Positions 1 to 64,000 of a DNA stretch of 64,000 nucleotides are shown one piece after another (position 1 is the stretch's first letter; each line of letters begins with the position of its first letter). Under the pieces are notes generated by a model. The model had not been told where the DNA came from. It ran no database searches and worked only from the letters and a program-made list of their open reading frames with translations. The stretch comes from Candidatus Latescibacterota bacterium (GTDB lineage Bacteria > Latescibacterota > UBA2968 > GCA-2709665). A program made the position numbers and the translations under genes. The stretch spans positions 3,136,001 through 3,200,000 of the forward strand of contig OZ250150.1 of the NCBI GenBank assembly GCA_965237675.1, given 5' to 3'.

Positions 1-872
1 ATCATCTCTTCGGCGCGAATCCTGTTTTCGGCAAGAAGCCGGAGGGCCCGGTCGGACCCCAGCGAGCGTTTGCCGCCGTCCGAATAGCCGCCGATGACGC
101 GTCGACCCTGGATCTTCCCGGAGTCGAGGGGAAGCGGCTCGTCCTCATATAGGCCGATGACCTGGATGAGGCCCCTTCGTTTCACCATATCCTGCGCTTG
201 TGCGAACGCGGCCGCGCCCGCGCGCCCGCCAACGGCCTCAACCACGACGTCGGCGCCCGCGCCGTCCGTCAGCCGTCGGATCGCCCGCACGGGATCTTCG
301 CGGGATGCATCGACCACGTGGTCGGCCCCGAGGCGTTCGGCCAGATCGCACCTGAGGGGCAGCGCGTCGACCGCAATAACGCGGGGGTTCACGTCCGCGT
401 TGAGGGCCTGCATGCAGATGGAGCCCACCAGACCCTGGCCGAGAATGACGACCGTGTTTTCCTTGCGGGCGTCGATTTCCCACATCCAGAGAACGGAACT
501 GGTACCCAACGGCCAGAACGTCGCGGCTTCCGAGGAGACCGCGTCCGGAAGTTGCACAACCGGTTCTTTGTAGGGTGAGCCGACGACCTCGACAACCACG
601 TATTCTGCGTGAGGCGCCAGCGCGGCGACGCGGTCTCCCACGGAGTACCCGTCCACGCGAGCGCCCACCCCCACGACGTCTCCAACGAGAGAATAACCCA
701 TACGTTGGTGGTCGATGGCCTCCTCGCGGATGTACCGGCGCCAGATTTCCGAGCCCCGGCTGATCAGGCTGCATTCCGCCCGGATCAGGACCTGTGTGGC
801 GGTGATCTCAGGAATTGGAACGTCTTCGATGACAATATTGTACTCGCCTTCCGGCTTTGCAACGCGTTTCAT
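1..872 (-). CDS. MDR-family (zinc-binding alcohol dehydrogenase-like) oxidoreductase, 3' end runs off the window
   Basis: Hand translation from ATG at 872: MKRVAKPEGEYNIVIEDVPIPE..VLIRAECSLISRGSE..MGYSLVG..VGDRV..VVILGQGLVG (Rossmann GxGxxG)..GADVVVEAVG. Absent from the ORF track because there is no stop in the window. Confidence 0.85.
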   Translation of the reverse strand, partial: MKRVAKPEGEYNIVIEDVPIPEITATQVLIRAECSLISRGSEIWRRYIREEAIDHQRMGYSLVGDVVGVGARVDGYSVGDRVAALAPHAEYVVVEVVGSPYKEPVVQLPDAVSSEAATFWPLGTSSVLWMWEIDARKENTVVILGQGLVGSICMQALNADVNPRVIAVDALPLRCDLAERLGADHVVDASREDPVRAIRRLTDGAGADVVVEAVGGRAGAAAFAQAQDMVKRRGLIQVIGLYEDEPLPLDSGKIQGRRVIGGYSDGGKRSLGSDRALRLLAENRIRAEEM

Positions 873-984
873 GCTGGGCTTCCCGATTTTGAAATAGCGA
901 ACAAGGTGGATGCGAACGTCTTGCGGACGCACGGAGCGACGCGTTTGCGGCGGCCCTTTTGGGTGGACACTTCGGAACTGACGG

Positions 985-1722
985 CTATTCCACGGGTGTG
1001 AGGTCCTGAATGTCGCGGCGATAGACCCACGTGCCCGTTTTTACGTAGTGGGTCGCAAAGGCCAGCCGGGGTCTGCGATCGGAGCGGTTTGCATAGGATC
1101 CGTGGATGGTTCTACCGGTAAAGAAGACACCGGACCCTCGCGGCACCGTAAGGTAAGTGAGTTCATCCGGGTGGACGTCTGCGACTTCGTGCGAGTGCAT
1201 GGTTTCCGACCATTCCCTTCCGTCAGGGCCGCGCATGGCATAATCCTTCACCCAGGAGGCGTGTTCACTGCTGTCTTTCGGGGGTCGGGTCTTTCGGAGC
1301 GGCGCCAGGTGGCTGCCCGCCGCGACGCAGAGACCGCCGTTGTTTCTGTCGGTGTCGCTCAGCGCGAGCCAGCATGCCATGAGGGTGCCCGGTTCGTTGC
1401 GGATATAGTGAGCGTCCTGGTGCAGCGCGATGCCGGCGCCGCCTCTCGGCGCTTTTGCCATGTACATGGTCTGAACGATCGTCGGGGGCCCGCCCAGCAG
1501 TTGGGCCGCGCTGCCCGCGACGCGAGGGTGCGACGCCAGAAAACGCCACTGCGGGTCCGCGGTGTGCCTGCGCAGGCCGAGTTCCAGGATTTCGGGAGGT
1601 TTCGTGGCAGCCTCGCATTCCAGAAAGGCGTCGATTTCAGGCCGGGTCAATAGATCCGGAACCTGGACGAAACCGTTTGCCCGATACGCCTCCACCTGTT
1701 CGGGTGTCAGGGAAAACCTCAT
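985..1722 (-). CDS. Phytanoyl-CoA dioxygenase (PhyH) family Fe(II)/2-oxoglutarate oxygenase
   Basis: MRFSLTPEQVEAYRANGF start, LHQD (HxD), WLALSD..NGGL, distal IHGS and terminal RLA. Start trimmed from ORF 985..2028. Confidence 0.9.
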   Translation of the reverse strand: MRFSLTPEQVEAYRANGFVQVPDLLTRPEIDAFLECEAATKPPEILELGLRRHTADPQWRFLASHPRVAGSAAQLLGGPPTIVQTMYMAKAPRGGAGIALHQDAHYIRNEPGTLMACWLALSDTDRNNGGLCVAAGSHLAPLRKTRPPKDSSEHASWVKDYAMRGPDGREWSETMHSHEVADVHPDELTYLTVPRGSGVFFTGRTIHGSYANRSDRRPRLAFATHYVKTGTWVYRRDIQDLTPVE

Positions 1723-1735
1723 TGCGGCTTCCGCT

Positions 1736-2680
1736 TCAAGTGAGGTCGAATGGATTGGACCAGGCTTTCGTGCCGTCCGCTCCGAAGACCTCGAAACGGA
1801 CCCGGCGCGCGCCGGGACGCAGGGTGAAGGTGGCCCTCGTAAAGGGTTTCCCGGAATCTCTGTATTCGGTACCGAAGGTGTCGCAAATGGCGAAGATACA
1901 CCGGGATTCGGAGCATTCAACGGTGGCTTCCACCGCCATCCGCTCCCCGTCGGTCTTGCGGAGGCTGATGTTGTGAATTTCAGCGCCCGTGCTCGAATAG
2001 CTCGCACCCTGTTCCAGTGCGTTGACAATGGCCCGCGGGGACCGGTCTCTCACCCGTGCCATCGTCCAGCCCTGGTAAGTGTCCCGGTCATCGGACTCGA
2101 GGGCGTGAGAATCGTCGTTGGCCAGGGCGGGATACAGCCTGTTTCCGAGGTCCATCCAATCGTCCCAATGAACGCCGGATTCGCCCCGTCCCGCGCAGCG
2201 GCAGGTTGTGTTGAACACTTCCACGCCGGCCATTCCCGTAAGGGGCGCGGTGTCACGCAGGATGTTGACCGAGCTCCAGTAAGGGTGGGCCAGCCAGGTG
2301 ACGCCGCCCTGGTCCCGGACGGCGTCGATGACGTGCTGAGGCGGCATGTTCTCCGAGTCGATATCTTCGTGGATGTTCAAGCAGAGAAAATGGTGCTTCT
2401 GGCCGCCGAAGGGGTTGTCGGGATGCAGCTCGGCGCCCTGGATGAGCACAAAGTCATCCGGACAATCCACGGATTCGACCCGGGTGATTCTGCGGTGGTC
2501 CGAAAGGCAAAGGTAGTCGTATCCCTGGTTGACATAACCGTCGAGGCGTTCCTGTGGAGACGCTTTGCCATCGGAATTCGTCGTGTGGGAGTGGAGGTTG
2601 CCTTTCAGCCACACGTAACCGTCTTCGGATTTGAGGGTGAAGGGATTGACCACGTTGTGCCTCGGTGTGTTTTCAGCCAT
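1736..2680 (-). CDS. PHP-domain (CehA/McbA-like) metallohydrolase
   Basis: GNLHSHTTNSDG, LSDH, AHP, and DDSH metal-binding motifs of PHP hydrolases. Confidence 0.85.
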   Translation of the reverse strand: MAENTPRHNVVNPFTLKSEDGYVWLKGNLHSHTTNSDGKASPQERLDGYVNQGYDYLCLSDHRRITRVESVDCPDDFVLIQGAELHPDNPFGGQKHHFLCLNIHEDIDSENMPPQHVIDAVRDQGGVTWLAHPYWSSVNILRDTAPLTGMAGVEVFNTTCRCAGRGESGVHWDDWMDLGNRLYPALANDDSHALESDDRDTYQGWTMARVRDRSPRAIVNALEQGASYSSTGAEIHNISLRKTDGERMAVEATVECSESRCIFAICDTFGTEYRDSGKPFTRATFTLRPGARRVRFEVFGADGTKAWSNPFDLT

Positions 2681-2744
2681 TGAATTTCTCCGGAAAAAAG
2701 CCGAACGATAGGATCGATACCGGCGCGGCGCTTGCGGGATCCTG

Positions 2745-3914
2745 TCAGGGCCTGCCGACAATGGACGGCAGGTTGGTTACGGGGCAGGCTCTCGGCCCCT
2801 TGACGGCATATCCCATGTCTTTTAGGATACAGCTGATCTGCGCTTCAAGCTTGAGCAGATATTCCTTCTCCTCGTTGCTCATGGCCTGGCGTGGCGGGCC
2901 GACGTCGAAACCCCGCACGGCCACGCCGGTTTTAAAGCCTTCCGGGAAGTTCACGCCCAGCAGCATGAGGTTGATGAGATCCAGAATGCGGTATTGCATG
3001 TTGCGTGCGTTTTCGAGATCGCCCGCCAGGGTTTTTTCGTAGATGTCCACGATGACTTCGGGAACGATGCCGGATGTCGCGATCGTGCCGCCGCTGGCGC
3101 CCATCATGATGGAGGGACAGAGGATTTCTTCACAACCCACAAGGACCACGTAGTCCGGGCGCTGTGCGCGAAGCCGGTGCATGGTGTTGATCAGCCGCGG
3201 CATGTCCCGGCTGGAGTCTTTGGTACCCATAATGCGTTCGAACGGCAGCAACCGTTCCATGATGTCCAGCGTGAGTTCCTGCGTGAACTGGGGGATATTG
3301 TAGAGGAGAACGTCGAGAGGCGTCTGTCTGGCGATTTCGGCGAAGTATTCGAAGAGACTCGTGTCGGAAATTTCGTAATAATAGGGGGGTACAAGAGAGA
3401 TGACGTCGACGTCGATGCCGGCGTAGTATTCGCTCATATTGAGCACGTCGCGGAGGTTTGCTTCACTCGCGCCGGCCAGAACCGGCACCCGCCCCTGGTT
3501 GACGTTTGTGACAACGCGCACCACTTCTTTGCGCTCGTCTCTGGACAGGCGCACGAATTCGCCCGTGCTGCCATTGGGATATAACCCGTGGATGCCGGCC
3601 TCGATGAGCCAGTTGACGTAACGCTCCATTTCCCCGTAGTTGATGCGATCGTTGCGGTCGAAGATGACGATGTTGGGACAGAAGATGCCTTTGAATTCCT
3701 TTTTTGCGGCAGGGTTGCGATGCCGGGACGGCACCGAAGTCCGCGAACCGGCGGGCGCGGCGTCTTTCCTTGTCACCTCCACGCGGTTGGCCGCCAGGTA
3801 GTCCAGCGCCAGCGGCGTCAGCTTTGCCCGCGGGCAGATTTCGACCTCACGCTGCGTGCCAAGTTTCTCCTTGAGTAGCTGTTCGGTAACAACCGGATCG
3901 TCAATACGGATCAT
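2745..3914 (-). CDS. DapA/NanA-family class I aldolase with a ~65-aa N-terminal extension (BMC-associated)
   Basis: GLYPNGSTGEF, LYNIP and Schiff-base GTKDSS motifs. N-terminal VVTEQLL..KLTPLALDYL module. Confidence 0.88.
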   Translation of the reverse strand: MIRIDDPVVTEQLLKEKLGTQREVEICPRAKLTPLALDYLAANRVEVTRKDAAPAGSRTSVPSRHRNPAAKKEFKGIFCPNIVIFDRNDRINYGEMERYVNWLIEAGIHGLYPNGSTGEFVRLSRDERKEVVRVVTNVNQGRVPVLAGASEANLRDVLNMSEYYAGIDVDVISLVPPYYYEISDTSLFEYFAEIARQTPLDVLLYNIPQFTQELTLDIMERLLPFERIMGTKDSSRDMPRLINTMHRLRAQRPDYVVLVGCEEILCPSIMMGASGGTIATSGIVPEVIVDIYEKTLAGDLENARNMQYRILDLINLMLLGVNFPEGFKTGVAVRGFDVGPPRQAMSNEEKEYLLKLEAQISCILKDMGYAVKGPRACPVTNLPSIVGRP

Positions 3915-3954
3915 TGATTTCCTCGGGAGCGGGACAGAGACATCCGGCGGCCGG

Positions 3955-5115
3955 TCAGTGAATCAAGCGTTCTTCCAGGGCACGAAAGGGATGGGGGATG
4001 AGATGGGCGGACACCAGTTCTCCATATTTCTCGGCTTCCGTGGCGCCGACTCTCAGCGCCGTGCGCACCGCGCCGACGTCTCCCCGGACAACGCTTGCAG
4101 TGAGAAAGTAACCCACCTTGTACCGTCCCTCGTATTCCACGTCTGCGGATTTCAGCATCTGATCCACCGCCTTGACCAGGGCGACGGTGCTGCGCGTTTC
4201 GATCAGCCCCATCGCCTGATTCCGGCTCACGGGTCTCCTGGCGTCGCCGCAGCCAAAACAGGCCAGAATTTCGGACGATGGACGGGAAACGACGCAGGAT
4301 GCATTCAGTTCCCCGGCCTCCCGGGCGCCGTCGACGCCGGCATGGACGGCCGCCTGAACCGCGTCCAGGGTGCCCTTGACGAGCGCGTCTACTCGACCTC
4401 CGCTGGCGATTACGAGGCGCACGAGGTCCACGTCGACCGCTTTGACCATCGCGTCGCAACCGCCGACTGCGGACGCATAACCCGTCGTTTCCAGTATGCC
4501 CAGCGCGCCGACGTCGGTCTCGGGCGCGTTCGTTATCGGTGTGAAGGGAAGCAGGAGAGCGACGCCCGCTTCGGGGCTCGGAATGTCCAGGGCGGCGAAA
4601 ACTTCTCCAACCTCACTCGCACACGCTTTGCCGGCCTGCACCGCGGTCCGGACCGACGATATATCGCCCCTTACCACAAGATGAACCAGAGCGCCGCCGA
4701 TGGATGTCCAGCCGGCAACCTGGACGGGCGCGCTTTTGATCATGGCGTCCGCGCCGCGGATGAGGGGTACCATGCCGCGGGTTTCCAGAATCCCCAACGC
4801 CAGGGGTCCGACGGGCCTTGTCGAGGGTGCGGCCATCCTGTGTGGCATGGGTTCCAGGGCGCGTACATCAGGACCCGGGATGACATCGGCGGTAACCAGT
4901 TCGCCGTGGTTTTCGGCCTCGGTTCTCCCTATTCGGACCGCGGCCTCTACATCCGAAACGGCGCCTTCAACGACGACGGTTACCCAACCGGAACCGACGC
5001 CGTGTCGTCCGAGAACCCTCACGTCCACGGTCTTCAGCATGGCGTCCAGGGCCGCGATGAGCGCGGCCATGCCGCGGGTTTCCAGAATCCCCATGGCATG
5101 ATTTCGTGCGTTCAC
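3955..5115 (-). CDS. Bacterial microcompartment shell protein with four tandem BMC domains
   Basis: Four repeats of A[ML]G[IL][LI]ET..D.M.K...V...G.v..V..A (AMGILETRG/DAMLKT, ALGILETRG/DAMIKS, ALGILETTG/DAMVKA, AMGLIETRS/DQMLKS), each ~95 aa. Confidence 0.92.
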   Translation of the reverse strand: MNARNHAMGILETRGMAALIAALDAMLKTVDVRVLGRHGVGSGWVTVVVEGAVSDVEAAVRIGRTEAENHGELVTADVIPGPDVRALEPMPHRMAAPSTRPVGPLALGILETRGMVPLIRGADAMIKSAPVQVAGWTSIGGALVHLVVRGDISSVRTAVQAGKACASEVGEVFAALDIPSPEAGVALLLPFTPITNAPETDVGALGILETTGYASAVGGCDAMVKAVDVDLVRLVIASGGRVDALVKGTLDAVQAAVHAGVDGAREAGELNASCVVSRPSSEILACFGCGDARRPVSRNQAMGLIETRSTVALVKAVDQMLKSADVEYEGRYKVGYFLTASVVRGDVGAVRTALRVGATEAEKYGELVSAHLIPHPFRALEERLIH

Positions 5116-5124
5116 GGCAGCCGC

Positions 5125-5682
5125 TCAGGGGCCGAATGCCCGGAGGACTTCGGGCAAGGGTTGAGGGATCAGTGCGTCACAGAGGAAGTTTTCCCCGGAT
5201 TCAACGCACGCGCGACCGACGGGCAGGGCTTCGCTCACGGAGGCCACGTCCCCCAGAATAAGGGAGCAGACCACCCGGTTGTGCACGGTGAGCACGTTAT
5301 AGACCCGGACGTCGGCGGCCTTGACCATGCGGTCGTTGGCGGTGACGTGCACGCCGTATCCCCTGGTTTCGATCAGACCCAATGCGCCGGACGGTGTACG
5401 CCGTTCCGGGGCGCCGGGAATCGAGACGTATTCCCGGCAAACGGGTTCGGGTTGTGTCATCGGCGCCGCTACCACGTGGCTCACGACCTCTCTGGCCGCC
5501 TTTTCGCCGCTCTTCAGCGCCGTTGCGACTCTGCTTATGGATCCACCCAAGAAAACGGTGGTGAATCCGCCGATGGATTCCCAACCCAAAAGGTCCACGC
5601 CGGCGGTTTTACAGGCGGCATCCGACGCGAGAATAATGCCGGCGACGCCTTCGACTTCGATCATGCCGATTGCGGCTGACAT
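5125..5682 (-). CDS. Bacterial microcompartment shell protein with two tandem BMC domains
   Basis: AIGMIEVEG/DAACKTA and ALGLIETRG/DRMVKAADV repeats; 185 aa. Confidence 0.92.
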   Translation of the reverse strand: MSAAIGMIEVEGVAGIILASDAACKTAGVDLLGWESIGGFTTVFLGGSISRVATALKSGEKAAREVVSHVVAAPMTQPEPVCREYVSIPGAPERRTPSGALGLIETRGYGVHVTANDRMVKAADVRVYNVLTVHNRVVCSLILGDVASVSEALPVGRACVESGENFLCDALIPQPLPEVLRAFGP

Positions 5683-5738
5683 GCTTCCGTCCAGGTGTCG
5701 TTATGTCGTACGGTTTGGTCGATATCACTCAACCCGAA

Positions 5739-5767
5739 AAAATAGATACGGGCCGAACCAAAGTCAA
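5739..5767 (-). promoter_or_regulatory. Putative sigma70 promoter of the BMC operon
   Basis: Minus strand TTGACT-17 nt-TATTTT, ~55 nt upstream of the 5682 start. Confidence 0.5.
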
Positions 5768-6056
5768 GGGTTATCGACCCCAAGAGACGGGGTTACAACC
5801 TGAGTCGGGCGCGCTATGACCGTTACGTGACGAGACCTCCGCGTTCATACTCGAAAAGCGATGAATTCCCGCTGAAAAGTCGTTTGACAACCGCGGTGAG
5901 TCACGAGTACGGACTCCGGCCGGTGGTACGGCGGTTCGATCTTCCGGAGTGCCAGGGATGAGGAATTCGGTGGGCGGACGATACTGGATTGGCAGGAGAC
6001 ACGGAGGCGGCCGGGGTGCCGGGAAACGACGCTCCTCTATGTGCCCATGTCGGGGC

Positions 6057-8477
6057 TTAGAACAGCAGTACCGAGACCGCTTTCTGGATCATGGCAATGG
6101 AGACGGAGGCCATGCCCACCAGGGACATGCCCACCGAAAACCCGACGTATAGCACCGCGGCATAGAGGCGCCACTGCTGTTTGCCGAAGCGTTTCCAGAA
6201 ATAGAACCGCGCCAGGAGTGCGCCGATGATTTCGGTGATGAGGAGGTGCGGAATGCTGGTCAGGCTCCGTATGTACCCGAAAATGAGCAGTATCGGCAGG
6301 CCGAAGACGGACAGAACCACGAACGAGACCAGGCCGGCGGCGAGTCCGATGAAGATAACCTCTTTCTTGAGGGCCTCGAACAGGATCGGCACGTCGTCCG
6401 AACTCTGAAGGAACGAACCATCGAAGGAGGGTACCTGATCCACTTCGAACTGGTACACCAGTTCCCGCCCCTGAGGGTCCCGGGCTTCGAGAACGACCAG
6501 GTTGGGGTTGGGGTTGTCCGCGTGGCTTTCGTCTGACGGACTTCGCAACACGGGCGCCGAAGGCAGCCCATATAGAAGGGCATCGGAAATGTCCGGTTCC
6601 GCGCGGTCCACCGGGAGCGGTGGCGTGAGCGGACGTTCGAAATCGTTGAAGTTCGTATAAAAGTACCCGACCCGGGACCATGGTCCGTAGGCGCGTTGTT
6701 CGTGATCTTCAATGTCGACGTTGGCCGAGGCGCGTGCGCGCCAGTACCACCAGCTGCCGTCGGGCAGATTGCTGGGCTGGAAGGACACCGTTCCGGAGGA
6801 CACATCCGTTTCCACTTCGCCCTGCATGGTGCCGGTGTACCAGACGCTGCTCTGCAGCGCCCGAAGCGGCCACATCAGCTGTACGTACGGGTAGGCGGCC
6901 GAGGGAATGGGCGCCAGCTTCCAGATGTAGGACCAGTACATGAAGCTGGTAATAAAAATGAGGGGAACCATGAAAATCTCGGCTTTCACGATCCCCGTAA
7001 ATTTCGTGCCCGTGAGTTCGATCTGCCGGAAACGCTCGGCTTCCGCCCCCCAGTTTGCCAGCGGGAAGGGCACAAACCAGATTTCGATGCCCTTGAACCC
7101 GCTCAGAAAGATGGTGGCTTCCTTGATATACGGGATATTGACGTTCTGTCCGACCAGGCCGTCGAGCCGGGCGTTGACAAAGGAGATCAGCGGGGTGTAG
7201 ACAAAAGCGAAGATGAAAAAGAAGGTGAGCAGAACTTTTCCAACCAGGGCGGGAAAGAGAATCTTGGCCAGGATGATGGTGTACATGCTGGCAAGACAGA
7301 AAAGCACGATGCAGATCCAGATACGGAAGTCGCCCCGTCCGGGCGGCGGGGTCCAGCTTCCCGTTTCTTTCTTTTCCAGACGGGCGGTGCGAACCCCGGT
7401 CCAGACCTGGTAGAACCCGATAATTGCGATGGCAACGGTGATGCCGATGCCGAAGCTCATCCAGAAGTCGATGCCGGTGACAAAGTGGGTCATGATGGTA
7501 TCCATGCCCATGAACCAGTGGGGCATGTAACCGTGCCGGTACAGAATGGGGCTGGCCACGGTGTGGATGACGACGCCGATGAACGCGCCCATAACGGCCC
7601 AGAAGGGGGCCAGGAGCCCGGCGAAGATGGGCGCCAGGTGGAGCGTGAATCCCAGCGGCGTGGCCTCCAGGAAATAACCCGTGTACTGGGTGAAATCCAC
7701 CCATGGAATGGGGATGAGTTGAAGCGGATTTTCCATAAACGCGCCGGTAATGGCGGGCACGGCCACGTAAATGGCCCCCCATACCACACCGATGACGGCG
7801 CCGATACTGAAGACGCGCCACTTCCATGTGTATTGCCCGCTGCTCTCTTCCGCAAGCGCCATGGCGGCCTGGGCGTTGATGGGGGCGAACGGAAAGGGCA
7901 GGCGTTCGTAGTCCGAGGTAATGCGGAAGAGCACGTAACTGGCGGTGAACCACTGGATGCGGACCATGATTGTCCCCAGGACGAGCAGGGAGATGGGCAG
8001 GAGCCAGTCCGCGTGGAGAAAGGTGCGGTCGATCAGGGCGGGGGAGTCGGGCGGGGGCGCCCACCAGCGGGGGATGAGGTGCGAGATGCCGAACTGTTTG
8101 GCGGCGGGTGACTGAACATAGTACTGGTGCCAGAGCAGGCCCTCGAATGCGCCGGTTTCGCGGGCAACCAGGGCGCTGGTGACATAAAAGAGAAGATAGA
8201 GTTCCTGCTTTTTCAGCACGGTGAACGAGCGCTTGGCCAGTTCCAGAAACAGGATGATGGTCACCCACTGGGCAGCGGCGCCCACGGTTTGACCCACCAT
8301 AAGTTCCAGGTAGATGTTCCCCGGAACCATAATAATGGAGACGAAGAGCGCGCCGAGAACGGTCTTGGAGTTGAAGCCCTCTTCGAATTCCTTGGGGACT
8401 TCAAGCAGATCCCGGTATTCTTCGATTTCCTCGTACGGATTGGTTTTGCGCCTGCGAAAGAGGTTCGATAACGCCAT
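6057..8477 (-). CDS. OPT-like multipass membrane transporter with an inserted soluble Fn3/Ig-like domain
   Basis: Many hydrophobic helices, YERLPFP motif, and a hydrophilic ~140-aa insert (6400-6820). Start at MALSNLF (8477) inferred. Confidence 0.75.
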   Translation of the reverse strand: MALSNLFRRRKTNPYEEIEEYRDLLEVPKEFEEGFNSKTVLGALFVSIIMVPGNIYLELMVGQTVGAAAQWVTIILFLELAKRSFTVLKKQELYLLFYVTSALVARETGAFEGLLWHQYYVQSPAAKQFGISHLIPRWWAPPPDSPALIDRTFLHADWLLPISLLVLGTIMVRIQWFTASYVLFRITSDYERLPFPFAPINAQAAMALAEESSGQYTWKWRVFSIGAVIGVVWGAIYVAVPAITGAFMENPLQLIPIPWVDFTQYTGYFLEATPLGFTLHLAPIFAGLLAPFWAVMGAFIGVVIHTVASPILYRHGYMPHWFMGMDTIMTHFVTGIDFWMSFGIGITVAIAIIGFYQVWTGVRTARLEKKETGSWTPPPGRGDFRIWICIVLFCLASMYTIILAKILFPALVGKVLLTFFFIFAFVYTPLISFVNARLDGLVGQNVNIPYIKEATIFLSGFKGIEIWFVPFPLANWGAEAERFRQIELTGTKFTGIVKAEIFMVPLIFITSFMYWSYIWKLAPIPSAAYPYVQLMWPLRALQSSVWYTGTMQGEVETDVSSGTVSFQPSNLPDGSWWYWRARASANVDIEDHEQRAYGPWSRVGYFYTNFNDFERPLTPPLPVDRAEPDISDALLYGLPSAPVLRSPSDESHADNPNPNLVVLEARDPQGRELVYQFEVDQVPSFDGSFLQSSDDVPILFEALKKEVIFIGLAAGLVSFVVLSVFGLPILLIFGYIRSLTSIPHLLITEIIGALLARFYFWKRFGKQQWRLYAAVLYVGFSVGMSLVGMASVSIAMIQKAVSVLLF

Positions 8478-8513
8478 AGAACTCAATCGAGATTTGAGGG
8501 TTGACGGGCCGAA

Positions 8514-8541
8514 ATTATACACACAATGGCCCGATTTGCAA
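8514..8541 (-). promoter_or_regulatory. Putative sigma70 promoter of the OPT-like gene
   Basis: Minus strand TTGCAA-16 nt-TATAAT, ~37 nt upstream of the ATG. Confidence 0.45.
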
Positions 8542-8604
8542 AGAGAATTTCAGATTTGTGCATTCGGAAGACCCGAATACGCGCGATACACGGCGGGTCT
8601 TTTT

Positions 8605-11600
8605 TTATACGGGTTTCGCCGCTTGTTCGCCGGAGGCCAGTATCCGCATGCCTTTTTCGCGGTAAGCGGCTTTGTCGGCGGGACCGACGGTACGCCATAT
8701 GAGGAACTGTTTGCGCAGGGTGTTTATGAATCCCTGGTTGACCCGGCGCCACGACGCGACTTCACCGGAGAGGCGCCTGAGAGAGAGCGTCAGGGTGTAG
8801 ATGTTGAATTCGCCGGTGGGTTCCGCCTCGAAACGAAGCTCCTGGTTCACACCCAGATCGAAGGGCGCCAGCCAGAGGGTTGTTTGGATGGCGTACCCCT
8901 CCGGGTCGTCCGCGCTTCCGATCCGGTATAAGTGGGCCCCGTCCGTGTAAAATGCCCCTATGGCTTCGCCAGTGTGGGATCGGAAGTAGTCTGCGAGAAA
9001 GACGCAGAGCCCGAACACGTCATTGCCGCCAACCGTAAAGGGGAATTCGAACCGCCAGTCGTCGCCGTCCGGCTCGGGGATTTTCCACCGACGGGACACG
9101 TCCGGCACGGCCATCAGGGAAGCCTGGCGCGCCGGATAGACGGTGGACAGGATCACAACGGCCATAACCAGTACCGACGCGGCAACCGCGGACCGGGCGG
9201 AGTAGTTCAGCGTGACGCCGGAGAGCCAGTCCTGCCACAGCAGCAGTTTGGCAACGCCCTGACCCATCAGGTAGCCGCTCACCGTGCCGAGGACCGCGTA
9301 GACGCACGCTTCGGCAATAAAAAGAAAGGCAACGTGGACCGGAGCCAGGCCCACCGCCGAATAGACGCCGATTTCACGGAAACGTTCGTAAACCGATCCC
9401 ATCATGGTGTTCAGCACGATGAGGGAGGCGATGAGGATGGGGATAAAGAGGTTGCTCAACCCGCGGACCGAGGTGTCTCCGAGCGAACTGAAGACGGCAA
9501 CGTTGATACGCCCGTCCGCGTCCGGCAATCCCGCAAAGAGCACAACCGAGAGCCTGGAAAGGAGCTCCTTGACATAGAACTCCACGTCTGCCCCGGCATC
9601 AAAGCGCAGCGCAACCGATTGCAGCGGGCTGCCCACCTGGCGCAGGAACTTGTAGGGTACAATCAGGATATCGTCAGGGTTGATGTGTTCAAAGGGCATG
9701 ATTTCAACTTCCGGTTGTTCGAGGCCCTGTTTTTCCCGTGTCTCCTGGGTGGTCATCCGGGCGATGGATTCCTCGTCGGTGAGCTTGAAGTCCGCGGGAC
9801 TGAGGGGTTCCTCATCCAGGTCTTTGAGCCGATTGAACGCCTTGGCGTCGATCAGGCCGATAACCGGAAGCGATTCGCCGAAAATCCGGATGCGGGACGC
9901 CGCCAGGCGCCCCGGGTCGACACCGAGGAGGTCCGCCATCTTTTCGGGCAAGATGCAGGCGGTCTCGCCCGGACGGAACCAACGGCCGGTCTTCAGGGTG
10001 CGGTGGACGCCGGTAACGTCAGCCTCCTGGGGCGTCATTCCCAGGACGCCAAGAGCGTGGGTCGAGCGGGTTTCAGACTGGACGGGGATAATCTTCTTCT
10101 CCCGTGTGTAGTACCAACTCCGGGGGGCCGTTATGGCGGATTCCCCGAAATGGGTGACGGCGTAATCGTAAACGACGTCTTCGAGCGCGCCCCAGAATTT
10201 GCTGCGGATGAGCATACCCGGATAGGCGCCCTCGGTGTCTTTTGGAATCCGGTAATATTCAAGGGCCGATTTCATGGAGGTGAACGAGAGAACGGTGAAG
10301 GTGAGCAGCAGCAGTGTGGTAAACGTAAGCACGGTGCGCAGTTTGCGCCGTTTCATGTTCGCGATGCCAAGCTGGAAGGCCGCCATGGACGCGGATACTC
10401 GGCCGACGTCGGTTTCGTGCAGAAGCACTTCCGGGACCCGTAACCGCCGCATGTTTTCGTTGAAGCGCTTGAAGACCAGCGCAATGACGAATGCCGCCAG
10501 CGCCAGAATAACGAAGGCGAGCAGGACGACCATCGGATTGGAGATCTCGAATGCCGGATGAACTCTTGAAAGAAAGAGCCAGATGACCAAAAAGATGCCC
10601 GTAAATCCGACGATCTGTCTTCGGATATCCACGGCGGCGAAAATAAGGCGTTCGGCGAAAAATGCGCATGGGATAACCAGGGCCATGAAGAAAACGATAC
10701 CGCGGACCACACCGTTCTGTGTGTCTTTGACATCCGGATAGGCGCGGGATTCGATGCCGAGCGCCGCCCGCGTGTGTTTCATAAAGTCATCCCAGCGTTT
10801 TGCGGACATCGCGTCCTCAGCCAATTTGAGGTGTTGGCCGGCCTGGCTGTGGAGCAGGTCCAGGCGCTGGTTTTCAATGGCGTATTTCTTCATCTCCCGT
10901 ATACGGGCTTCGTTCAGGATCCACATGTCCCGCGCGGCCCGAAAGGACGTCCGTACAAACGAACCGTGGGTGAAGGTGGGGTACCCGCGGCCACGGGCAA
11001 TTTCCTCACTTTCCGCGCTGTGAGCGTTCAGCAACAGGTACCGGATGCCAATGTCGCCTGAGCCTGCGGTGATGTCGCCCGCGCGCATGGCGATTTTGAC
11101 CCTCTCGCCGGGTTGCGTGAACAGGGTGCCTACGGGTTCTGTCGGACCGAATCCGATGGCGTAACCGTATTCCTGCGGCGTGACGTTGCCGCTTCCGTAA
11201 ACGCTGATCTGCGAGAGTTTGGTGAGGTAACGTGGATCGACGGTATCGTAAAAGTCTGTGGCGACGCAGGGGAATAAAATGAGATTTCGCTTGGAGATCC
11301 ACCAGTCCATATCGAAGTTACCCCGGTAGATACGCGCCTGCTGTCCAAAGTTGGGGGCGTAAGTGATTTCGCCGGTGTCCGGATCCAGGTAGTACGCGCT
11401 GACGGAGACACGGCGTTCGGCGATCCCGGGCATGTAGAATTCGCCGTTTTCGTCCGCCAGGTCGTAATAGATGCGGCGAACGCCCTTGATGGACTTGTCG
11501 ATGCCCATACGCAGCGCGGCGATCGCGCCCTTTTTGGGACGGTCGGGTACGATGCTGCGCCTCGGATAGGTTCGCACGAATCCCTTAAGCCCGCGCATAC

Positions 11601-13140
11601 GGTCGTCCGGGTTGAGTCGGTAGTCCGGGATGAGCGTGGGGTCGTTCAGGGCAATGTCGAGAACGCCGGTGATCAGTCGAATCTGCCTGGTGAGGTTCTC
11701 AAAGTTGACCCGATCCGGCTGGTCCAGCGGCGTATCGACGCGAAAACGGGCGTCGTTCAAGGTGACCAGAGACAGGGAGAGGGTGCCGGCTTCGAGAACC
11801 ACTTCGCCGTCGGTTTTCAGGTTTTTGCCGGGCATGTACATGTCCCAGGTCATTCCGCCCGTGGGATTGATGCCGTCAAGCAGCGCCTGCCTGGGGTCGA
11901 GCCCGAAGCCGGGCGCGATGGCTTTGGAGATCCTGACGAATTTCTTGCCGAACGGCGTGAAGAACCGGTTGTAATAAAAGTTGCGCGTGCTGTTCCAGAC
12001 GCCGATCTGGGAGGTCTGGCTGGAGAGGTCCAGTCCAATGAAGAGCCGAATGTCGATGGGATCTGTCATCAGGGCCGCAAAGTGTCGTTCCTTCCTGGCG
12101 TGACGGCCCAGAAAATCGCAGATTCCGCGAAAGCCCAGGTGGTGGGCGGAAGTGGCCAGAAAGAGCACCGTACGCCCCGTCGGATATCGATGAAAGTAGT
12201 TGACCAATTCAAGCAGTGCGACGGCGCCGCTGGCCATCTCAGCGCCCGGGGCGAGGGCGGGCACAACGGACATGGCGTCGTAGTACGCGTTGATCACGAC
12301 GATCTGGTCCCGGAGATCCGGATCCGTGCCCGGCAGAAAGCCCAGAATATTGTGGGCGGTGTGGTTCTCCCAATCCATTTTCGCGTTCAGTTCGATTTCC
12401 AGTTCGCCGTACCGTGCCAGCAACCGTTTGAGGGCCTGCCCCGACTGTTTGTCGATCCAGAAGCGTTCCACGCTGTTTGGCACCTGCAGGAATTTCTGTT
12501 CGGCTTCGGTGTAAAACGTGGAGTCCGGTTCAATGAAGATAATTTGTCCCGCCCCGAGGGTGGCCGCGTTGAGCCAGTTGTTCCGGGTGTTGAATTCCAT
12601 CAGGACGGCCGCCGCCTCAAGTGTGTGACCGTTGAAGTCGGAAAATTCGCCGTTCGCCCCGTAGATCAGGCGCGTGCGAACCCCTCCCCGCGGCAGGGTG
12701 GAGGTCTTGACCAGGTTCGGCCAGATGGCGTGAATGGCAAACGTGGTATTGTCGCGCAACAGGGTCAGACTACCGCCCTTGTCGATGGGGGCGGTGACGT
12801 CGAAGGGCTCGGCGCGGACGTCCTGGAGGCCGGCGCGCTCGAAAGTTTGGCGGATATAGTCTGCGGCGGCGTTGTGGCCGGGATATCCCGGAATTCGGGA
12901 ACCATGTTCCGTAAAGCGGGCCATGTGGGCCCGCACGCCTTCATGCGAGACCGTATCCAGGACGCGGACCGATGTCTCGCCGGCTCCCGGGACCGGCAAG
13001 GACGGCGAGGGTTGGGGCGTCTGCAGGCCCAACAGGGAGGAAAGAAGCGGGTTGACGCGTTCCGGGCCCACCGCCAGGCCGATAAAGGCGGCGGCGGTGA
13101 GCAAGAGCGCCACGGCGGATGCGATACGGCGGTTTTTCAT
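8605..13140 (-). CDS. Very large FtsX/MacB-like ABC permease with an N-terminal M28-peptidase-like extracytoplasmic domain
   Basis: N-terminal signal/TM, HGSRIPGYPG, HNILGFLPG..VVINAYYD..APGA (M28-like fold), NMKRRKLRTVLT and GSVYERFREIGVYSAVG..FIAEA (FtsX signature). Start MKNRR inferred. Confidence 0.8.
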   Translation of the reverse strand: MKNRRIASAVALLLTAAAFIGLAVGPERVNPLLSSLLGLQTPQPSPSLPVPGAGETSVRVLDTVSHEGVRAHMARFTEHGSRIPGYPGHNAAADYIRQTFERAGLQDVRAEPFDVTAPIDKGGSLTLLRDNTTFAIHAIWPNLVKTSTLPRGGVRTRLIYGANGEFSDFNGHTLEAAAVLMEFNTRNNWLNAATLGAGQIIFIEPDSTFYTEAEQKFLQVPNSVERFWIDKQSGQALKRLLARYGELEIELNAKMDWENHTAHNILGFLPGTDPDLRDQIVVINAYYDAMSVVPALAPGAEMASGAVALLELVNYFHRYPTGRTVLFLATSAHHLGFRGICDFLGRHARKERHFAALMTDPIDIRLFIGLDLSSQTSQIGVWNSTRNFYYNRFFTPFGKKFVRISKAIAPGFGLDPRQALLDGINPTGGMTWDMYMPGKNLKTDGEVVLEAGTLSLSLVTLNDARFRVDTPLDQPDRVNFENLTRQIRLITGVLDIALNDPTLIPDYRLNPDDRMRGLKGFVRTYPRRSIVPDRPKKGAIAALRMGIDKSIKGVRRIYYDLADENGEFYMPGIAERRVSVSAYYLDPDTGEITYAPNFGQQARIYRGNFDMDWWISKRNLILFPCVATDFYDTVDPRYLTKLSQISVYGSGNVTPQEYGYAIGFGPTEPVGTLFTQPGERVKIAMRAGDITAGSGDIGIRYLLLNAHSAESEEIARGRGYPTFTHGSFVRTSFRAARDMWILNEARIREMKKYAIENQRLDLLHSQAGQHLKLAEDAMSAKRWDDFMKHTRAALGIESRAYPDVKDTQNGVVRGIVFFMALVIPCAFFAERLIFAAVDIRRQIVGFTGIFLVIWLFLSRVHPAFEISNPMVVLLAFVILALAAFVIALVFKRFNENMRRLRVPEVLLHETDVGRVSASMAAFQLGIANMKRRKLRTVLTFTTLLLLTFTVLSFTSMKSALEYYRIPKDTEGAYPGMLIRSKFWGALEDVVYDYAVTHFGESAITAPRSWYYTREKKIIPVQSETRSTHALGVLGMTPQEADVTGVHRTLKTGRWFRPGETACILPEKMADLLGVDPGRLAASRIRIFGESLPVIGLIDAKAFNRLKDLDEEPLSPADFKLTDEESIARMTTQETREKQGLEQPEVEIMPFEHINPDDILIVPYKFLRQVGSPLQSVALRFDAGADVEFYVKELLSRLSVVLFAGLPDADGRINVAVFSSLGDTSVRGLSNLFIPILIASLIVLNTMMGSVYERFREIGVYSAVGLAPVHVAFLFIAEACVYAVLGTVSGYLMGQGVAKLLLWQDWLSGVTLNYSARSAVAASVLVMAVVILSTVYPARQASLMAVPDVSRRWKIPEPDGDDWRFEFPFTVGGNDVFGLCVFLADYFRSHTGEAIGAFYTDGAHLYRIGSADDPEGYAIQTTLWLAPFDLGVNQELRFEAEPTGEFNIYTLTLSLRRLSGEVASWRRVNQGFINTLRKQFLIWRTVGPADKAAYREKGMRILASGEQAAKPV

Positions 13141-13245
13141 TGGAAAATACGCAAAAGCTCCTGTAGAACTGCGATTGATGGGCTGTGCTGCCACATAGAT
13201 ACACGCTGCGGGCGCCGTTCGGCGAAGACCTCGCGTGCGTGCAGA

Positions 13246-15252
13246 TCAATATCGATGAACGCTGTGGCCGCGCTCCGGGAACCACAGGATGTCAATGAAA
13301 GCGGAGAGGGCAACGCCCAACACATAGCCGGTGAGCAGGCCGATGAAGAGGGGGCGGGACTTTCTGAAAAACGAAGGCCCCCCCACCTTGAGCATCACCA
13401 ATTTGACGAGCCAGGCAAGAAGGATGGTCAAGCCGGTCCGGCGGGCGAGGTACGATCCGGAGATTGCCATACCGATCGGATGCAGCGGCCACCAGACGAA
13501 TCGATGCCGCAGGTAAATGAGCAGGAGCGTGACCAGGCCGCCCAGGCCGAAAAACACCACCTGTTCAGGGTGTTCGCGGTAAACGGGCGGATCCGGCTTT
13601 TTTTCGAGGAAGTTCTTGATGGAAGTCGCGGTGCCTTCGAAATGTTTGGGTCCCGCACGTACGATCTCCCATGAGTTGAAGTTGTACGCACCGTCTCGGT
13701 ATCCCAGATGGATCGTGAGCAGTACGCTGACGCCATAGCTGGTCAAAAAGGCCATCCCGACGGCCAGCATGAGCTTTCTGCGGTCGCCCCGAACGCCCTC
13801 AGCCACGCGCCCCGCGTGGGCAAGCGCCGGCAGGAAGAGACCCTTGAAATGGGACGTAATCCTGGACGCGAACCGGAGGGCGACCCGCGTACTTGCGTTG
13901 ACCGCGGGTCCCTCGAGAAAGGGCGCCACGAGGCCCCAGGGGCCGGCGGGGACGTTCGTGTACGGCATGCCGGTTTCGGCGAGAATTTTAGCCATGCCGA
14001 CGTAGGTGAAGATCACAGCCGGGAGGAGGAGGGATGCCAGCAGCGGATCAAAGCCGATGCGCGTGAGCCAGAGCCACATGTATCCCAGGCCCACGAGCAG
14101 GGCGATAACAGCCGTCCGATAGGAGAGCGGTTCGTCCCGGTCGTCCAGGGGATCGTTCTTGCGCCATGCTTTGCGGACCACATCCCTAATGTGACGTCTG
14201 GCAACCCAGAAAACCGAGGCGGCCAGCACAACAAATGCGCCCTTGGTCTGCCAGTAATAGACGCCTCGGTAATAGTAGGGGGAAATGGCCGTAAACCCTC
14301 GCCGGTGCAGCCAGCCGCCTTCGAAGATAAACAGCAGGTCAAAAAACCAGATGCTGAAGAGTATGTCCAGGCTGGCGAAGTAAGAAAAAAAGATGGTGAA
14401 GAGTCCCAGGAAACGAAACACTGGCGGATGCTGCCGGTCGATCCAGTACCAACTCCCGCGGTAGATGGGAAACCGCGGAAAGCCGGGCAGGAAGTAGTTG
14501 ATGCAGTTCCACGCGATCATCCCGAAGGCCAGTCCGAACCCGATCCAGAACAGGTAATTCCTGGTGAAGTCCGGCAGCACGAATTTACCTCTGCCCGGAT
14601 TCTCCACCATGTTGACCAGGGGCGCCATGGCGGGAAAAGCCAGCCGCTCGTTTTGTACCCATTGTTTGCGAAAAACGACGGCGACACACGCCAGAACCAC
14701 GAATGCGGCAACGATGAACGTGGTCCACCACAGCAGCGGAAGGACCCACGCGGCCCAGGGGATCTGCGCGCCCCTGGGGATGCCCTCGAAAAACCAGGTC
14801 ACCGCTTTGTTTTCGTCCGAAGGGACGAGCCACGGATTGATATAAGGATGCAGGTACGTGGCCCATTCGTTGACTTCGGTGGCGAAATAATATGGTGCCG
14901 CGATGTAACCGATCAGGTATCCGCTGATGCCGAAGCCGGGTATGGCGGCGCCCACAACGCCCATGGCCAGGATGGTATGCCATTCCGATTGTGAGAGCTG
15001 CCATCGGGTAAAACGTGCGATCAACGCGCCGATGACGATCATCAGTACAAACACAATGAGCATGGCCATCGGTACATGGCTGTAGGTCATTAACGAGCCG
15101 CCCACGACGTACCGGATGTGGATCGCCAGGGCGTCCAGGCCGACGACCAGCACCAGGCCCGAAATGACGGATCGGACCGTGACGCCGGGGGACCTTTCGG
15201 AGGGGACTTCGTCCGGTTTGCCGGATTGTACGATTCTCTGTGGGTTGGCCAT
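13246..15252 (-). CDS. Uncharacterised multipass membrane protein (DUF6785/DUF6784-like, OPT-related)
   Basis: Mostly hydrophobic helices, KQWVQNERLAFP, WWPLHPIG and RKSRPLFIGL motifs recalled from this family. Confidence 0.75.
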   Translation of the reverse strand: MANPQRIVQSGKPDEVPSERSPGVTVRSVISGLVLVVGLDALAIHIRYVVGGSLMTYSHVPMAMLIVFVLMIVIGALIARFTRWQLSQSEWHTILAMGVVGAAIPGFGISGYLIGYIAAPYYFATEVNEWATYLHPYINPWLVPSDENKAVTWFFEGIPRGAQIPWAAWVLPLLWWTTFIVAAFVVLACVAVVFRKQWVQNERLAFPAMAPLVNMVENPGRGKFVLPDFTRNYLFWIGFGLAFGMIAWNCINYFLPGFPRFPIYRGSWYWIDRQHPPVFRFLGLFTIFFSYFASLDILFSIWFFDLLFIFEGGWLHRRGFTAISPYYYRGVYYWQTKGAFVVLAASVFWVARRHIRDVVRKAWRKNDPLDDRDEPLSYRTAVIALLVGLGYMWLWLTRIGFDPLLASLLLPAVIFTYVGMAKILAETGMPYTNVPAGPWGLVAPFLEGPAVNASTRVALRFASRITSHFKGLFLPALAHAGRVAEGVRGDRRKLMLAVGMAFLTSYGVSVLLTIHLGYRDGAYNFNSWEIVRAGPKHFEGTATSIKNFLEKKPDPPVYREHPEQVVFFGLGGLVTLLLIYLRHRFVWWPLHPIGMAISGSYLARRTGLTILLAWLVKLVMLKVGGPSFFRKSRPLFIGLLTGYVLGVALSAFIDILWFPERGHSVHRY

Positions 15253-15428
15253 CGTTGGGAGTTGGGTGTTGACAGATTGGGCGTTTTTTCCGGTATGAGG
15301 CGTTCAGGCCGGGTGTTCCGCCTGGTTTCTGCGCGAGAATACTGTCACGGTTGAGGCGTTAACGTGTGTTTGCTCTGTCTCCCGGGATTGTCAAGACGGC
15401 CGGACCGTAGAAAACGGTTGCAAGTGTC

Positions 15429-15457
15429 TTGACATCCGTGGGAGGTTTTGTTAGATT
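15429..15457 (+). promoter_or_regulatory. Sigma70 promoter of tRNA-Phe
   Basis: TTGACA-17 nt-TAGATT. Confidence 0.7.
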
Positions 15458-15504
15458 TCCGCGTTTGTCGCACAACGGGAACGTTGCGTTTTCCCGGCGA
15501 ATGG

Positions 15505-15580
<76 letters not shown>

Positions 15581-15712
15581 ATCTTTCGTGCAGGAATATC
15601 CGGACAACCTTCCATCTGCCCTTGCAACAAGGGGCTGATGGGAGCCGCTAACGATGCCGCGGGTCGCCAGTTTTATCCGGGGGACGAAGCAATTTCCCGG
15701 GCTCGGAGGTCA

Positions 15713-15895
15713 ATGATGGCTGTTCCCGAACACATCGTGAGTCGCGACCGCCTGATTGAATGCGTTCAAGACGGCCGGACACCCGAACAAATTGCGGCGA
15801 TGTTCCGCGTCGACGCCGCCATCATTCGAGATATGATCCGTCGACTCGAGCAGAACGGATATTACGACTTGCTATATGGAAAAGAAGGGCGTTAG
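15713..15895 (+). CDS. Small helix-turn-helix protein (~60 aa)
   Basis: GGAGGT RBS; TPEQIAAMFRVDAAIIRDMIRRLEQNG is HTH-like; followed by a terminator. Confidence 0.6.
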   Translation: MMAVPEHIVSRDRLIECVQDGRTPEQIAAMFRVDAAIIRDMIRRLEQNGYYDLLYGKEGR

Positions 15896-15967
15896 AGGCC
15901 GGCCGTCAACCGGTTTTCGGGATGACTCCCGAACAGAGGCAGGACTGGCTTCCAGGACCCGGTGAAC

Positions 15968-16009
15968 AAGAAAAGGCGTTCGTCGTTCTGACGGACGCCT
16001 TTTTTCTTT
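15968..16009. terminator. Bidirectional rho-independent terminator
   Basis: AAAAGGCGTTCGTC-gttct-GACGGACGCCTTTTTT between convergent genes. Confidence 0.8.
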
Positions 16010-16022
16010 GTGGTGTTGCGTA

Positions 16023-16811
16023 TCAGTTGCTCAGTTCTTCGATATCCAGGCCTTCGATTCTTCCTTCCTGAATGTCGATTTCGTCGCGCCTCCGCACCAG
16101 ATCCACCTGTCCGTCGCGCAGGTCCACAACGCGGTCGGATGCGTCCAGCATCTTGTGGTCGTGCGTGTTTGTGACGATGGTGACGCCACTCTCCGACTGG
16201 AGTCTTTGCAGCAACTCGATGATTTCCTGACCGGTCTTGAGGTCCAGGTTGCCCGTGGGTTCATCTGCCAGAACCAGGTCCGGGTCGTTGGCGATCGCGC
16301 GGGCGATTGCCACGCGCTGCTGCTGGCCACCCGAGAGTTCATACGGGTTGTGGTGAAGGCGTTCACCCAGACCCACGAGTGAGAGTTTGTGGGCGGCCTT
16401 TTTCTCGTATTCCAATTTCTTCATTCCCGAAAACACCATGGGCAACGCGACGTTTTCGAGGGCGGTCATTACGGGGATCAGGTTGAAGCTCTGGAAAATG
16501 TATCCGATATTGTGGCAGCGCAGGTACGCAATTTGCGCCTGGCTCAAGGTATCCATTTCTATAGCGTTGACCGCTACCGTGCCCTTGGTGGGGCGGTCCA
16601 GGGCGCCAACCATATTGAACAGCGTCGTCTTACCGGAGCCTGAGGGGCCCATGATGGAGAGGTACTCTCCCCGGATGACATTCAGAGAGACGCCCCGAAG
16701 TGCATGGACCTCCTGGTCTCCCATTATATAGGTCTTCCAGACGTCGTGCACCTCAATGATGTAGTCTTCACTTACGGGATCTGTGGATTGGGCACCGGGC
16801 GCAGAGGCCAT
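16023..16811 (-). CDS. ABC transporter ATP-binding protein (LolD/MacB type)
   Basis: GPSGSGKT Walker [15 protein letters not shown] signature, [11 protein letters not shown]-loop THD. Confidence 0.95.
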
Positions 16812-17117
16812 AATGGCTTCTCCTGAACGTTTTCCTTGGATTTTTGAGATAGCCCGATTATGTTAGAGAAAATCGGGGCTTCTGTCAAGGGTTTTGTCAC
16901 AACCGGAATGATGTCGTATTCGTCCCCGCCGCGAAATCATGTCTGTGATCTTCCAGGCCGGGTCGGTTCCGTGGCCGGAAATCCTCCTGGCAGGCGCCGC
17001 GTCCGATTCGCGCCGAGTGTCGTCCCGGTGCGAGGCCATGATGGTCCGATTGCAGCGTCCAACCACGGCGGCCGATGATCGGCTGGAATTCCGGCTGGAC
17101 GCCAGGAGGTGTCGGCT

Positions 17118-17945
17118 ATGAAGCTTGCGGTCTGCAATGAGTTCTTCGAAGGTTGGGAGATCGAGCGGGTGTTCGACTATGCCGCGCTTATCGGATGCGC
17201 CGGGGTGGAGATCGCGCCATTCACGCTGGCGGAGTCGGTCCACGGCATTTCATCCGCCAGCAGGCGGAACATCCGCCGGGCGGCGGCAGGGGCGGGTGTG
17301 GAGATCGTGGGGCTGCACTGGTTGCTGGTAAAACCCGCCGGGTTATATATCAACCATCCGGATCGGCAGATCTGGAAGCGCACGCAGGAATACGTAAAGG
17401 CGCTGATCGATTTCTGCGGGGACCTGGGGGGAAGCGTGATGATTCACGGCTCACCCCAGCAGCGGAATATTCAGGAGGGTTGGGACGCGGAGGACTGTTT
17501 TGCTCGGGCGGCGGAACTGTTTGCCGGTTGCACGGATCTGATGGCCGATCGGGGCGTAACGTATTGCATCGAGCCGCTTACGGATCAGGAGACCAATTTC
17601 GTAACCAGCGTGGCCGGGGCCTTGAAGCTGGTCGAGGCGGTCGGGCATCCGAATTTTCAGACGATGGTTGACTGCCGGGCAGCTGCCTCGGAGGAACGAC
17701 CCCATACCGAGGTGATCGCCCAGGCCGGAATGGCCATGCGGCATGTGCATGTAAACGACCCGAATCTGCGAGGACCCGGATTCGGAGACCTTCAATTTAC
17801 GCCCATCATGAGGGCGCTGCAGGATCAGGATTACAATGGATACGTCTCGGTTGAGGTGTTCGAATTCGATCCGGATCCGCAGACGATCGCCGCCCGCAGT
17901 ATCGGCTATCTGAAAGGGATTCTCGAGGCCCTTGCCCCCGGATGA
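17118..17945 (+). CDS. Sugar phosphate isomerase/epimerase (ketose 3-epimerase-like TIM barrel)
   Basis: GVEIAPF, HGSPQQR, IEPL..ETNF, HVHVND, SVEVF; AGGAGG RBS. Confidence 0.88.
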   Translation: MKLAVCNEFFEGWEIERVFDYAALIGCAGVEIAPFTLAESVHGISSASRRNIRRAAAGAGVEIVGLHWLLVKPAGLYINHPDRQIWKRTQEYVKALIDFCGDLGGSVMIHGSPQQRNIQEGWDAEDCFARAAELFAGCTDLMADRGVTYCIEPLTDQETNFVTSVAGALKLVEAVGHPNFQTMVDCRAAASEERPHTEVIAQAGMAMRHVHVNDPNLRGPGFGDLQFTPIMRALQDQDYNGYVSVEVFEFDPDPQTIAARSIGYLKGILEALAPG

Positions 17946-18089
17946 AACGCCGCGGTGTCAAAGCGCCCGCCCGGATTCAGGTGCATGCGCCGGGTTCTGG
18001 TGTGTCCTGCGATCGCCAATATTTGATATTCGATGGGATAAGTCAAAACGGCGTGAACCGGCGCACAGTTCCGCCGTCTCCGGGTGGGA

Positions 18090-19526
18090 TCAGAATTCAC
18101 CGGCGCCGTCTGCCGGAATCGGCGTGAGGCGCAATACGGTACCGGGGTTGTTCAGAACGACGTAGATTGCGCCGTCCGGTCCACTCGCCACGTCCCGCAC
18201 GCGGCCGGCATTCTTGAGGATGGTTTCCTGGTAGATCACACGGTCGTTCTCAACCGTGAGGAGTCGGACTTCCTCATACGCGAGGGCGCCCACGAGAAGC
18301 CGGTTCTTCCACCTGGGAAAAAGATCTCCGCGGTAAAAATCGATGCCACAGACGGCGATGGAGGGGCGCCAGAACAGGACGGGTTGCTCCAGGCCGGGCT
18401 TGCGTTCGAATTCCGAGACGAGGGTTCCGTTGTAGTTTCGGCCGTAAGTGACCTCCGGCCAGCCGTAGTTGATTCCAGCCCGGATCAGGTTGATTTCATC
18501 CCCGCCCATCGGCCCGTGTTCGCTTTCCCATACAGCGCCTGAAGCCGGATGCACCGCCAGGCCCTGCGGGTTGCGCTGGCCGTAGCTGAAGACGGTGGGG
18601 AGGGCGCCATCCTGATTGACGAAGGGGTTGTCCGGAGGAATCCGGCCGTCCCTGTGAATGCGGTGAATTTTGCCCGAGGGTCGGCTCAGATCCTGCGCGT
18701 GCCGGGGGATTCCACGGTCCCCGATCGGGAAGTAGAGATAGCCCGCCGGGTCGAAGACGATCCGGCAGCCGTAATGGTGTCGCGTTATTCCATAGGCCTC
18801 GTGAGGGGCTTCATAGATGACCTGCTGGTCTGTCCATGCGTTGTCTTTCAGACGACCTCGTACAAGGCGCGTCATGGCGGGTGGGCGTTGGATGTTGGCG
18901 GTGTCCGTGAGCACATGGCTGTAAGACAGGTAGATCCAGCCGTTTTCCGCATAGGCGGGATCGACGGCCACGTCCATAAGACCGCCCTGTCCCTGATGCA
19001 GAACCTGTGGCGTAGCCGACGCCGGTTCGGGTCGAAGCACGCCGTTCCTGACCACGCGAAGCCTTCCGGGCCGCTCGGTGATGAGCGCTGTGGCGGCATC
19101 CGCAAAGTCAATCGCCCAGGGTATCTGCAGGCCCTCTACCCAGCGTTCGACGCGGATCCGATAGTCATACGTGTCCAGGGTGTCGGGAATGGGGGGTTTG
19201 GTGGCGCCGGCAGACTTTTCGACCTCCCGGATATATGCCGAGAGGGCGTTGATCTGGCCCTGCGAGAGTACTTCCCCGAACGCCGGCATACCCTGCTGGA
19301 CAATGCCGAATCTGATGTTCCGGGCGATGTTCCCACGTCCGCCGTAGATCCAGACGCCGTCAATCAGACTGGGTGCGTTGACGCCCTCCAGGTTCTTTCC
19401 GTGGCAGGACCCGCAATACTGGCGATAGAGGGTTTGGCCGTCGGAAGACGGTTCGCCGGCCGCACGCGGGGGGTGGTAGAGAGCGGACAGTGCGCACAGC
19501 AGGAAGCAGCCTGACACACGCAGCAT
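18090..19526 (-). CDS. PQQ-dependent glucose/sorbosone dehydrogenase with N-terminal cytochrome c
   Basis: Signal peptide, CGSCH heme motif with distal MPAF, then ITERPG, GQGGLMDV, GQRNPQG, EHGPMGGDEIN, NYGWP. Confidence 0.9.
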   Translation of the reverse strand: MLRVSGCFLLCALSALYHPPRAAGEPSSDGQTLYRQYCGSCHGKNLEGVNAPSLIDGVWIYGGRGNIARNIRFGIVQQGMPAFGEVLSQGQINALSAYIREVEKSAGATKPPIPDTLDTYDYRIRVERWVEGLQIPWAIDFADAATALITERPGRLRVVRNGVLRPEPASATPQVLHQGQGGLMDVAVDPAYAENGWIYLSYSHVLTDTANIQRPPAMTRLVRGRLKDNAWTDQQVIYEAPHEAYGITRHHYGCRIVFDPAGYLYFPIGDRGIPRHAQDLSRPSGKIHRIHRDGRIPPDNPFVNQDGALPTVFSYGQRNPQGLAVHPASGAVWESEHGPMGGDEINLIRAGINYGWPEVTYGRNYNGTLVSEFERKPGLEQPVLFWRPSIAVCGIDFYRGDLFPRWKNRLLVGALAYEEVRLLTVENDRVIYQETILKNAGRVRDVASGPDGAIYVVLNNPGTVLRLTPIPADGAGEF

Positions 19527-19624
19527 AAATCCTCCTTTGACGTCGTCGTTGAAGTCTCAGGTTAAGGTTGGCCGCAGGACGAGCGTTTCGCTCCACATCC
19601 TGCGGACACAGGCCGAGGAATCCT

Positions 19625-20653
19625 ATGGTGGAACCGGTGCAACCCGTAGACGTCGCCGTTATCGGCCCGGGTCGGATGGGCGGACTCTACGCTCGGATTC
19701 TCGATCAGTCGGCGCTGACGCGGCTGGTTGCCGTCTGCGGGCAGGGGGAGGTCGCCGCGCGGAACGTGGCGACGGAAATGGGGGTGCCGGTCTATACCGG
19801 GGCTCGCTACAACGACATGCTCTCCGACCATCCACAGATTGAAGCGGTCGTTGTCGCCACCTCCGAATGGGCGCACGCGGACCCCGTCGCGGCCTGTCTG
19901 GAGTTCGGGAAGCATGTCCTTGTGGAAAAACCGATGGCGACGTCCCCTTCAGACGCTGTCCGGATGGCGCGTGGAGCGGATCGGAACGGCGTCCATCTGA
20001 TGGTATGCCATAGCCTGCGTTTCGACCCCCGATTCGCCGCCATGCGGGAGACTGTGGCTCGTGGCGAAATTGGTGAGGTTCTCCACGTGTACAGCCGGAG
20101 GTCCTCGCAGCCCGCCGCCGTCGATAGGGTGCTCGGCCGCTTTCCGCTGGCCTACTGGTTGTTGCCCCACGACATCGATCTGGCACTCTGGACGTCCCGA
20201 AGCCCGGTCGCGCGGGTGATGGCCACCTCGAGGTCCGGGGGACGGAGCCGGCAGGATCTGATTGTCGTCGTCCTCACCTTCGACTGCGGCGCAGTTGCCG
20301 TTCTGGAAAATGTATGGGGTTCGCCCATCCGGGGAGGGCGGCCTCAGAACCAACTCTTCACCGTACGCGGCACGACCGGGGCCGTAGAGGTCCTTCCTTA
20401 CGAAAATGGTCTCGCGATTTACGGCGCGAACGACGTCGTGTATCCCGATACATCCGTCGCTCCCGACGTTCACGGCCAGACGGAGGGCACGTCACGTTCA
20501 CTGATCAGGCACTTCGCGGGGGTGGTACGGAACTTGTGGAAGCCGCTGATCACCCCCCGGGACGGGGTGGAGGTCGTCCGGATCGCGTCTGCGGTCGATG
20601 CCTCTCTGGAGGAGGGCCGCGAGATTACCATTTCACCGAAGGGGGATGCATGA
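19625..20653 (+). CDS. Gfo/Idh/MocA family oxidoreductase
   Basis: IGPGRMG, GKHVLVEKPMA, HDID. Confidence 0.9.
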   Translation: MVEPVQPVDVAVIGPGRMGGLYARILDQSALTRLVAVCGQGEVAARNVATEMGVPVYTGARYNDMLSDHPQIEAVVVATSEWAHADPVAACLEFGKHVLVEKPMATSPSDAVRMARGADRNGVHLMVCHSLRFDPRFAAMRETVARGEIGEVLHVYSRRSSQPAAVDRVLGRFPLAYWLLPHDIDLALWTSRSPVARVMATSRSGGRSRQDLIVVVLTFDCGAVAVLENVWGSPIRGGRPQNQLFTVRGTTGAVEVLPYENGLAIYGANDVVYPDTSVAPDVHGQTEGTSRSLIRHFAGVVRNLWKPLITPRDGVEVVRIASAVDASLEEGREITISPKGDA

Positions 20654-21033
20654 TCCGATCGATAGAGCATATCGCGATTGTTGCGGCCGACCCCAACACG
20701 CTCGCCCGCTGGTACTGTGACATCCTGGGTTTTGAGATGATCCTTGAAAACGACGAGAGCCAGACCTATTTCTTGCGCCTTCCAGGCGGAGGCATTCTGG
20801 AGTTCCTGCCGTCGAACCAACGGCCGCCCGCGGAAAGCGCCGCCGATGACGCCGGCATTCGGCATATCGCGCTCGCGGTGGATAACTTCGATTCGGCGTG
20901 CCGGATGCTGGAGAGACGTGGCGCCGAATTTGTGGGGCCGTACCGCGAGACGTCAACGGGGACCCGGTTCAACTTCCTGGCGGACCCGGAGGGGAATTTG
21001 CTCCAGATCGTATACAGGGCCGAGCCACTATAG
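20650..21033 (+). CDS. VOC/glyoxalase family protein
   Basis: IEHIAIV..WYCDILGF..GIRHIALAV..DPEGNLLQI; ATGA overlap with the upstream gene. Confidence 0.88.
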   Translation: MIRSIEHIAIVAADPNTLARWYCDILGFEMILENDESQTYFLRLPGGGILEFLPSNQRPPAESAADDAGIRHIALAVDNFDSACRMLERRGAEFVGPYRETSTGTRFNFLADPEGNLLQIVYRAEPL

Positions 21034-21091
21034 CGATCGCACAGCCTGCCCCGGCGGGCGCCTGCGATCTTGCCCCGCGGACGGATCCGTC

Positions 21092-22168
21092 TCAACGTTG
21101 AAATTTCGGCTGCCGGGGCGGCCTGTTTCGCTGCAAACGGTACCGGCTCCCCATCAGCGGCAATTCGACCCGTGCGCCACCCCGAGCATGCGATTCGACA
21201 AAAGCGAAGATGAGTTCCGTGTTTGCCCGCGCCGTTCTGACGCCGCCGCGTGGCGGTTCGCCGGTGTCAAGCGAGCGGACGAGATCTTCGATCAGCCGCT
21301 GGGTTGAACTGGCCGGTTTGAAAGCTGGAAACTCCCCCGTCGTCAGAACGGACCGGCCGCGATGGTCCTCGGCGCCGTGTTCGCGCACGTGCCATTCAAC
21401 CCCGTTGCGCAGGCCTGAGACCACGCCACGGTCGCCCACCGCCTCCACTTCCATACCCCGTCCGGAATTCAGCGCGTAGGCGGTGACGCCGTTTTCGAAT
21501 TGAAGGATGCCGTGTCCAATCGGGTCTTCGGACAGGCGTTCGCCGTCGATCACCTGGTCCCCGTTTGGCAGATGGGCCTGAACCCACGATACGGGATTGT
21601 CGTTGTTAAGCCACATGAGCACGTCGAAGCTGTGACTGGCTCCATTGAAAAGGGGGCCCGTCTGATGGACGATCAGCGACCGCAACCGGCCGGTCCGTCC
21701 GCTGTCGATCACGTCTTTCATCGCGTCGAATCCCGGATCCCAGCGGCGGTTGGTGCCCAGGTTGAAAACGGCGCCGTGACGCTCGACCGCTTCCACCATC
21801 GCGTCGGCTTCGTCGAGCGATGCGGCCATGGCCTTTTCACCATAGATCGCGCTGACTCCCCGCTCTGCCGCGTCCACGACGATTTTCGCGCGCTGTTCGG
21901 GCTGCGTGGCCACGCTGACGATATCCGGTCGCTCGCGTTCAAGCATTTCTCTGTAGTCGAGATATTGCTTGTCGTCTGGCACGCCATAGCGGCGTCCGAC
22001 CTGTCTCATCGCTTCGCCGCGTAAATCCGAACAGGCGATCATTTCCGTACGTTCGCACGCCTCGTATCCCGCCGCATGCGAATAAGCGCCCCAGGAATCC
22101 GGTACTTCGTTGTCGATAAAGGCGCCCATTCGGCTACACCCGATCAGCGCGGCTTTGTAGATTTTCAT
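21092..22168 (-). CDS. Gfo/Idh/MocA family oxidoreductase
   Basis: AALIGCSRMG, PDIVSVAT, YGEKAMA, SHSFD. Confidence 0.88.
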   Translation of the reverse strand: MKIYKAALIGCSRMGAFIDNEVPDSWGAYSHAAGYEACERTEMIACSDLRGEAMRQVGRRYGVPDDKQYLDYREMLERERPDIVSVATQPEQRAKIVVDAAERGVSAIYGEKAMAASLDEADAMVEAVERHGAVFNLGTNRRWDPGFDAMKDVIDSGRTGRLRSLIVHQTGPLFNGASHSFDVLMWLNNDNPVSWVQAHLPNGDQVIDGERLSEDPIGHGILQFENGVTAYALNSGRGMEVEAVGDRGVVSGLRNGVEWHVREHGAEDHRGRSVLTTGEFPAFKPASSTQRLIEDLVRSLDTGEPPRGGVRTARANTELIFAFVESHARGGARVELPLMGSRYRLQRNRPPRQPKFQR

Positions 22169-22356
22169 GGTTTTCTTCTCCCCCTTTTTAAAGGGTTTCT
22201 GTCCGAGCCCAGAGGGAATTTTCAGGGTCGGCCAAGCCGAAACCCGCGCCGCATCGGACGCCCCGAAAACTCGATCAGGCGTTTCCATGTGCGGGATCGC
22301 TAATATTCGACCATCGGGCGGGGATGTCAAGGGCAAACGATTGAAAGGGACTGCCA

Positions 22357-24474
22357 ATGCCACCCGGAATCAGCCGCTCAAGAATGCGCCATATCTCCCA
22401 GAAGGACCTCTTCGCCGCGTTGAAACTGGATCAGCCCGGCCTCAAACCCGTCCGTGAGGCGGCCATGGCGCGCCGCTGGAAGGATGCCTATTCCGCCTGG
22501 GGCGCCTACTTTGCAGGGAGAAAAACCGGGAAAAATCTTGTAGACCGTTTTGAGAGGCGCCCAGGCGCCGACGCGATTGAGCAGGCGGAACGATTGGTAA
22601 AGCACGAAATCACGTATCAGGGATGGCAGACGCCCACCTACAAATTCGGGAAGCGGGTCGACTTCAACGCGGACTGGGGGCAGAGCGGCAAATACGGCAT
22701 GCACTACTGGTTCTGGAGCGATCCGCTGCGCGTGGCTTTCGCGAAGTCGGGCGATCTGAGATACGCAGCGTGTTTCCAGGAACTGTTCAAACAGTGGTAC
22801 GAACAGCGGAATGTTATCGAGAATACCATTCCTCGTCTCGACGTGATCTTTTACGAACTTGGGATCGGAGGCAGGAATCCACAGTTTGTCGACCACTATT
22901 TCGCATATAGAAAGACGGGCGTTCTCGAATGGCGAACTCACGAACGTCTTCTGAAGACCATTCTGGGCGGGTGCCGGTGGCTCAACCTGCTCGAACGTGA
23001 AGGATACGTGAGCGGGAACTGGCAGTTGACCGGGTCATTCGCCCTTGTCTACTGCGGCGGGCTCTTTCCTGAATTCCGCGAGGCCGGGGACTGGGTCGAG
23101 ATAGGGATGCGGCGAATTGCCGAACATGCCGAAAAGGATTTCTTCGCGGACGGCTGCCACTCCGAGCGCACGGCCGGCTACGGCGTCGTGAGCCTTCGTT
23201 GCGTTCAACGAACGGTGGATTTTGCAGACCTGAATCCACACGTCCCGTTGCCGGAGCACTTGAAATCCCGCCTCGTGGAAATGTACGAGTGGTTTCTGGC
23301 AACCGCGACGCCGCTGGGCGAGTCCATTGGCTTCAACGACGGTGGTTTTGCCAACCAGGACGACCTTCTGAAGGAAGCGGTCCGGTATACCGGCAGCGGG
23401 CGTTATCTCTGGCCGGTGCGCGACAGGATTCGATCCCGTGGCAAGGTGTGTCCTGAAAAGCCAGCTTTCTCGTCGATCAACCTTGCGCCTTCCGGGTATG
23501 CGGTGATGCGGTCGGGCTGGGACCGAAATGCGCTTTATATGGTCATCAATTACGGCGGCTGGGGCGGCGGTCACAGCCACAACGATCTGCTCGATTTCTC
23601 GATGTATGCGTATGGAAAACCCCTCGCGCTGGAGACAACCCGGTGGGGATCCTACGATAATCCGCTGAATCACTTCTTCCGGTCTCCGCGGGCCCACAAT
23701 CAGGTCGTTGTCAACGATGCGCCGCTCGACCGGGTCAATCACCGCGGCGAAGACGTCGTGTGGGTGTCCGGGGAAGGGATGGACTATTTTTCCGCCAGAC
23801 ATCGCGGCTACGAGATTGAATTCGGCGTGATCGTTGAACGGAGGATTGTGTTTCTGAAACCGTGCTATTTCCTGGTCTCAGATACCGTTTTGGAGGCCGA
23901 GCGGCATCATGCGTACACCTGGTATCTGCATTCGCCGTACAAATGGCGGGCGGGAAAGCGCCGATCGATCACCGGGGATGGTCCCGGGCTTCAGGTCGTT
24001 CCTGCCAAACCCTCTGAAATCCGCCACGTGCGACATGGCGTTTCATACGTGGAAGCCGATGGCGCGCCGCATCCTTACCCTGACCGGTATTGGATTGGAC
24101 TGCAGAAATGGATTTCAGGCAAGAACCAGTTCTCCCTCCTATACGACGTTGCGCTGGTGCCATTCAGAAAGATCCCGGCACCGGTGGGCATCGCCCGGGT
24201 GCCAGTGGACGTAAATGGGCGCAGAGCGCCGATGCATCTGGCGCATGGAATACGCGTGGAGCGGAACCGACGAACAGACTTGATCGTCTATGGAACAGGG
24301 GAAGGAGATCGGGTCGTGTGTGGAGATCTGAGTTTTAGAGGACGGCTCTGCGTCGTGTCGTTTGAAAACGGCAGGATCATTTACGGCGCGGTTGCCCACG
24401 GTGACGAGGTCGCTTACAAGGGCAGGCCGCTCATTCTGGGGAAATTGCGCGACCTCACCGAACGGGCGCCGTAA
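22357..24474 (+). CDS. Heparinase II/III family protein (polysaccharide lyase-like)
   Basis: GNWQ, DGCHSE..GY, SGYAVMRSGW, GGHSHNDLL, AHNQVVVND. Confidence 0.85.
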   Translation: MPPGISRSRMRHISQKDLFAALKLDQPGLKPVREAAMARRWKDAYSAWGAYFAGRKTGKNLVDRFERRPGADAIEQAERLVKHEITYQGWQTPTYKFGKRVDFNADWGQSGKYGMHYWFWSDPLRVAFAKSGDLRYAACFQELFKQWYEQRNVIENTIPRLDVIFYELGIGGRNPQFVDHYFAYRKTGVLEWRTHERLLKTILGGCRWLNLLEREGYVSGNWQLTGSFALVYCGGLFPEFREAGDWVEIGMRRIAEHAEKDFFADGCHSERTAGYGVVSLRCVQRTVDFADLNPHVPLPEHLKSRLVEMYEWFLATATPLGESIGFNDGGFANQDDLLKEAVRYTGSGRYLWPVRDRIRSRGKVCPEKPAFSSINLAPSGYAVMRSGWDRNALYMVINYGGWGGGHSHNDLLDFSMYAYGKPLALETTRWGSYDNPLNHFFRSPRAHNQVVVNDAPLDRVNHRGEDVVWVSGEGMDYFSARHRGYEIEFGVIVERRIVFLKPCYFLVSDTVLEAERHHAYTWYLHSPYKWRAGKRRSITGDGPGLQVVPAKPSEIRHVRHGVSYVEADGAPHPYPDRYWIGLQKWISGKNQFSLLYDVALVPFRKIPAPVGIARVPVDVNGRRAPMHLAHGIRVERNRRTDLIVYGTGEGDRVVCGDLSFRGRLCVVSFENGRIIYGAVAHGDEVAYKGRPLILGKLRDLTERAP

Positions 24475-24618
24475 CGGGAAAGAGAGGTACGGAACCGCCA
24501 GTTTGTTGCGAAATGCCTGCCAGGGCATCGCGGCGAAATTTTTTCGGCTGCATGTTGACGGTTCGATCGTTCTTCGCCGTTGAGCCAAAACTTCAGCCCT
24601 TTGATCCGGAGGAACGCC

Positions 24619-25698
24619 ATGTCCAATCTTGCCATCCCCACGGAACCTATCGGTTCCATTCCCCGTACCGCGGAACTGGTCCGCGCCGACAAACAGTTCC
24701 GCGAAGGCGGGATCAGCCAGCAGGCGCTGGATGCCGTCGCGCATCAAGCGACCGTCGAGACCATGCGCGGATTAGAGGAGACGGGTTCGCCCGTCATTAG
24801 CGACGGTGAGCAGCGCAAGTTCGGCGGTTTTGCCTTTTATTGTCTGCACGGAGCGGACAACATTGCTCCCGACGGCGTGGAAGTTCAGTTTTCGGATGGT
24901 CACACCCGGCAGCTCCCGCGTCTGACATCCGGCCCGTTCCGGTATACGCAAAGCGCCGACCGCTTTCTCGATTCCGCGTTGAAATACGCGCGCGCTTCCG
25001 TCAAGCAGGCCGTGATTTCACCCTCCCTGTTGAGTCTCATTTATCCGTCGGACGGGATCGAGGATTATTCACGTGAACAGTTCGTTGCGGACCTCACGCG
25101 CGAGCACGTCGAGGAAGTTCGCCGGTGCCTGGACGCGGGCGCGCACAGGGTCCAGATCGACTTCACCGAAGGACGCCTCGCCGTCAAACTGGATCCGTCG
25201 GGCGAACTTCTCAATAGCTTTGTGGCGTTGCTGAATTCCGGCCTGGAAGCGTTTACCGAGGAAGAACGTACGAAGTTGGGCGTTCACACCTGCCCGGGGG
25301 GCGATTGGGACGCCACCCACAGTGCCGATGTGGATTACAGCGACCTGCTGCCGACGCTTTTCGAGATAAAAGTGGGCAATTTCTATGTCGCTATGGCCTC
25401 CGAAAAAGACCCCGGAAAGGCCCTGGAACTGATCCGGACGCTCATCCGACCCGGCCACCGTGTCTTTGTCGGCGTTATCGATGCGATCGATCCCCGCGTG
25501 GAGTCGTCCGAAGAAGTGAGAGACCGCGTTGTGGAAGCCGCCAGATACATACCGACAGCGCAACTGGGCACAACGGACGATTGTGGTTTTTCGCCCTTTG
25601 CGGATGACCTGTCCACCTCCCGCGAACTGGCGTTTGCCAAAATCCGCGCGCGCGTGGAAGGTACTCGGCTTGCTGAGGCTGCACTGCGGGGAGCTTGA
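24619..25698 (+). CDS. Cobalamin-independent methionine synthase II family (MetE C-terminal-like)
   Basis: PTEPIGSIPR, ISDGEQRK, VQIDFTE, Zn ligands HTC and DDCGF. Confidence 0.88.
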   Translation: MSNLAIPTEPIGSIPRTAELVRADKQFREGGISQQALDAVAHQATVETMRGLEETGSPVISDGEQRKFGGFAFYCLHGADNIAPDGVEVQFSDGHTRQLPRLTSGPFRYTQSADRFLDSALKYARASVKQAVISPSLLSLIYPSDGIEDYSREQFVADLTREHVEEVRRCLDAGAHRVQIDFTEGRLAVKLDPSGELLNSFVALLNSGLEAFTEEERTKLGVHTCPGGDWDATHSADVDYSDLLPTLFEIKVGNFYVAMASEKDPGKALELIRTLIRPGHRVFVGVIDAIDPRVESSEEVRDRVVEAARYIPTAQLGTTDDCGFSPFADDLSTSRELAFAKIRARVEGTRLAEAALRGA

Positions 25699-25797
25699 AA
25701 ACGACGGGTCATCGCCTGTCGGTAAACGGTGCGCATTAGCACGAAATTCAAGCGAATCGGTGGTCGCCCGAACCCGCGGTGCGATCCCATATTCCGC

Positions 25798-25826
25798 TTG
25801 ACTTCGCCCATTATTTCGTATAGATT
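25798..25826 (+). promoter_or_regulatory. Sigma70 promoter upstream of tRNA-Val
   Basis: TTGACT-17 nt-TAGATT, same -10 as the tRNA-Phe promoter. Confidence 0.6.
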
Positions 25827-25938
25827 TGCTGTCTGAAATAGCCTATGGGATGGCGCCGCTGATTCGAATTGATGCTATCCCCGGCCGTGCAATTCTAATG
25901 GGTTTCGAGGTGTTTGGCAAGACTGGTACGCAATGGAT

Positions 25939-26015
25939 GGGCGATTAGCTCAGGTGGTTAGAGTGCTTGCTTGACATGCAAGAGGTCACTGGTTCGAGTC
26001 CAGTATCGCCCACCA
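25939..26015 (+). tRNA. tRNA-Val(GAC)
   Basis: GGGCGAT/ATCGCCC acceptor stem, CTTGC-TTGACAT-GCAAG anticodon arm, GGTTCGAGTCC, CCA end; 77 nt. Confidence 0.97.
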
Positions 26016-26036
26016 TTTCAATTAACTGAAAATAAC

Positions 26037-26071
26037 GGGCCTGTGGTAAATTTACCACAGGCCCTGTTTCA
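26037..26071 (+). terminator. tRNA-Val terminator hairpin (target of the intron)
   Basis: Perfect 28-nt palindrome GGGCCTGTGGTAAATTTACCACAGGCCC followed by TGTTTCA. Confidence 0.8.
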
Positions 26072-26788
26072 GTGTGCCGAGCATGATCGACAGCTTGGAG
26101 GTGGAAGTCCTCTATCCAGCCTGATGGCTGCGAAGGGTTAGCGAAGCGCAAGGGCATTGTCGCGAGGGGATGTCTGAAGGAAGCGCGTAGCAAAGGCGCG
26201 ACCCGATGGACAAGAACCGGATAGGAGGCCTACCCGGCGGGACGAGCGAGCTGATGATCGCGAAGTCCAATGCCATCAAGTGCCGGGGTGGTAAATCCGG
26301 CGGGTGTGCGCTGAAGGCGGTCGATCTTACGTCGGGAGGTCTGCGTCGTGTCCGGAGGGAGAGGACTGAGCGGCTCGTAAGGGCCGTGATCGCGGCGCAG
26401 AAGTCAGCAGAGGGCATAGTAGCCGGGCGACCGGCGAAGGCCCAAACGATGGACAGGACAAGTAGGACGGCACGCTTATGCGCACCAGGCGGCAGAAAAT
26501 CCAGTTGGAACTGGCCTTGGCACCGGTGGCGAAGGGTGAAGCCCGGGCCGCCGCCACCGCGTCGGTAAGCACCTGGCGGCGCAGACCGCCGGTAGCCCCC
26601 ACGGACCCTGGCGGCTCAGCAACAGTCCCGCCCTTTCCATCGCCTTGTCCAACGCCTTCTTCGCCAAGCTTGGGCTCGCTTCTCTTTCGCCCGGCTTGAC
26701 CGCATAAATCCATCGAACCGCCGTGTACGGACCCGTACGCACGGTGGTGTGGGAGGGGCGGAGCCGCAAGGCTCCCCCCTATCCCGAT
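26072..26788 (+). mobile_element. Group IIC intron, internally deleted (no intact RT ORF), 717 nt
   Basis: 5' GTGTGCCGAGCATG; domain I landmarks TTAGC.AAGCGCAAGGG, TCTGAAGGAAGC, TCTTACGTCGGGAGGTCTG; DIII AAGTCAGCAGAGGGCATAGTA; short IIC domain V GAACCGCCGTGTACGGACCCGTACGCACGGTGG; domain VI ending CCTATCCCGAT; located just after a terminator. Confidence 0.92.
26478..26707 (+). pseudogene. Remnant of the intron reverse transcriptase/maturase (N-terminus joined out of frame to C-terminus)
   Basis: MRTRRQKIQLELALAPVAKGEAR, then in another frame RVGKHLAAQTAGSPHGPWRLSNSPALSIALSNAFFAKLGLASL..* which resembles the maturase C-terminus. No YADD. Confidence 0.8.
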
Positions 26789-27005
26789 TTTTCATCTGTG
26801 GCGCTCCAATATCCCGGTCCGGATGAACCATAGCGGAAACGACCCGGTATGCATCCATCGTGAAAGGAATGACGACCCGAGCGCGAAACGCACCCCGCGG
26901 CAGACCTGCGGTCCATGCCGGACACCCGTGAGTTCCAGGCATCGGAGGTTTTTCGTCGTTGTTCTTGCTTTAGCCGTCGCATTTCAGTAACATACCGCCG
27001 AGCCT

Positions 27006-28235
27006 GTGCAACGTCGCGAACCATCGCCTTCAACGAGAGAACACGTGGTCACCGCCGCGAGAGGAACAGGATCTGTGCAGGAAATAAACCAGCAGGAAGC
27101 GCGGTATTCCGAAGATCTAAGCGCGACGCCGTTGGGCTACGGGAGCGCGGTTTTCGACAGAAGGAAGTTCGTTCAGGCGCTCGACGATATCTACGGCCAG
27201 ACGGATGTGGATGTACTGCGAACCAAAACGTTGAGTGTTCAAAACGTCGTCGAATCTCCTGAACGCAGTTCCGACGGATTCTCGGAGCCGAGCCCGGGGC
27301 GCGATACCGTTTCGTTGCGAAGGGATGTGCTGATTTCGGAACTGAACCAGATCCTGGAGGCGCGGACGGTCGAACGCGCAAGGTATTACGTCAAGCGGTT
27401 GCGTGACGGCGTCCAGAAGGTCAGGAAGACGGAGATCAACGACATCAATCTCCTGAGGTGGAAGGAGTATGAGGACGTCCTGACGGACAGTCTGTGGGTC
27501 ATGAAGCGGCGGGATTCGACGGGCGGGCATCTCGGGTGGTATTGGGGCAACTTTATCCCTCAGATTCCCCAACAGATGATGCTCAGATACACCCGCCGGC
27601 AGGATTGGGTAATGGACACATTTGTCGGTAGCGGGACCACGCTGATCGAGTGCAGACGGCTCGGGCGTAACGGCATCGGCCTGGAACTCAATCAGGGCAT
27701 CGCCGCAGAGGCAAAAAAGCTTGTTGAGTCAACCCGAAATGACGACGACGTGACAACGGAAATCGTGGTTGGCGACAACCGAAAGATGGACATTCGCGGC
27801 GCGCTGGTGAAGTGTCGCGTCAGGCAGGTGCAGCTTCTCATCATGCATCCTCCGTACCACGATATCATTCGATTCTCCGATGACCGCGAAGATCTCTCAA
27901 ACGCCGGAAGTACCGAAGCGTTTCTTCGCATGTTCGGCCAGGCTGTGGACAACGCGACACCGTACCTGGAGAAGGATCGGTATTTCGTCCTGGTCGTGGG
28001 GGACAAATACGCCAGAGGAACGTGGATACCTCTCGGGTTCTACTGTATGAATGAGGTCCTGAAAAGACCCTACTCGCTTAAGAGCATCGTTGTGAAAAAT
28101 TTCGACGAGACCCGATCCAAGCGGAACCAGGCGGAACTCTGGCGTTACCGTGCCCTTGCCGGCGGCTTCTATGTCTTTAAACACGAATACATTTTTCTTT
28201 TCAGGAAAACGGGCGAATCGTCTGCGGGTGCCTGA
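27006..28235 (+). CDS. Orphan amino (N4-C/N6-A) DNA methyltransferase; true start possibly GTG 27075
   Basis: GNFIPQIP, DTFVGSGTT (motif I) preceding HPPY (motif IV), KHEYIFLFRK. Confidence 0.82.
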   Translation: MQRREPSPSTREHVVTAARGTGSVQEINQQEARYSEDLSATPLGYGSAVFDRRKFVQALDDIYGQTDVDVLRTKTLSVQNVVESPERSSDGFSEPSPGRDTVSLRRDVLISELNQILEARTVERARYYVKRLRDGVQKVRKTEINDINLLRWKEYEDVLTDSLWVMKRRDSTGGHLGWYWGNFIPQIPQQMMLRYTRRQDWVMDTFVGSGTTLIECRRLGRNGIGLELNQGIAAEAKKLVESTRNDDDVTTEIVVGDNRKMDIRGALVKCRVRQVQLLIMHPPYHDIIRFSDDREDLSNAGSTEAFLRMFGQAVDNATPYLEKDRYFVLVVGDKYARGTWIPLGFYCMNEVLKRPYSLKSIVVKNFDETRSKRNQAELWRYRALAGGFYVFKHEYIFLFRKTGESSAGA

Positions 28236-28479
28236 ACCCTTCCTGTGTTCTCCCGGGGTATCGAAATCCTGGTCTGCTCAGGAAGATAGCCGCGCACCGT
28301 GTGTTTGCATAAAAAGTACACCAAATAACCGCACGGCTCCCATAATGAGTCTGCGCTTACGAAAGGAAAAACAGTGATACCGAACCCAACGGCAGCCCGT
28401 CCAGGGCCCTGCGTTGCTGACGGTCCTGAACGTCTGTGTCTACCGCAGAAACCTGCCGACTTAGCAAGGAGCATGTGAC

Positions 28480-29295
28480 ATGAAGACCTCGGACACGGCT
28501 GCTGATGTGTCGATGCAGAGAGAATCCGCCCAGATCCACCCCATGTCGGAATACGAGAAGTTTCTCTTCGACCTTAAGGGTTTCCTCGTTATTCCGGGCG
28601 TGCTCACCGACCAGGAAATTCAAACGGTACGTGAGCACATGGAAGTTCTCCTGAAAGATCCGGAGCGCCTGCCCGGACACCTCCAGGCGCCAATTGCCGG
28701 GCCCGCGGAATTCCTCATCGATCATCCGAGAGTCATGGGTCTCCTGCAGGAGGTCATTCATCCGGATCGCGATCGCATTCGTCTCGAGAGCGTCTTTATT
28801 TCCGGGCGCTCCATCAAGAATTCCGAAAATCAGTGGCGGCCCCACGTGGGCGGGACAAATCTCGATCCGTCCCTGTCCTACCGTTTTCACAACGGCCGGA
28901 TCTACAGTGGGATGACACGCATTGTCTGGGAACTGAACGAAGTCAAAAAGGGACAGGGCGGCACGTGCCTGGTGCCGGGCTCGCACAAGGCCAATCTGTT
29001 TTCGGCGCAGGAAGGGACGTGGCCGGTGGAAGCCGACGATCCGGACTCTGGAGTCTGGGAGACCTATGGATGCCCTCCGGGAAGTCTCGTCATGTTTTCC
29101 GAGGGCGTTCGCCATACCGGATCTGCCTGGACAAACCCGGACAATCCCCGTCGGGCTATCCTCATCGCGTACAACCATGTGACGGTTCGGTTTCACGAAC
29201 CCAAACCGTGTATGAATCCCCAGGTGATCGGCGGCATGTCCGGATCGCGTCGGAAGTTCTTCCGGGAGGTATGGTACCTGCGCAACAGGAGATAA
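28480..29295 (+). CDS. PhyH-family Fe/2OG enzyme with HxG in place of HxD
   Basis: FDLKGFLVIPGVL, RPHVGG, GGTCLVPGSHK, VRHTG, RRAILIAY; AAGGAG RBS. Confidence 0.85.
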   Translation: MKTSDTAADVSMQRESAQIHPMSEYEKFLFDLKGFLVIPGVLTDQEIQTVREHMEVLLKDPERLPGHLQAPIAGPAEFLIDHPRVMGLLQEVIHPDRDRIRLESVFISGRSIKNSENQWRPHVGGTNLDPSLSYRFHNGRIYSGMTRIVWELNEVKKGQGGTCLVPGSHKANLFSAQEGTWPVEADDPDSGVWETYGCPPGSLVMFSEGVRHTGSAWTNPDNPRRAILIAYNHVTVRFHEPKPCMNPQVIGGMSGSRRKFFREVWYLRNRR

Positions 29296-29385
29296 TCGAA
29301 GATTTGCACCGGACCGGGTCCACGGAATTCCCTTATGAATCCGGATGGCTTTTTTCCGATGATCGGGTCCCGGCTGGAAGAACGG

Positions 29386-29420
29386 AAAAGCCCGGCCAAA
29401 CACGCTCACCGGGCTTTTTT
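29386..29420. terminator. Bidirectional terminator between convergent PhyH genes
   Basis: AAAAGCCCGG..CCGGGCTTTTTT. Confidence 0.65.
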
Positions 29421-29477
29421 CGTCTCAGTATTTTTTTCGGATTTCGACCTCACACGTGTATTGGCAGACGGCCGCGA

Positions 29478-30350
29478 TCAGCGCTCCCACCGTCCCGGAT
29501 CAATAGCCGGAGCGTCGGTTCTCATGCCTTTGGGTTTGTGCGGCTGGTTCCAGTCCAGACCGGTTGTATTGGGGCTTTGCAGAAAGCGTCTTGTTTCGGC
29601 CGGGGCCCTTGCAACGAGTTCCGGGTCCCATTCCGGCATCGGTTGTATGGGCCCCGCCCAGCCCGGGCGGTACCCCAGTTGAACCAGCGTGCGCTGGGAG
29701 CCGGTTCTGTTGGGATGGGTACCGTGGAACAAATTGATGGGGATCACGAGCGCCGTCCCCGCCTTGACGCAAAGGGTGACCTCGCCGCGGTGGTACTTGT
29801 AACGCACGTACGGGTTCGCTTCGGCGTGAAACGACAGGTGGGAGCGAGGGACGAGCCGGAAGGGCGCCCGGTCCGGGGTCAGGTCGTCAAGGTAATACAG
29901 GACGCGGAGTAGACGGGGGGAACTTCCTTCGTATCCGAAGATGGATGAACCGAACGGCTGTCCGTCGGTGTGTAACGAGATGGGCGGCGAGCCCGAGAGC
30001 GTCCGGGTGAAGAGCCCCCGGGTGAACACGATGTCTTCGCCGAGCAGTGTCTCCAGGAACTCGATCATTGGCCGGTGCGCGATCAGTTCGGCCACGGCCC
30101 GACTGCGCCATTGGGGCTCCAGACAGTAGGTTTGCGCGGCGCTGTAGTCCTTCGTCTGCATCGGCGCATCGGCCATTTCGCGTTTGATGCGAACCATGAA
30201 ATCCGCATCGAGCACGTCCGGTAGAACGACGAATCCCTCCACTTCGAGGTGTCGGATTCGCTCGGCCGGCGTGAAGCAACTGAAGTCGGTCTCGTCCACG
30301 TTCATGAATTCGATTTCTTCGTTTGGGTCAATTCGTACTTCAGCTTGCAT
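29478..30350 (-). CDS. PhyH-family Fe/2OG dioxygenase
   Basis: EGFVVLPDVL, LHTDG (HxD), LYYLDD..PRSH, FHGT. Confidence 0.88.
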   Translation of the reverse strand: MQAEVRIDPNEEIEFMNVDETDFSCFTPAERIRHLEVEGFVVLPDVLDADFMVRIKREMADAPMQTKDYSAAQTYCLEPQWRSRAVAELIAHRPMIEFLETLLGEDIVFTRGLFTRTLSGSPPISLHTDGQPFGSSIFGYEGSSPRLLRVLYYLDDLTPDRAPFRLVPRSHLSFHAEANPYVRYKYHRGEVTLCVKAGTALVIPINLFHGTHPNRTGSQRTLVQLGYRPGWAGPIQPMPEWDPELVARAPAETRRFLQSPNTTGLDWNQPHKPKGMRTDAPAIDPGRWER

Positions 30351-30544
30351 TGCGGTTCTCCCTTTTTCAACGGCCCCGGCGGGCGCCGAAAACCCGCGCG
30401 GGACAGGTTCCGATTCTGAAAGCGAGCCATTTCGGGACGGACGATTTTCCCGGCGAAAGGATTCTTCTTGGGAATCCCGAACGCCGCGCGACTTCCCATT
30501 CGTCGATAGTCGGGCCAAGATAATCATTGCGATCGGATAGGGCA

Positions 30545-33211
30545 ATGGATGGATTGGGTGTATTATTCAGTCTTCTCGTTCTGTGCTGGCTCTGGCCAGG
30601 CAGGTGCGCGGCCACGGGGGTTTCGCGCCCGGTTTACCGCACCTCGCCGCCGGAAGAAACGCTGGAGAAACTGAAGCGGGCTGTCTCGCCGCTGATGGCG
30701 ATGTCAGAGGCTGAGATGGCGGCGCTGGTTCCTGATCGGACCGGATTCCGGTACGTGGCGTGCGCGCGCTGCGACGAGGGCGTTAGTGAACGTCAGCTCG
30801 ACTGGTCGATGGAAGACCCGGATCGTATCCGGTGCCGACACTGCGGTACGGTTTTCCCCGGTGTGGAATTCAAGGAGAATCGGGTGTTTCGAATATTGAA
30901 TCCCGTGGGGATCGAGGTCGAGTATCCGTTTTTCGAAGATGGATCGGGCAGACGGTTTTTCTTTCGCGCCAGGGCCTGGTGGTGCGCCCGGTTCTATCTC
31001 TCGGACCGCGCCCGGGATTTCGGTGTTTTGTACCGCGCAACCGGAGACCGGGCGTATGCGCGGCGCTCGGCGTTGATTCTGGACGCATTTGCAGGATTCT
31101 ATCCGGGCTTTCTTGTCTGGACGGACGTGGCAAATACAGCCAAGGTGGTTTGTATGAACGCACCTTTTCCCAGGCGAGGCGGAAAGTGGGGAGAATGGCG
31201 CTACGCGGAGATCCCCACCGATATGATCTACGCATACGATTCAATTCGGGACAGCGGCGAGCTGGAGCGACTTTCCGGCGAACGGGGTGTGGATGTCGGC
31301 CGTCGTATCGTGGACGAGTTTTTCAGGGGGGCAATTCGTCAGGACGCCTTTCATGGTCTATTGTATACCAACGCCAGCCCCGAGACCTACGAGGGATATG
31401 CGGTGGCCGGCCGCGTGATGAGAGATCCCTCGCTGGTTCACCGGGCGGTACGGTGCGCGCACGGCCTGTTCCGACGATTCTCCGTGGATGGGTTCTGGTG
31501 CCAGGGGAGTGCCGGATATCATCGGTATACGTTGACGGGTCTGCTGCGTGTGATGGACGCCCTGGCCGGTTATTCCGATCCTTGGGGATATGTGGATCCG
31601 GAAGACGGCAGGCGTTTCGTCAATCTGGATCCGTTTCGCGAATTTTCGGAAGTGGCACGGTGCAGTCGTGTTCTCGAGACATTCAGGTACCCCGATGGAC
31701 GCCTGTTACCGGTCCACGATTCGTGGGCGCGATATGAGGACCTGAAGCCTTCAGTCTGCTCGTGTCCGACCTTGTTTGCAGGGTTGGGGCATGCATGGCT
31801 CGGGTGTGGGGAGGGTCGTCGCCAGGCGCAGGTACACCTTCATTTCTCAGAAGGGGGCCACGGACACGACCACGCAGATCTGTTGAATCTGACGCTCTTT
31901 GCAAATGGCGAGGAACTGTTGCCTGACCTGGGATACACCCACTCGCGTTACAGGTTCTGGACCGTCAGCACGCTGGCGCACAATACGGTGGTGATCGATG
32001 AGCAGGAACAGTATACGCGCGGAAACAGGGGGCCGTCTCGCGGCCGGTTGCTGGCGTTTGAGACGGCACACCACGATGTACAGTGGATGGAAGCCGGCGG
32101 AGAACGCGCATACCCCGGGTTGGCGCGGGATTACCGGCGGATGGTCATGCTGGCCAACGCGGGCGGCGGGGACGTCTATTCCGTGGACATTTTTCGTGTC
32201 TGTGGAGGCGCTCAGCACGATTGGAAGTTGCACGGAAGCGCGGACCGGGACGGATGGGCCGAGGTGGATGTGCCAGTGAAGCCTTTCGGGCCGAACCTGT
32301 TGCCGGGCGTAAACGTGCGGCTGCCCGAAAATGGGGGGGATGCCGGCGATGCCGAGGGGCGCTGCGTGAGCTACGGATTCATCCAGAACGTGTCGCGTGG
32401 TCGTGTCGCCAACGGTGTTTCACTGCGTTTCGGCCTCGAGGGACGGCAAGCAGGGCTGCGGTGCCATCTACCTGGGCTTTCGGAAGCGGTGATTTTCCTG
32501 GGTGACGCGCCGTCTGTGCGCCGAACGAACGAAAATGATGCCGAATTGGATCGGTTCAGGATGCCCGTTTTCCTCGCGCGGCGGCGAGGACGAGCACCGC
32601 TATCCAGCGTGTTTGCCGCGATCCATGAGCCCTTCGACGGATCTCCGTTTGTTGAGGCCGTGCGACAGGTATACGCGGATGAATGGAATATCGCGCTGGA
32701 GGTGAGTCATAGGGGATATGTGGACCATATTGTGCATCGTGCCGTCTGGACTGACGAGCCACTGGTGGTTGGTGATCTCAGCTTGAGCGGCGAGTTCGGG
32801 TTTGTGCGGGAACGGGACGGCGTCCCCACGTGCATGGGGCTGTGGGGCGGGGACGCGTTGAAGTGGAAAGAGGAGGTGGTTCTGGGCGAGGGAGTCTATG
32901 ACCTGGACGTGGCCGGTGTTCTCAGGAAGGCGGATGGAGACCCATTTGACGGCTTGAGGGTGACCGGTCGCATACCGGATGGCGCCGAAGTCGCGGGGAC
33001 AACGGCAATCATCCGTTTCGGGGATGGCCAGACGATGGGATGCGGTGTGGATCGTGTTATCCGCGACCGACAAGGGCTCACCCTGGCGACCACGGAAGAT
33101 CCGGGATTCTCAATTGAGAATGGCACGATGCGCCACGAGTTTTTTCCACTGCGTGAAAACTCGGGGCCGGTGACCTGCCGCATCCGGACGTCGTCGTTCG
33201 TTTGCATATAG
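30545..33211 (+). CDS. Secreted heparinase II/III-like protein
   Basis: Signal peptide, DGFWCQGSAGYH, GHGHDHADLL, DLGY, AHNTVVIDE. Confidence 0.8.
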   Translation: MDGLGVLFSLLVLCWLWPGRCAATGVSRPVYRTSPPEETLEKLKRAVSPLMAMSEAEMAALVPDRTGFRYVACARCDEGVSERQLDWSMEDPDRIRCRHCGTVFPGVEFKENRVFRILNPVGIEVEYPFFEDGSGRRFFFRARAWWCARFYLSDRARDFGVLYRATGDRAYARRSALILDAFAGFYPGFLVWTDVANTAKVVCMNAPFPRRGGKWGEWRYAEIPTDMIYAYDSIRDSGELERLSGERGVDVGRRIVDEFFRGAIRQDAFHGLLYTNASPETYEGYAVAGRVMRDPSLVHRAVRCAHGLFRRFSVDGFWCQGSAGYHRYTLTGLLRVMDALAGYSDPWGYVDPEDGRRFVNLDPFREFSEVARCSRVLETFRYPDGRLLPVHDSWARYEDLKPSVCSCPTLFAGLGHAWLGCGEGRRQAQVHLHFSEGGHGHDHADLLNLTLFANGEELLPDLGYTHSRYRFWTVSTLAHNTVVIDEQEQYTRGNRGPSRGRLLAFETAHHDVQWMEAGGERAYPGLARDYRRMVMLANAGGGDVYSVDIFRVCGGAQHDWKLHGSADRDGWAEVDVPVKPFGPNLLPGVNVRLPENGGDAGDAEGRCVSYGFIQNVSRGRVANGVSLRFGLEGRQAGLRCHLPGLSEAVIFLGDAPSVRRTNENDAELDRFRMPVFLARRRGRAPLSSVFAAIHEPFDGSPFVEAVRQVYADEWNIALEVSHRGYVDHIVHRAVWTDEPLVVGDLSLSGEFGFVRERDGVPTCMGLWGGDALKWKEEVVLGEGVYDLDVAGVLRKADGDPFDGLRVTGRIPDGAEVAGTTAIIRFGDGQTMGCGVDRVIRDRQGLTLATTEDPGFSIENGTMRHEFFPLRENSGPVTCRIRTSSFVCI

Positions 33212-33233
33212 GAGGGACGGGAGAGGATCAGCA

Positions 33234-34388
33234 TCAGTTTGTGCTCGACGCGGCGCGGTAGACTTCGAGGATGGGTACGCCCTGTTCGCTCGCAATACGG
33301 GCGCAGTCTTCGTACTCGGGCGCAATACGCGTCCTGCCGCCGTAATTGGCGACCTTTACGGTCACGGGGCCGAATGCGGTTTCGACAACTTCCGTTCGTC
33401 GAGAGATGGTCTGACGCTCAACGCGGCGGAGCCGAACGCCAAGCGTCGTGGTTTCACGGAAGATCAGATCCGTGACGGACTGTGTGTTGGCGGGATCGGC
33501 GAGCACGCTGAGCATCACTCCGGGGCGCCCTTTTTTCATAATGAGGGGCGTGAGGTACGCGTCTCTGGCGCCTTCGGAGAGCAGGCGGTCGATCAGATAG
33601 CCGTAGATTTCCGGCGTCATATCGTCAATGTTGGTTTCTATGAGGGTGAGCGCGTCTGTCCGGAGGCAGGACTCGGATTCACCGATTTCCAATCGGAGCA
33701 GATTCGGTATCTGATCCATGTCACGACTGCCTGCCCCGTAGCCGATCTGACGCGTACGAAATGAAAGACGGGCACCGATCTGGTCCGCCAACGTGGTCAA
33801 AATCGCTGCGCCTGTAGGTGTGACCAGCTCACACGGTATGTCGGTGCGTTCGGCGGGAACATCTCTGCAAAGGGCGAGCACGGCAGGTACGGGAATGGGC
33901 AGAATGCCGTGCGAACTTCGGGTTGTTCCGCGACCAAACCGTAGGGATGAGGCGCAGACGCGTTCGACTCCGAGCAGTTCCAGGCCGATAACGGCCCCGA
34001 CGATATCCGCTATCGCGTCGATCGCACCCACTTCGTGAAATTGTACGCGTTCGACTGAAACGCCGTGAACTTCGGCTTCGGCTTCGGCGAGGCGGCGGAA
34101 AATGGCGCCGCTTTGCCGTTTGGCTCTGCTCGAGATGCCGGCGGCGTTGATGATTCCCAACACGTCCTTCAGTCGACGGTGTACATGCCCTTCTCCGGCG
34201 ACGACATCGACCTTTGTCGCGGCGATACCGTGCCTGTGAACCCTTCCGGCCCGGAGGCAGACTTCTTTCAGATTGAGTTTGTCAAGTTCCTTCTGCAACA
34301 TCTGGATACACAGGCCGGCATCCACCAGCGCGCCAAGAATCATGTCGCCGCTTACGCCCGCATAGCAGTCGAAGTACGCAAGTCTCAA
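33234..34388 (-). CDS. larC: Nickel pincer cofactor biosynthesis protein LarC
   Basis: YFDCYAGVSGDMILGAL, FHEVGAIDAIAD, ELVTPTGAAI, ETNIDD, MKKGRPG, ETTTLGVR, PEYEDC. Confidence 0.93.
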   Translation of the reverse strand: MRLAYFDCYAGVSGDMILGALVDAGLCIQMLQKELDKLNLKEVCLRAGRVHRHGIAATKVDVVAGEGHVHRRLKDVLGIINAAGISSRAKRQSGAIFRRLAEAEAEVHGVSVERVQFHEVGAIDAIADIVGAVIGLELLGVERVCASSLRFGRGTTRSSHGILPIPVPAVLALCRDVPAERTDIPCELVTPTGAAILTTLADQIGARLSFRTRQIGYGAGSRDMDQIPNLLRLEIGESESCLRTDALTLIETNIDDMTPEIYGYLIDRLLSEGARDAYLTPLIMKKGRPGVMLSVLADPANTQSVTDLIFRETTTLGVRLRRVERQTISRRTEVVETAFGPVTVKVANYGGRTRIAPEYEDCARIASEQGVPILEVYRAASSTN

Positions 34389-34618
34389 GATATCACCTTT
34401 ATTTCATTCTGAAGGGAGTCAGGTGCTGGCGTAACGCGAGATCTGCTTCGGATAGGCGTTTTTTTGGGATTGTGCGTTGGGACGTCGATCGACAAGCTGG
34501 CGGGATTTTATCGTCGCCGCAGCTATTGAGAGCCCGGTCGTCTTTGCCGGGTTTTTCGTTAGCGAATTCATCTTGCTCCCGTGGCGACGACCCGGCGATG
34601 GGCTGTGGGCGAGGTGAC

Positions 34619-35980
34619 TTACGGAGGGGGCTGCAGGTTGGTCGCAATCGACGCGGTCTGGTTGTCGAACAGCGCCAGCAGAAGGTCGCGGTGCTGCCTG
34701 AAGCCGGCCAGTTGATCCGGTGGTAGCGGCCTGGCCTTGGAGCGATTGGCCAATCTGGCGGGGTTGCCAAGGCGATAACCCTTGCCGTTTCTGACAAAGA
34801 AGTTGTAATGAAGGTGTGGTCCGGTGGCGCGACCGGTCGCCCCCACAAAACCGATGACCTGCTTTTGCTTGACGTATGAGCCTTTCTTCAACCCCCGCGG
34901 GAACCTGCTGAGGTGGCCGTAGCCGGTTTTGTAGCCGTTTCGGTGCCGAATTTCGACGTAGTTCCCGAGAGCGCCATTCCGGCCCTTGAATACGACGGTA
35001 CCCGGGGCGGTTGCCCAGACGCGGGTGCCGTACCTGGCTGCGTAGTCGATGCCGTGGTGTGGGGTGTACTTTTTAAGGATGGGGTGGTACCGGCGGTTGG
35101 AATATCCGGAGCTGATTCGCCGGTAGTTGAGCGGGGATTTGAGAAACAGTCCGCGCAGCGACTTGCCGTTCGAATCGTAATAGGCCAGGTGGCCGTCGGG
35201 TGTTTCGAACAGGAAAGCCTGATGGTTATTTCGCGCGGCCTGGTATTCAGCTGAAAGGATATCTCCGTAACGCAGGAACCGGCCGTCTTTGTGCAATTTC
35301 TCCAGCGCCAGGGCAAAACGGTCGCCGTCGCGGCAATCGACCATAAAGTCGATGTCGTATTCAAAAATCCTGGTCAATTCACCGCTCAGTACGGCGGCGT
35401 CTTCACCGGTTTCACTCAGGGCATTCCATAGTGTGTTGTGGATTTCACCCGAAACAACGGCGATCCGGCTTTCAAGAGGCATGCGCTCCTTGTGCGCTGT
35501 AAGCTTGCCGTTCTTCCGCGCCGCGATAAAACGGGTCTCTACGGCCCCCTTTTTAATGAATTCGAAAGACTGAATGGCTCCCAGGCTGTCCAGGCGCAGT
35601 TCATAGCGGTCTCCGCTCTGGACGATTCTGGGATTGAATTCCGCCCGGGGAATCCCTTTCTGTAACGCGTCAAGCAGTTCATGGATCTGGGACCGCGCGA
35701 CGTCTTCCCGATTCAACGCGTCCCAGAATGTTTCTCTACGGCGGATGCGTCCGTCGATTTCAGAGAATTGCGGTTCCGGACTTGCGGGAAGAGAGACTGC
35801 AATCGGGGACGTTTCCTGGGCGGCGTCAGGGATTTGCACGGTTTCAGGCTGCCGGGACCGGGTGGCCGTGAGCCAGATCAGTGCAGCGGCGGGTAGGATA
35901 ACGGGAACAAACTTTGCCAGCCGGAACCGGCGACCGGATCGGGGGGGCCGGTTCGTGCGATTACATTCACGAATATGCAT
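34619..35980 (-). CDS. M23 family peptidoglycan DD-endopeptidase
   Basis: HHGIDY (HxxxD), YGHLS, TGPHLHY (HxH); N-terminal TM anchor. Confidence 0.9.
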   Translation of the reverse strand: MHIRECNRTNRPPRSGRRFRLAKFVPVILPAAALIWLTATRSRQPETVQIPDAAQETSPIAVSLPASPEPQFSEIDGRIRRRETFWDALNREDVARSQIHELLDALQKGIPRAEFNPRIVQSGDRYELRLDSLGAIQSFEFIKKGAVETRFIAARKNGKLTAHKERMPLESRIAVVSGEIHNTLWNALSETGEDAAVLSGELTRIFEYDIDFMVDCRDGDRFALALEKLHKDGRFLRYGDILSAEYQAARNNHQAFLFETPDGHLAYYDSNGKSLRGLFLKSPLNYRRISSGYSNRRYHPILKKYTPHHGIDYAARYGTRVWATAPGTVVFKGRNGALGNYVEIRHRNGYKTGYGHLSRFPRGLKKGSYVKQKQVIGFVGATGRATGPHLHYNFFVRNGKGYRLGNPARLANRSKARPLPPDQLAGFRQHRDLLLALFDNQTASIATNLQPPP

Positions 35981-36215
35981 ATCTTTAGGTGCGTGGGATG
36001 CCGGAAGGGGCCTGAGGGTTTATGGAAGACCCAACTGACAACAAATGGACAAATGAACGTAACTTATTGTTCTGGGGGCATTGCGAATCTTGCAAGATAG
36101 GTCAAAACGGACTTTCTGTCAACCCTATTTTAGCTTGCGTCCGGAGCGCTGCATTGTTACTCTCATACCTGTACTGTTTGATTAAGTGAATGGACCCATG
36201 GCGGGGGTTTGAGAG

Positions 36216-37280
36216 ATGGGTGACCGTGTTGACCTGAAGGGAATCTATCCCGAGGAACTGGAGGTATTCGTCGCTTCCCTCGGGCTGGAGCCGTATCGCG
36301 CCCGGCAGATTGCGGCGTGGATCTACAATCGCGGCACAACCGATTTCGCTGAAATGACCGACCTCACAAAGGCGGTTCGCGCAACCCTGCGGGAGCGCGC
36401 GTCTATATTGAGTTTGAAAGTAGCTGCAAAGGCGGGGGCGGATGCCGGCGACACGGTGAAGTACCTGTTTGAGCTTCCGGACGGCAGGCGCGTCGAGAGC
36501 GTGTTGATGCGCGATGGCAGGCGTCGCACGCTGTGTGTTTCGTCCCAGGTGGGATGTGCGCTCGATTGCACGTTCTGCGCGACCGGCCGGATGGGGCTGC
36601 TCCGCAACCTGTCCGCTGGCGAAATTCTGGATCAACTGGTTTGGGTCCGGCGCGAACTGAGGGCGCGCGATGACGATCTGACCAATGTCGTCATGATGGG
36701 TATGGGCGAGCCGCTGTTGAATTACGAGAACGTTGTTCGTGCGATCCGACTGATGAATCTGGATTACGGTCTGGCAATAGGGATCCGGCGGATCACGCTT
36801 TCGACAGTCGGCTACGTGCCCGGCATATTGAGGTTGGCCAGGGAGGGATTGAAGGTCGGCCTGGCGGTTTCTCTGAATGCGACAGACGATGCGCAGCGTT
36901 CGCGAATTATGTCGATCAATCGGCGGTGGCCGATTGCCGAACTGCTCGCGGCCGTCAGGGCGTATCGCAAGGGAGTTAATCGGCGGGTGACGTTCGAGTA
37001 CGTGCTCCTCCACGGGTTCAACGATTCCGTGGAGGACGCCGAACGGCTGGTTGCGCTGGTCCGGGATATCGCGTGCAAAATTAACGTCATTCCATGGAAT
37101 CCGGTCGAAGACGCGCCATTTGAACGGCCGCCGCAGGAGGCCGTGGATCGGTTTGTGCAGATCCTCAGGAATGCCCATCTGACAACGACAGTACGCTACA
37201 GCAAGGGGGTGGATATCGCGGCGGGATGCGGGCAACTCTATGTCCATCCCGAAGCGACTGCCCCCGCTTCGGGCGTTTGA
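36216..37280 (+). CDS. rlmN: 23S rRNA m2A2503 / tRNA methyltransferase RlmN
   Basis: CVSSQVGCALDCTFCATG (radical SAM), MGMGEP, AGCGQL. Confidence 0.95.
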   Translation: MGDRVDLKGIYPEELEVFVASLGLEPYRARQIAAWIYNRGTTDFAEMTDLTKAVRATLRERASILSLKVAAKAGADAGDTVKYLFELPDGRRVESVLMRDGRRRTLCVSSQVGCALDCTFCATGRMGLLRNLSAGEILDQLVWVRRELRARDDDLTNVVMMGMGEPLLNYENVVRAIRLMNLDYGLAIGIRRITLSTVGYVPGILRLAREGLKVGLAVSLNATDDAQRSRIMSINRRWPIAELLAAVRAYRKGVNRRVTFEYVLLHGFNDSVEDAERLVALVRDIACKINVIPWNPVEDAPFERPPQEAVDRFVQILRNAHLTTTVRYSKGVDIAAGCGQLYVHPEATAPASGV

Positions 37281-37325
37281 CGAGCACGGTGGCCAGCGGC
37301 CGCCGCGTCCCGTCGAAAATTTTCC

Positions 37326-37354
37326 TTGATTTTTATGTAAAGATATGTTATATT
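37326..37354 (+). promoter_or_regulatory. Sigma70 promoter of murA
   Basis: TTGATT-17 nt-TATATT with extended -10 TG, in an AT-rich patch. Confidence 0.6.
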
Positions 37355-37421
37355 GTAACTTATAACGATATACACATGATCACCGTTCTCCAGTCCGAGA
37401 GACATCGGGGCGCGTGTTTTT

Positions 37422-38714
37422 ATGGAACAGTTCGTCATTGAAGGTGGATTTCCACTTTCCGGAACCATAACCCCTTTCGGAAACAAGAATGCCGCGCTCA
37501 CGCTCCTTGCGGCTGCGCTGTTAACGGACGAGACGGTCGTGCTGAAGAATGCGCCTGCCATCGGAGACGTCCTCACCCTCATCGAACTCTTGCGCGATCT
37601 GGGTGTCTCGGTTCAGCACACGGGCCGGTCCGAATTGACCGCGTGTGCAGCTTCGCTGAGCAAGACCGCTCTAAATCCTGATTTCTGCAGAAAAGCCCGC
37701 GGAAGCATTCTGCTGGCAGGACCGCTTCTCGCGCGACATGGCCGCGCGACAATGCCCCGGCCCGGAGGGGACAAAATTGGCCGTCGGCGTCTGGATACCC
37801 ATCTTCGTGCGCTGGAGGCGCTGGGCGCCCGCATCCAGACCAACCACGTCTACGAAATGTGGGCGCCAGAGGGATTGAGGGGCGCCGACATATTTCTGGA
37901 TGAGCGGAGCGTGACCGGTACGGAAAATGTAATCATGGCATCCACGCTTGCCGAGGGCGCAACCGTCATCCGGAACGCGGCTTGTGAACCGCACGTGCAG
38001 GAGTTGTGTCTTCTGCTCAACGCGATGGGTGCCCGGATTTCAGGCGTAGGCACCAATGAACTGACGATTGAAGGCGTAAAAACGCTTCGTGGCGGCGAAC
38101 ATACCATCGGCCCCGATTTTATGGAAGTAGGGAGTTTCATCGGCCTCGCGGCGGTAACCAACGGGGAGATACGGATCAAGGACGCCGCACCGTATCATAT
38201 GCGGCGGAGTCTGATGGTTTTTGAACGGCTGGGGGTAGAGGTGGCTGTTGATGGAGAGGACATCCTGGTTCCGGACCATCAGAAGCTGGAGATCGTCCGG
38301 GATGTCGGAGACGCGATTCCAAAGATTTTTGACGATCCCTGGCCGGGTTTTCCCGCGGACCTGATGAGCATCGCGCTGGTCGTGGCCACCCAGGCGCGCG
38401 GCACCGTCCTGTTCTTCGAGAAGATGTACGAGAGCCGCCTTTTCTGGCTTGATCGGTTGATTGAGATGGGGGCGGAGATAATCCTTTGTGACCCTCACCG
38501 CGCGGTTATCGTGGGTCCGTCGAAGCTATATGGGGAGCGGATTACGAGTCCCGATATCCGGGCCGGGATGGCGCTGCTGATCGCCAGCCTGTGCGCCGAA
38601 GGCCAGAGCGTGATCCGGAACATCGAGCAGATCGATCGCGGGTACGATTGCATCGACGAGCGTCTTCGCGCGCTGGGCGCCCGGATCGAACGGGTTCCCG
38701 TTCCTTTTGACTAA
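37422..38714 (+). CDS. murA: UDP-N-acetylglucosamine 1-carboxyvinyltransferase
   Basis: [16 protein letters not shown] (Asp at the catalytic Cys position), [26 protein letters not shown]. Confidence 0.95.
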
Positions 38715-38719
38715 ACGCA

Positions 38720-40087
38720 ATGGCATCTGCTAAGGACACGGCAATCGAAGTGGTTCGACGCCTTCACGCACGGGGGTTCCGTGCGTTGCTGGCCGGCGGG
38801 TGCGTGCGAGACCTCTTGCTTGGGCGGGAACCCCGGGACTACGATGTCGCGACCGATGCCGATCCCCAACAGGTGATCGGCATTTTTCGCCATGCGCAGC
38901 CTGTGGGCGCACACTTTGGCGTGGTGGAAGTGCGGCTGGACGGGCACGTCTTCGAGGTTGCCCGTTTCCGGCGTGATCTGGGCTACAGCGATGGACGGCA
39001 TCCCGACGCGGTCGTCTTTACAGATGAAACTGAGGATGCCCGGCGTCGGGATTTCACCGTGAACGGAATGTTCTGGGACCCCCTGGCGGATCGGGTGCTG
39101 GATTACGTGGGCGGACAGGCGGATTTGAAGGAGAGAGTGATCCGGACCATCGGCCCCGCCGAGGACCGGTTCACGGAAGACCGCCTGCGAATGATGCGGG
39201 CGTTGCGGTTCGGTTGTCGCTTCCACTGGCGGATCGATCGATCGACGTTTGCGGCGATCCGGCGTATGAGCCCAAACCTCGCGGACGTCAGCAGAGAACG
39301 CATCAGGGACGAATTTTCCAGGATGTTAACCGAAGGGGGCGCGCCTCTCGGCGTGCGATGGTTGATCGATACCGGGTTGATGGTCGAGGTCGTACCGGAG
39401 ATACTGGCCCTCGACGGGGTCGCGCAGCCCCCGGAATTTCATCCGGAAGGCGACGTGTTGACCCACACGTTGATAATGCTGGGGTTGATGCGCAATCCGT
39501 CCAAGGAACTGGCGATGGCCGTCCTGTTGCACGATGTGGGCAAACCGCGTACGTTCAAGTCAGCGGACCGTATTCGCTTTGACAATCACGCCCTCGTGGG
39601 CGCCCAGATGACCGACACGATATGTCGCAGGCTGCGGTTTTCCAGGGAGTCGACCCGTCACATCGTTCGACTGGTGGCGGACCATCACCGTTTTATGCAC
39701 GTAAGGGTGATGCGCAAGAGCAGGTTGAAGCGGTTTTTGCGCACGGAGCGGTTTGAAGAACACCTGGAACTGCACCGGGTCGACTGTTTATCCAGCCACC
39801 GTAATCTGGAGAATTACGGATTCTGTCGGCAGGCCCTTGAATCATTGGAGCCCGAGGAAATACGCCCGGAGCCATTGATCACCGGTCGGGATCTGATCGA
39901 GCTCGGATATCCGCCCGGACCGGCCTTCAAGACCGCGCTGAGGGCTGTGGAAGACGGCCAGCTTGAAGGCCGCGTGAAGGATCGTGAAGACGCTTTGCTG
40001 CTCGCTCGGGGAATGTTCGAGAGGGGCACGGAGTCCCGGTGCGGAAACCCGTCGGATAGTGGATCCGCTTCGGGGTCACCCGGTTAG
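38720..40087 (+). CDS. CCA tRNA nucleotidyltransferase / poly(A) polymerase family with HD domain
   Basis: GGCVRD..DYDVAT, RRDFTVNGM, EDRLRMMRALRF, LLHDVGK. Confidence 0.92.
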   Translation: MASAKDTAIEVVRRLHARGFRALLAGGCVRDLLLGREPRDYDVATDADPQQVIGIFRHAQPVGAHFGVVEVRLDGHVFEVARFRRDLGYSDGRHPDAVVFTDETEDARRRDFTVNGMFWDPLADRVLDYVGGQADLKERVIRTIGPAEDRFTEDRLRMMRALRFGCRFHWRIDRSTFAAIRRMSPNLADVSRERIRDEFSRMLTEGGAPLGVRWLIDTGLMVEVVPEILALDGVAQPPEFHPEGDVLTHTLIMLGLMRNPSKELAMAVLLHDVGKPRTFKSADRIRFDNHALVGAQMTDTICRRLRFSRESTRHIVRLVADHHRFMHVRVMRKSRLKRFLRTERFEEHLELHRVDCLSSHRNLENYGFCRQALESLEPEEIRPEPLITGRDLIELGYPPGPAFKTALRAVEDGQLEGRVKDREDALLLARGMFERGTESRCGNPSDSGSASGSPG

Positions 40088-40255
40088 GGGCCGCCGCCGC
40101 CGGATTCCGAACGGTGCCCCGGCCGCTCCGGATAATCGGTAAGGAGCGTTGCGGGCCGACAGGCATGTCTGGAACCATCGCAGGATAAGGGCGTATGTAG
40201 ATAGAGAAGACCAATTAACTTCCGCTTTTCAATTTCGCTTTGCGAAGGGTGTGCG

Positions 40256-40831
40256 ATGTCCGGCCTGATACGATCTGCTTTGACCATTGCTTTTCTGGCG
40301 GTCTGGGTGCCGGAGCCGATGGCAACCACCGTGGTTCGGTTCGCGTTCGATTCGCTATGTGAAAAAGCGGAGACGATCGCCCATGTTCAGTGTGTGTCTC
40401 GCAGCAGTTTTATGGATGACTCACGCGGCCAGATCGTAACACAGACGCGGTTCAGGGTACTGACACCGGTCAAGGGCAATCCCGGAGACGAGATTATTCT
40501 CACGCTGCCAGGAGGAACCGCAGACGGCCGTCGGTTTTTTATTCCGGGCATTCCCGAGTTCATCCTCGATGAAGAGGCTGTTCTGTTTCTTACCGGCCCG
40601 GACTTCCACGGATCGCCCTGGCCCCTGGGACTCGGACAGGGCTGTTACCGCGTGCCCGGAACGCGGGGGGGCCTCACCCAGGTCAGGATGCATCCGGGTA
40701 CCACGCCCCTGCCGGCCGGACCGCTGTTCAAGCCGGCGCTCAACCGGCCCTCTCGTCCGTTCAATGTACCGCTCCAGCAGTTTCTCCATCAGATCCGGCT
40801 GACGATTCCGGAACCGGCCGACGAAAGGTAG
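40256..40831 (+). CDS. Hypothetical exported protein
   Basis: Signal-like N-terminus; LPGG..IPGIPEF..EEAVLFL..LGQG pattern resembles modules seen before matrixin-type proteases (recall only). Confidence 0.6.
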   Translation: MSGLIRSALTIAFLAVWVPEPMATTVVRFAFDSLCEKAETIAHVQCVSRSSFMDDSRGQIVTQTRFRVLTPVKGNPGDEIILTLPGGTADGRRFFIPGIPEFILDEEAVLFLTGPDFHGSPWPLGLGQGCYRVPGTRGGLTQVRMHPGTTPLPAGPLFKPALNRPSRPFNVPLQQFLHQIRLTIPEPADER

Positions 40832-41149
40832 GATGCCGGCACCGGACCAGCGAAGTTTCACGGATCGCCGAGCTCCGTTCAGGAGACCTGTAAACGAATT
40901 CTCAAGAAACTCATTCCGGAGCATCGATTGTCACAGGATCTAAGGGATGAATCCTCGGCTTCACCTTGAGATCCTTTTTTATTTTGCTTGACTTTGAGCC
41001 GGCATTGTTGCATCATATTCGCATAGTTTATGCGCCCGCTTCTGCGCGTGTAAGGTTCTGAATTTAAGTGACTTTGGCACTTTCGGCATGCTTCGAGGGC
41101 GGCGTTATGCCCTTTTTTTGTTGGCTTCGATCCGGAAGGAGGCGTTTTA

Positions 41150-42337
41150 ATGTTCAAGCTGCATTTTGATATTCGGGATATCTTTCGCGTGGTTCGGCTC
41201 GGATGGTCCGGCAAGAAGATCTGGGTGGGCTTGTGTGGTTCGCTGATCGCGTATGCCGGATATTCCATCCTGGCCATTGTCGACCAACTTCTGGCAGGTG
41301 CCACGCTCCCGCAGGTCTGGCACCGGTACGGGTTGTTCCCCGGGCCCTCGCCAGTTCCCGCCACATTAGCGGGTACGGCGATTGACGTGATTGCAATGCT
41401 ATATGGGTGGGTAGTGATTTTTTTGACGGTTTGCATGATCTGCAAGATTACCTACCAGCAACTGAAGGGGGACGACTTTTATTCCTCGGGGGACGCGTGG
41501 GGGTTCATCAGAAAGAACTGGGGCGGCGTTGTCTGGGGGCCTGCGGCCACGCTGGCACTCTTGATCTTTTTTGTCGTCGCGGGCATCGTGATCGGGTGGC
41601 TGGCCGGAATGATTCCCTGGGCCGGAGAAGTGGCATTCGGGGTCTTTTTCATACCGATCTTTTTTGCGGCGCTGGTTGCGATTTTTATATCGATCGCGTT
41701 TGTCGTGTCCATAACGATGTCTCCCGCAGTCGTGGGGACGGTGGGCGAAGACGCGCTTGAAGTGGCCATCCAGTCCTTTTCGCTGGCCTGGAGTCAGCCC
41801 TGGCGGTTGGTCCTATATATGCTCTGGATGAAGATATCGGTCTTTATAGGTTCAGTTTTGCTGGGCACCTTTATGGCCTCCGCGTTGGGGCTGGTCAGCT
41901 GGGCTTGCGGCTTGTTTATGAAAGAAAAACTGGCGAATCTGGTCTATGTGGCAGGCCGGTTTGTTCCGTTTGACTTCACCCGCTGCGAATGGTTGTCCAT
42001 GGACATTACGGCGTTTTTACCGCCGGCCGGTACCCCGTCCGGGTCCGAACTTCTTGCAGGCGGAATTCTGGCCGTGATGTTGATTCTGCTCACGGTTATC
42101 TTCGGTTCATACGTGATGTCCGCCTATGCTTCGGGTATCAGCCTGATTTACGTAATTCTTCGTAAACGCAAGGACGATGAGAATTTGCTCGAGTGGGAAG
42201 ACGGTGCGGTGGAGGAAGGGATGGAACAGCATGACGGTGCGGAAGCGGCAGACGGCGACGCGACGGGTGATGACACGTCCGTGGAATCGGAGAATGGAGA
42301 CGGTGAGGCATCGGACACGGAAACGGAACAGTCCTGA
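41150..42337 (+). CDS. Hypothetical multipass membrane protein with acidic C-terminal tail
   Basis: AAGGAGG RBS, several TM helices, D/E-rich tail. Confidence 0.75.
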   Translation: MFKLHFDIRDIFRVVRLGWSGKKIWVGLCGSLIAYAGYSILAIVDQLLAGATLPQVWHRYGLFPGPSPVPATLAGTAIDVIAMLYGWVVIFLTVCMICKITYQQLKGDDFYSSGDAWGFIRKNWGGVVWGPAATLALLIFFVVAGIVIGWLAGMIPWAGEVAFGVFFIPIFFAALVAIFISIAFVVSITMSPAVVGTVGEDALEVAIQSFSLAWSQPWRLVLYMLWMKISVFIGSVLLGTFMASALGLVSWACGLFMKEKLANLVYVAGRFVPFDFTRCEWLSMDITAFLPPAGTPSGSELLAGGILAVMLILLTVIFGSYVMSAYASGISLIYVILRKRKDDENLLEWEDGAVEEGMEQHDGAEAADGDATGDDTSVESENGDGEASDTETEQS

Positions 42338-43352
42338 CAACCGGCATTCCGGAAACGTACTGGCGGATGTGGCGGCCGATGCGCGGCTGGCCGAGGGTCC
42401 GGAAGGCGTTCGCCGCGTGTTGAGGGCCGTTTATCGGGCAGGGACGCTGCCGGTTCGCGACCTATCGCGGGAGGCGGGTTTGCCGGTTCCCGTGGTGGCG
42501 GCGGTTCGAGGCGAGTTGGAGCGAAGGGGTTGGGTGGAGAGAAGAGGGGGTGTTGTCCTGTCTTCCGCCGGTCGGAGAGCGGTTGAAAAAGAGTTGGGTC
42601 TGGGCTGTCGACGGCGGTTTCCGAGGCCTGTTTTTCCCGCCCTGGACGACGGGATGCGTTCGTTGCATGCGCGGATGGAGGCATTTGGGGAACAGAGGCC
42701 CGCTGTAGACGTGCGGCTGGATCAATCCCATGCGACGGCGGAAACCGCGTTGCGGCGCGCCGTGTATTTATATGAGAACGACGGGTTGGAAGGGCGGGAC
42801 ATCCTGGTTCTCGGAGACGACGACCTGACCTGTCTTGCAATCGGCCTGCTGGCGGATCACCTGGGGATATCAGTGGGTTGTATGGTGGTGCTGGAATGCG
42901 ACTCACGGCTGGTGACCTATTTGAACGCCACGTCCCGTGAAACGGGACAGGCCCTCGAGGCCGTCGAACACGACCTGAGGTCGGACCTTCCGAGCGATAT
43001 TACCGGAAGGTTCGATCTGTTTTTCACCGATCCGCCCTATACACTTGCGGGGTTGTCTTTGTTTGTTTCCCGAGGGGCCGCCGGACTTCGGCCCGAGGTG
43101 GGCAAGCAGGGTTATATCTGTTTCGGCAATCGCAGGCCCGAGGAGGCGGCTGCCGCCGTCGGGACAATCACGGAGACCGGGCTGGCGCCGGTCGAGATCG
43201 TTCCGGATTTCAATCGGTATGTTGGCGCGCAAATGCTTGCCGGAGTCAGCCATATGATACGGACAGTCGCGACCGCCCGGCTACGACCCCCGATTCAAGG
43301 ATTCTACGAGGGTGCGCTGTATACGGCCGATCGGACACGGAAGACGGGATGA
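42294..43352 (+). CDS. Branched-chain polyamine synthase (BpsA)-like aminopropyltransferase with N-terminal HTH-like region; start uncertain (42294-42369)
   Basis: LDQSHAT.ET..RR, LGDDDL, HDLR, FDLFFTDPPYT, FNRY.GA. Confidence 0.8.
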   Translation: METVRHRTRKRNSPDNRHSGNVLADVAADARLAEGPEGVRRVLRAVYRAGTLPVRDLSREAGLPVPVVAAVRGELERRGWVERRGGVVLSSAGRRAVEKELGLGCRRRFPRPVFPALDDGMRSLHARMEAFGEQRPAVDVRLDQSHATAETALRRAVYLYENDGLEGRDILVLGDDDLTCLAIGLLADHLGISVGCMVVLECDSRLVTYLNATSRETGQALEAVEHDLRSDLPSDITGRFDLFFTDPPYTLAGLSLFVSRGAAGLRPEVGKQGYICFGNRRPEEAAAAVGTITETGLAPVEIVPDFNRYVGAQMLAGVSHMIRTVATARLRPPIQGFYEGALYTADRTRKTG

Positions 43353-44257
43353 ATCTGCCGTTTGAAGCCGAACCTATTCGCCCGATGCATACGGACCGAT
43401 TGCAGGCAATATTCGCGTCGGCAGTTAAGAGCGCGTGGTGTTACTACGCCCCTTTTCTCTGTTGTTTCAGCCTGCCTCCGGCTCGGGAAGTGTTCGTGGC
43501 CGAGCACGACGGCGCGCTTTGGCTTCCCGTGCGGCGGGCAAGGCGGTACGGCGGCGTATGGTTCGACCTTATCGTACCTCCGATTCCGATGTCGGTTGAA
43601 CCCCTCGTTGCCATGCTTGACGAGATGCGCGCGATCAATGGGGGGCGACGTCCACGCATTTTGTGGATCGATGAGGCGGACCGCCGGTGCCTGCCGGCGG
43701 GTCGGTTCGAGGTTCGGAGCAAGTCGTATGAATATCTGTACGATCCGTCGAAGATCGCCGAGGCCGCGGGGAGGCCGTACCGGGACCTTCGAAAGAAAGT
43801 CCGGCGTTTCCGGAGGGAGGTAAACGCCCACTTTCGTGAAATGACGTCAGCGGATGTGCCAGCCTGCCAGACGCTTCTGCGGTATTGGCGGAAACGGCAG
43901 GGGCGCAAGAGAGATTTCCTGCTTGACTGGGGATATACACGCTCGGCGTTGTCGATGTATGGCCACTGGAACGCGAGGGAACTTCAGGGCTGGTGCGTGG
44001 ATGTGGGGGGCCGGATCGCGGCCTTTGCCATCGCGGGCAGAATGCGCGCGGGGCTGGCCAATTTCTTTATTGCAAAATCGGATCCGGACGTCAGGGGATT
44101 GTCGGAATATTTGCGCATGGGGGTTTATCGGGCTCTGGCGGACTACGACCGGGTCAATGACGCCGGAGATCTGGGTCTGCCGGGATTGCGCCAGCATAAG
44201 CTGAAATTCCGGCCCGTCGCCCGGATCCCGGTGTACAGCGCGTCGATTTCGGATTGA
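43349..44257 (+). CDS. DUF2156 / aminoacyl-phosphatidylglycerol synthase C-terminal-like (GNAT-fold) protein
   Basis: EYLYD..G..YRDLRKKVRRF, AKSD..VRGL, VNDAGDLGLPGLRQHKLKFRP; ATGA overlap with the BpsA-like gene. Confidence 0.75.
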   Translation: MNLPFEAEPIRPMHTDRLQAIFASAVKSAWCYYAPFLCCFSLPPAREVFVAEHDGALWLPVRRARRYGGVWFDLIVPPIPMSVEPLVAMLDEMRAINGGRRPRILWIDEADRRCLPAGRFEVRSKSYEYLYDPSKIAEAAGRPYRDLRKKVRRFRREVNAHFREMTSADVPACQTLLRYWRKRQGRKRDFLLDWGYTRSALSMYGHWNARELQGWCVDVGGRIAAFAIAGRMRAGLANFFIAKSDPDVRGLSEYLRMGVYRALADYDRVNDAGDLGLPGLRQHKLKFRPVARIPVYSASISD

Positions 44258-44434
44258 CGATCGACCCGCGCGTCGGTATCGGCCCGGTTTGGATGCCGGG
44301 GTTCGCCGGAAAAGGGGCGTATTCCGAATGGAATGCAAGAGTACACCCGATTGGCTCCAAACCACGCTGAATGGATCGAATTCCGGCAAGGCTGGCAAGT
44401 CGTAGTATACGATCCCAAAACAAGGAGGCTGTTC

Positions 44435-45058
44435 TTGACGGCAGCGAAAGCAACCAATATTGTTTGGCATGAGGGCCATGTGGGTCGGGGGGAACGGGAG
44501 GGCCTGTTGGCACAGGAGGGGTGCCTCGTGTGGTTGACCGGTCTGCCTTCCTCCGGGAAAAGCACCATTGCTTTCACCGTCGAGCACGCGCTGGCCGCCC
44601 GCGGAAGACTGGCCTATGTGCTGGATGGAGACAATATCCGGCACGGGCTGAATAAGAACCTGGGTTTTTCGGCCGAGGACCGGGCTGAGAATATACGCCG
44701 TATCGGCGAGGTGGGGAAGCTGTTCGTGGATGCCGGGGTTCTTGCGATAAGCAGTTTCGTGAGTCCGTACAGGGCCGACAGGGACGGGGTTCGCGGATTG
44801 CTGGCCAGGGGCGATTTTATCGAGGTGTTCGTGGATACGCCGTTGGAGGTCTGTGAAAAGCGGGATCCCAAGGGGCTCTACAGGAAGGCGCGGGCGGGTG
44901 AGATTCCGGATTTCACCGGAATTTCAGATCCCTACGAGCCGCCGGAGCATCCGGAACTGGTGATAAAAGCTGCCCAATGTTCACCGCAGGAGGCAGCACA
45001 GCAGATAATCCACAACCTCGAGTCGGGTGGCAAGATACCGAAATCGAATCGGCGATAA
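44435..45058 (+). CDS. cysC: Adenylyl-sulfate kinase
   Basis: WLTGLPSSGKST, LDGDNIRHGL, RDPKGLY, FTGISDPYE; TTG start after AGGAGG. Confidence 0.95.
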   Translation: MTAAKATNIVWHEGHVGRGEREGLLAQEGCLVWLTGLPSSGKSTIAFTVEHALAARGRLAYVLDGDNIRHGLNKNLGFSAEDRAENIRRIGEVGKLFVDAGVLAISSFVSPYRADRDGVRGLLARGDFIEVFVDTPLEVCEKRDPKGLYRKARAGEIPDFTGISDPYEPPEHPELVIKAAQCSPQEAAQQIIHNLESGGKIPKSNRR

Positions 45059-45162
45059 CGCGGAATCCATTGCCGGGGCACGAACAACGGCACCCGTTTT
45101 TTTCAGCTGTGTTGGATGCCCCCAGGAGATGAGCGCGGTTTCACCGGCCCCGGCGGCTGAGC

Positions 45163-46077
45163 GTGAATACGGACATGGGCTCGGACGATCTGAGAAAACG
45201 ACTTGTAAGGCTCAATCGGGGCAGGCTCCGGAACGAACCTGAACCGGGGGCCGCCCAGACCGATGCGGTGGATTGTGGGGAAGGTGTCGTGGAGATAGCC
45301 CGGGCAGGTCTGCCCGCATCGACCGTGGAAGTGGGCCAACGGGTTACACTGGATGACGTGGCCAACGGAACCGAGATTCACAACACGGCCGGCCGCTTCG
45401 TTGAGATTCACCGTTCGTTCCGGGAACTTGCAAATGCCGGCGACGAATTGGAGGTGAGGTACGTCCGGTCGATTGCATCCTTTCCGTCCGGTCACGTTCA
45501 GGCGGGGTTCGACGGGAATTTTCACGCGCTGGAAGGCCTGGCGCCGGACGACTTGCTGTTTGTGGATATCGAGGCCACGGGGCTTTCGGCGCAAACGCCG
45601 CTATTTCTGGTCGGTGTGCTGCTGTATGCCCACGGGTGTCTCAATGTTTATCAATTGTTCGCACGAGATGAAACGGAGGAGCCGGCGGTGCTGGCGCACT
45701 TTTCCGGTCTGCTGGCCAACGCGCGTCTGGTTGTGAGTTTTAATGGCAAGTCCTACGACCTGCCGTACATTCGACACCGTTCGATGGTTCACGGTCTGGC
45801 GTGTCGATTTCCACCTGGCGATCTCGATATATTGCACGAGGCGCGCAGGCGCTGGCGCGGCCGATTTCCGAATCACAAGCTGCAGACGCTCGAGCAATGG
45901 GTCTGTCGCCGGACGAGAACCGGAGACATTCCCGGCGCCGAGATTCCTGGCGCATACGGTCTGTTTGTGCGGACCGGAAATGCGGCCGAGATTGGCCGTA
46001 TATTGCACCACAACGCGTTGGACCTGGTGACATTGGCCGAACTGATGGTTGCGATGCTGGAGGGATGTGAACCGTGA
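45163..46077 (+). CDS. RNase H-like domain protein (YprB-like exonuclease)
   Basis: FVDIEATGL, SFNGKSYDLP, LQTLE, HHNALDL. Confidence 0.85.
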   Translation: MNTDMGSDDLRKRLVRLNRGRLRNEPEPGAAQTDAVDCGEGVVEIARAGLPASTVEVGQRVTLDDVANGTEIHNTAGRFVEIHRSFRELANAGDELEVRYVRSIASFPSGHVQAGFDGNFHALEGLAPDDLLFVDIEATGLSAQTPLFLVGVLLYAHGCLNVYQLFARDETEEPAVLAHFSGLLANARLVVSFNGKSYDLPYIRHRSMVHGLACRFPPGDLDILHEARRRWRGRFPNHKLQTLEQWVCRRTRTGDIPGAEIPGAYGLFVRTGNAAEIGRILHHNALDLVTLAELMVAMLEGCEP

Positions 46078-47450
46078 TCCCGCTGGATGGGCGGCGCGTC
46101 CTGGTGATGGGCCTCGGCCTCTTCGGCGGCGGTGTGGGGGCCGTGCGTTTTCTGTGCCGGGAGGGGGCCCTGGTGACGGTTACCGACCTGCGACCGGCCG
46201 AGGCGCTCCCGGAGTCGCTGCAGGCATTGGAGTCGCTGCCTGTTGCGTACAGACTGGGTGGACATGAAGCATCGGATTTCCGATCGGCGGATTTGGTCGT
46301 GGCCAATCCTGGCGTGCCCAGGTCGTCCCGGTTCCTGAAGGTTGCCGAGAAAAGCGGAGTCCCGGTTACAACGGAGGTATGTCTGTTTGTTGAGCGTTGC
46401 AGCGCTCCGGTTGTCGGCGTTACGGGTAGCAGTGGAAAGACCACAACAACGTCTCTGGTCGGGGAGATGTTGCGGCGCAAGACGCCGCGGACGATGGTGG
46501 GCGGGAATATCGGCGGGTCTTTGCTGGATCGGTTGGAGGAAATTTCATCGGACACGCACGTCGTACTCGAACTGTCCAGCTTTCAACTGGACCGGCTGTC
46601 GGATATGGAATGGAGCCCGCAGACTGCCGTGATAACCAATTTTGCCCCCAACCACCTGGATATGCACGGCTCGTTGGAGGCCTATAAACGGGCGAAACGG
46701 CAAATAATGGCCCACCAGGGCGCACCTGATGTCGTGGTGTTGAATGGAGACGATCCTGAAGTCCGGCAGTGGGCGGGGGACGGGAGCCGCATCGTATTCA
46801 GCACGAAACGAAGGTCGGGTTGCGACGTCTTCCTGGACGACGGGGAAATTCGACATCGGGTTGGCAATTCCGAAAAGACCGTCTGCCCGTCCACGGAGGT
46901 TGCGCTTCCGGGACGTCATAACCTGGCAAACGCGCTGGCGGCGTGCGGCGCGGCGCTTTGCAACGGCGTGTGCGAGGCAGATATTGCAACCGTACTTCGC
47001 TCGTTCAGCGGCGTGCCCCACCGGTTGGAGCGGGTGGCCGATATCGGGGGCGTGACGTACTATAACGATTCGATTGCAACCAGTCCGGATCGGACGCGGG
47101 TGGCGCTTGAAGCGCTTCCGTCGGATGTGGTGTTGATCGCGGGGGGGTACGACAAGGGTCTGGCATTCGACGCGCTGGGTTGTCATATCGGACGGAAGGT
47201 GTCGGATCTGATCCTGACGGGTCAGACGGCGGACGCGATAGCGGCATCGGTACCGGGCGGGTCTTCAACACGCATTCTGTGGGTGGATTCACTGGACGCC
47301 GCCGTGTTTGCGGCAGCACGGTTGGCGGAATCGGGCGCGACCGTGTTGTTTTCTCCGGCATCCGCCAGCTATGACTCTTTTCGCAATTTCGAAGAGCGTG
47401 GTGACCGGTTCAGAAAACTGGTTTTGGATATGAGGGCTTGTGATGGCTGA
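46074..47450 (+). CDS. murD: UDP-N-acetylmuramoyl-L-alanine--D-glutamate ligase
   Basis: GLGLFGGG, GVTGSSGKTTT, ELSSFQL, NHLD, HRLE, NDSIAT, SPASASYD. Confidence 0.95.
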   Translation: MIPLDGRRVLVMGLGLFGGGVGAVRFLCREGALVTVTDLRPAEALPESLQALESLPVAYRLGGHEASDFRSADLVVANPGVPRSSRFLKVAEKSGVPVTTEVCLFVERCSAPVVGVTGSSGKTTTTSLVGEMLRRKTPRTMVGGNIGGSLLDRLEEISSDTHVVLELSSFQLDRLSDMEWSPQTAVITNFAPNHLDMHGSLEAYKRAKRQIMAHQGAPDVVVLNGDDPEVRQWAGDGSRIVFSTKRRSGCDVFLDDGEIRHRVGNSEKTVCPSTEVALPGRHNLANALAACGAALCNGVCEADIATVLRSFSGVPHRLERVADIGGVTYYNDSIATSPDRTRVALEALPSDVVLIAGGYDKGLAFDALGCHIGRKVSDLILTGQTADAIAASVPGGSSTRILWVDSLDAAVFAAARLAESGATVLFSPASASYDSFRNFEERGDRFRKLVLDMRACDG

Positions 47451-48282
47451 AACGATCGACTTGCGGGCCATCGCTCCGACCGTTGCTCGTATACTCAACG
47501 TGCGCCCGCCTGATGGCGCGGTGGCGGCGCCGATTGCCGAGGTCGTCGAGACCCTGCATACCGCCGACCGGCTTGCATTGGTGGTGGTGGACGGTTTCGG
47601 GTCGTCGTTGTGGACGCATGTTCGCGATGTCGTGCCTGTGTTGAATCGGGTCGCGGCGCTTCGGCGTCTTGAGATCCAATCCGTGTTGCCGTCGATGACC
47701 TATATTTGCATTTCCACGATGTTGACCGGCGTGTCTCCGTCCGCGCATGGCGTGACGGATCTACAGTCGATGATCCGGGTGTCCCAGTCCACCGATATGG
47801 ATACCGTATTCAACCGGGTGAAAGACGCGGGTGGCCAGACGTTGATGGCTGTGCACAAACGGGATGTTGCGGGGTTGGATGTAGAGCGGTTTGCCGACCG
47901 AACGGTCTTGGCTGAAGAACGAAATGATCTGGAGATTTACGGCCAGGTTCCGGGGATCATCGTTGAAAACTCGCCGATGTTCGCGTTTGTACATTTACTC
48001 GACATCGACGAAGCCGGTCACAGGTACGGTCCTTACGCGCAGGAGGTCCGGCAGGCGGCCAGGGGGCTGGACCGGCGTCTGAAAGGCCTGCTGGCTTGTC
48101 TTGCGGCATCCGGATACGCGGTAGTTATTGTGGCCGACCACGGAATGCACGAGTCTCCTCGAGGCGTTCCGGGCGCGGAGGGAAATCGTGGCATGCACGA
48201 TGGCTCGGTTCCAGAAGATTTGCTCATTCCGCTGCTCTGGGCGACTGCAGGAGAACTGGGTGGTATTGTAAGAGGGAAATAG
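47443..48282 (+). CDS. Alkaline phosphatase superfamily (nucleotide pyrophosphatase-like) protein
   Basis: VVVDG, PSMT..STMLTG..HG, DEAGHRYG, ADHG, HDG. Confidence 0.82.
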   Translation: MAETIDLRAIAPTVARILNVRPPDGAVAAPIAEVVETLHTADRLALVVVDGFGSSLWTHVRDVVPVLNRVAALRRLEIQSVLPSMTYICISTMLTGVSPSAHGVTDLQSMIRVSQSTDMDTVFNRVKDAGGQTLMAVHKRDVAGLDVERFADRTVLAEERNDLEIYGQVPGIIVENSPMFAFVHLLDIDEAGHRYGPYAQEVRQAARGLDRRLKGLLACLAASGYAVVIVADHGMHESPRGVPGAEGNRGMHDGSVPEDLLIPLLWATAGELGGIVRGK

Positions 48283-48286
48283 TATG

Positions 48287-48330
48287 AAAGCGAGGCCGGA
48301 CGATTCATTCGTCCGGCCTCGCTTTTTTTT
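48287..48330. terminator. Bidirectional rho-independent terminator
   Basis: AAAGCGAGGCCGGACGA-ttcat-TCGTCCGGCCTCGCTTTTTTTT. Confidence 0.88.
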
Positions 48331-48348
48331 CAATTGTACGGTCTCTGG

Positions 48349-49212
48349 TCATGCGCCGTCGGAATAGGGCATGAGTTTGCGCCGCCTCGTGGGGTGGCGG
48401 AGCTTTCGGAGCGCTTTTTCCTTGATCTGGCGGACGCGTTCCCGGGTGAGCCTGAACCGGATGCCGATTTCTTCCAGGGTCATTTCGACGTCGCCGCCCA
48501 GGCCAAAATAGAGCCGAATGACTTCCCGTTCCCTTTCCTCCAACGTATCCAGCGCCGCGAAAATCTCGTCTTCAAGTGAATTGCGCATGAGAAGGCGGTC
48601 GGGCGACTCCTGGTTTTCGTCCGTCATGATCTCGAGCAGACTTTTTTCTTCGTCTTCGCCAAAGGTCATATCGAGCGAGAGGATGCGCTGCCCGCTGGCA
48701 AGGGTATCGACAACCTGTTTGACCGAGATGCCGAGCTCCTCCGCGATTTCTTCTTCCTGAGGACGCCCGGACGTCTCCTGTTGTCGGCTATTGACGTAGC
48801 GGGCGATACGGCGAAGAAGGTCCACGCGGTTCAACGGAAGACGTACGACCCTGGAATGTTCGGCACGGGTTTGGAGGATGGACTGGCGAATCCACCAGAC
48901 CGCGTAGGAGATAAACTTGAAGCCCTTGGTTTCGTCGAATCGTTCCGCCGCCGTGATGAGCCCCAGGTTGCCTGCACTGATTAGATCGGCCAGCGGCACG
49001 CCCTGGTTCTGATATTCACGGGCCACTGTAATGACAAACCGAAGATTGGCCTCGACAAGCTTTTTGCGGGCTTCGAGGTCGCCCTTCTTGATGCGGCGGG
49101 CGAGGATGACTTCCTCCCGGGCCGTCAATGGTTGGGATGTGGCAACGTCTTCCAGGTAGCGGTGCAATGAATCTTTCACCTCATGGCGGTAGATTCCGCT
49201 TTTTCTTGCCAC
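48349..49212 (-). CDS. RpoD/SigA-family sigma70 factor lacking region 1.1
   Basis: LVEANLRFV, DLISAGNLGL, KFISYAVWWIRQ, MTLEEIG..TRERVRQIKEKALRKL; GTG start after GAGGTG. Confidence 0.93.
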   Translation of the reverse strand: MARKSGIYRHEVKDSLHRYLEDVATSQPLTAREEVILARRIKKGDLEARKKLVEANLRFVITVAREYQNQGVPLADLISAGNLGLITAAERFDETKGFKFISYAVWWIRQSILQTRAEHSRVVRLPLNRVDLLRRIARYVNSRQQETSGRPQEEEIAEELGISVKQVVDTLASGQRILSLDMTFGEDEEKSLLEIMTDENQESPDRLLMRNSLEDEIFAALDTLEEREREVIRLYFGLGGDVEMTLEEIGIRFRLTRERVRQIKEKALRKLRHPTRRRKLMPYSDGA

Positions 49213-49722
49213 GAAGATCACCTCGAATGAATGTGCGATTGGTGGGTGGGATTCTGTCGCCGGCGGGAGGAAGTATGACATATCACCAATTCGAATATTT
49301 CGCGTTTCTTGGGAGATGTCAAGCGAAATTTCCAATGCGGACTCCGAATATCCGATTTTGGTTCCGCACGTCCTGTTGAGGGGAGATGAGCAACGGAAAA
49401 TTTGGGTCTCTTTGTCGATATATCTGGCTGTTCAACACCGGTGTTCAGCCGCAAATCAGGCTTCCCCAACGGGACCCGCTTGACTGTGTCTTGAGTTTGG
49501 CATAAATTACGCATCGCTCCTTCAGACCCGGGTACCCGTCATCATGATGTATGTGTCGATACGACGCCGTTCCCGGGGTGCGGAGGCCACGTCGAAACGC
49601 CGGTCGGTCTGCCGGACAGAAGCGGGCAGGCGCCGGGCGCCGCGTGGCCCGCGCCGGGTCGTCGGCCTCAGAAAGGCGCGCAGGCCTTGGCAGTCTAAAT
49701 TACGGCGTGTGGAGGGATTCCA

Positions 49723-50781
49723 ATGGATGTGTCAATTGATCGTTCCCGTTTCTTGGGGTTGCTGAAGAAACTTCTGGTGGCCCATGCGCCTCCCGGAGCC
49801 GAAGGCGAAGTCGACAGAATCGTGATGGAAGAGGTGCGACCCTTTGCGGCATCGGTCTGGCAGGATGCTGCCGAGAGCATCGTGGTACATATCAAGGGCC
49901 GTGGGGATGGCGCGCCTGTTGCCGTCACGGCGCATAAGGATGAGATTGCACTCATAGTGAAGCGGATCCAGGACGATGGACGTCTCCGCGTCCGTCCCCT
50001 GGGTGGCCTCCATCCATGGGCGGTGGGCGAGGGGCCCGTGGATATTCTCACCGAAGGCGAACCTGTGGCGGGCATACTCTCCGTGGGGTCCAAGCATGTC
50101 ACCGAAGAAAGTCCGGCCGGTCCTCTGAGGACGGGCATGGCGATAAAGTGGGAGACGTTCTGGATCGAGACCAAGCGCTCTGCCCGTGAACTGCGAGAAC
50201 TAGGTGTGCATCGCGGCAGCAAGGCGGTGCTGGCGAGGTCCCGCAAACAGCCCATGTTTATAGGCGATTTTATCTGCGGATACAATCTGGACTGCAGGGC
50301 CGGCTTGGCCATCCTGCTCGAGGCGGCCAGGCAACTGGCGGAAACGCCCCCGCCGTGCGATGTGTACCTTGTCGCAAGTTCCGAGGAGGAGATCGGCGCG
50401 CAGGGCGCAGTTTATTCGATTGGACAACTGCCCGCTCAGACCGTAATCGCGCTGGATATCGCACCGGTGGCCGAGGAGTATCAGATTGAAAACTGCGGAA
50501 ATCCGGTTTTGCTTTACGGCGATGCGTCGGGGGTTTACCACGAACGGACGTTGCGTCACCTGGAGCGGCTGGCAACTCGATCGGGGTTCGAAACGCAGCC
50601 TGCTGTTGTGAGTTCCTATGGCAGCGACGCCAGTATATCGAAGCGGGCGGGGTCGGCCGGCCGGTCGGCCTGCATAGCGTATCCAGGAGAGAATACGCAC
50701 GGGTACGAGATCTGTTCGATGGATGGGATTCTCAATTCAGCGCGCCTGCTGATGACGGCTTTGAGGCATCCCCTGGATTGA
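49723..50781 (+). CDS. M42 family metallo-aminopeptidase
   Basis: TAHKDEI, NLDCRAG, EEEIG, ALDI, NTHGYE. Confidence 0.88.
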   Translation: MDVSIDRSRFLGLLKKLLVAHAPPGAEGEVDRIVMEEVRPFAASVWQDAAESIVVHIKGRGDGAPVAVTAHKDEIALIVKRIQDDGRLRVRPLGGLHPWAVGEGPVDILTEGEPVAGILSVGSKHVTEESPAGPLRTGMAIKWETFWIETKRSARELRELGVHRGSKAVLARSRKQPMFIGDFICGYNLDCRAGLAILLEAARQLAETPPPCDVYLVASSEEEIGAQGAVYSIGQLPAQTVIALDIAPVAEEYQIENCGNPVLLYGDASGVYHERTLRHLERLATRSGFETQPAVVSSYGSDASISKRAGSAGRSACIAYPGENTHGYEICSMDGILNSARLLMTALRHPLD

Positions 50782-51085
50782 ATGCCGATGCGCAGGCAAC
50801 GCAGGCAATGAACATGAATGTGCCGAGCCCCTGAGCCGCTTCCTGAGCTTGCGGTCCCTGACCGCTTGTCGAAGGGTCGGCGACGGGCGGCGGAGAGTCC
50901 AGGGCTTCGGATGGGACCATGATCCCGATTTTCCGGGCTCTCCGTACTGGCGGTGATTTCTCGATAGCCTTGTCAATATGGCGCTCTCGCAATTTATCAC
51001 GGGGAGCACTTTACAGTTTACATCATACTCCACTGTAGCAGGGGCAATAAATGTCGACTATTTACTGCTCCCGGCAATAGGAATT

Positions 51086-51835
51086 ATGCTTTTTGAGAAT
51101 AAAAAAGGGCACTACCAATTCCTTAAAGGAATTGTTCCCTATTCCTGCGGCGTAAGGGCGGTGCCCGGGTACGAGGTCGTACACGCGACGTTGAAGGACG
51201 CGCTGCCATGGCGAGCCGGGTTTGAACAAGTGGATATGCATCTGCGTGAGTCGGGTCGGGACCGGCATGCGCTTTGCGGGGTGGAACTGCGCTGCCCGAC
51301 GCCGCATCCGATGGATGGGTTCATCAGGTTCAACGAAGCGTATTGTGACCTTTTGAGATCCTGGGATTTGCATGTAGAGGGGATAAATCCGGTGGCGCGG
51401 ACGAATGTCGCGCCGTTGCACAATCCACCGGGTGAGACCGTGATGCACGGGTTTTCGTACACGATGCCCTGCCGCGAAGATAATGGATGTACGTTCATTG
51501 TATCGGGCGCGGGTGAATTGCTCGGAGGCGAGTTGGCGAACGACGGGATCGTGCGGCGGGGCGAGACAAGCCCGGGTGCGATGCGCGAAAAAGCGGCGTA
51601 TGTGGTGCGGGTGATGGCGGACCGGCTGGCGGGCCTGGGCGCGAATTGGGACCAGGTGACGATGGTGGATGTTTACACGGTACACCCGTTGGAGGGAGTT
51701 CTGGATCAGGTCGTGCTGCCCGGGATCGGAACCGCGCAGCGGTACGGCGTCAGGTTGTACCGGGCGCGGCCGCCGGTGCGGGAGATTGAATTCGAGATGG
51801 ATATGAGGGGAATCAGGCGGGAACACTGTGTCTGA
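51086..51835 (+). CDS. CnbZ-like (2-amino-5-chloromuconate deaminase / RidA-related) protein
   Basis: YSCGV.A.PG.E, LCGVELRCP.P..GF..FN..Y, NPVARTNVAP, RPPV..IEFEMD. Confidence 0.7.
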   Translation: MLFENKKGHYQFLKGIVPYSCGVRAVPGYEVVHATLKDALPWRAGFEQVDMHLRESGRDRHALCGVELRCPTPHPMDGFIRFNEAYCDLLRSWDLHVEGINPVARTNVAPLHNPPGETVMHGFSYTMPCREDNGCTFIVSGAGELLGGELANDGIVRRGETSPGAMREKAAYVVRVMADRLAGLGANWDQVTMVDVYTVHPLEGVLDQVVLPGIGTAQRYGVRLYRARPPVREIEFEMDMRGIRREHCV

Positions 51836-52141
51836 CGTCGCAAGTGAGACGCAAAGGCGCCGGGCCCCGTCGAAGACGCGTTAAGGCGACGTTCGGAACC
51901 TGGTGCGGAGTTTGTCGAATCACGGGTAAAAACGGCAATACCGGTCGACGGATCCCGTGTGGCTGGGAAGCATGACTCCCCCGCAGGAAAGCGTCCGAAG
52001 CCATGCGGGAGGCGAGTAGAATGCGCACCGTTCGACAACGATTTTTTCGCGGTGCCTCCGGCCGTCAGGAAATGGATTCCGGCAGAACTCGGTTCGAACG
52101 TTTCGTTCGCCCTTTTTTTGTATTCCCGTATTTCAGACATT

Positions 52142-53110
52142 TCAAGGGGTCAAGAGTACTTTGCCCTTGGTCTGCCTGCCTTCCAGAAGCCGGTGGGCCT
52201 CCGGGGCATCCGAAAGAGGAAGGGTACGGTCAATGCGCAGTCTGAGCGTGTCGGACTGCAACCAACCAAGCACCTCCCCGGCGCGAAGATGCAGTTCCTC
52301 CCGGGTCGCGGTGTAGTCTACAAGGGTGGGGCGCGTCATGAATATTGAGCCGTGACGGGTGAGCAGCAGTGGATCCACGGGCGGCACGGGGCCGCTGGCA
52401 TTGCCGAAGAGCACGAGGAAGCCCCGCGGCCGAAGGCATTTCAGGCTTTTTTCCCAGGTCGCTTTCCCCACTGAGTCGTAAGCGACGTTAACGCCCTGGC
52501 CGTCCGTGAGACGCTTGACCTCGGCTTCAAAATCCTGTTCGGTATATCGGATGGTTTCGTCCGCTCCCGCGTCTCGTGCAAGTTGAGCTTTTTCTTCAGT
52601 TGAGACGGTGCCGATGACCTGCGCCCCCCGCAATTTCGCCATCTGGACAAGGATGAGTCCTACGCCGCCCGCGGCGGCGTGGATGAGAACGGTGTCGCCT
52701 TCCGCAATCTCGTACGTGCTGTGCACCAGGTAGTGGGATGTCATTCCCTGAAGCATGGCGGCCGCGCCCGCGGCGGGGTCCACGCCGTCGGGAAGTTTGA
52801 CGAGTCTTTCCTGTGGCGCCGCCACGAATTCGGCATAGGAACCGGGCACACCGGCGTAGGCCACGCGATCGCCCAACTGGAAATCGGTGGCTTCAGAACC
52901 CAGGGACACGACCGTACCGGCGGCCTCGAGACCGGGTATGAAGGGCAGGTCGAGCGGATAGAGGCCAGTGCGGTGGTACGTGTCTATATAGTTCAGACCG
53001 ATGGCTTCTGTTTCGACCAGAACCTCACCCGGGCCGGGCTCCGGATTCGGGACATCCTTAAAGCAAAGGACTTCAGGACCGCCGGTCCGGGAAACGTGAA
53101 TCGCTTTCAT
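52142..53110 (-). CDS. qor: NADPH:quinone oxidoreductase (zeta-crystallin family)
   Basis: GLNYIDTYHRTGLY, LQGMT, HAAAGGVG, YDSVGK, FGNASG. Confidence 0.92.
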   Translation of the reverse strand: MKAIHVSRTGGPEVLCFKDVPNPEPGPGEVLVETEAIGLNYIDTYHRTGLYPLDLPFIPGLEAAGTVVSLGSEATDFQLGDRVAYAGVPGSYAEFVAAPQERLVKLPDGVDPAAGAAAMLQGMTSHYLVHSTYEIAEGDTVLIHAAAGGVGLILVQMAKLRGAQVIGTVSTEEKAQLARDAGADETIRYTEQDFEAEVKRLTDGQGVNVAYDSVGKATWEKSLKCLRPRGFLVLFGNASGPVPPVDPLLLTRHGSIFMTRPTLVDYTATREELHLRAGEVLGWLQSDTLRLRIDRTLPLSDAPEAHRLLEGRQTKGKVLLTP

Positions 53111-53129
53111 GGTAATCTCCTTGTCGGGT

Positions 53130-55343
53130 TCAGTGCCGGGCTGAAATGCCCAGAGAGATGCGCCTGGGTGACCCCAGATTGCGTTCAACAATGGCATAGT
53201 TGTACGCGAGGGCGTTATGGGCCTTTAAGACGACCTGGATCTGTCCGAAAGCGTACGCGGCAGAGAGGTCGAACAGGTAAACCGGTATGAGATCGCGGTT
53301 CCCTTCCGGCAAGAGTCCGGATGCGCGCAGGATTCGGCTTCTGAACGTGAATCGACCTTCCAATGTGAGACGGCGGAACGTGGTCTGCAATCCGGCGGTG
53401 GCAATGTGTCGGGGGCGATAGGGCAGCGGCTGATCGCCCTCAGGCAGATTTTCGATCGCGCTGATGAAGGTATAGTTCCCTTCGAGGCGCAACGGATCCA
53501 ACGCGGCTGCAAGGCCCGCTTCGACGCCGGCGGTTCGGCCCCTGGCGACGTTCCGGAAACTGACGACGCCGGCGAAGTCCGGCCGGGCCTCGACGAGGTC
53601 CTGATAGCGGCTCCAGAATGCCGCGGCGTTGAGGTGAGACCAGGGAGTTGGACGGTGATCCAGGGCGACTTCGGTGGAGATGCTTTTTTCGGCCGCCAGG
53701 CCGGTATTGGGAACGATGGGAATGGCGGAGAAGGTGGCGTCTGTGTAGATTTCCGCGATTGAGGGTCCTCTGAAGCCCCATCCCAGGGTTGCGCGCAACG
53801 TGGAGCGCCTGGATGGGCGATAAGAGAAACCCAGCTTGGGACTGAAACGATTTTCCGCCTCGCGGTCGTCGGTGCGGTAACGGTCGAAGCGGCTGCCCCC
53901 GGAGAGCGTAAGCCGATCCGTGGCTTCGATTTCGGCCTGCGCGTACGCGGCCAGATTGAGCCCGGTGTGATTGCCGAAGAGGTGGTCCGAAGAATGCACG
54001 GTGTCATGGATCCATTGCGCTCCGACGGTAAGCGCCACCATTCTGGCGGGCTGGAGATCCAACTGGAGTTCCTGGCCGAATTTGTAGGCTTCCGACCGGG
54101 TTCGCCCGCTAATTTCGTTGTCAAATTCCGTGCGATACACAAAGGATTTGAGTCGATAGCCCGTTTGCGGGTCGAGCAGGTGGTAGAAGTCGACGTTCAG
54201 ATTCAGCTTCTGGGATACGGTTTTGTCGTTTTTGGCGCTCTCAGGCACTACCAGGGGCTCGTTTCTGTCTTTCCAGAGGACGAAGGTGCCGTGATCGTCC
54301 AGGGCCCAGTTGCAGGTTGCGGTGAACGTCGCCGCAGCCTTGAAGCGATGCCTGAGTTTGCCGAAAAGTTTGTATCTCCTGTGCCATGCGTTTTCTCTGA
54401 ATCCGTTGGTCCATTTTTGTCCGGCCCCCAGAATGAAACCGGTGTTGCCGGACTGTCGGGAGTGGCTGACGTCTATACCCTCGAAGTACCTCCCGCTCGA
54501 TGACCAGCGCCACTCCTGATGGCTGGGTTCGCTGTATCGTCCGCCCAGAAACCGGAAGTGTGTCTCCGGTTTGGGCGCCGGATTCCGGGTGATGACGTTG
54601 ATGATGCCGCCGAGTGCGCCGGTGCCGTAAAGCGCGGACCCGGCGCCTTTAATGATTTCCACGCGCGCGATCTGGTCGATAGGAATGGCGTCCCACTTGA
54701 CGTCGGCGTTGTCGGCGGATAGTGCCGGAAATCCGTCGATCAGCATAAGCACGCGGCTTCCCGTTCCCCTGGAATAACCGCTGGACCCCCGTATGTTGAC
54801 CTGGCCTCCCACCATATTGACGCCGGGCACGTATTCCAGGGATTCGTTCAGGGAGACGGAATTGTCGGACTGGAGTTGCTCCGAGCCGATGATCGAGACG
54901 CTTGTTGGCGCGTCGACGACGTTTCGGGCGCGTTTGCTCGCGGAGACCACGATGGCGGGCATTTTAATGGGCGTGGACGAGAGTTGGACCCACAGCCGGA
55001 GGGTATCGTTCGCGGCAACCCGAACGTCTTTCGCTACATGCGGTGCGAAACCCAGCATGGAGACGGAGACGGTGTAGACGCCCGGCGGTAAACCGGTCAA
55101 GCTGAATTTACCGTCCACGTCGGTTTCCGTTCCGATGCCGGTGCCAAGCAATACGATGTTGGCGCCCGGCAACGGTTCACCGGTCTTGTCGTCGGTTGTT
55201 CGTCCTACCATCGCGCCCGAGGTTTCCGCCTGCAGGGATGAGCCCAGACAAAGAAGGCAGAGGAGGCAGAAAGCCGGTGCAAATGCGGCGATCCGGCCGA
55301 TCGGCGCCCTGCACGAGGTCGAAATAGGTCTGGATATCGACAT
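53130..55343 (-). CDS. TonB-dependent outer-membrane receptor with carboxypeptidase-regulatory-like N-domain
   Basis: Signal peptide, TGEPLPGANI..DGKF..GVY, IVVSASK, IRG..VLMLIDG, RVEIIKGAGSALYG..GGIINVIT, beta-barrel C-terminus. Confidence 0.92.
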   Translation of the reverse strand: MSISRPISTSCRAPIGRIAAFAPAFCLLCLLCLGSSLQAETSGAMVGRTTDDKTGEPLPGANIVLLGTGIGTETDVDGKFSLTGLPPGVYTVSVSMLGFAPHVAKDVRVAANDTLRLWVQLSSTPIKMPAIVVSASKRARNVVDAPTSVSIIGSEQLQSDNSVSLNESLEYVPGVNMVGGQVNIRGSSGYSRGTGSRVLMLIDGFPALSADNADVKWDAIPIDQIARVEIIKGAGSALYGTGALGGIINVITRNPAPKPETHFRFLGGRYSEPSHQEWRWSSSGRYFEGIDVSHSRQSGNTGFILGAGQKWTNGFRENAWHRRYKLFGKLRHRFKAAATFTATCNWALDDHGTFVLWKDRNEPLVVPESAKNDKTVSQKLNLNVDFYHLLDPQTGYRLKSFVYRTEFDNEISGRTRSEAYKFGQELQLDLQPARMVALTVGAQWIHDTVHSSDHLFGNHTGLNLAAYAQAEIEATDRLTLSGGSRFDRYRTDDREAENRFSPKLGFSYRPSRRSTLRATLGWGFRGPSIAEIYTDATFSAIPIVPNTGLAAEKSISTEVALDHRPTPWSHLNAAAFWSRYQDLVEARPDFAGVVSFRNVARGRTAGVEAGLAAALDPLRLEGNYTFISAIENLPEGDQPLPYRPRHIATAGLQTTFRRLTLEGRFTFRSRILRASGLLPEGNRDLIPVYLFDLSAAYAFGQIQVVLKAHNALAYNYAIVERNLGSPRRISLGISARH

Positions 55344-55743
55344 TTTTTGTGGTTTCACCCAGATGAACCTGCACCGGTGTGGGCAGGGTGTCGTTGCCAA
55401 CGTGGTAACAGCCGATCAAGGAGTCGAAGTTCCAGAAGCCGCCCTCTGGCCGCCAGGCCACCACAATCCATTCATAGGTGCCCGGCTCTTCCAGAGGGAC
55501 GGAATATTCGTACCGGACCGCACCGATGGTCACGGATGTATCCCAGCCTGCGATGTTGAAAAAATCGGCCAGCGTCTGCGGGCGACGCCTGTAGACCGCC
55601 ACGGCGACGTCGTTGGTTTCCGGCGGCCACTCGCCGTTGAATATCAGGGTTCCCTTGATGCCCGTACCGTCTGGTGGCCCGGGACCCAGGCCGCGGCCAC
55701 AGGCGATAAGCAGGAGAAAGGCCGTTGGAATGAAACGTTTCAT
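55177..55743 (-). CDS. Hypothetical lipoprotein upstream of the TonB receptor
   Basis: MKRFIPTAFLLLIAC lipobox; beta-rich body. Confidence 0.7.
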   Translation of the reverse strand: MKRFIPTAFLLLIACGRGLGPGPPDGTGIKGTLIFNGEWPPETNDVAVAVYRRRPQTLADFFNIAGWDTSVTIGAVRYEYSVPLEEPGTYEWIVVAWRPEGGFWNFDSLIGCYHVGNDTLPTPVQVHLGETTKNVDIQTYFDLVQGADRPDRRICTGFLPPLPSLSGLIPAGGNLGRDGRTNNRRQDR

Positions 55744-55889
55744 GTCGGATACGCGGCGGGTAAGCAGCGTTCGGGGTTTGCGCGTGATCGGTGTCGCCAC
55801 GCTGGTTTTGCTTGACATGGCCGGGGGATCAAAATAAGTTTCATCAGGACGTAAACGTATTTTCTCGGGGTTCAATCGGGAGGTCCCCA

Positions 55890-56984
55890 ATGACCATTTC
55901 AGCGCTACGGGCAGCCAAACTGGCGGCGGGCGCGGTATTCGAACGGATTGACGGCAGGGAGGCGGCGGCCCACTACGGTGATGTTGCATCCGAGTATGTT
56001 TCAGTTCGAGAGGCCGTGGGTCTGATCGATCGGGGCGACAGGGGCCACCTGCTCGTTACCGGCTCGGATCGTGCACGTTTCTTGCACGGGATGTTGAGCA
56101 ATACGGTCGAAGGGCTGGAAAACGGGTCGGGCAACTATGCGACAATGACCACGCCTAAGGGCCAGACGTTGACCGATGTATGGGTGTATCGCCGAGCGGA
56201 AGGGTTCTTGCTGGAGACGGAGCCCGGATTTCAGGGGAAATTGATGGCGGCCCTGGATAAGTACCTGGTCGCGGACGACGTAAATATCAGAGACATCACC
56301 GGGGAACAGGCGATATTGGGCGTGCACGGATCCGGCTCCCGCGCTGTGATCGCGCGTACGTTGGGCGAGGTACCCGCCGATCTTGCGGATTGCCATACCG
56401 TAGATCGTGCGATGGATGGCGCGGTTGTGTCTGTGACCGCGCGATATTATACGGGAGAGCCCGGCTACGATCTTCGGATAGCGGCGGACAAAGTCCCTCT
56501 CCTGTGGAATGCGCTGATTGCTGCGGGCGCGCGCCCCGTGGGTGTTCGCGCATTGGAGGCATTGCGAATAGAGTCCGGAATTCCACGTTACGGAGTGGAC
56601 ATGGACGAGCGGGTTGTACCGCTGGAAGCGGGCCTTTATCACGCGGTCGATTTCGCAAAAGGATGTTTTATTGGCCAGGAAACGATCGCCAAGATGCACA
56701 ACCTGGGCAAGCCCAGACGGTATCTGGTTGGTCTCCGCCATGAGACGGAAAGAATCCCGCCCTCTGAGACGCCCCTTCGCGACGGCGAAAAACAGATCGG
56801 ATGGACAACGAGCAGCCTGCTTTCACCTGCCCTGGGAAGGGTGGTATCGCTGGCGTCGGTTCGAAGGGGCTATGAACAGCCGGGCCGGTTCCTGTCTATC
56901 GATGGAGGAGGCCGGGCCGAGGTCGTTGAACTGCCGTTTTATCGACGACAGGCAGCCCGGCGCGGAGCCGATCCATCATTTTAG
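55890..56984 (+). CDS. Folate-binding YgfZ/GcvT-family protein
   Basis: G.DRARFLHG, LRIESG.P, KGCFIGQE motif. Confidence 0.9.
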   Translation: MTISALRAAKLAAGAVFERIDGREAAAHYGDVASEYVSVREAVGLIDRGDRGHLLVTGSDRARFLHGMLSNTVEGLENGSGNYATMTTPKGQTLTDVWVYRRAEGFLLETEPGFQGKLMAALDKYLVADDVNIRDITGEQAILGVHGSGSRAVIARTLGEVPADLADCHTVDRAMDGAVVSVTARYYTGEPGYDLRIAADKVPLLWNALIAAGARPVGVRALEALRIESGIPRYGVDMDERVVPLEAGLYHAVDFAKGCFIGQETIAKMHNLGKPRRYLVGLRHETERIPPSETPLRDGEKQIGWTTSSLLSPALGRVVSLASVRRGYEQPGRFLSIDGGGRAEVVELPFYRRQAARRGADPSF

Positions 56985-57078
56985 GATAAAGGCAAAAATC
57001 GGCGATGTCAAGGGCTTTTTGTCATAAAACAGCGCAACGGCGCGCGGTGGTCTTCTTTGGCCGGAATCCACAGGGTTG

Positions 57079-57107
57079 TTGACTCTGCACATTTGTTCAT
57101 TTATATT
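57079..57107 (+). promoter_or_regulatory. Sigma70 promoter of the folB-panC operon
   Basis: TTGACT-17 nt-TATATT. Confidence 0.6.
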
Positions 57108-57221
57108 CAGATGGATAGCGGGTCGGAAGTGGAGCGATCTCCACATTGGCGGCGCCTTTGTGTGAGGCAATTTGAGACGGGAAACGTGGCACACACCCGG
57201 TGGGCGTTGCAGAGACAGGCA

Positions 57222-57578
57222 ATGGGAAACGACGTGTTGCGTCTGAGAAATATGAGGTTTTTTGCCTATCATGGGCTGCTCCCCGAAGAGGCGAAATTGG
57301 GCCAGTGGTTTGAGGTGGACGTCGAGATCTTCGCAGACTTTCGGGGCTATGCCTGCGAAGGCGCGACCCACGCTGTCGACTATACGCGGGTTTATGAAAT
57401 GACGCAGTCGGTTGTAACGGGTGAGCGTTTCGGCATGGTGGAGGCCCTGGCCGACCGGATCGCTGAGGCGCTGCAGTCGAGCTTCCATCTGGAGCGCCTG
57501 CGTGTCAGGGTGCGCAAACCCAATCCGCCCATTCAGGCTATATTCGACGGTATTGAGGTTGAAGTGCAGCGGGGATGA
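57222..57578 (+). CDS. folB: Dihydroneopterin aldolase
   Basis: FFAYHG..PEE..LGQ.F.VD, VDY, VRKP.PPI. Confidence 0.93.
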   Translation: MGNDVLRLRNMRFFAYHGLLPEEAKLGQWFEVDVEIFADFRGYACEGATHAVDYTRVYEMTQSVVTGERFGMVEALADRIAEALQSSFHLERLRVRVRKPNPPIQAIFDGIEVEVQRG

Positions 57579-57581
57579 CGA

Positions 57582-58094
57582 ATGACGCTCTCCTACATCG
57601 GTATGGGGGCGAACCTGAGCGACCGTGCGGCTGCACTGTGCCGCGCCACGGCCACACTGGAGGCTCACGAGAGACTTGAGGTAAAAGCAGCCTCTCCAGT
57701 CTATGAGACTGCGCCGATCGGATTGACCGACCAGCCGATGTTCCTGAATGCGGTGCTGGCCCTGGAAACAGACCTCGACGCGCGGGCACTGCTGGCATGT
57801 GTGTTGGCAGTGGAGAGCCGTTTCGGAAGAGTTCGTAAACAGCGGTGGGGTCCCCGAGTCCTGGATCTGGATATCCTGCTCTACGGCAACGAGATTATTC
57901 GGGGTCGAGGATTGCAGATACCCCATCCGAGGTTACACGAGCGGGCTTTTGTCCTGGTACCGCTGTCCGAGTTGGCGCCTCGAGGCCGCCATCCTGTGTT
58001 TAAAAAAACCTTCTCGGAATTGGCTGAAACGGTCGTTTCAAGGCAGGATGTCCGAAGGCTGAAAGGGGTTTCACTCATGTCGTTGCGTACATAA
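57582..58094 (+). CDS. folK: 2-amino-4-hydroxy-6-hydroxymethyldihydropteridine diphosphokinase
   Basis: YIGMGANL, FLNAV, RWGPRVLDLDIL, PHPRLHERAFVL. Confidence 0.95.
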   Translation: MTLSYIGMGANLSDRAAALCRATATLEAHERLEVKAASPVYETAPIGLTDQPMFLNAVLALETDLDARALLACVLAVESRFGRVRKQRWGPRVLDLDILLYGNEIIRGRGLQIPHPRLHERAFVLVPLSELAPRGRHPVFKKTFSELAETVVSRQDVRRLKGVSLMSLRT

Positions 58095-58105
58095 GGACGC
58101 AAGCT

Positions 58106-58747
58106 GTGAGCGTACGTTATATCGCAATCGAAGGTCCACCGTGTGCGGGGAAGACCGATCTTGCACGCCTGCTGGGCAGGTCTCTGCAGGCGCGCCTGGT
58201 TCTCGAAGAGGCGGGAGAGAATCCGTTTCTGCCCCTATTTTACGAGAACCCCGAGCACTACGGGTTTCAGACGCAGGTCTTCTTCATGCTGCACCGTTAC
58301 CGGCAACAACAGGATTTGCATCAGATGGACCTGTTCGAGTCCACGGTGGTCAGCAATTATCATTTCGCCCGGAGCGGTATATACGCCCATGTCTCCCTGA
58401 ACGACGCCGAACTGTCACTTTACGAGCGTATGGCCGAGACGCTTTACGAGAAGGTGCCGGTTCCCGATCTCGTCATTTACCTGCATAATTCGACGGAAAG
58501 TCTCCTTCGGCGGGTTCGAAAGCAGACGCCGACGTACGAACGCCTGATGACCGAATCGTATCTGTCACGTCTTGTTGAGGCATACACCCATTTCTTCTTT
58601 CACTATACGGAGTCGCCTTTGCTCATCATCAATGCGTCACAGGTCGACTTCGTGCGGAATCCCCGGGGTCTGGAGGAACTGCTGCATCAGGTGAAGGAGC
58701 CGCCGGCTGGCACCCGCTACTACCGCTCGTTCCAGATAGAGGCTTGA
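58106..58747 (+). CDS. Deoxynucleoside kinase family protein
   Basis: IAIEGPPCAGKT, NPFL..FY, RYRQQ, PDLVIYL. Confidence 0.88.
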   Translation: MSVRYIAIEGPPCAGKTDLARLLGRSLQARLVLEEAGENPFLPLFYENPEHYGFQTQVFFMLHRYRQQQDLHQMDLFESTVVSNYHFARSGIYAHVSLNDAELSLYERMAETLYEKVPVPDLVIYLHNSTESLLRRVRKQTPTYERLMTESYLSRLVEAYTHFFFHYTESPLLIINASQVDFVRNPRGLEELLHQVKEPPAGTRYYRSFQIEA

Positions 58748-59628
58748 TGGCGGCACACGAACATATGCATGGGGGAGCTCAAGGAGTGTCCGACGAGGAA
58801 TTACGTGCCACACCGTGTGTATTGATGGGGATGAAGAGGCGAGGCGAGCCAATTGCCATGCTGACGTGTTATGATTTTCCGACCGCCATTTTGCAGGATG
58901 CCTCGAACGTGGATGTCATCCTGGTCGGCGATTCGGTAGGGATCAATATACTCGGATACGAAAGTCCTCAACAGGTTACCATGGCGGATATGCTTCACCA
59001 TACTTGTGCGGTCAGGCGGGGTGTCCAAAGGGCAATCCTGTTGGCGGATCTACCTTACCGGTCCTACGAGACAGCTTCTCAGGCGGTCAACAACGCCCGG
59101 TTACTGGCAGACTCAGGGGCCGATATGGTAAAACTGGAAGGCGCCGAGGATGTGGCCGAAATGATCGCGGCGATTACATCCGAGGGCATTCCGGTGGTGG
59201 GCCACGTCGGACATTTGCCGCAGACCTGGAAGGGAAACCGTCATGTCTATGGAGACCGGGCCGACGAGGCTGCGCTTGTGCTGGCAGGCGCGCTGGCGCT
59301 TGAGGCGGCCGGGGCGGTCGCCGTGGTGTTGGAATGTGTTCCCGAACAGGTGGCCGGCGTGGTTACGCGCGCATTGAGCATTCCCACGATCGGTATCGGG
59401 TCGGGTCGCCGCTGCGATGGACAGGTGCTCGTGGCGCCTGATCTGTTGGGCCTCAACGACTATTCATTTCGGTATTCCAAACGGTACGCCGAGTTGGGCA
59501 GGACCATGTGCAAGGCTTTTTCGGCCTACGTTGAAGACGTGAAGGGCAAGCGGTATCCTGCCGGGGAGCATCGGTATCGAATCAGGAATGAGGAGTTACG
59601 GAAGTTCAAGGCCCTGGCGGAGGATTAG
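58747..59628 (+). CDS. panB: 3-methyl-2-oxobutanoate hydroxymethyltransferase
   Basis: MLTCYD, ILVGDS, VKLEG, IPTIGIGSG..CDGQVLV..D. Confidence 0.95.
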   Translation: MAAHEHMHGGAQGVSDEELRATPCVLMGMKRRGEPIAMLTCYDFPTAILQDASNVDVILVGDSVGINILGYESPQQVTMADMLHHTCAVRRGVQRAILLADLPYRSYETASQAVNNARLLADSGADMVKLEGAEDVAEMIAAITSEGIPVVGHVGHLPQTWKGNRHVYGDRADEAALVLAGALALEAAGAVAVVLECVPEQVAGVVTRALSIPTIGIGSGRRCDGQVLVAPDLLGLNDYSFRYSKRYAELGRTMCKAFSAYVEDVKGKRYPAGEHRYRIRNEELRKFKALAED

Positions 59629-59710
59629 GAACAACCTCCATTCGTAGACCGAAGACACCGTGGGGCGGGGATCTCTCGCCCTGCGTTTTTGTGTGGCGAA
59701 AGACAGCCGG

Positions 59711-60598
59711 ATGACGATGGGAACGGTCAGGGTCATACGGACGGTGAATGAAATGCACCGTATTGCAGACGGAATGCGCAGGGATCGAATCCGGATCGGG
59801 CTGGTTCCTACCATGGGTTGTCTTCACGCTGGCCATTCAAGTCTGATACGTCAGGCGGGGCGGGCGTCGGAACGGACGGTCGTGAGTATCTTCGTCAATC
59901 CCGCGCAGTTCGGGCCTGATGAGGATTTCACGACGTATCCGCGCGATTTCGAACGGGACCGGGAGATCGTCCGGGAGGCCGGGGGCGACTTGATCTACGC
60001 ACCGCTGCCGGAGGAGATGTACCCCGACGGTTATGCGTCGTACGTCGAAACGGAACGGCTGACGGGCCACCTGTGCGGGGCATCCCGCCCCGGTCATTTC
60101 AGGGGCGTGGCCACGGTGGTGACGAAGCTCTTCGCAGCCGTCAAACCGCACCTGGCCATATTCGGACAGAAAGACGCCCAGCAAGCCGGTGTTGTCCGCC
60201 GGCTGGTGAGAGATCTGAATCTTGACGTAGACGTCTTGATCGCGCCGACGGTGAGAGAGGCGGACGGTTTGGCCAAGAGCTCCCGCAACGTTTACCTTAC
60301 ACCCTACCTTCGCCGGTGCGCCACAGTGCTTTACGGGGCTCTGCAGGAAGGAAGAGATCTGGTGCTGGCGGGCGAAAAGCGCGCAGCCGTGGTGCTTGAC
60401 GCCATGAACCGCCGGGTGCGCCAGAGATCGGGCGCCGAGGTCGATTACATCGCGGCGGTCGATGCCGAGGATTTTCAGCCCGTTGACACGCTTGCAGGCC
60501 GGGTTCTTCTGGCGGTGGCCGTGCAGTTTGGTCAATCCCGCCTTATCGACAATATCGTCGTGGAAACCGAAGGACCGGCGGTACGGGAAATACCATAA
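59711..60598 (+). CDS. panC: Pantoate--beta-alanine ligase
   Basis: VPTMG.LHAGH, SIFVNP.QF, RPGHFRGV, FGQKD, DGLA.SSRN, RLIDN. Confidence 0.95.
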   Translation: MTMGTVRVIRTVNEMHRIADGMRRDRIRIGLVPTMGCLHAGHSSLIRQAGRASERTVVSIFVNPAQFGPDEDFTTYPRDFERDREIVREAGGDLIYAPLPEEMYPDGYASYVETERLTGHLCGASRPGHFRGVATVVTKLFAAVKPHLAIFGQKDAQQAGVVRRLVRDLNLDVDVLIAPTVREADGLAKSSRNVYLTPYLRRCATVLYGALQEGRDLVLAGEKRAAVVLDAMNRRVRQRSGAEVDYIAAVDAEDFQPVDTLAGRVLLAVAVQFGQSRLIDNIVVETEGPAVREIP

Positions 60599-60639
60599 GT
60601 ATAAGTTTTTGTTATAAGTAAGGGGGGGGTGGAAATCAC

Positions 60640-60668
60640 TTGACGTTGAGTCTGGACTTCGTTATATT
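60640..60668 (+). promoter_or_regulatory. Sigma70 promoter of sodA
   Basis: TTGACG-17 nt-TATATT in an AT-rich intergenic region. Confidence 0.55.
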
Positions 60669-60738
60669 TTGTGTCCTTCATATTCGATTGTATTATCTGG
60701 ATCTGTCGCCCATCCTCATTCAACAAGGAGTGTACTCA

Positions 60739-61353
60739 ATGGCCTATTCACTTCCGGATCTGCCGTACAGTTATGACGCTCTGGAGCCCCATATCGACGC
60801 CCGAACAATGGAGATTCATCACAGCAAGCACCATAACGCCTATGTTACGAATTTGAACAACGCACTCGACGGGCACGCCGGTCTGGCCGACCAGAGTGTT
60901 GAAGATCTAATCAGTGATCTGGATCGTGTTCCCGAGGCAATTCGAACGGCGGTCCGGAACAATGGCGGCGGCCATGCCAATCACAGTCTGTTCTGGACAG
61001 TGATGTCGGCAAACGGCGGCGGAGAACCTTCCGGAGATCTGGCCGACGCCATCGACGACGCATTTGGCAGCCTGGATGCGGCACGGGAACAGTTTGCCCA
61101 GGCGGCAACCACCCGTTTCGGCAGCGGATGGGCCTGGGTGGTCGTGAACGACGGCAAACTGGAGATTCTCAGCACCCCGAATCAGGACAATCCGCTAATG
61201 ACGGGCGACGGCACGCCGATTCTCGGGCTGGACGTCTGGGAGCACGCCTATTACCTGAATTATCAGAATCGGCGCCCCGATTATATCGAGGCCTGGGGAA
61301 ACGTGATCGACTGGAGCGCGGTGGCGGCCCGATTCGCGGAAGCAACCTCCTAG
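60739..61353 (+). CDS. sodA: Superoxide dismutase [Mn]
   Basis: [26 protein letters not shown]. Confidence 0.95.
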
Positions 61354-61529
61354 CGCGAGCGTCCGCGCCGGCGCAGGAGGGATGATCGTCAGGTAGATAA
61401 CGAACACCCGCCCGATCTTCAATCCGCCGCCGGCTCCGCCGAAACGAAGCGGCAAAGCGCTGTAGACGGTTGTCGGTTTGTGTGTAAATAAACGGCCGGT
61501 TGTATGAATTTTCGCGAAAGGATCATCCG

Positions 61530-62006
61530 ATGGGGCTCAATGTAGGCGATCAGGCGCCGGACTTTACGTTAAAGAGCAAGCGCGGCGACCTGGAAGATGT
61601 TATGTTGAGCAGTTTCAAGGGAAACAAAAACGTCGTGTTGCTGTTCTTCCCCCTCGCGTATACGTCGGTCTGTACCGATGAAATGTGTTCGGTGAGTGGA
61701 GGACTTTCGGAATATAACGACCTGAATGCGCAGGTGCTGGGCATTAGCGTGGACAGTCCGTTTGCCCAGGAGGCGTGGGCAAACGAGAACGATATCTCTT
61801 TTCAGTTGCTGAGCGATTTCAACAAAGAGGTGAGCGCCGCCTACGGAGCGCAATATCAGGATCTCCTGGGTTTCAAGGGCGTCGCGAAACGCGCGGCATT
61901 CGTATTAGACAAAGAAGGGGTCATCCGGTACGCCGAAGTCTCGGAAGACGCTACCGTACTTCCCGACTTCGACGCTGTAAAACGCTGTCTTTCCACGATT
62001 GGCTGA
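61530..62006 (+). CDS. Peroxiredoxin (AhpE/BCP-like)
   Basis: FFPLAYTSVCTDEMC (PxxxTxxC), LLSDFN, KRAAFV. Confidence 0.9.
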   Translation: MGLNVGDQAPDFTLKSKRGDLEDVMLSSFKGNKNVVLLFFPLAYTSVCTDEMCSVSGGLSEYNDLNAQVLGISVDSPFAQEAWANENDISFQLLSDFNKEVSAAYGAQYQDLLGFKGVAKRAAFVLDKEGVIRYAEVSEDATVLPDFDAVKRCLSTIG

Positions 62007-62046
62007 GCGGTCGAGTTACACAATCCTCGAGAAGGTTGAGGGTACT

Positions 62047-62370
62047 ATGGTTACGGTCACCGAGGCTGCGGCGGTAAAAATCAAAGGCCTGCTGGAACGT
62101 GAAGGCCTTCCCGAAGCCGGCCTCCGGATGAAGGTCATCGGAGGCGGTTGTTCGGGGTTGCAATACCAGTTGGGCTTTGAAAATGGCCCGGGCGAAGATG
62201 ACGACACCATCGAATGCAACGGCGTCAGGGTGTTTGTGGATATGAAGAGCGCGCTCTATCTCGCCGGGTCCGCACTGGATTATGACGATGGACTGATGGG
62301 AACGGGCTTCAGGGTATTGAATCCCAATGCCAAGAATCAGTGCGGCTGTGGGGAATCGTTTGGTGTATAA
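62047..62370 (+). CDS. erpA: Iron-sulfur cluster insertion protein (ErpA/IscA)
   Basis: GGGCSGLQY, NPNA...CGCGESF. Confidence 0.88.
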   Translation: MVTVTEAAAVKIKGLLEREGLPEAGLRMKVIGGGCSGLQYQLGFENGPGEDDDTIECNGVRVFVDMKSALYLAGSALDYDDGLMGTGFRVLNPNAKNQCGCGESFGV

Positions 62371-62675
62371 TGAAATGAGCCGGCTTCCTTTGCTGAAACG
62401 GCCGGTTTGTTTCCGGATTTTGGGAGGGAGGGGTCCGGGCTGGATGCCTCCCTTTGTTGTCTGATCAATCAGTTGAACCGGAGTTTCATATTGTTTTTAT
62501 TGCACATTGCAAGCCTGCTCTTGCAAGGGTGCCGGCAGCAATTGGCACTATTGCGGAATTCCGGTGAACCGGCGTCGCCTTGCTGCAAGGAGCCAAGGCG
62601 ACAATTCACGGTGGGGCCGAATGTGCGTCAATCGATTGACCTGGACCTCAATTTTAACGAACACGGGAGGCTTCA

Positions 62676-64000
62676 ATGGCACTGGATGCATACTCAGTGG
62701 GTCTTGCCATTGCTTGCGCGTTTCTCCTCTTTGCTGCGGGTTGGTTTTTGTGTGCGAGGCTCAAGGCCCGCAAAATTCAGGACATTGAACACCACACCGA
62801 GCGTCGCATTTCAAAAATGGTTGAGAAGGCGGGCCGGGAGCGCAGAGCCACATTCCTCGAAGAGAAGAACAAGTGGTACGACGCCAAGACGACGTTCGAG
62901 CGGGAACTGGATAGCAAGAGGCGTGAATTGGAACGGCGGGATGAGGACCTCAACGAAAAAGATAACGGCATACAGGAGCAGCACGAAAACCTCAAACAGC
63001 GAAACAAGGAACTGAATCGCCGGGAGCGCGACGTCCGGCAGCGCGTGGTACAACTGGATCAGAATCAGCAGGAACTCGAACAGGTGCTTGCCGAACAACG
63101 CGCCCAACTGGAACGCATATCGGGCATGAATGTGGATCATGCCAGGGAAATGCTTCTGGAGAACATCGAGACCGGTCTCCGGCATACGGCAACCGCGATG
63201 GGTATGGAGATCATCGATCAGGCCAAGGATCGGTCCGAGCGAGAGTCAAAGAAGATCATTGCACAGGCGATTGAACGATGTTCAACGGATCAGACCGTGC
63301 AATCGTCCATTTCGGTCGTGACGCTGCCCGATGACGATATCAAGGGGAGGATCGTCGGCAAAGAGGGGCGGAATATAATCTCTTTCGAGGCTGCAACCGG
63401 CGTGAAGGTGATCGTTAACGATACGCCCGAAGCCGTGGTTCTCTCCAGCTTCGATCCGGTAAAGCGGGATGTGGCCAGGCTGGCGATGGAGCAGTTGGTG
63501 AAGGAGGGGCGGATCAATCCGAGCCGGGTGGACGAGGTTGTGGCCGACTGTGAAAATCGTATCGAGACCTTCATCGAAGAGGAGGGACGGCGCGCGGTCA
63601 AAGAATTGGGCATCGACAACATGCATCCCGAACTGGTAACGACGTTAGGGCGCTTGAAGTATCGCACCAGTTACGGCCAGAGCGTGTTGGGGCATTCCAA
63701 GGAAGTTGCGTTCCTGGCTGGCGCGATGGCTGCGGAACTCCGGTTGGACGAGACGCTGGCAAGGCGTGCCGGACTGTTGCACGACATCGGCAAAGCGGTC
63801 GATCAGGAACAGGAAGGAACGCATACCGACATCGGCGTGGCGATGGTACGGCAACATGGCGAAGGGCCCGAGGTGGCGAATGCTATTCTGTACCATCACG
63901 GAGACGCCGAAGCCAGTTCTCCCATATCCTTCCTGGTCAAGGCGGCGGACGCCATTTCATCCTCCCGTCCGGGCGCCCGGCGGGATGACGCGGAAGGGTA
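62676..64000 (+). CDS. rny: Ribonuclease Y (3' end runs off the window)
   Basis: Hand translation from ATG 62676 (GGGAGG RBS): N-terminal TM, coiled coil, KH motif KGRIVGKEGRNI, RLKYRTSYGQ, HD motif GLLHDIGK. Confidence 0.93.
   Translation, partial: MALDAYSVGLAIACAFLLFAAGWFLCARLKARKIQDIEHHTERRISKMVEKAGRERRATFLEEKNKWYDAKTTFERELDSKRRELERRDEDLNEKDNGIQEQHENLKQRNKELNRRERDVRQRVVQLDQNQQELEQVLAEQRAQLERISGMNVDHAREMLLENIETGLRHTATAMGMEIIDQAKDRSERESKKIIAQAIERCSTDQTVQSSISVVTLPDDDIKGRIVGKEGRNIISFEAATGVKVIVNDTPEAVVLSSFDPVKRDVARLAMEQLVKEGRINPSRVDEVVADCENRIETFIEEEGRRAVKELGIDNMHPELVTTLGRLKYRTSYGQSVLGHSKEVAFLAGAMAAELRLDETLARRAGLLHDIGKAVDQEQEGTHTDIGVAMVRQHGEGPEVANAILYHHGDAEASSPISFLVKAADAISSSRPGARRDDAEG

Follow-up and report, generated by a model that had tools for sequence, protein, structure and literature searches.

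An adjacent pair of four-domain and two-domain shell proteins in the Latescibacterota most likely builds a 4+2 tile, a shell building block not described before

The DNA considered here (the window, 64,000 nt in all) comes from Candidatus Latescibacterota bacterium, assembly GCA_965237675.1, contig OZ250150.1, positions 3,136,001-3,200,000 of the forward strand. Near its beginning lie two BMC shell protein genes, which we call B and A, and behind them an aldolase gene and a metallohydrolase gene. The features, in the order in which they would be read on the minus strand and in window coordinates, are as follows.

5739..5767, minus strand: TTGACT-17-TATTTT, resembling a promoter, some 57 nt ahead of gene B (weak evidence only)
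5125-5682, minus strand: gene B (P0002), two-domain BMC shell protein of 185 aa with an ATG start; the proposed partner chain
5467..5673, minus strand: domain B1 (PF00936 match G000:C1:3141467-3141673), pore loop GW-x-SIGG
5158..5385, minus strand: domain B2 (PF00936 match 3141158-3141385), pore loop VLTVH-(N/D)-RVVC
3955-5115, minus strand: gene A (P0001), four-domain BMC shell protein of 386 aa with a GTG start
4870..5097, minus strand: domain A1, pore loop GRHG-x-GSGW; contacts B2 in the complex model
4573..4800, minus strand: domain A2, pore loop GW-x-x-IGGAL
4279..4506, minus strand: domain A3, pore loop R-L-x-I-x-SGGR
3988..4215, minus strand: domain A4, pore loop G-x-YKVGY-x-L; contacts B1 in the complex model
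2745..3914, minus strand: class I aldolase of 389 aa from the DHDPS/NAL family (PF00701), lying 40 nt past the end of gene A
3765..3914, minus strand: additional segment of some 50 aa at the N-terminus of the aldolase, a small b-a-b-a-b domain that belongs to no known family
1736..2761, minus strand: metallohydrolase of the CehA/McbA family (PHP-type), the first 17 nt of which are shared with the end of the aldolase gene

The Pfam family PF00936 matches A in four stretches (E 8.9e-77, 253.5 bits) and B in two (E 1.4e-31, 108.7 bits), against a cut-off of 24.5. The profile runs colinear with the best-scoring stretch of each protein, over profile positions 1-75 of 75 in A and 1-72 of 75 in B, and DSSP assignment on an AF2 model of A gives the canonical b-a-b-b-a-b-(a) order, without permutation, in all four domains; the second domain of B was outside this check. 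The linkers between the domains of A, at about 12-14 residues, are equal in length to the one in B. A sequence-only reading of the locus had described four non-permuted domains in one chain, two in the other, and a gap of 9 nt between the genes; the PF00936 scan returns the same 4+2 count, the AF2 model has the canonical order in 4/4 domains of A, and the coordinates place the start of A 9 nt after the stop of B, which lies upstream. Gene A also has an alternative ATG 7 codons past its GTG start.

Current descriptions of shells recognize tiles of six identical one-domain chains or three identical two-domain chains, with six-fold or three-fold pores. The catalogue of shell proteins in PMC8217296 has six types, all of them with one or two domains. 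In the literature searched, supplements excluded, shell proteins with three, four or six BMC domains are not the subject of any paper that we could find, and the Supplementary Data of PMC8217296 may show these genes under another label. The nearest known type is BMC-T(s), the PduT and CcmO type, in which canonical PF00936 domains also follow one another head to tail with short linkers and six domains make up a hexagonal tile. A BMC-T(s) tile, however, has two domains per chain, three identical chains and a three-fold pore, whereas A and B have four plus two domains, an inferred 1:1 composition, no symmetry, and six different pore loops and edges; the BMC-T(s) criterion of exactly two PF00936 domains is met by B alone and not by A, which has four. 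The BMC-T(dp) type (stacked double trimers of the CsoS1D/CcmP type, with permuted domains and a cryptic N-terminal domain) was considered and set aside, as the domains that were examined have the canonical order and align colinearly to PF00936; the NCBIfam CcmP model reaches only E 1.8e-4 and 21 bits on B (cut-off 340).

Two further systems are partly comparable. The synthetic tandem BMC-H fusion in PDB entry 6NER demonstrates that a shell can be tiled by canonical domains joined into one chain, but it is engineered, with two identical domains, and trimeric. The CcmK3/CcmK4 heterohexamers vary in stoichiometry. They resemble A and B in being hexagonal tiles made from more than one gene product, but they are mixtures of single-domain paralogues, whereas the composition and ring order of A and B would be covalently fixed as 4+2. 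These beta-carboxysome heterohexamers are encoded at a satellite locus and have been proposed to tune shell permeability (PMC8217296).

The pair is not peculiar to this genome. Among 168 species genomes of the phylum, 82 have both A and B, two have B only and 84 have neither. The sequence-only reading had named a four-domain gene without its partner as grounds for refuting the pairing; such a gene occurs in 0 of the 168 genomes, and the partner is adjacent, directly upstream, in 59/59 loci with an intact A. (Of the 64 loci examined, 59 have an intact A, four are cut inside A by a contig end, and one, L068, has A split 3+1.) The two B-only genomes are fragmentary (85% and 76% complete), with B at a contig edge in both. 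The pair is single-copy, with one copy of A in every genome that has A. From the stop of B to the start of A the distance is between -14 and +12 nt in 58 of these 59 loci and about 100 nt in the other one. A reverse search starting from 77 B orthologues gave a complete A downstream in 70, a split A in one and a contig end in six; none of the 77 was followed by a different gene. In relatives at about 55% identity, a tandem protein of the standard kind (186 aa) and a hexamer of 87 aa are also encoded near B-A. The genome of the window lacks these two proteins and retains B, its sole two-domain protein, while two other BMC-H genes are found in its main microcompartment locus. Thus the constant partner of A is B, and not an ordinary tandem shell protein.

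We considered the possibility that A is an artefact, either a misassembly or a gene-calling fusion of two tandem shell genes. Nothing was found to support it, and the only break inside A is the one in L068. The same four-domain frame, without internal stops, is present in 82 genomes, many of them assembled in one or two contigs, and DNA contigs from other runs cover the locus piecewise at 99% or above (X3), none of them spanning the whole of gene A. Because more than 70 loci from independent assemblies, complete chromosomes among them, have this architecture, chance is not an issue, and because it is shared by so many independent assemblies and each domain is under strong purifying selection, misassembly, which had also been put forward as a way for the proposal to fail, can be excluded; we give an artefact of any kind next to no credence.

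A search with A recovered 284 relatives, of which the 120 listed span 366-424 aa. No six-domain A-B fusion was found among relatives of A searched for at 677-2000 aa, and none of the 120 listed exceeds 424 aa, although this is weak evidence. Scanning the best 150 representatives of a 50%-identity library with our own 6-sequence HMM, we found a single four-domain protein, P0095, which is of the same family as A; three domain hits were present in 21, two in 72 and one in 56. Fourteen of the 21 have three full domains, and the remainder includes fragments of the A family. The uncharacterised three-domain proteins also break the one- or two-domain rule while still dividing six, but they would need only a homodimer (3+3) and belong to lineages unrelated to A. 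A single three-domain query gave three loci, and one example stands alone in its locus.

In a tree of 174 individual domains, A1, A2, A3, A4, B1 and B2 each form one clade, with supports of 99, 64, 97, 99, 100 and 99 respectively, so that every position has its own orthologous group. The tree was a quick search on few columns. It groups A3 with B2, and A4 with the single-domain hexamer (BMC-H). An origin by triplication of a tandem gene was considered but is not supported, as the tree has no grouping of odd domains with odd and even with even; nor does it point to any simple origin.

The edge lysine of the D-x-x-x-K motif, which serves lateral contacts between tiles, is present in all four domains of A (D24/K28, D123/K127, D221/K225 and D318/K322) and in both domains of B (D21/K25 and D117/K121). 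In the family alignments (31 sequences for A and 32 for B) it never varies, and across 72 unique pairs its conservation is 90% or higher. The six pore loops that had been quoted earlier from the sequence (GVGSG, SIGGA, IASGG, KVGYF, SIGGF and TVHNR) are all found as given and all differ, and the accompanying statement that all six domains keep the lysine holds in the window (6/6) and across the family. The residues specific to each domain's loop are also at least 90% conserved in the 72 unique pairs, at whole-protein identities down to about 50%; in the alignment of B (n=32) the mean column identity is 71%. By alignment to the pore motif of PduA, the residues around the pore would be Ser from A1, Gly from each of A2, A3 and B1, Tyr/Phe from A4, and His-Asn/Asp-Arg from B2. 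The B1 loop is one residue shorter than those of the other five domains, and the B2 loop would place His, Asn/Asp and Arg at the pore. An iron-sulfur site like that of PduT was considered and dropped; among the cysteines conserved in the family, only C139 of B is near a pore loop.

That the pore is tailored to a specific substrate is an inference, based only on the six conserved, differing loops and the co-encoded aldolase. It could be argued that A and B make no selective conduit at all and serve instead as a closed plug or as an internal scaffold for the aldolase. The bulky Tyr/Phe of A4 and the His/Arg of B2 could block a pore, and most of the six domains are without PRPH, the canonical edge motif, in the aligned edge segment; both domains of the neighbouring standard tandem protein have it, and the neighbouring hexamer has PRP only. 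On the other hand, the edge lysine in 6/6 domains is what would be expected for lateral tiling, and Gly at three of the six pore positions leaves space for an opening. We therefore put very little weight on a plug or scaffold.

The AF2 model of A alone (pLDDT 89.2, pTM 0.87) places its domains relative to one another with confidence. A fold search of the PDB with this model returned only one- and two-domain chains, the best being those of 6NER (TM 0.89-0.92, normalised to the target). By sequence, the best PDB match to A is likewise 6NER (E 7e-35); the region matched by PduT is A3-A4, that matched by a tandem protein from Desulfitobacterium is A2-A3, and no PDB chain matching A is longer than 213 aa. 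A model of a 1:1 complex of A and B scored 0.79, while the best of three controls scored 0.00; 97% or more of the contacts are common to its runs, and the partner's pLDDT is at least 88. Of 80 solved complexes 58 attain this mark, as do 2 of 110 mismatched pairs; these counts apply only approximately, our own alignments having been used. In the model the interface residues of A are confined to A1 (8-92) and A4 (308-365), with A1 touching B2 and A4 touching B1, and therefore the ring is closed, in the order B1-B2-A1-A2-A3-A4. The 1:1 pairing suggested from the sequence thus gains support from a confident ring-closing model, while physical co-assembly is still inferred. Since the controls were unrelated proteins, and likeness to solved BMC hexamers and trimers could by itself yield a pass, the model indicates that a two-domain unit fits the gap left by A but does not establish B as the specific partner.

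Covariation between the chains (mutual information with APC, 72 unique pairs) offers little more: three of the top 20 inter-chain pairs fall within the modelled interface lists, against a background of 1.6%, but the model has no contact for one of these three, the enrichment is gone by the top 200 (4/200), and phylogeny was not controlled for.

Our preferred reading, which we consider probable, is that A and B form a 1:1 heterodimeric, fully asymmetric pseudohexamer serving the aldolase, although experimental proof of the assembly is lacking. Linkage and co-occurrence would also be expected, however, for two separate tiles of one organelle, with B a homotrimeric tandem pseudohexamer and A a homo-oligomer of its own, for instance three chains in a pair of six-domain rings, stacked or side by side. 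With its two domains B is built like the usual trimeric tandem shell proteins, three copies of A supply 12 domains and hence two rings, and operon linkage does not prove binding; stacked double discs are, moreover, known for the permuted BMC-T(dp) class (PMC8217296). We think two separate tiles unlikely, as the complex model, with high confidence, has A1 and A4 each in contact with a domain of B, A is never without B across the 82 genomes, B stays as the only two-domain protein in the genome of the window, and the six positions are each a distinct orthologous group. The short linkers of A, the confident AF2 monomer (pTM 0.87) and the contact of both ends of A with B together point to one arc.

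It is also conceivable that the four domains of A are split over two adjacent tiles, as 2+2 or 3+1, with B filling the remainder, so that A would covalently cross-link the tiles of a facet. The C-terminus of a BMC domain is near the tile periphery, so that a linker passing from one tile into the next is conceivable, and the 3+1 split of A in L068 means that the chain boundary is not fixed. The AF2 monomer and the complex model, however, are both in-ring, and the three linkers of A are equal and short, with none standing out as a tether between tiles, which leaves this arrangement in our estimation very unlikely.

A role for the 1:1 pseudohexamer can be inferred from the gene behind A. The product of this gene matches PF00701 with E 1.9e-56, and in 28 sequences GSTGE (115-119) and Y205 are invariant and K232 is nearly so; we take these to be the G-x-T-G-E motif, the Tyr and the Schiff-base Lys of the DHDPS/NAL TIM barrel. 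No NCBIfam equivalog reaches its cut-off on this protein. An aldolase with the N-terminal domain follows A in 60 of the 64 loci, at 70-95% identity among them, and is likely the cargo or signature enzyme of the module. The satellite EUT modules, in which a EutL-type shell protein accompanies EutABC, have been proposed to add a substrate to a compartment already present, with the shell protein as its entry port (PMC8217296). They resemble the B-A-aldolase set in pairing a shell protein gene with that of a signature enzyme outside the main locus, but their shell protein is of the permuted-trimer fold class and their enzyme of another family.

The N-terminal domain of the aldolase is modelled with a pLDDT of about 83 over residues 1-50. 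It has no Pfam match even at E<=1, no PDB fold match at E<=0.001 by Foldseek, and no second copy in the genome by tblastn, where it was found once; a role for this 50-aa domain in targeting is therefore pure inference. A related small protein has only a weak match to NCBIfam TIGR02536 (E 2.3e-4, 20.9 bits, cut-off 152.6). Beyond the aldolase, the 17-nt overlap of the metallohydrolase start with the aldolase stop probably puts the two in the same operon in close relatives, and a homologous metallohydrolase ORF has the same position in L012.

Evidence on transcription is thin. The consensus scan that gave the promoter-like site found three sites where 1.4 were expected. Contigs from two RNA libraries, from a relative about 90% identical, cross the B-A junction (X19 at 4403-5703 and X20 at 4977-5413); the matching contigs are from two runs labelled sponge metagenome. 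They are no proof of a single transcript, and DNA may be present in RNA libraries. Their depths refer to single contigs and are no gauge of expression. Cover is missing in places, for example at 3867-4070 in X19, which proves nothing.

The genome also encodes pentamers (PF03319) and cargo enzymes besides A and B. Its main microcompartment locus (G000:C1:2841-12385), 3.1 Mb from the gene pair, has PTAC, two BMC-H genes, three BMC-P genes, AldDh, a class II aldolase and acetate kinase; its shell proteins are single-domain hexamers and three pentamers only. The class II aldolase (PF00596), acylating AldDh, PTAC and BMC-P triplet match a PVM-like metabolosome (type name from PMC8217296), of which the B-A-aldolase set in the window is a satellite. 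In the relatives at about 55% identity the set lies beside the standard tandem shell gene and hexamer gene, and at L043, the one such locus annotated, AldDh and PduL are beside it as well.

From these observations a tentative sequence of events can be drawn. B and A would be co-transcribed and probably translationally coupled, and their products would pair 1:1 into one hexagonal tile of six different domains in the modelled order. Since the six positions in the ring are occupied by distinct domains that evolve independently of one another, the central pore would be without symmetry. We infer that the tile would be inserted into the facets of the PVM-like metabolosome, where it may be a dedicated conduit, and perhaps a docking site, for the substrate or products of the aldolase. 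That enzyme would presumably cleave a 2-keto-3-deoxy sugar acid into pyruvate and an aldehyde, the substrate being inferred, and the aldehyde might then be handled by the aldehyde dehydrogenase of the compartment.

A more far-reaching version, which is possible but which we would not yet bet on, is that this is the first natural tile without internal symmetry, an obligate 4+2 heterodimer forming a portable module with an aldehyde-producing aldolase that is brought in by a new 50-aa targeting domain. If so, the six pore loops and six edges would be separate genetic positions, and evolution could build a one-sided, chemically specific pore, with His, Arg and Tyr on one face and Gly on the opposite one, possibly with a fixed orientation of the tile in the facet; the aldolase would be targeted by the 50-aa domain instead of the usual amphipathic helix. 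Taken with the three-domain proteins, it would suggest a general rule that a chain may have any number of domains provided that the ring totals six. A natural 4+2 tile would break the symmetry rule for shell tiles, with six pore walls separately tunable and six edges free to differ. This bears on the selective passage of larger or charged metabolites through shells, and it would offer engineers a natural scaffold with six individually addressable positions. The locus also defines a cargo module that had gone unrecognised, namely the DHDPS-family aldolase and its new N-terminal domain. The phylum is uncultured, and the shell pair is present in roughly half of its species genomes (82/168).

Gene A encodes a BMC shell protein of four domains (A1 to A4, counted from the N-terminus) and gene B, directly upstream on the same strand, one of two (B1 and B2). 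They lie in a window of 59% G+C together with the following features.

5739-5767, minus strand: promoter-like site, called from sequence only
5125-5682, minus strand: gene B, 185 aa, ATG start, TGA stop
3955-5115, minus strand: gene A, 386 aa, GTG start 9 nt past the TGA of B
2745-3914, minus strand: aldolase gene, encoding a DHDPS/NAL-family protein of 389 aa, 40 nt downstream of A, PF00701 from residue 74
3765-3914, minus strand: N-terminal domain of the aldolase, residues 1-50, predicted b-a-b-a-b, pLDDT about 83

A Pfam scan placed PF00936 in four stretches of A (E 8.9e-77) and two of B (E 1.4e-31), which agrees with the four plus two domains of the sequence-only reading; the NCBIfam models for CcmO, EutM, CsoS1 and PduT gave only below-threshold matches to the two proteins. 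The PF00936 profile is colinear with the best-matching stretches of both, and, as the sequence-only reading had it, the domains of A are non-permuted, since the AF2 model of A (pLDDT 89.2, pTM 0.87) repeats the canonical strand-helix order four times. The lysine of the D-x-x-x-K motif is present in all six domains, and the pore loops all differ, in the strings originally written down, so the sequence-only observation holds. In standard hexamers the C-terminal edge motif is PRPH. This motif has diverged in most of the six A and B domains, and therefore the six edges of a tile may be non-equivalent, as far as the sequences can tell. The arginine of the edge segment is kept only by A3 in the window, and A1 has an arginine in many relatives.

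We considered the possibility, raised in the sequence-only reading, that A is a misassembly. A search of 5.8 billion clustered proteins found 284 relatives; among the best 120 of these, which are the matches listed, lengths run from 366 to 424 aa and identity to A from 52 to 100%, and the sources are MAGs labelled Latescibacterota or Gemmatimonadota, on contigs of up to 7 Mb. A is present in 82 of the 168 species genomes of the window's phylum, with carriers in 13 of 14 genomes of its genus and 64 of 76 of a second family, and the locus is also covered, in pieces, by DNA contigs of at least 99% identity from an independent sequencing run (X3). Because an intact gene, in one copy per carrier and without internal stops, recurs in this many genomes, misassembly is ruled out. 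The family is restricted to one uncultured phylum, in which it is old, single-copy and conserved; its members are named in databases only "BMC domain-containing protein" or "CcmO". One locus, L068 (3258-4431, on the same contig as L111), has the four-domain gene split 3+1: the A3-A4 linker contains a TGA, and an ATG 4 nt further on, in a different frame, coincides with the conserved opening methionine of domain 4. The chains may be naturally partitioned 2+3+1, or the MAG may have a one-base error.

The proposal that A and B form one tile called for strict co-occurrence and adjacency, and among loci with an intact A the survey found no exception. Using an alignment of A, we gathered 64 loci, and an HMM made from the six domains in the window gave the number of BMC domains in each ORF. 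An intact four-domain ORF is present in 59 loci, every one with a two-domain ORF directly upstream (59/59); of the others, four are cut within A by a contig end and one is the split case. The distance from the B stop to the A start is between -14 and +12 nt in 58 loci, with a spacer of about 100 nt in L061, and at the commonest junction the two genes overlap by 8 nt and A starts with GTG, which on sequence grounds is the usual picture of translational coupling. The reverse search, with an alignment of B, gave 79 loci, in 77 of which the protein is a true B orthologue (at least 51% identity); A is complete downstream of 70 of these, split in 1 and lost to a contig edge in 6, while the remaining two loci encode unrelated BMC proteins (33% and 28% identity to B). 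Among the 168 genomes, B is found in 82 of 82 A carriers, 84 have neither gene, and two (85% and 76% complete) have B only, at a contig edge beyond which A would lie. The genomes are mutually related, and these counts describe a pattern rather than a statistical test.

The companion of A is B specifically, rather than any tandem shell protein, because the window genome has B without having a standard tandem protein: its PF00936 hits are the six A and B domains and two single-domain genes of the main microcompartment locus. Relatives at about 55% identity encode, about 700 nt upstream, a standard tandem protein of 186 aa and a hexamer of 87 aa. In the one copy inspected, L043, we take both to have canonical pore and edge motifs; the tandem protein has PRPH in both domains and the hexamer PRP without the histidine. 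Besides the standard tandem protein, the hexamer, B and A, locus L060 has an extra 185-aa two-domain BMC gene (4943-5500), which lies between PduL and a small Cys-rich protein.

A 1:1 complex of A and B was folded with both family alignments. Three runs scored 0.79, 0.79 and 0.68, versus 0.00 in all three controls, in which an unrelated protein replaced the partner (twice) or the first chain (once). Of 80 solved complexes 58 reached the score mark, as did 2 of 110 mismatched pairs; since our own alignments were used, these counts apply only approximately here. Contacts agree between runs to at least 97%, with partner pLDDT of at least 88. The modelled interface involves only A1 (8-92) and A4 (308-365) of A, and B1 (7-87) and B2 (107-138, 185) of B, the lowest-error pairs being A1-B2 and A4-B1. 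At both contacts a strand-1/pore-loop/strand-4 face meets the helix-1/strand-2 face of the next domain, so the predicted assembly is a closed ring of single handedness, B1-B2-A1-A2-A3-A4, an order identical to that of the genes. The suggested 1:1 heterodimer thus closes in the model, against unrelated controls and without a comparison to homo-oligomers. The pass may instead reflect likeness to solved BMC hexamers and trimers, which are abundant. No PDB chain matching A exceeds 213 aa, and the best fold match, 6NER, is a synthetic tandem BMC-H fusion.

In a quick IQ-TREE run on 174 domains from 20 loci and the window (other loci left out, few columns), A1, A2, A3, A4, B1 and B2 each formed a clade of their own, with supports of 99, 64, 97, 99, 100 and 99; separate clades were also seen for the hexamer domains and for those of the standard tandem protein. 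Domain-specific pore-loop residues are at least 90% conserved in 72 unique A/B pairs, as follows.

B1 pore loop: GW-x-SIGG
B2 pore loop: VLTVH-x-RVVC
A1 pore loop: GRHG-x-GSGW
A2 pore loop: GW-x-x-x-GGAL
A3 pore loop: SGGR
A4 pore loop: YKVGY

From the separate clades and the domain-specific conservation we infer that the six positions were fixed before the family radiated, each under its own constraint. A tile with fixed positions predicts separately constrained domains, but any fixed architecture would do so too.

Taken together, all computational tests run back the 4+2 heterodimeric tile, and we think it probable, although assembly is not proven. The known systems most like it are tandem BMC-T(s) trimers, CcmK3/K4 heterohexamers, and satellite modules in which a shell protein goes with a signature enzyme. 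Two domains per chain define BMC-T(s), which A, with four, fails; A and B together would function like a BMC-T(s) tile, but without its symmetry. The microcompartment catalogue in PMC8217296 recognises six types of shell protein, of which none has more than two PF00936 domains, and its methods state that "problematic sequences" were pruned from alignments. A full-text literature search found no paper on three-, four- or six-domain shell proteins; supplements were not covered and may list such loci under other labels.

The B-A-aldolase set is a satellite module in the window genome, since the main microcompartment locus lies 3.1 Mb away. That locus encodes PTAC, BMC-H, BMC-P, AldDh, two more BMC-P, a class II aldolase, acetate kinase and a second BMC-H, a gene set that fits the PVM-like type as described in PMC8217296. 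Relatives at about 55% identity have the B-A-aldolase set next to the standard tandem and hexamer genes, and in L043, the one locus annotated, it is also beside AldDh and PduL.

The aldolase follows A in 60 of 64 loci (not in L040, L055, L066 or L074, the last a 3.1-kb contig) and is 70-95% identical across loci, above the conservation of the shell proteins. Among proteins of solved structure it is closest to YagE (2-keto-3-deoxygalactonate aldolase), KDG aldolases, sialic acid lyases and DapA, and no NCBIfam equivalog reaches its cut-off. All of 28 orthologues share GSTGE and Y205, and K232 is almost invariant in them; these are presumably the catalytic residues. Almost all of the closest 120 listed database relatives have the same extended length. 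The N-terminal domain matches no Pfam family and, at E<=0.001, no PDB fold, occurs once in the window genome, and has five invariant residues in 41 sequences, including the T-P of a T-P-x-A-x-D motif. It also heads, in the relatives at about 55% identity, a small Cys-rich protein of 135-183 aa whose gene immediately precedes B (L043:5545-5991, and likewise placed in 36 further loci), followed by an eight-Cys stretch and a C-terminal amphipathic helix resembling an encapsulation peptide. The window genome lacks this protein.

Two metatranscriptome runs labelled sponge metagenome contain contigs of a relative that is about 90% identical. One RNA-library contig of 1309 nt spans 4403-5703, which takes in B entirely, the junction and A up to codon 237, another of 438 nt spans 4977-5413, and further ones cover the aldolase (for example 3197-3795); shell and aldolase matches are at about 90-95% identity. 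These hint at relatives that inhabit sponges and express the module, B and A together, but contigs can neither show a single transcript nor exclude DNA carry-over.

With less confidence than the tile itself, we can suggest a pore and a cargo. The aldolase would cleave a 2-keto-3-deoxy sugar acid to pyruvate and an aldehyde, which the compartment's AldDh would consume, and the tile might be a port for the anionic aldolase substrate or for pyruvate, with conserved arginine and histidine (B2) and tyrosine (A4) opposite a glycine-lined side (A1-A3).

Upstream of the module (6057-16811, minus strand) are genes for an 821-aa protein that matches nothing in Pfam or NCBIfam, an FtsX-like permease-domain protein of 1529 aa, a DUF6785/DUF6784 protein and an ABC ATPase. 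Judged from ORF starts, homologues of the 821-aa protein have the same position in L012 and L024; these genes may make up a transporter that goes with the module only in close relatives. Downstream of the aldolase (985-2761, minus strand) are a CehA/McbA-type PHP metallohydrolase and a PhyH-family dioxygenase, whose longest ORFs overlap by about 290 nt, and therefore one of the two starts is miscalled. Proteins with three full BMC domains (286-330 aa) number 14 among the best 150 representatives, from MAGs labelled Calescamantes, Atribacteria and Dehalococcoidia (L153:4001-4867, and also P0133, P0135-P0141, P0143, P0147, P0154, P0161, P0171 and P0180). The one such locus examined has no further BMC gene within 4 kb, and a 3+3 dimeric pseudohexamer would fit these proteins.
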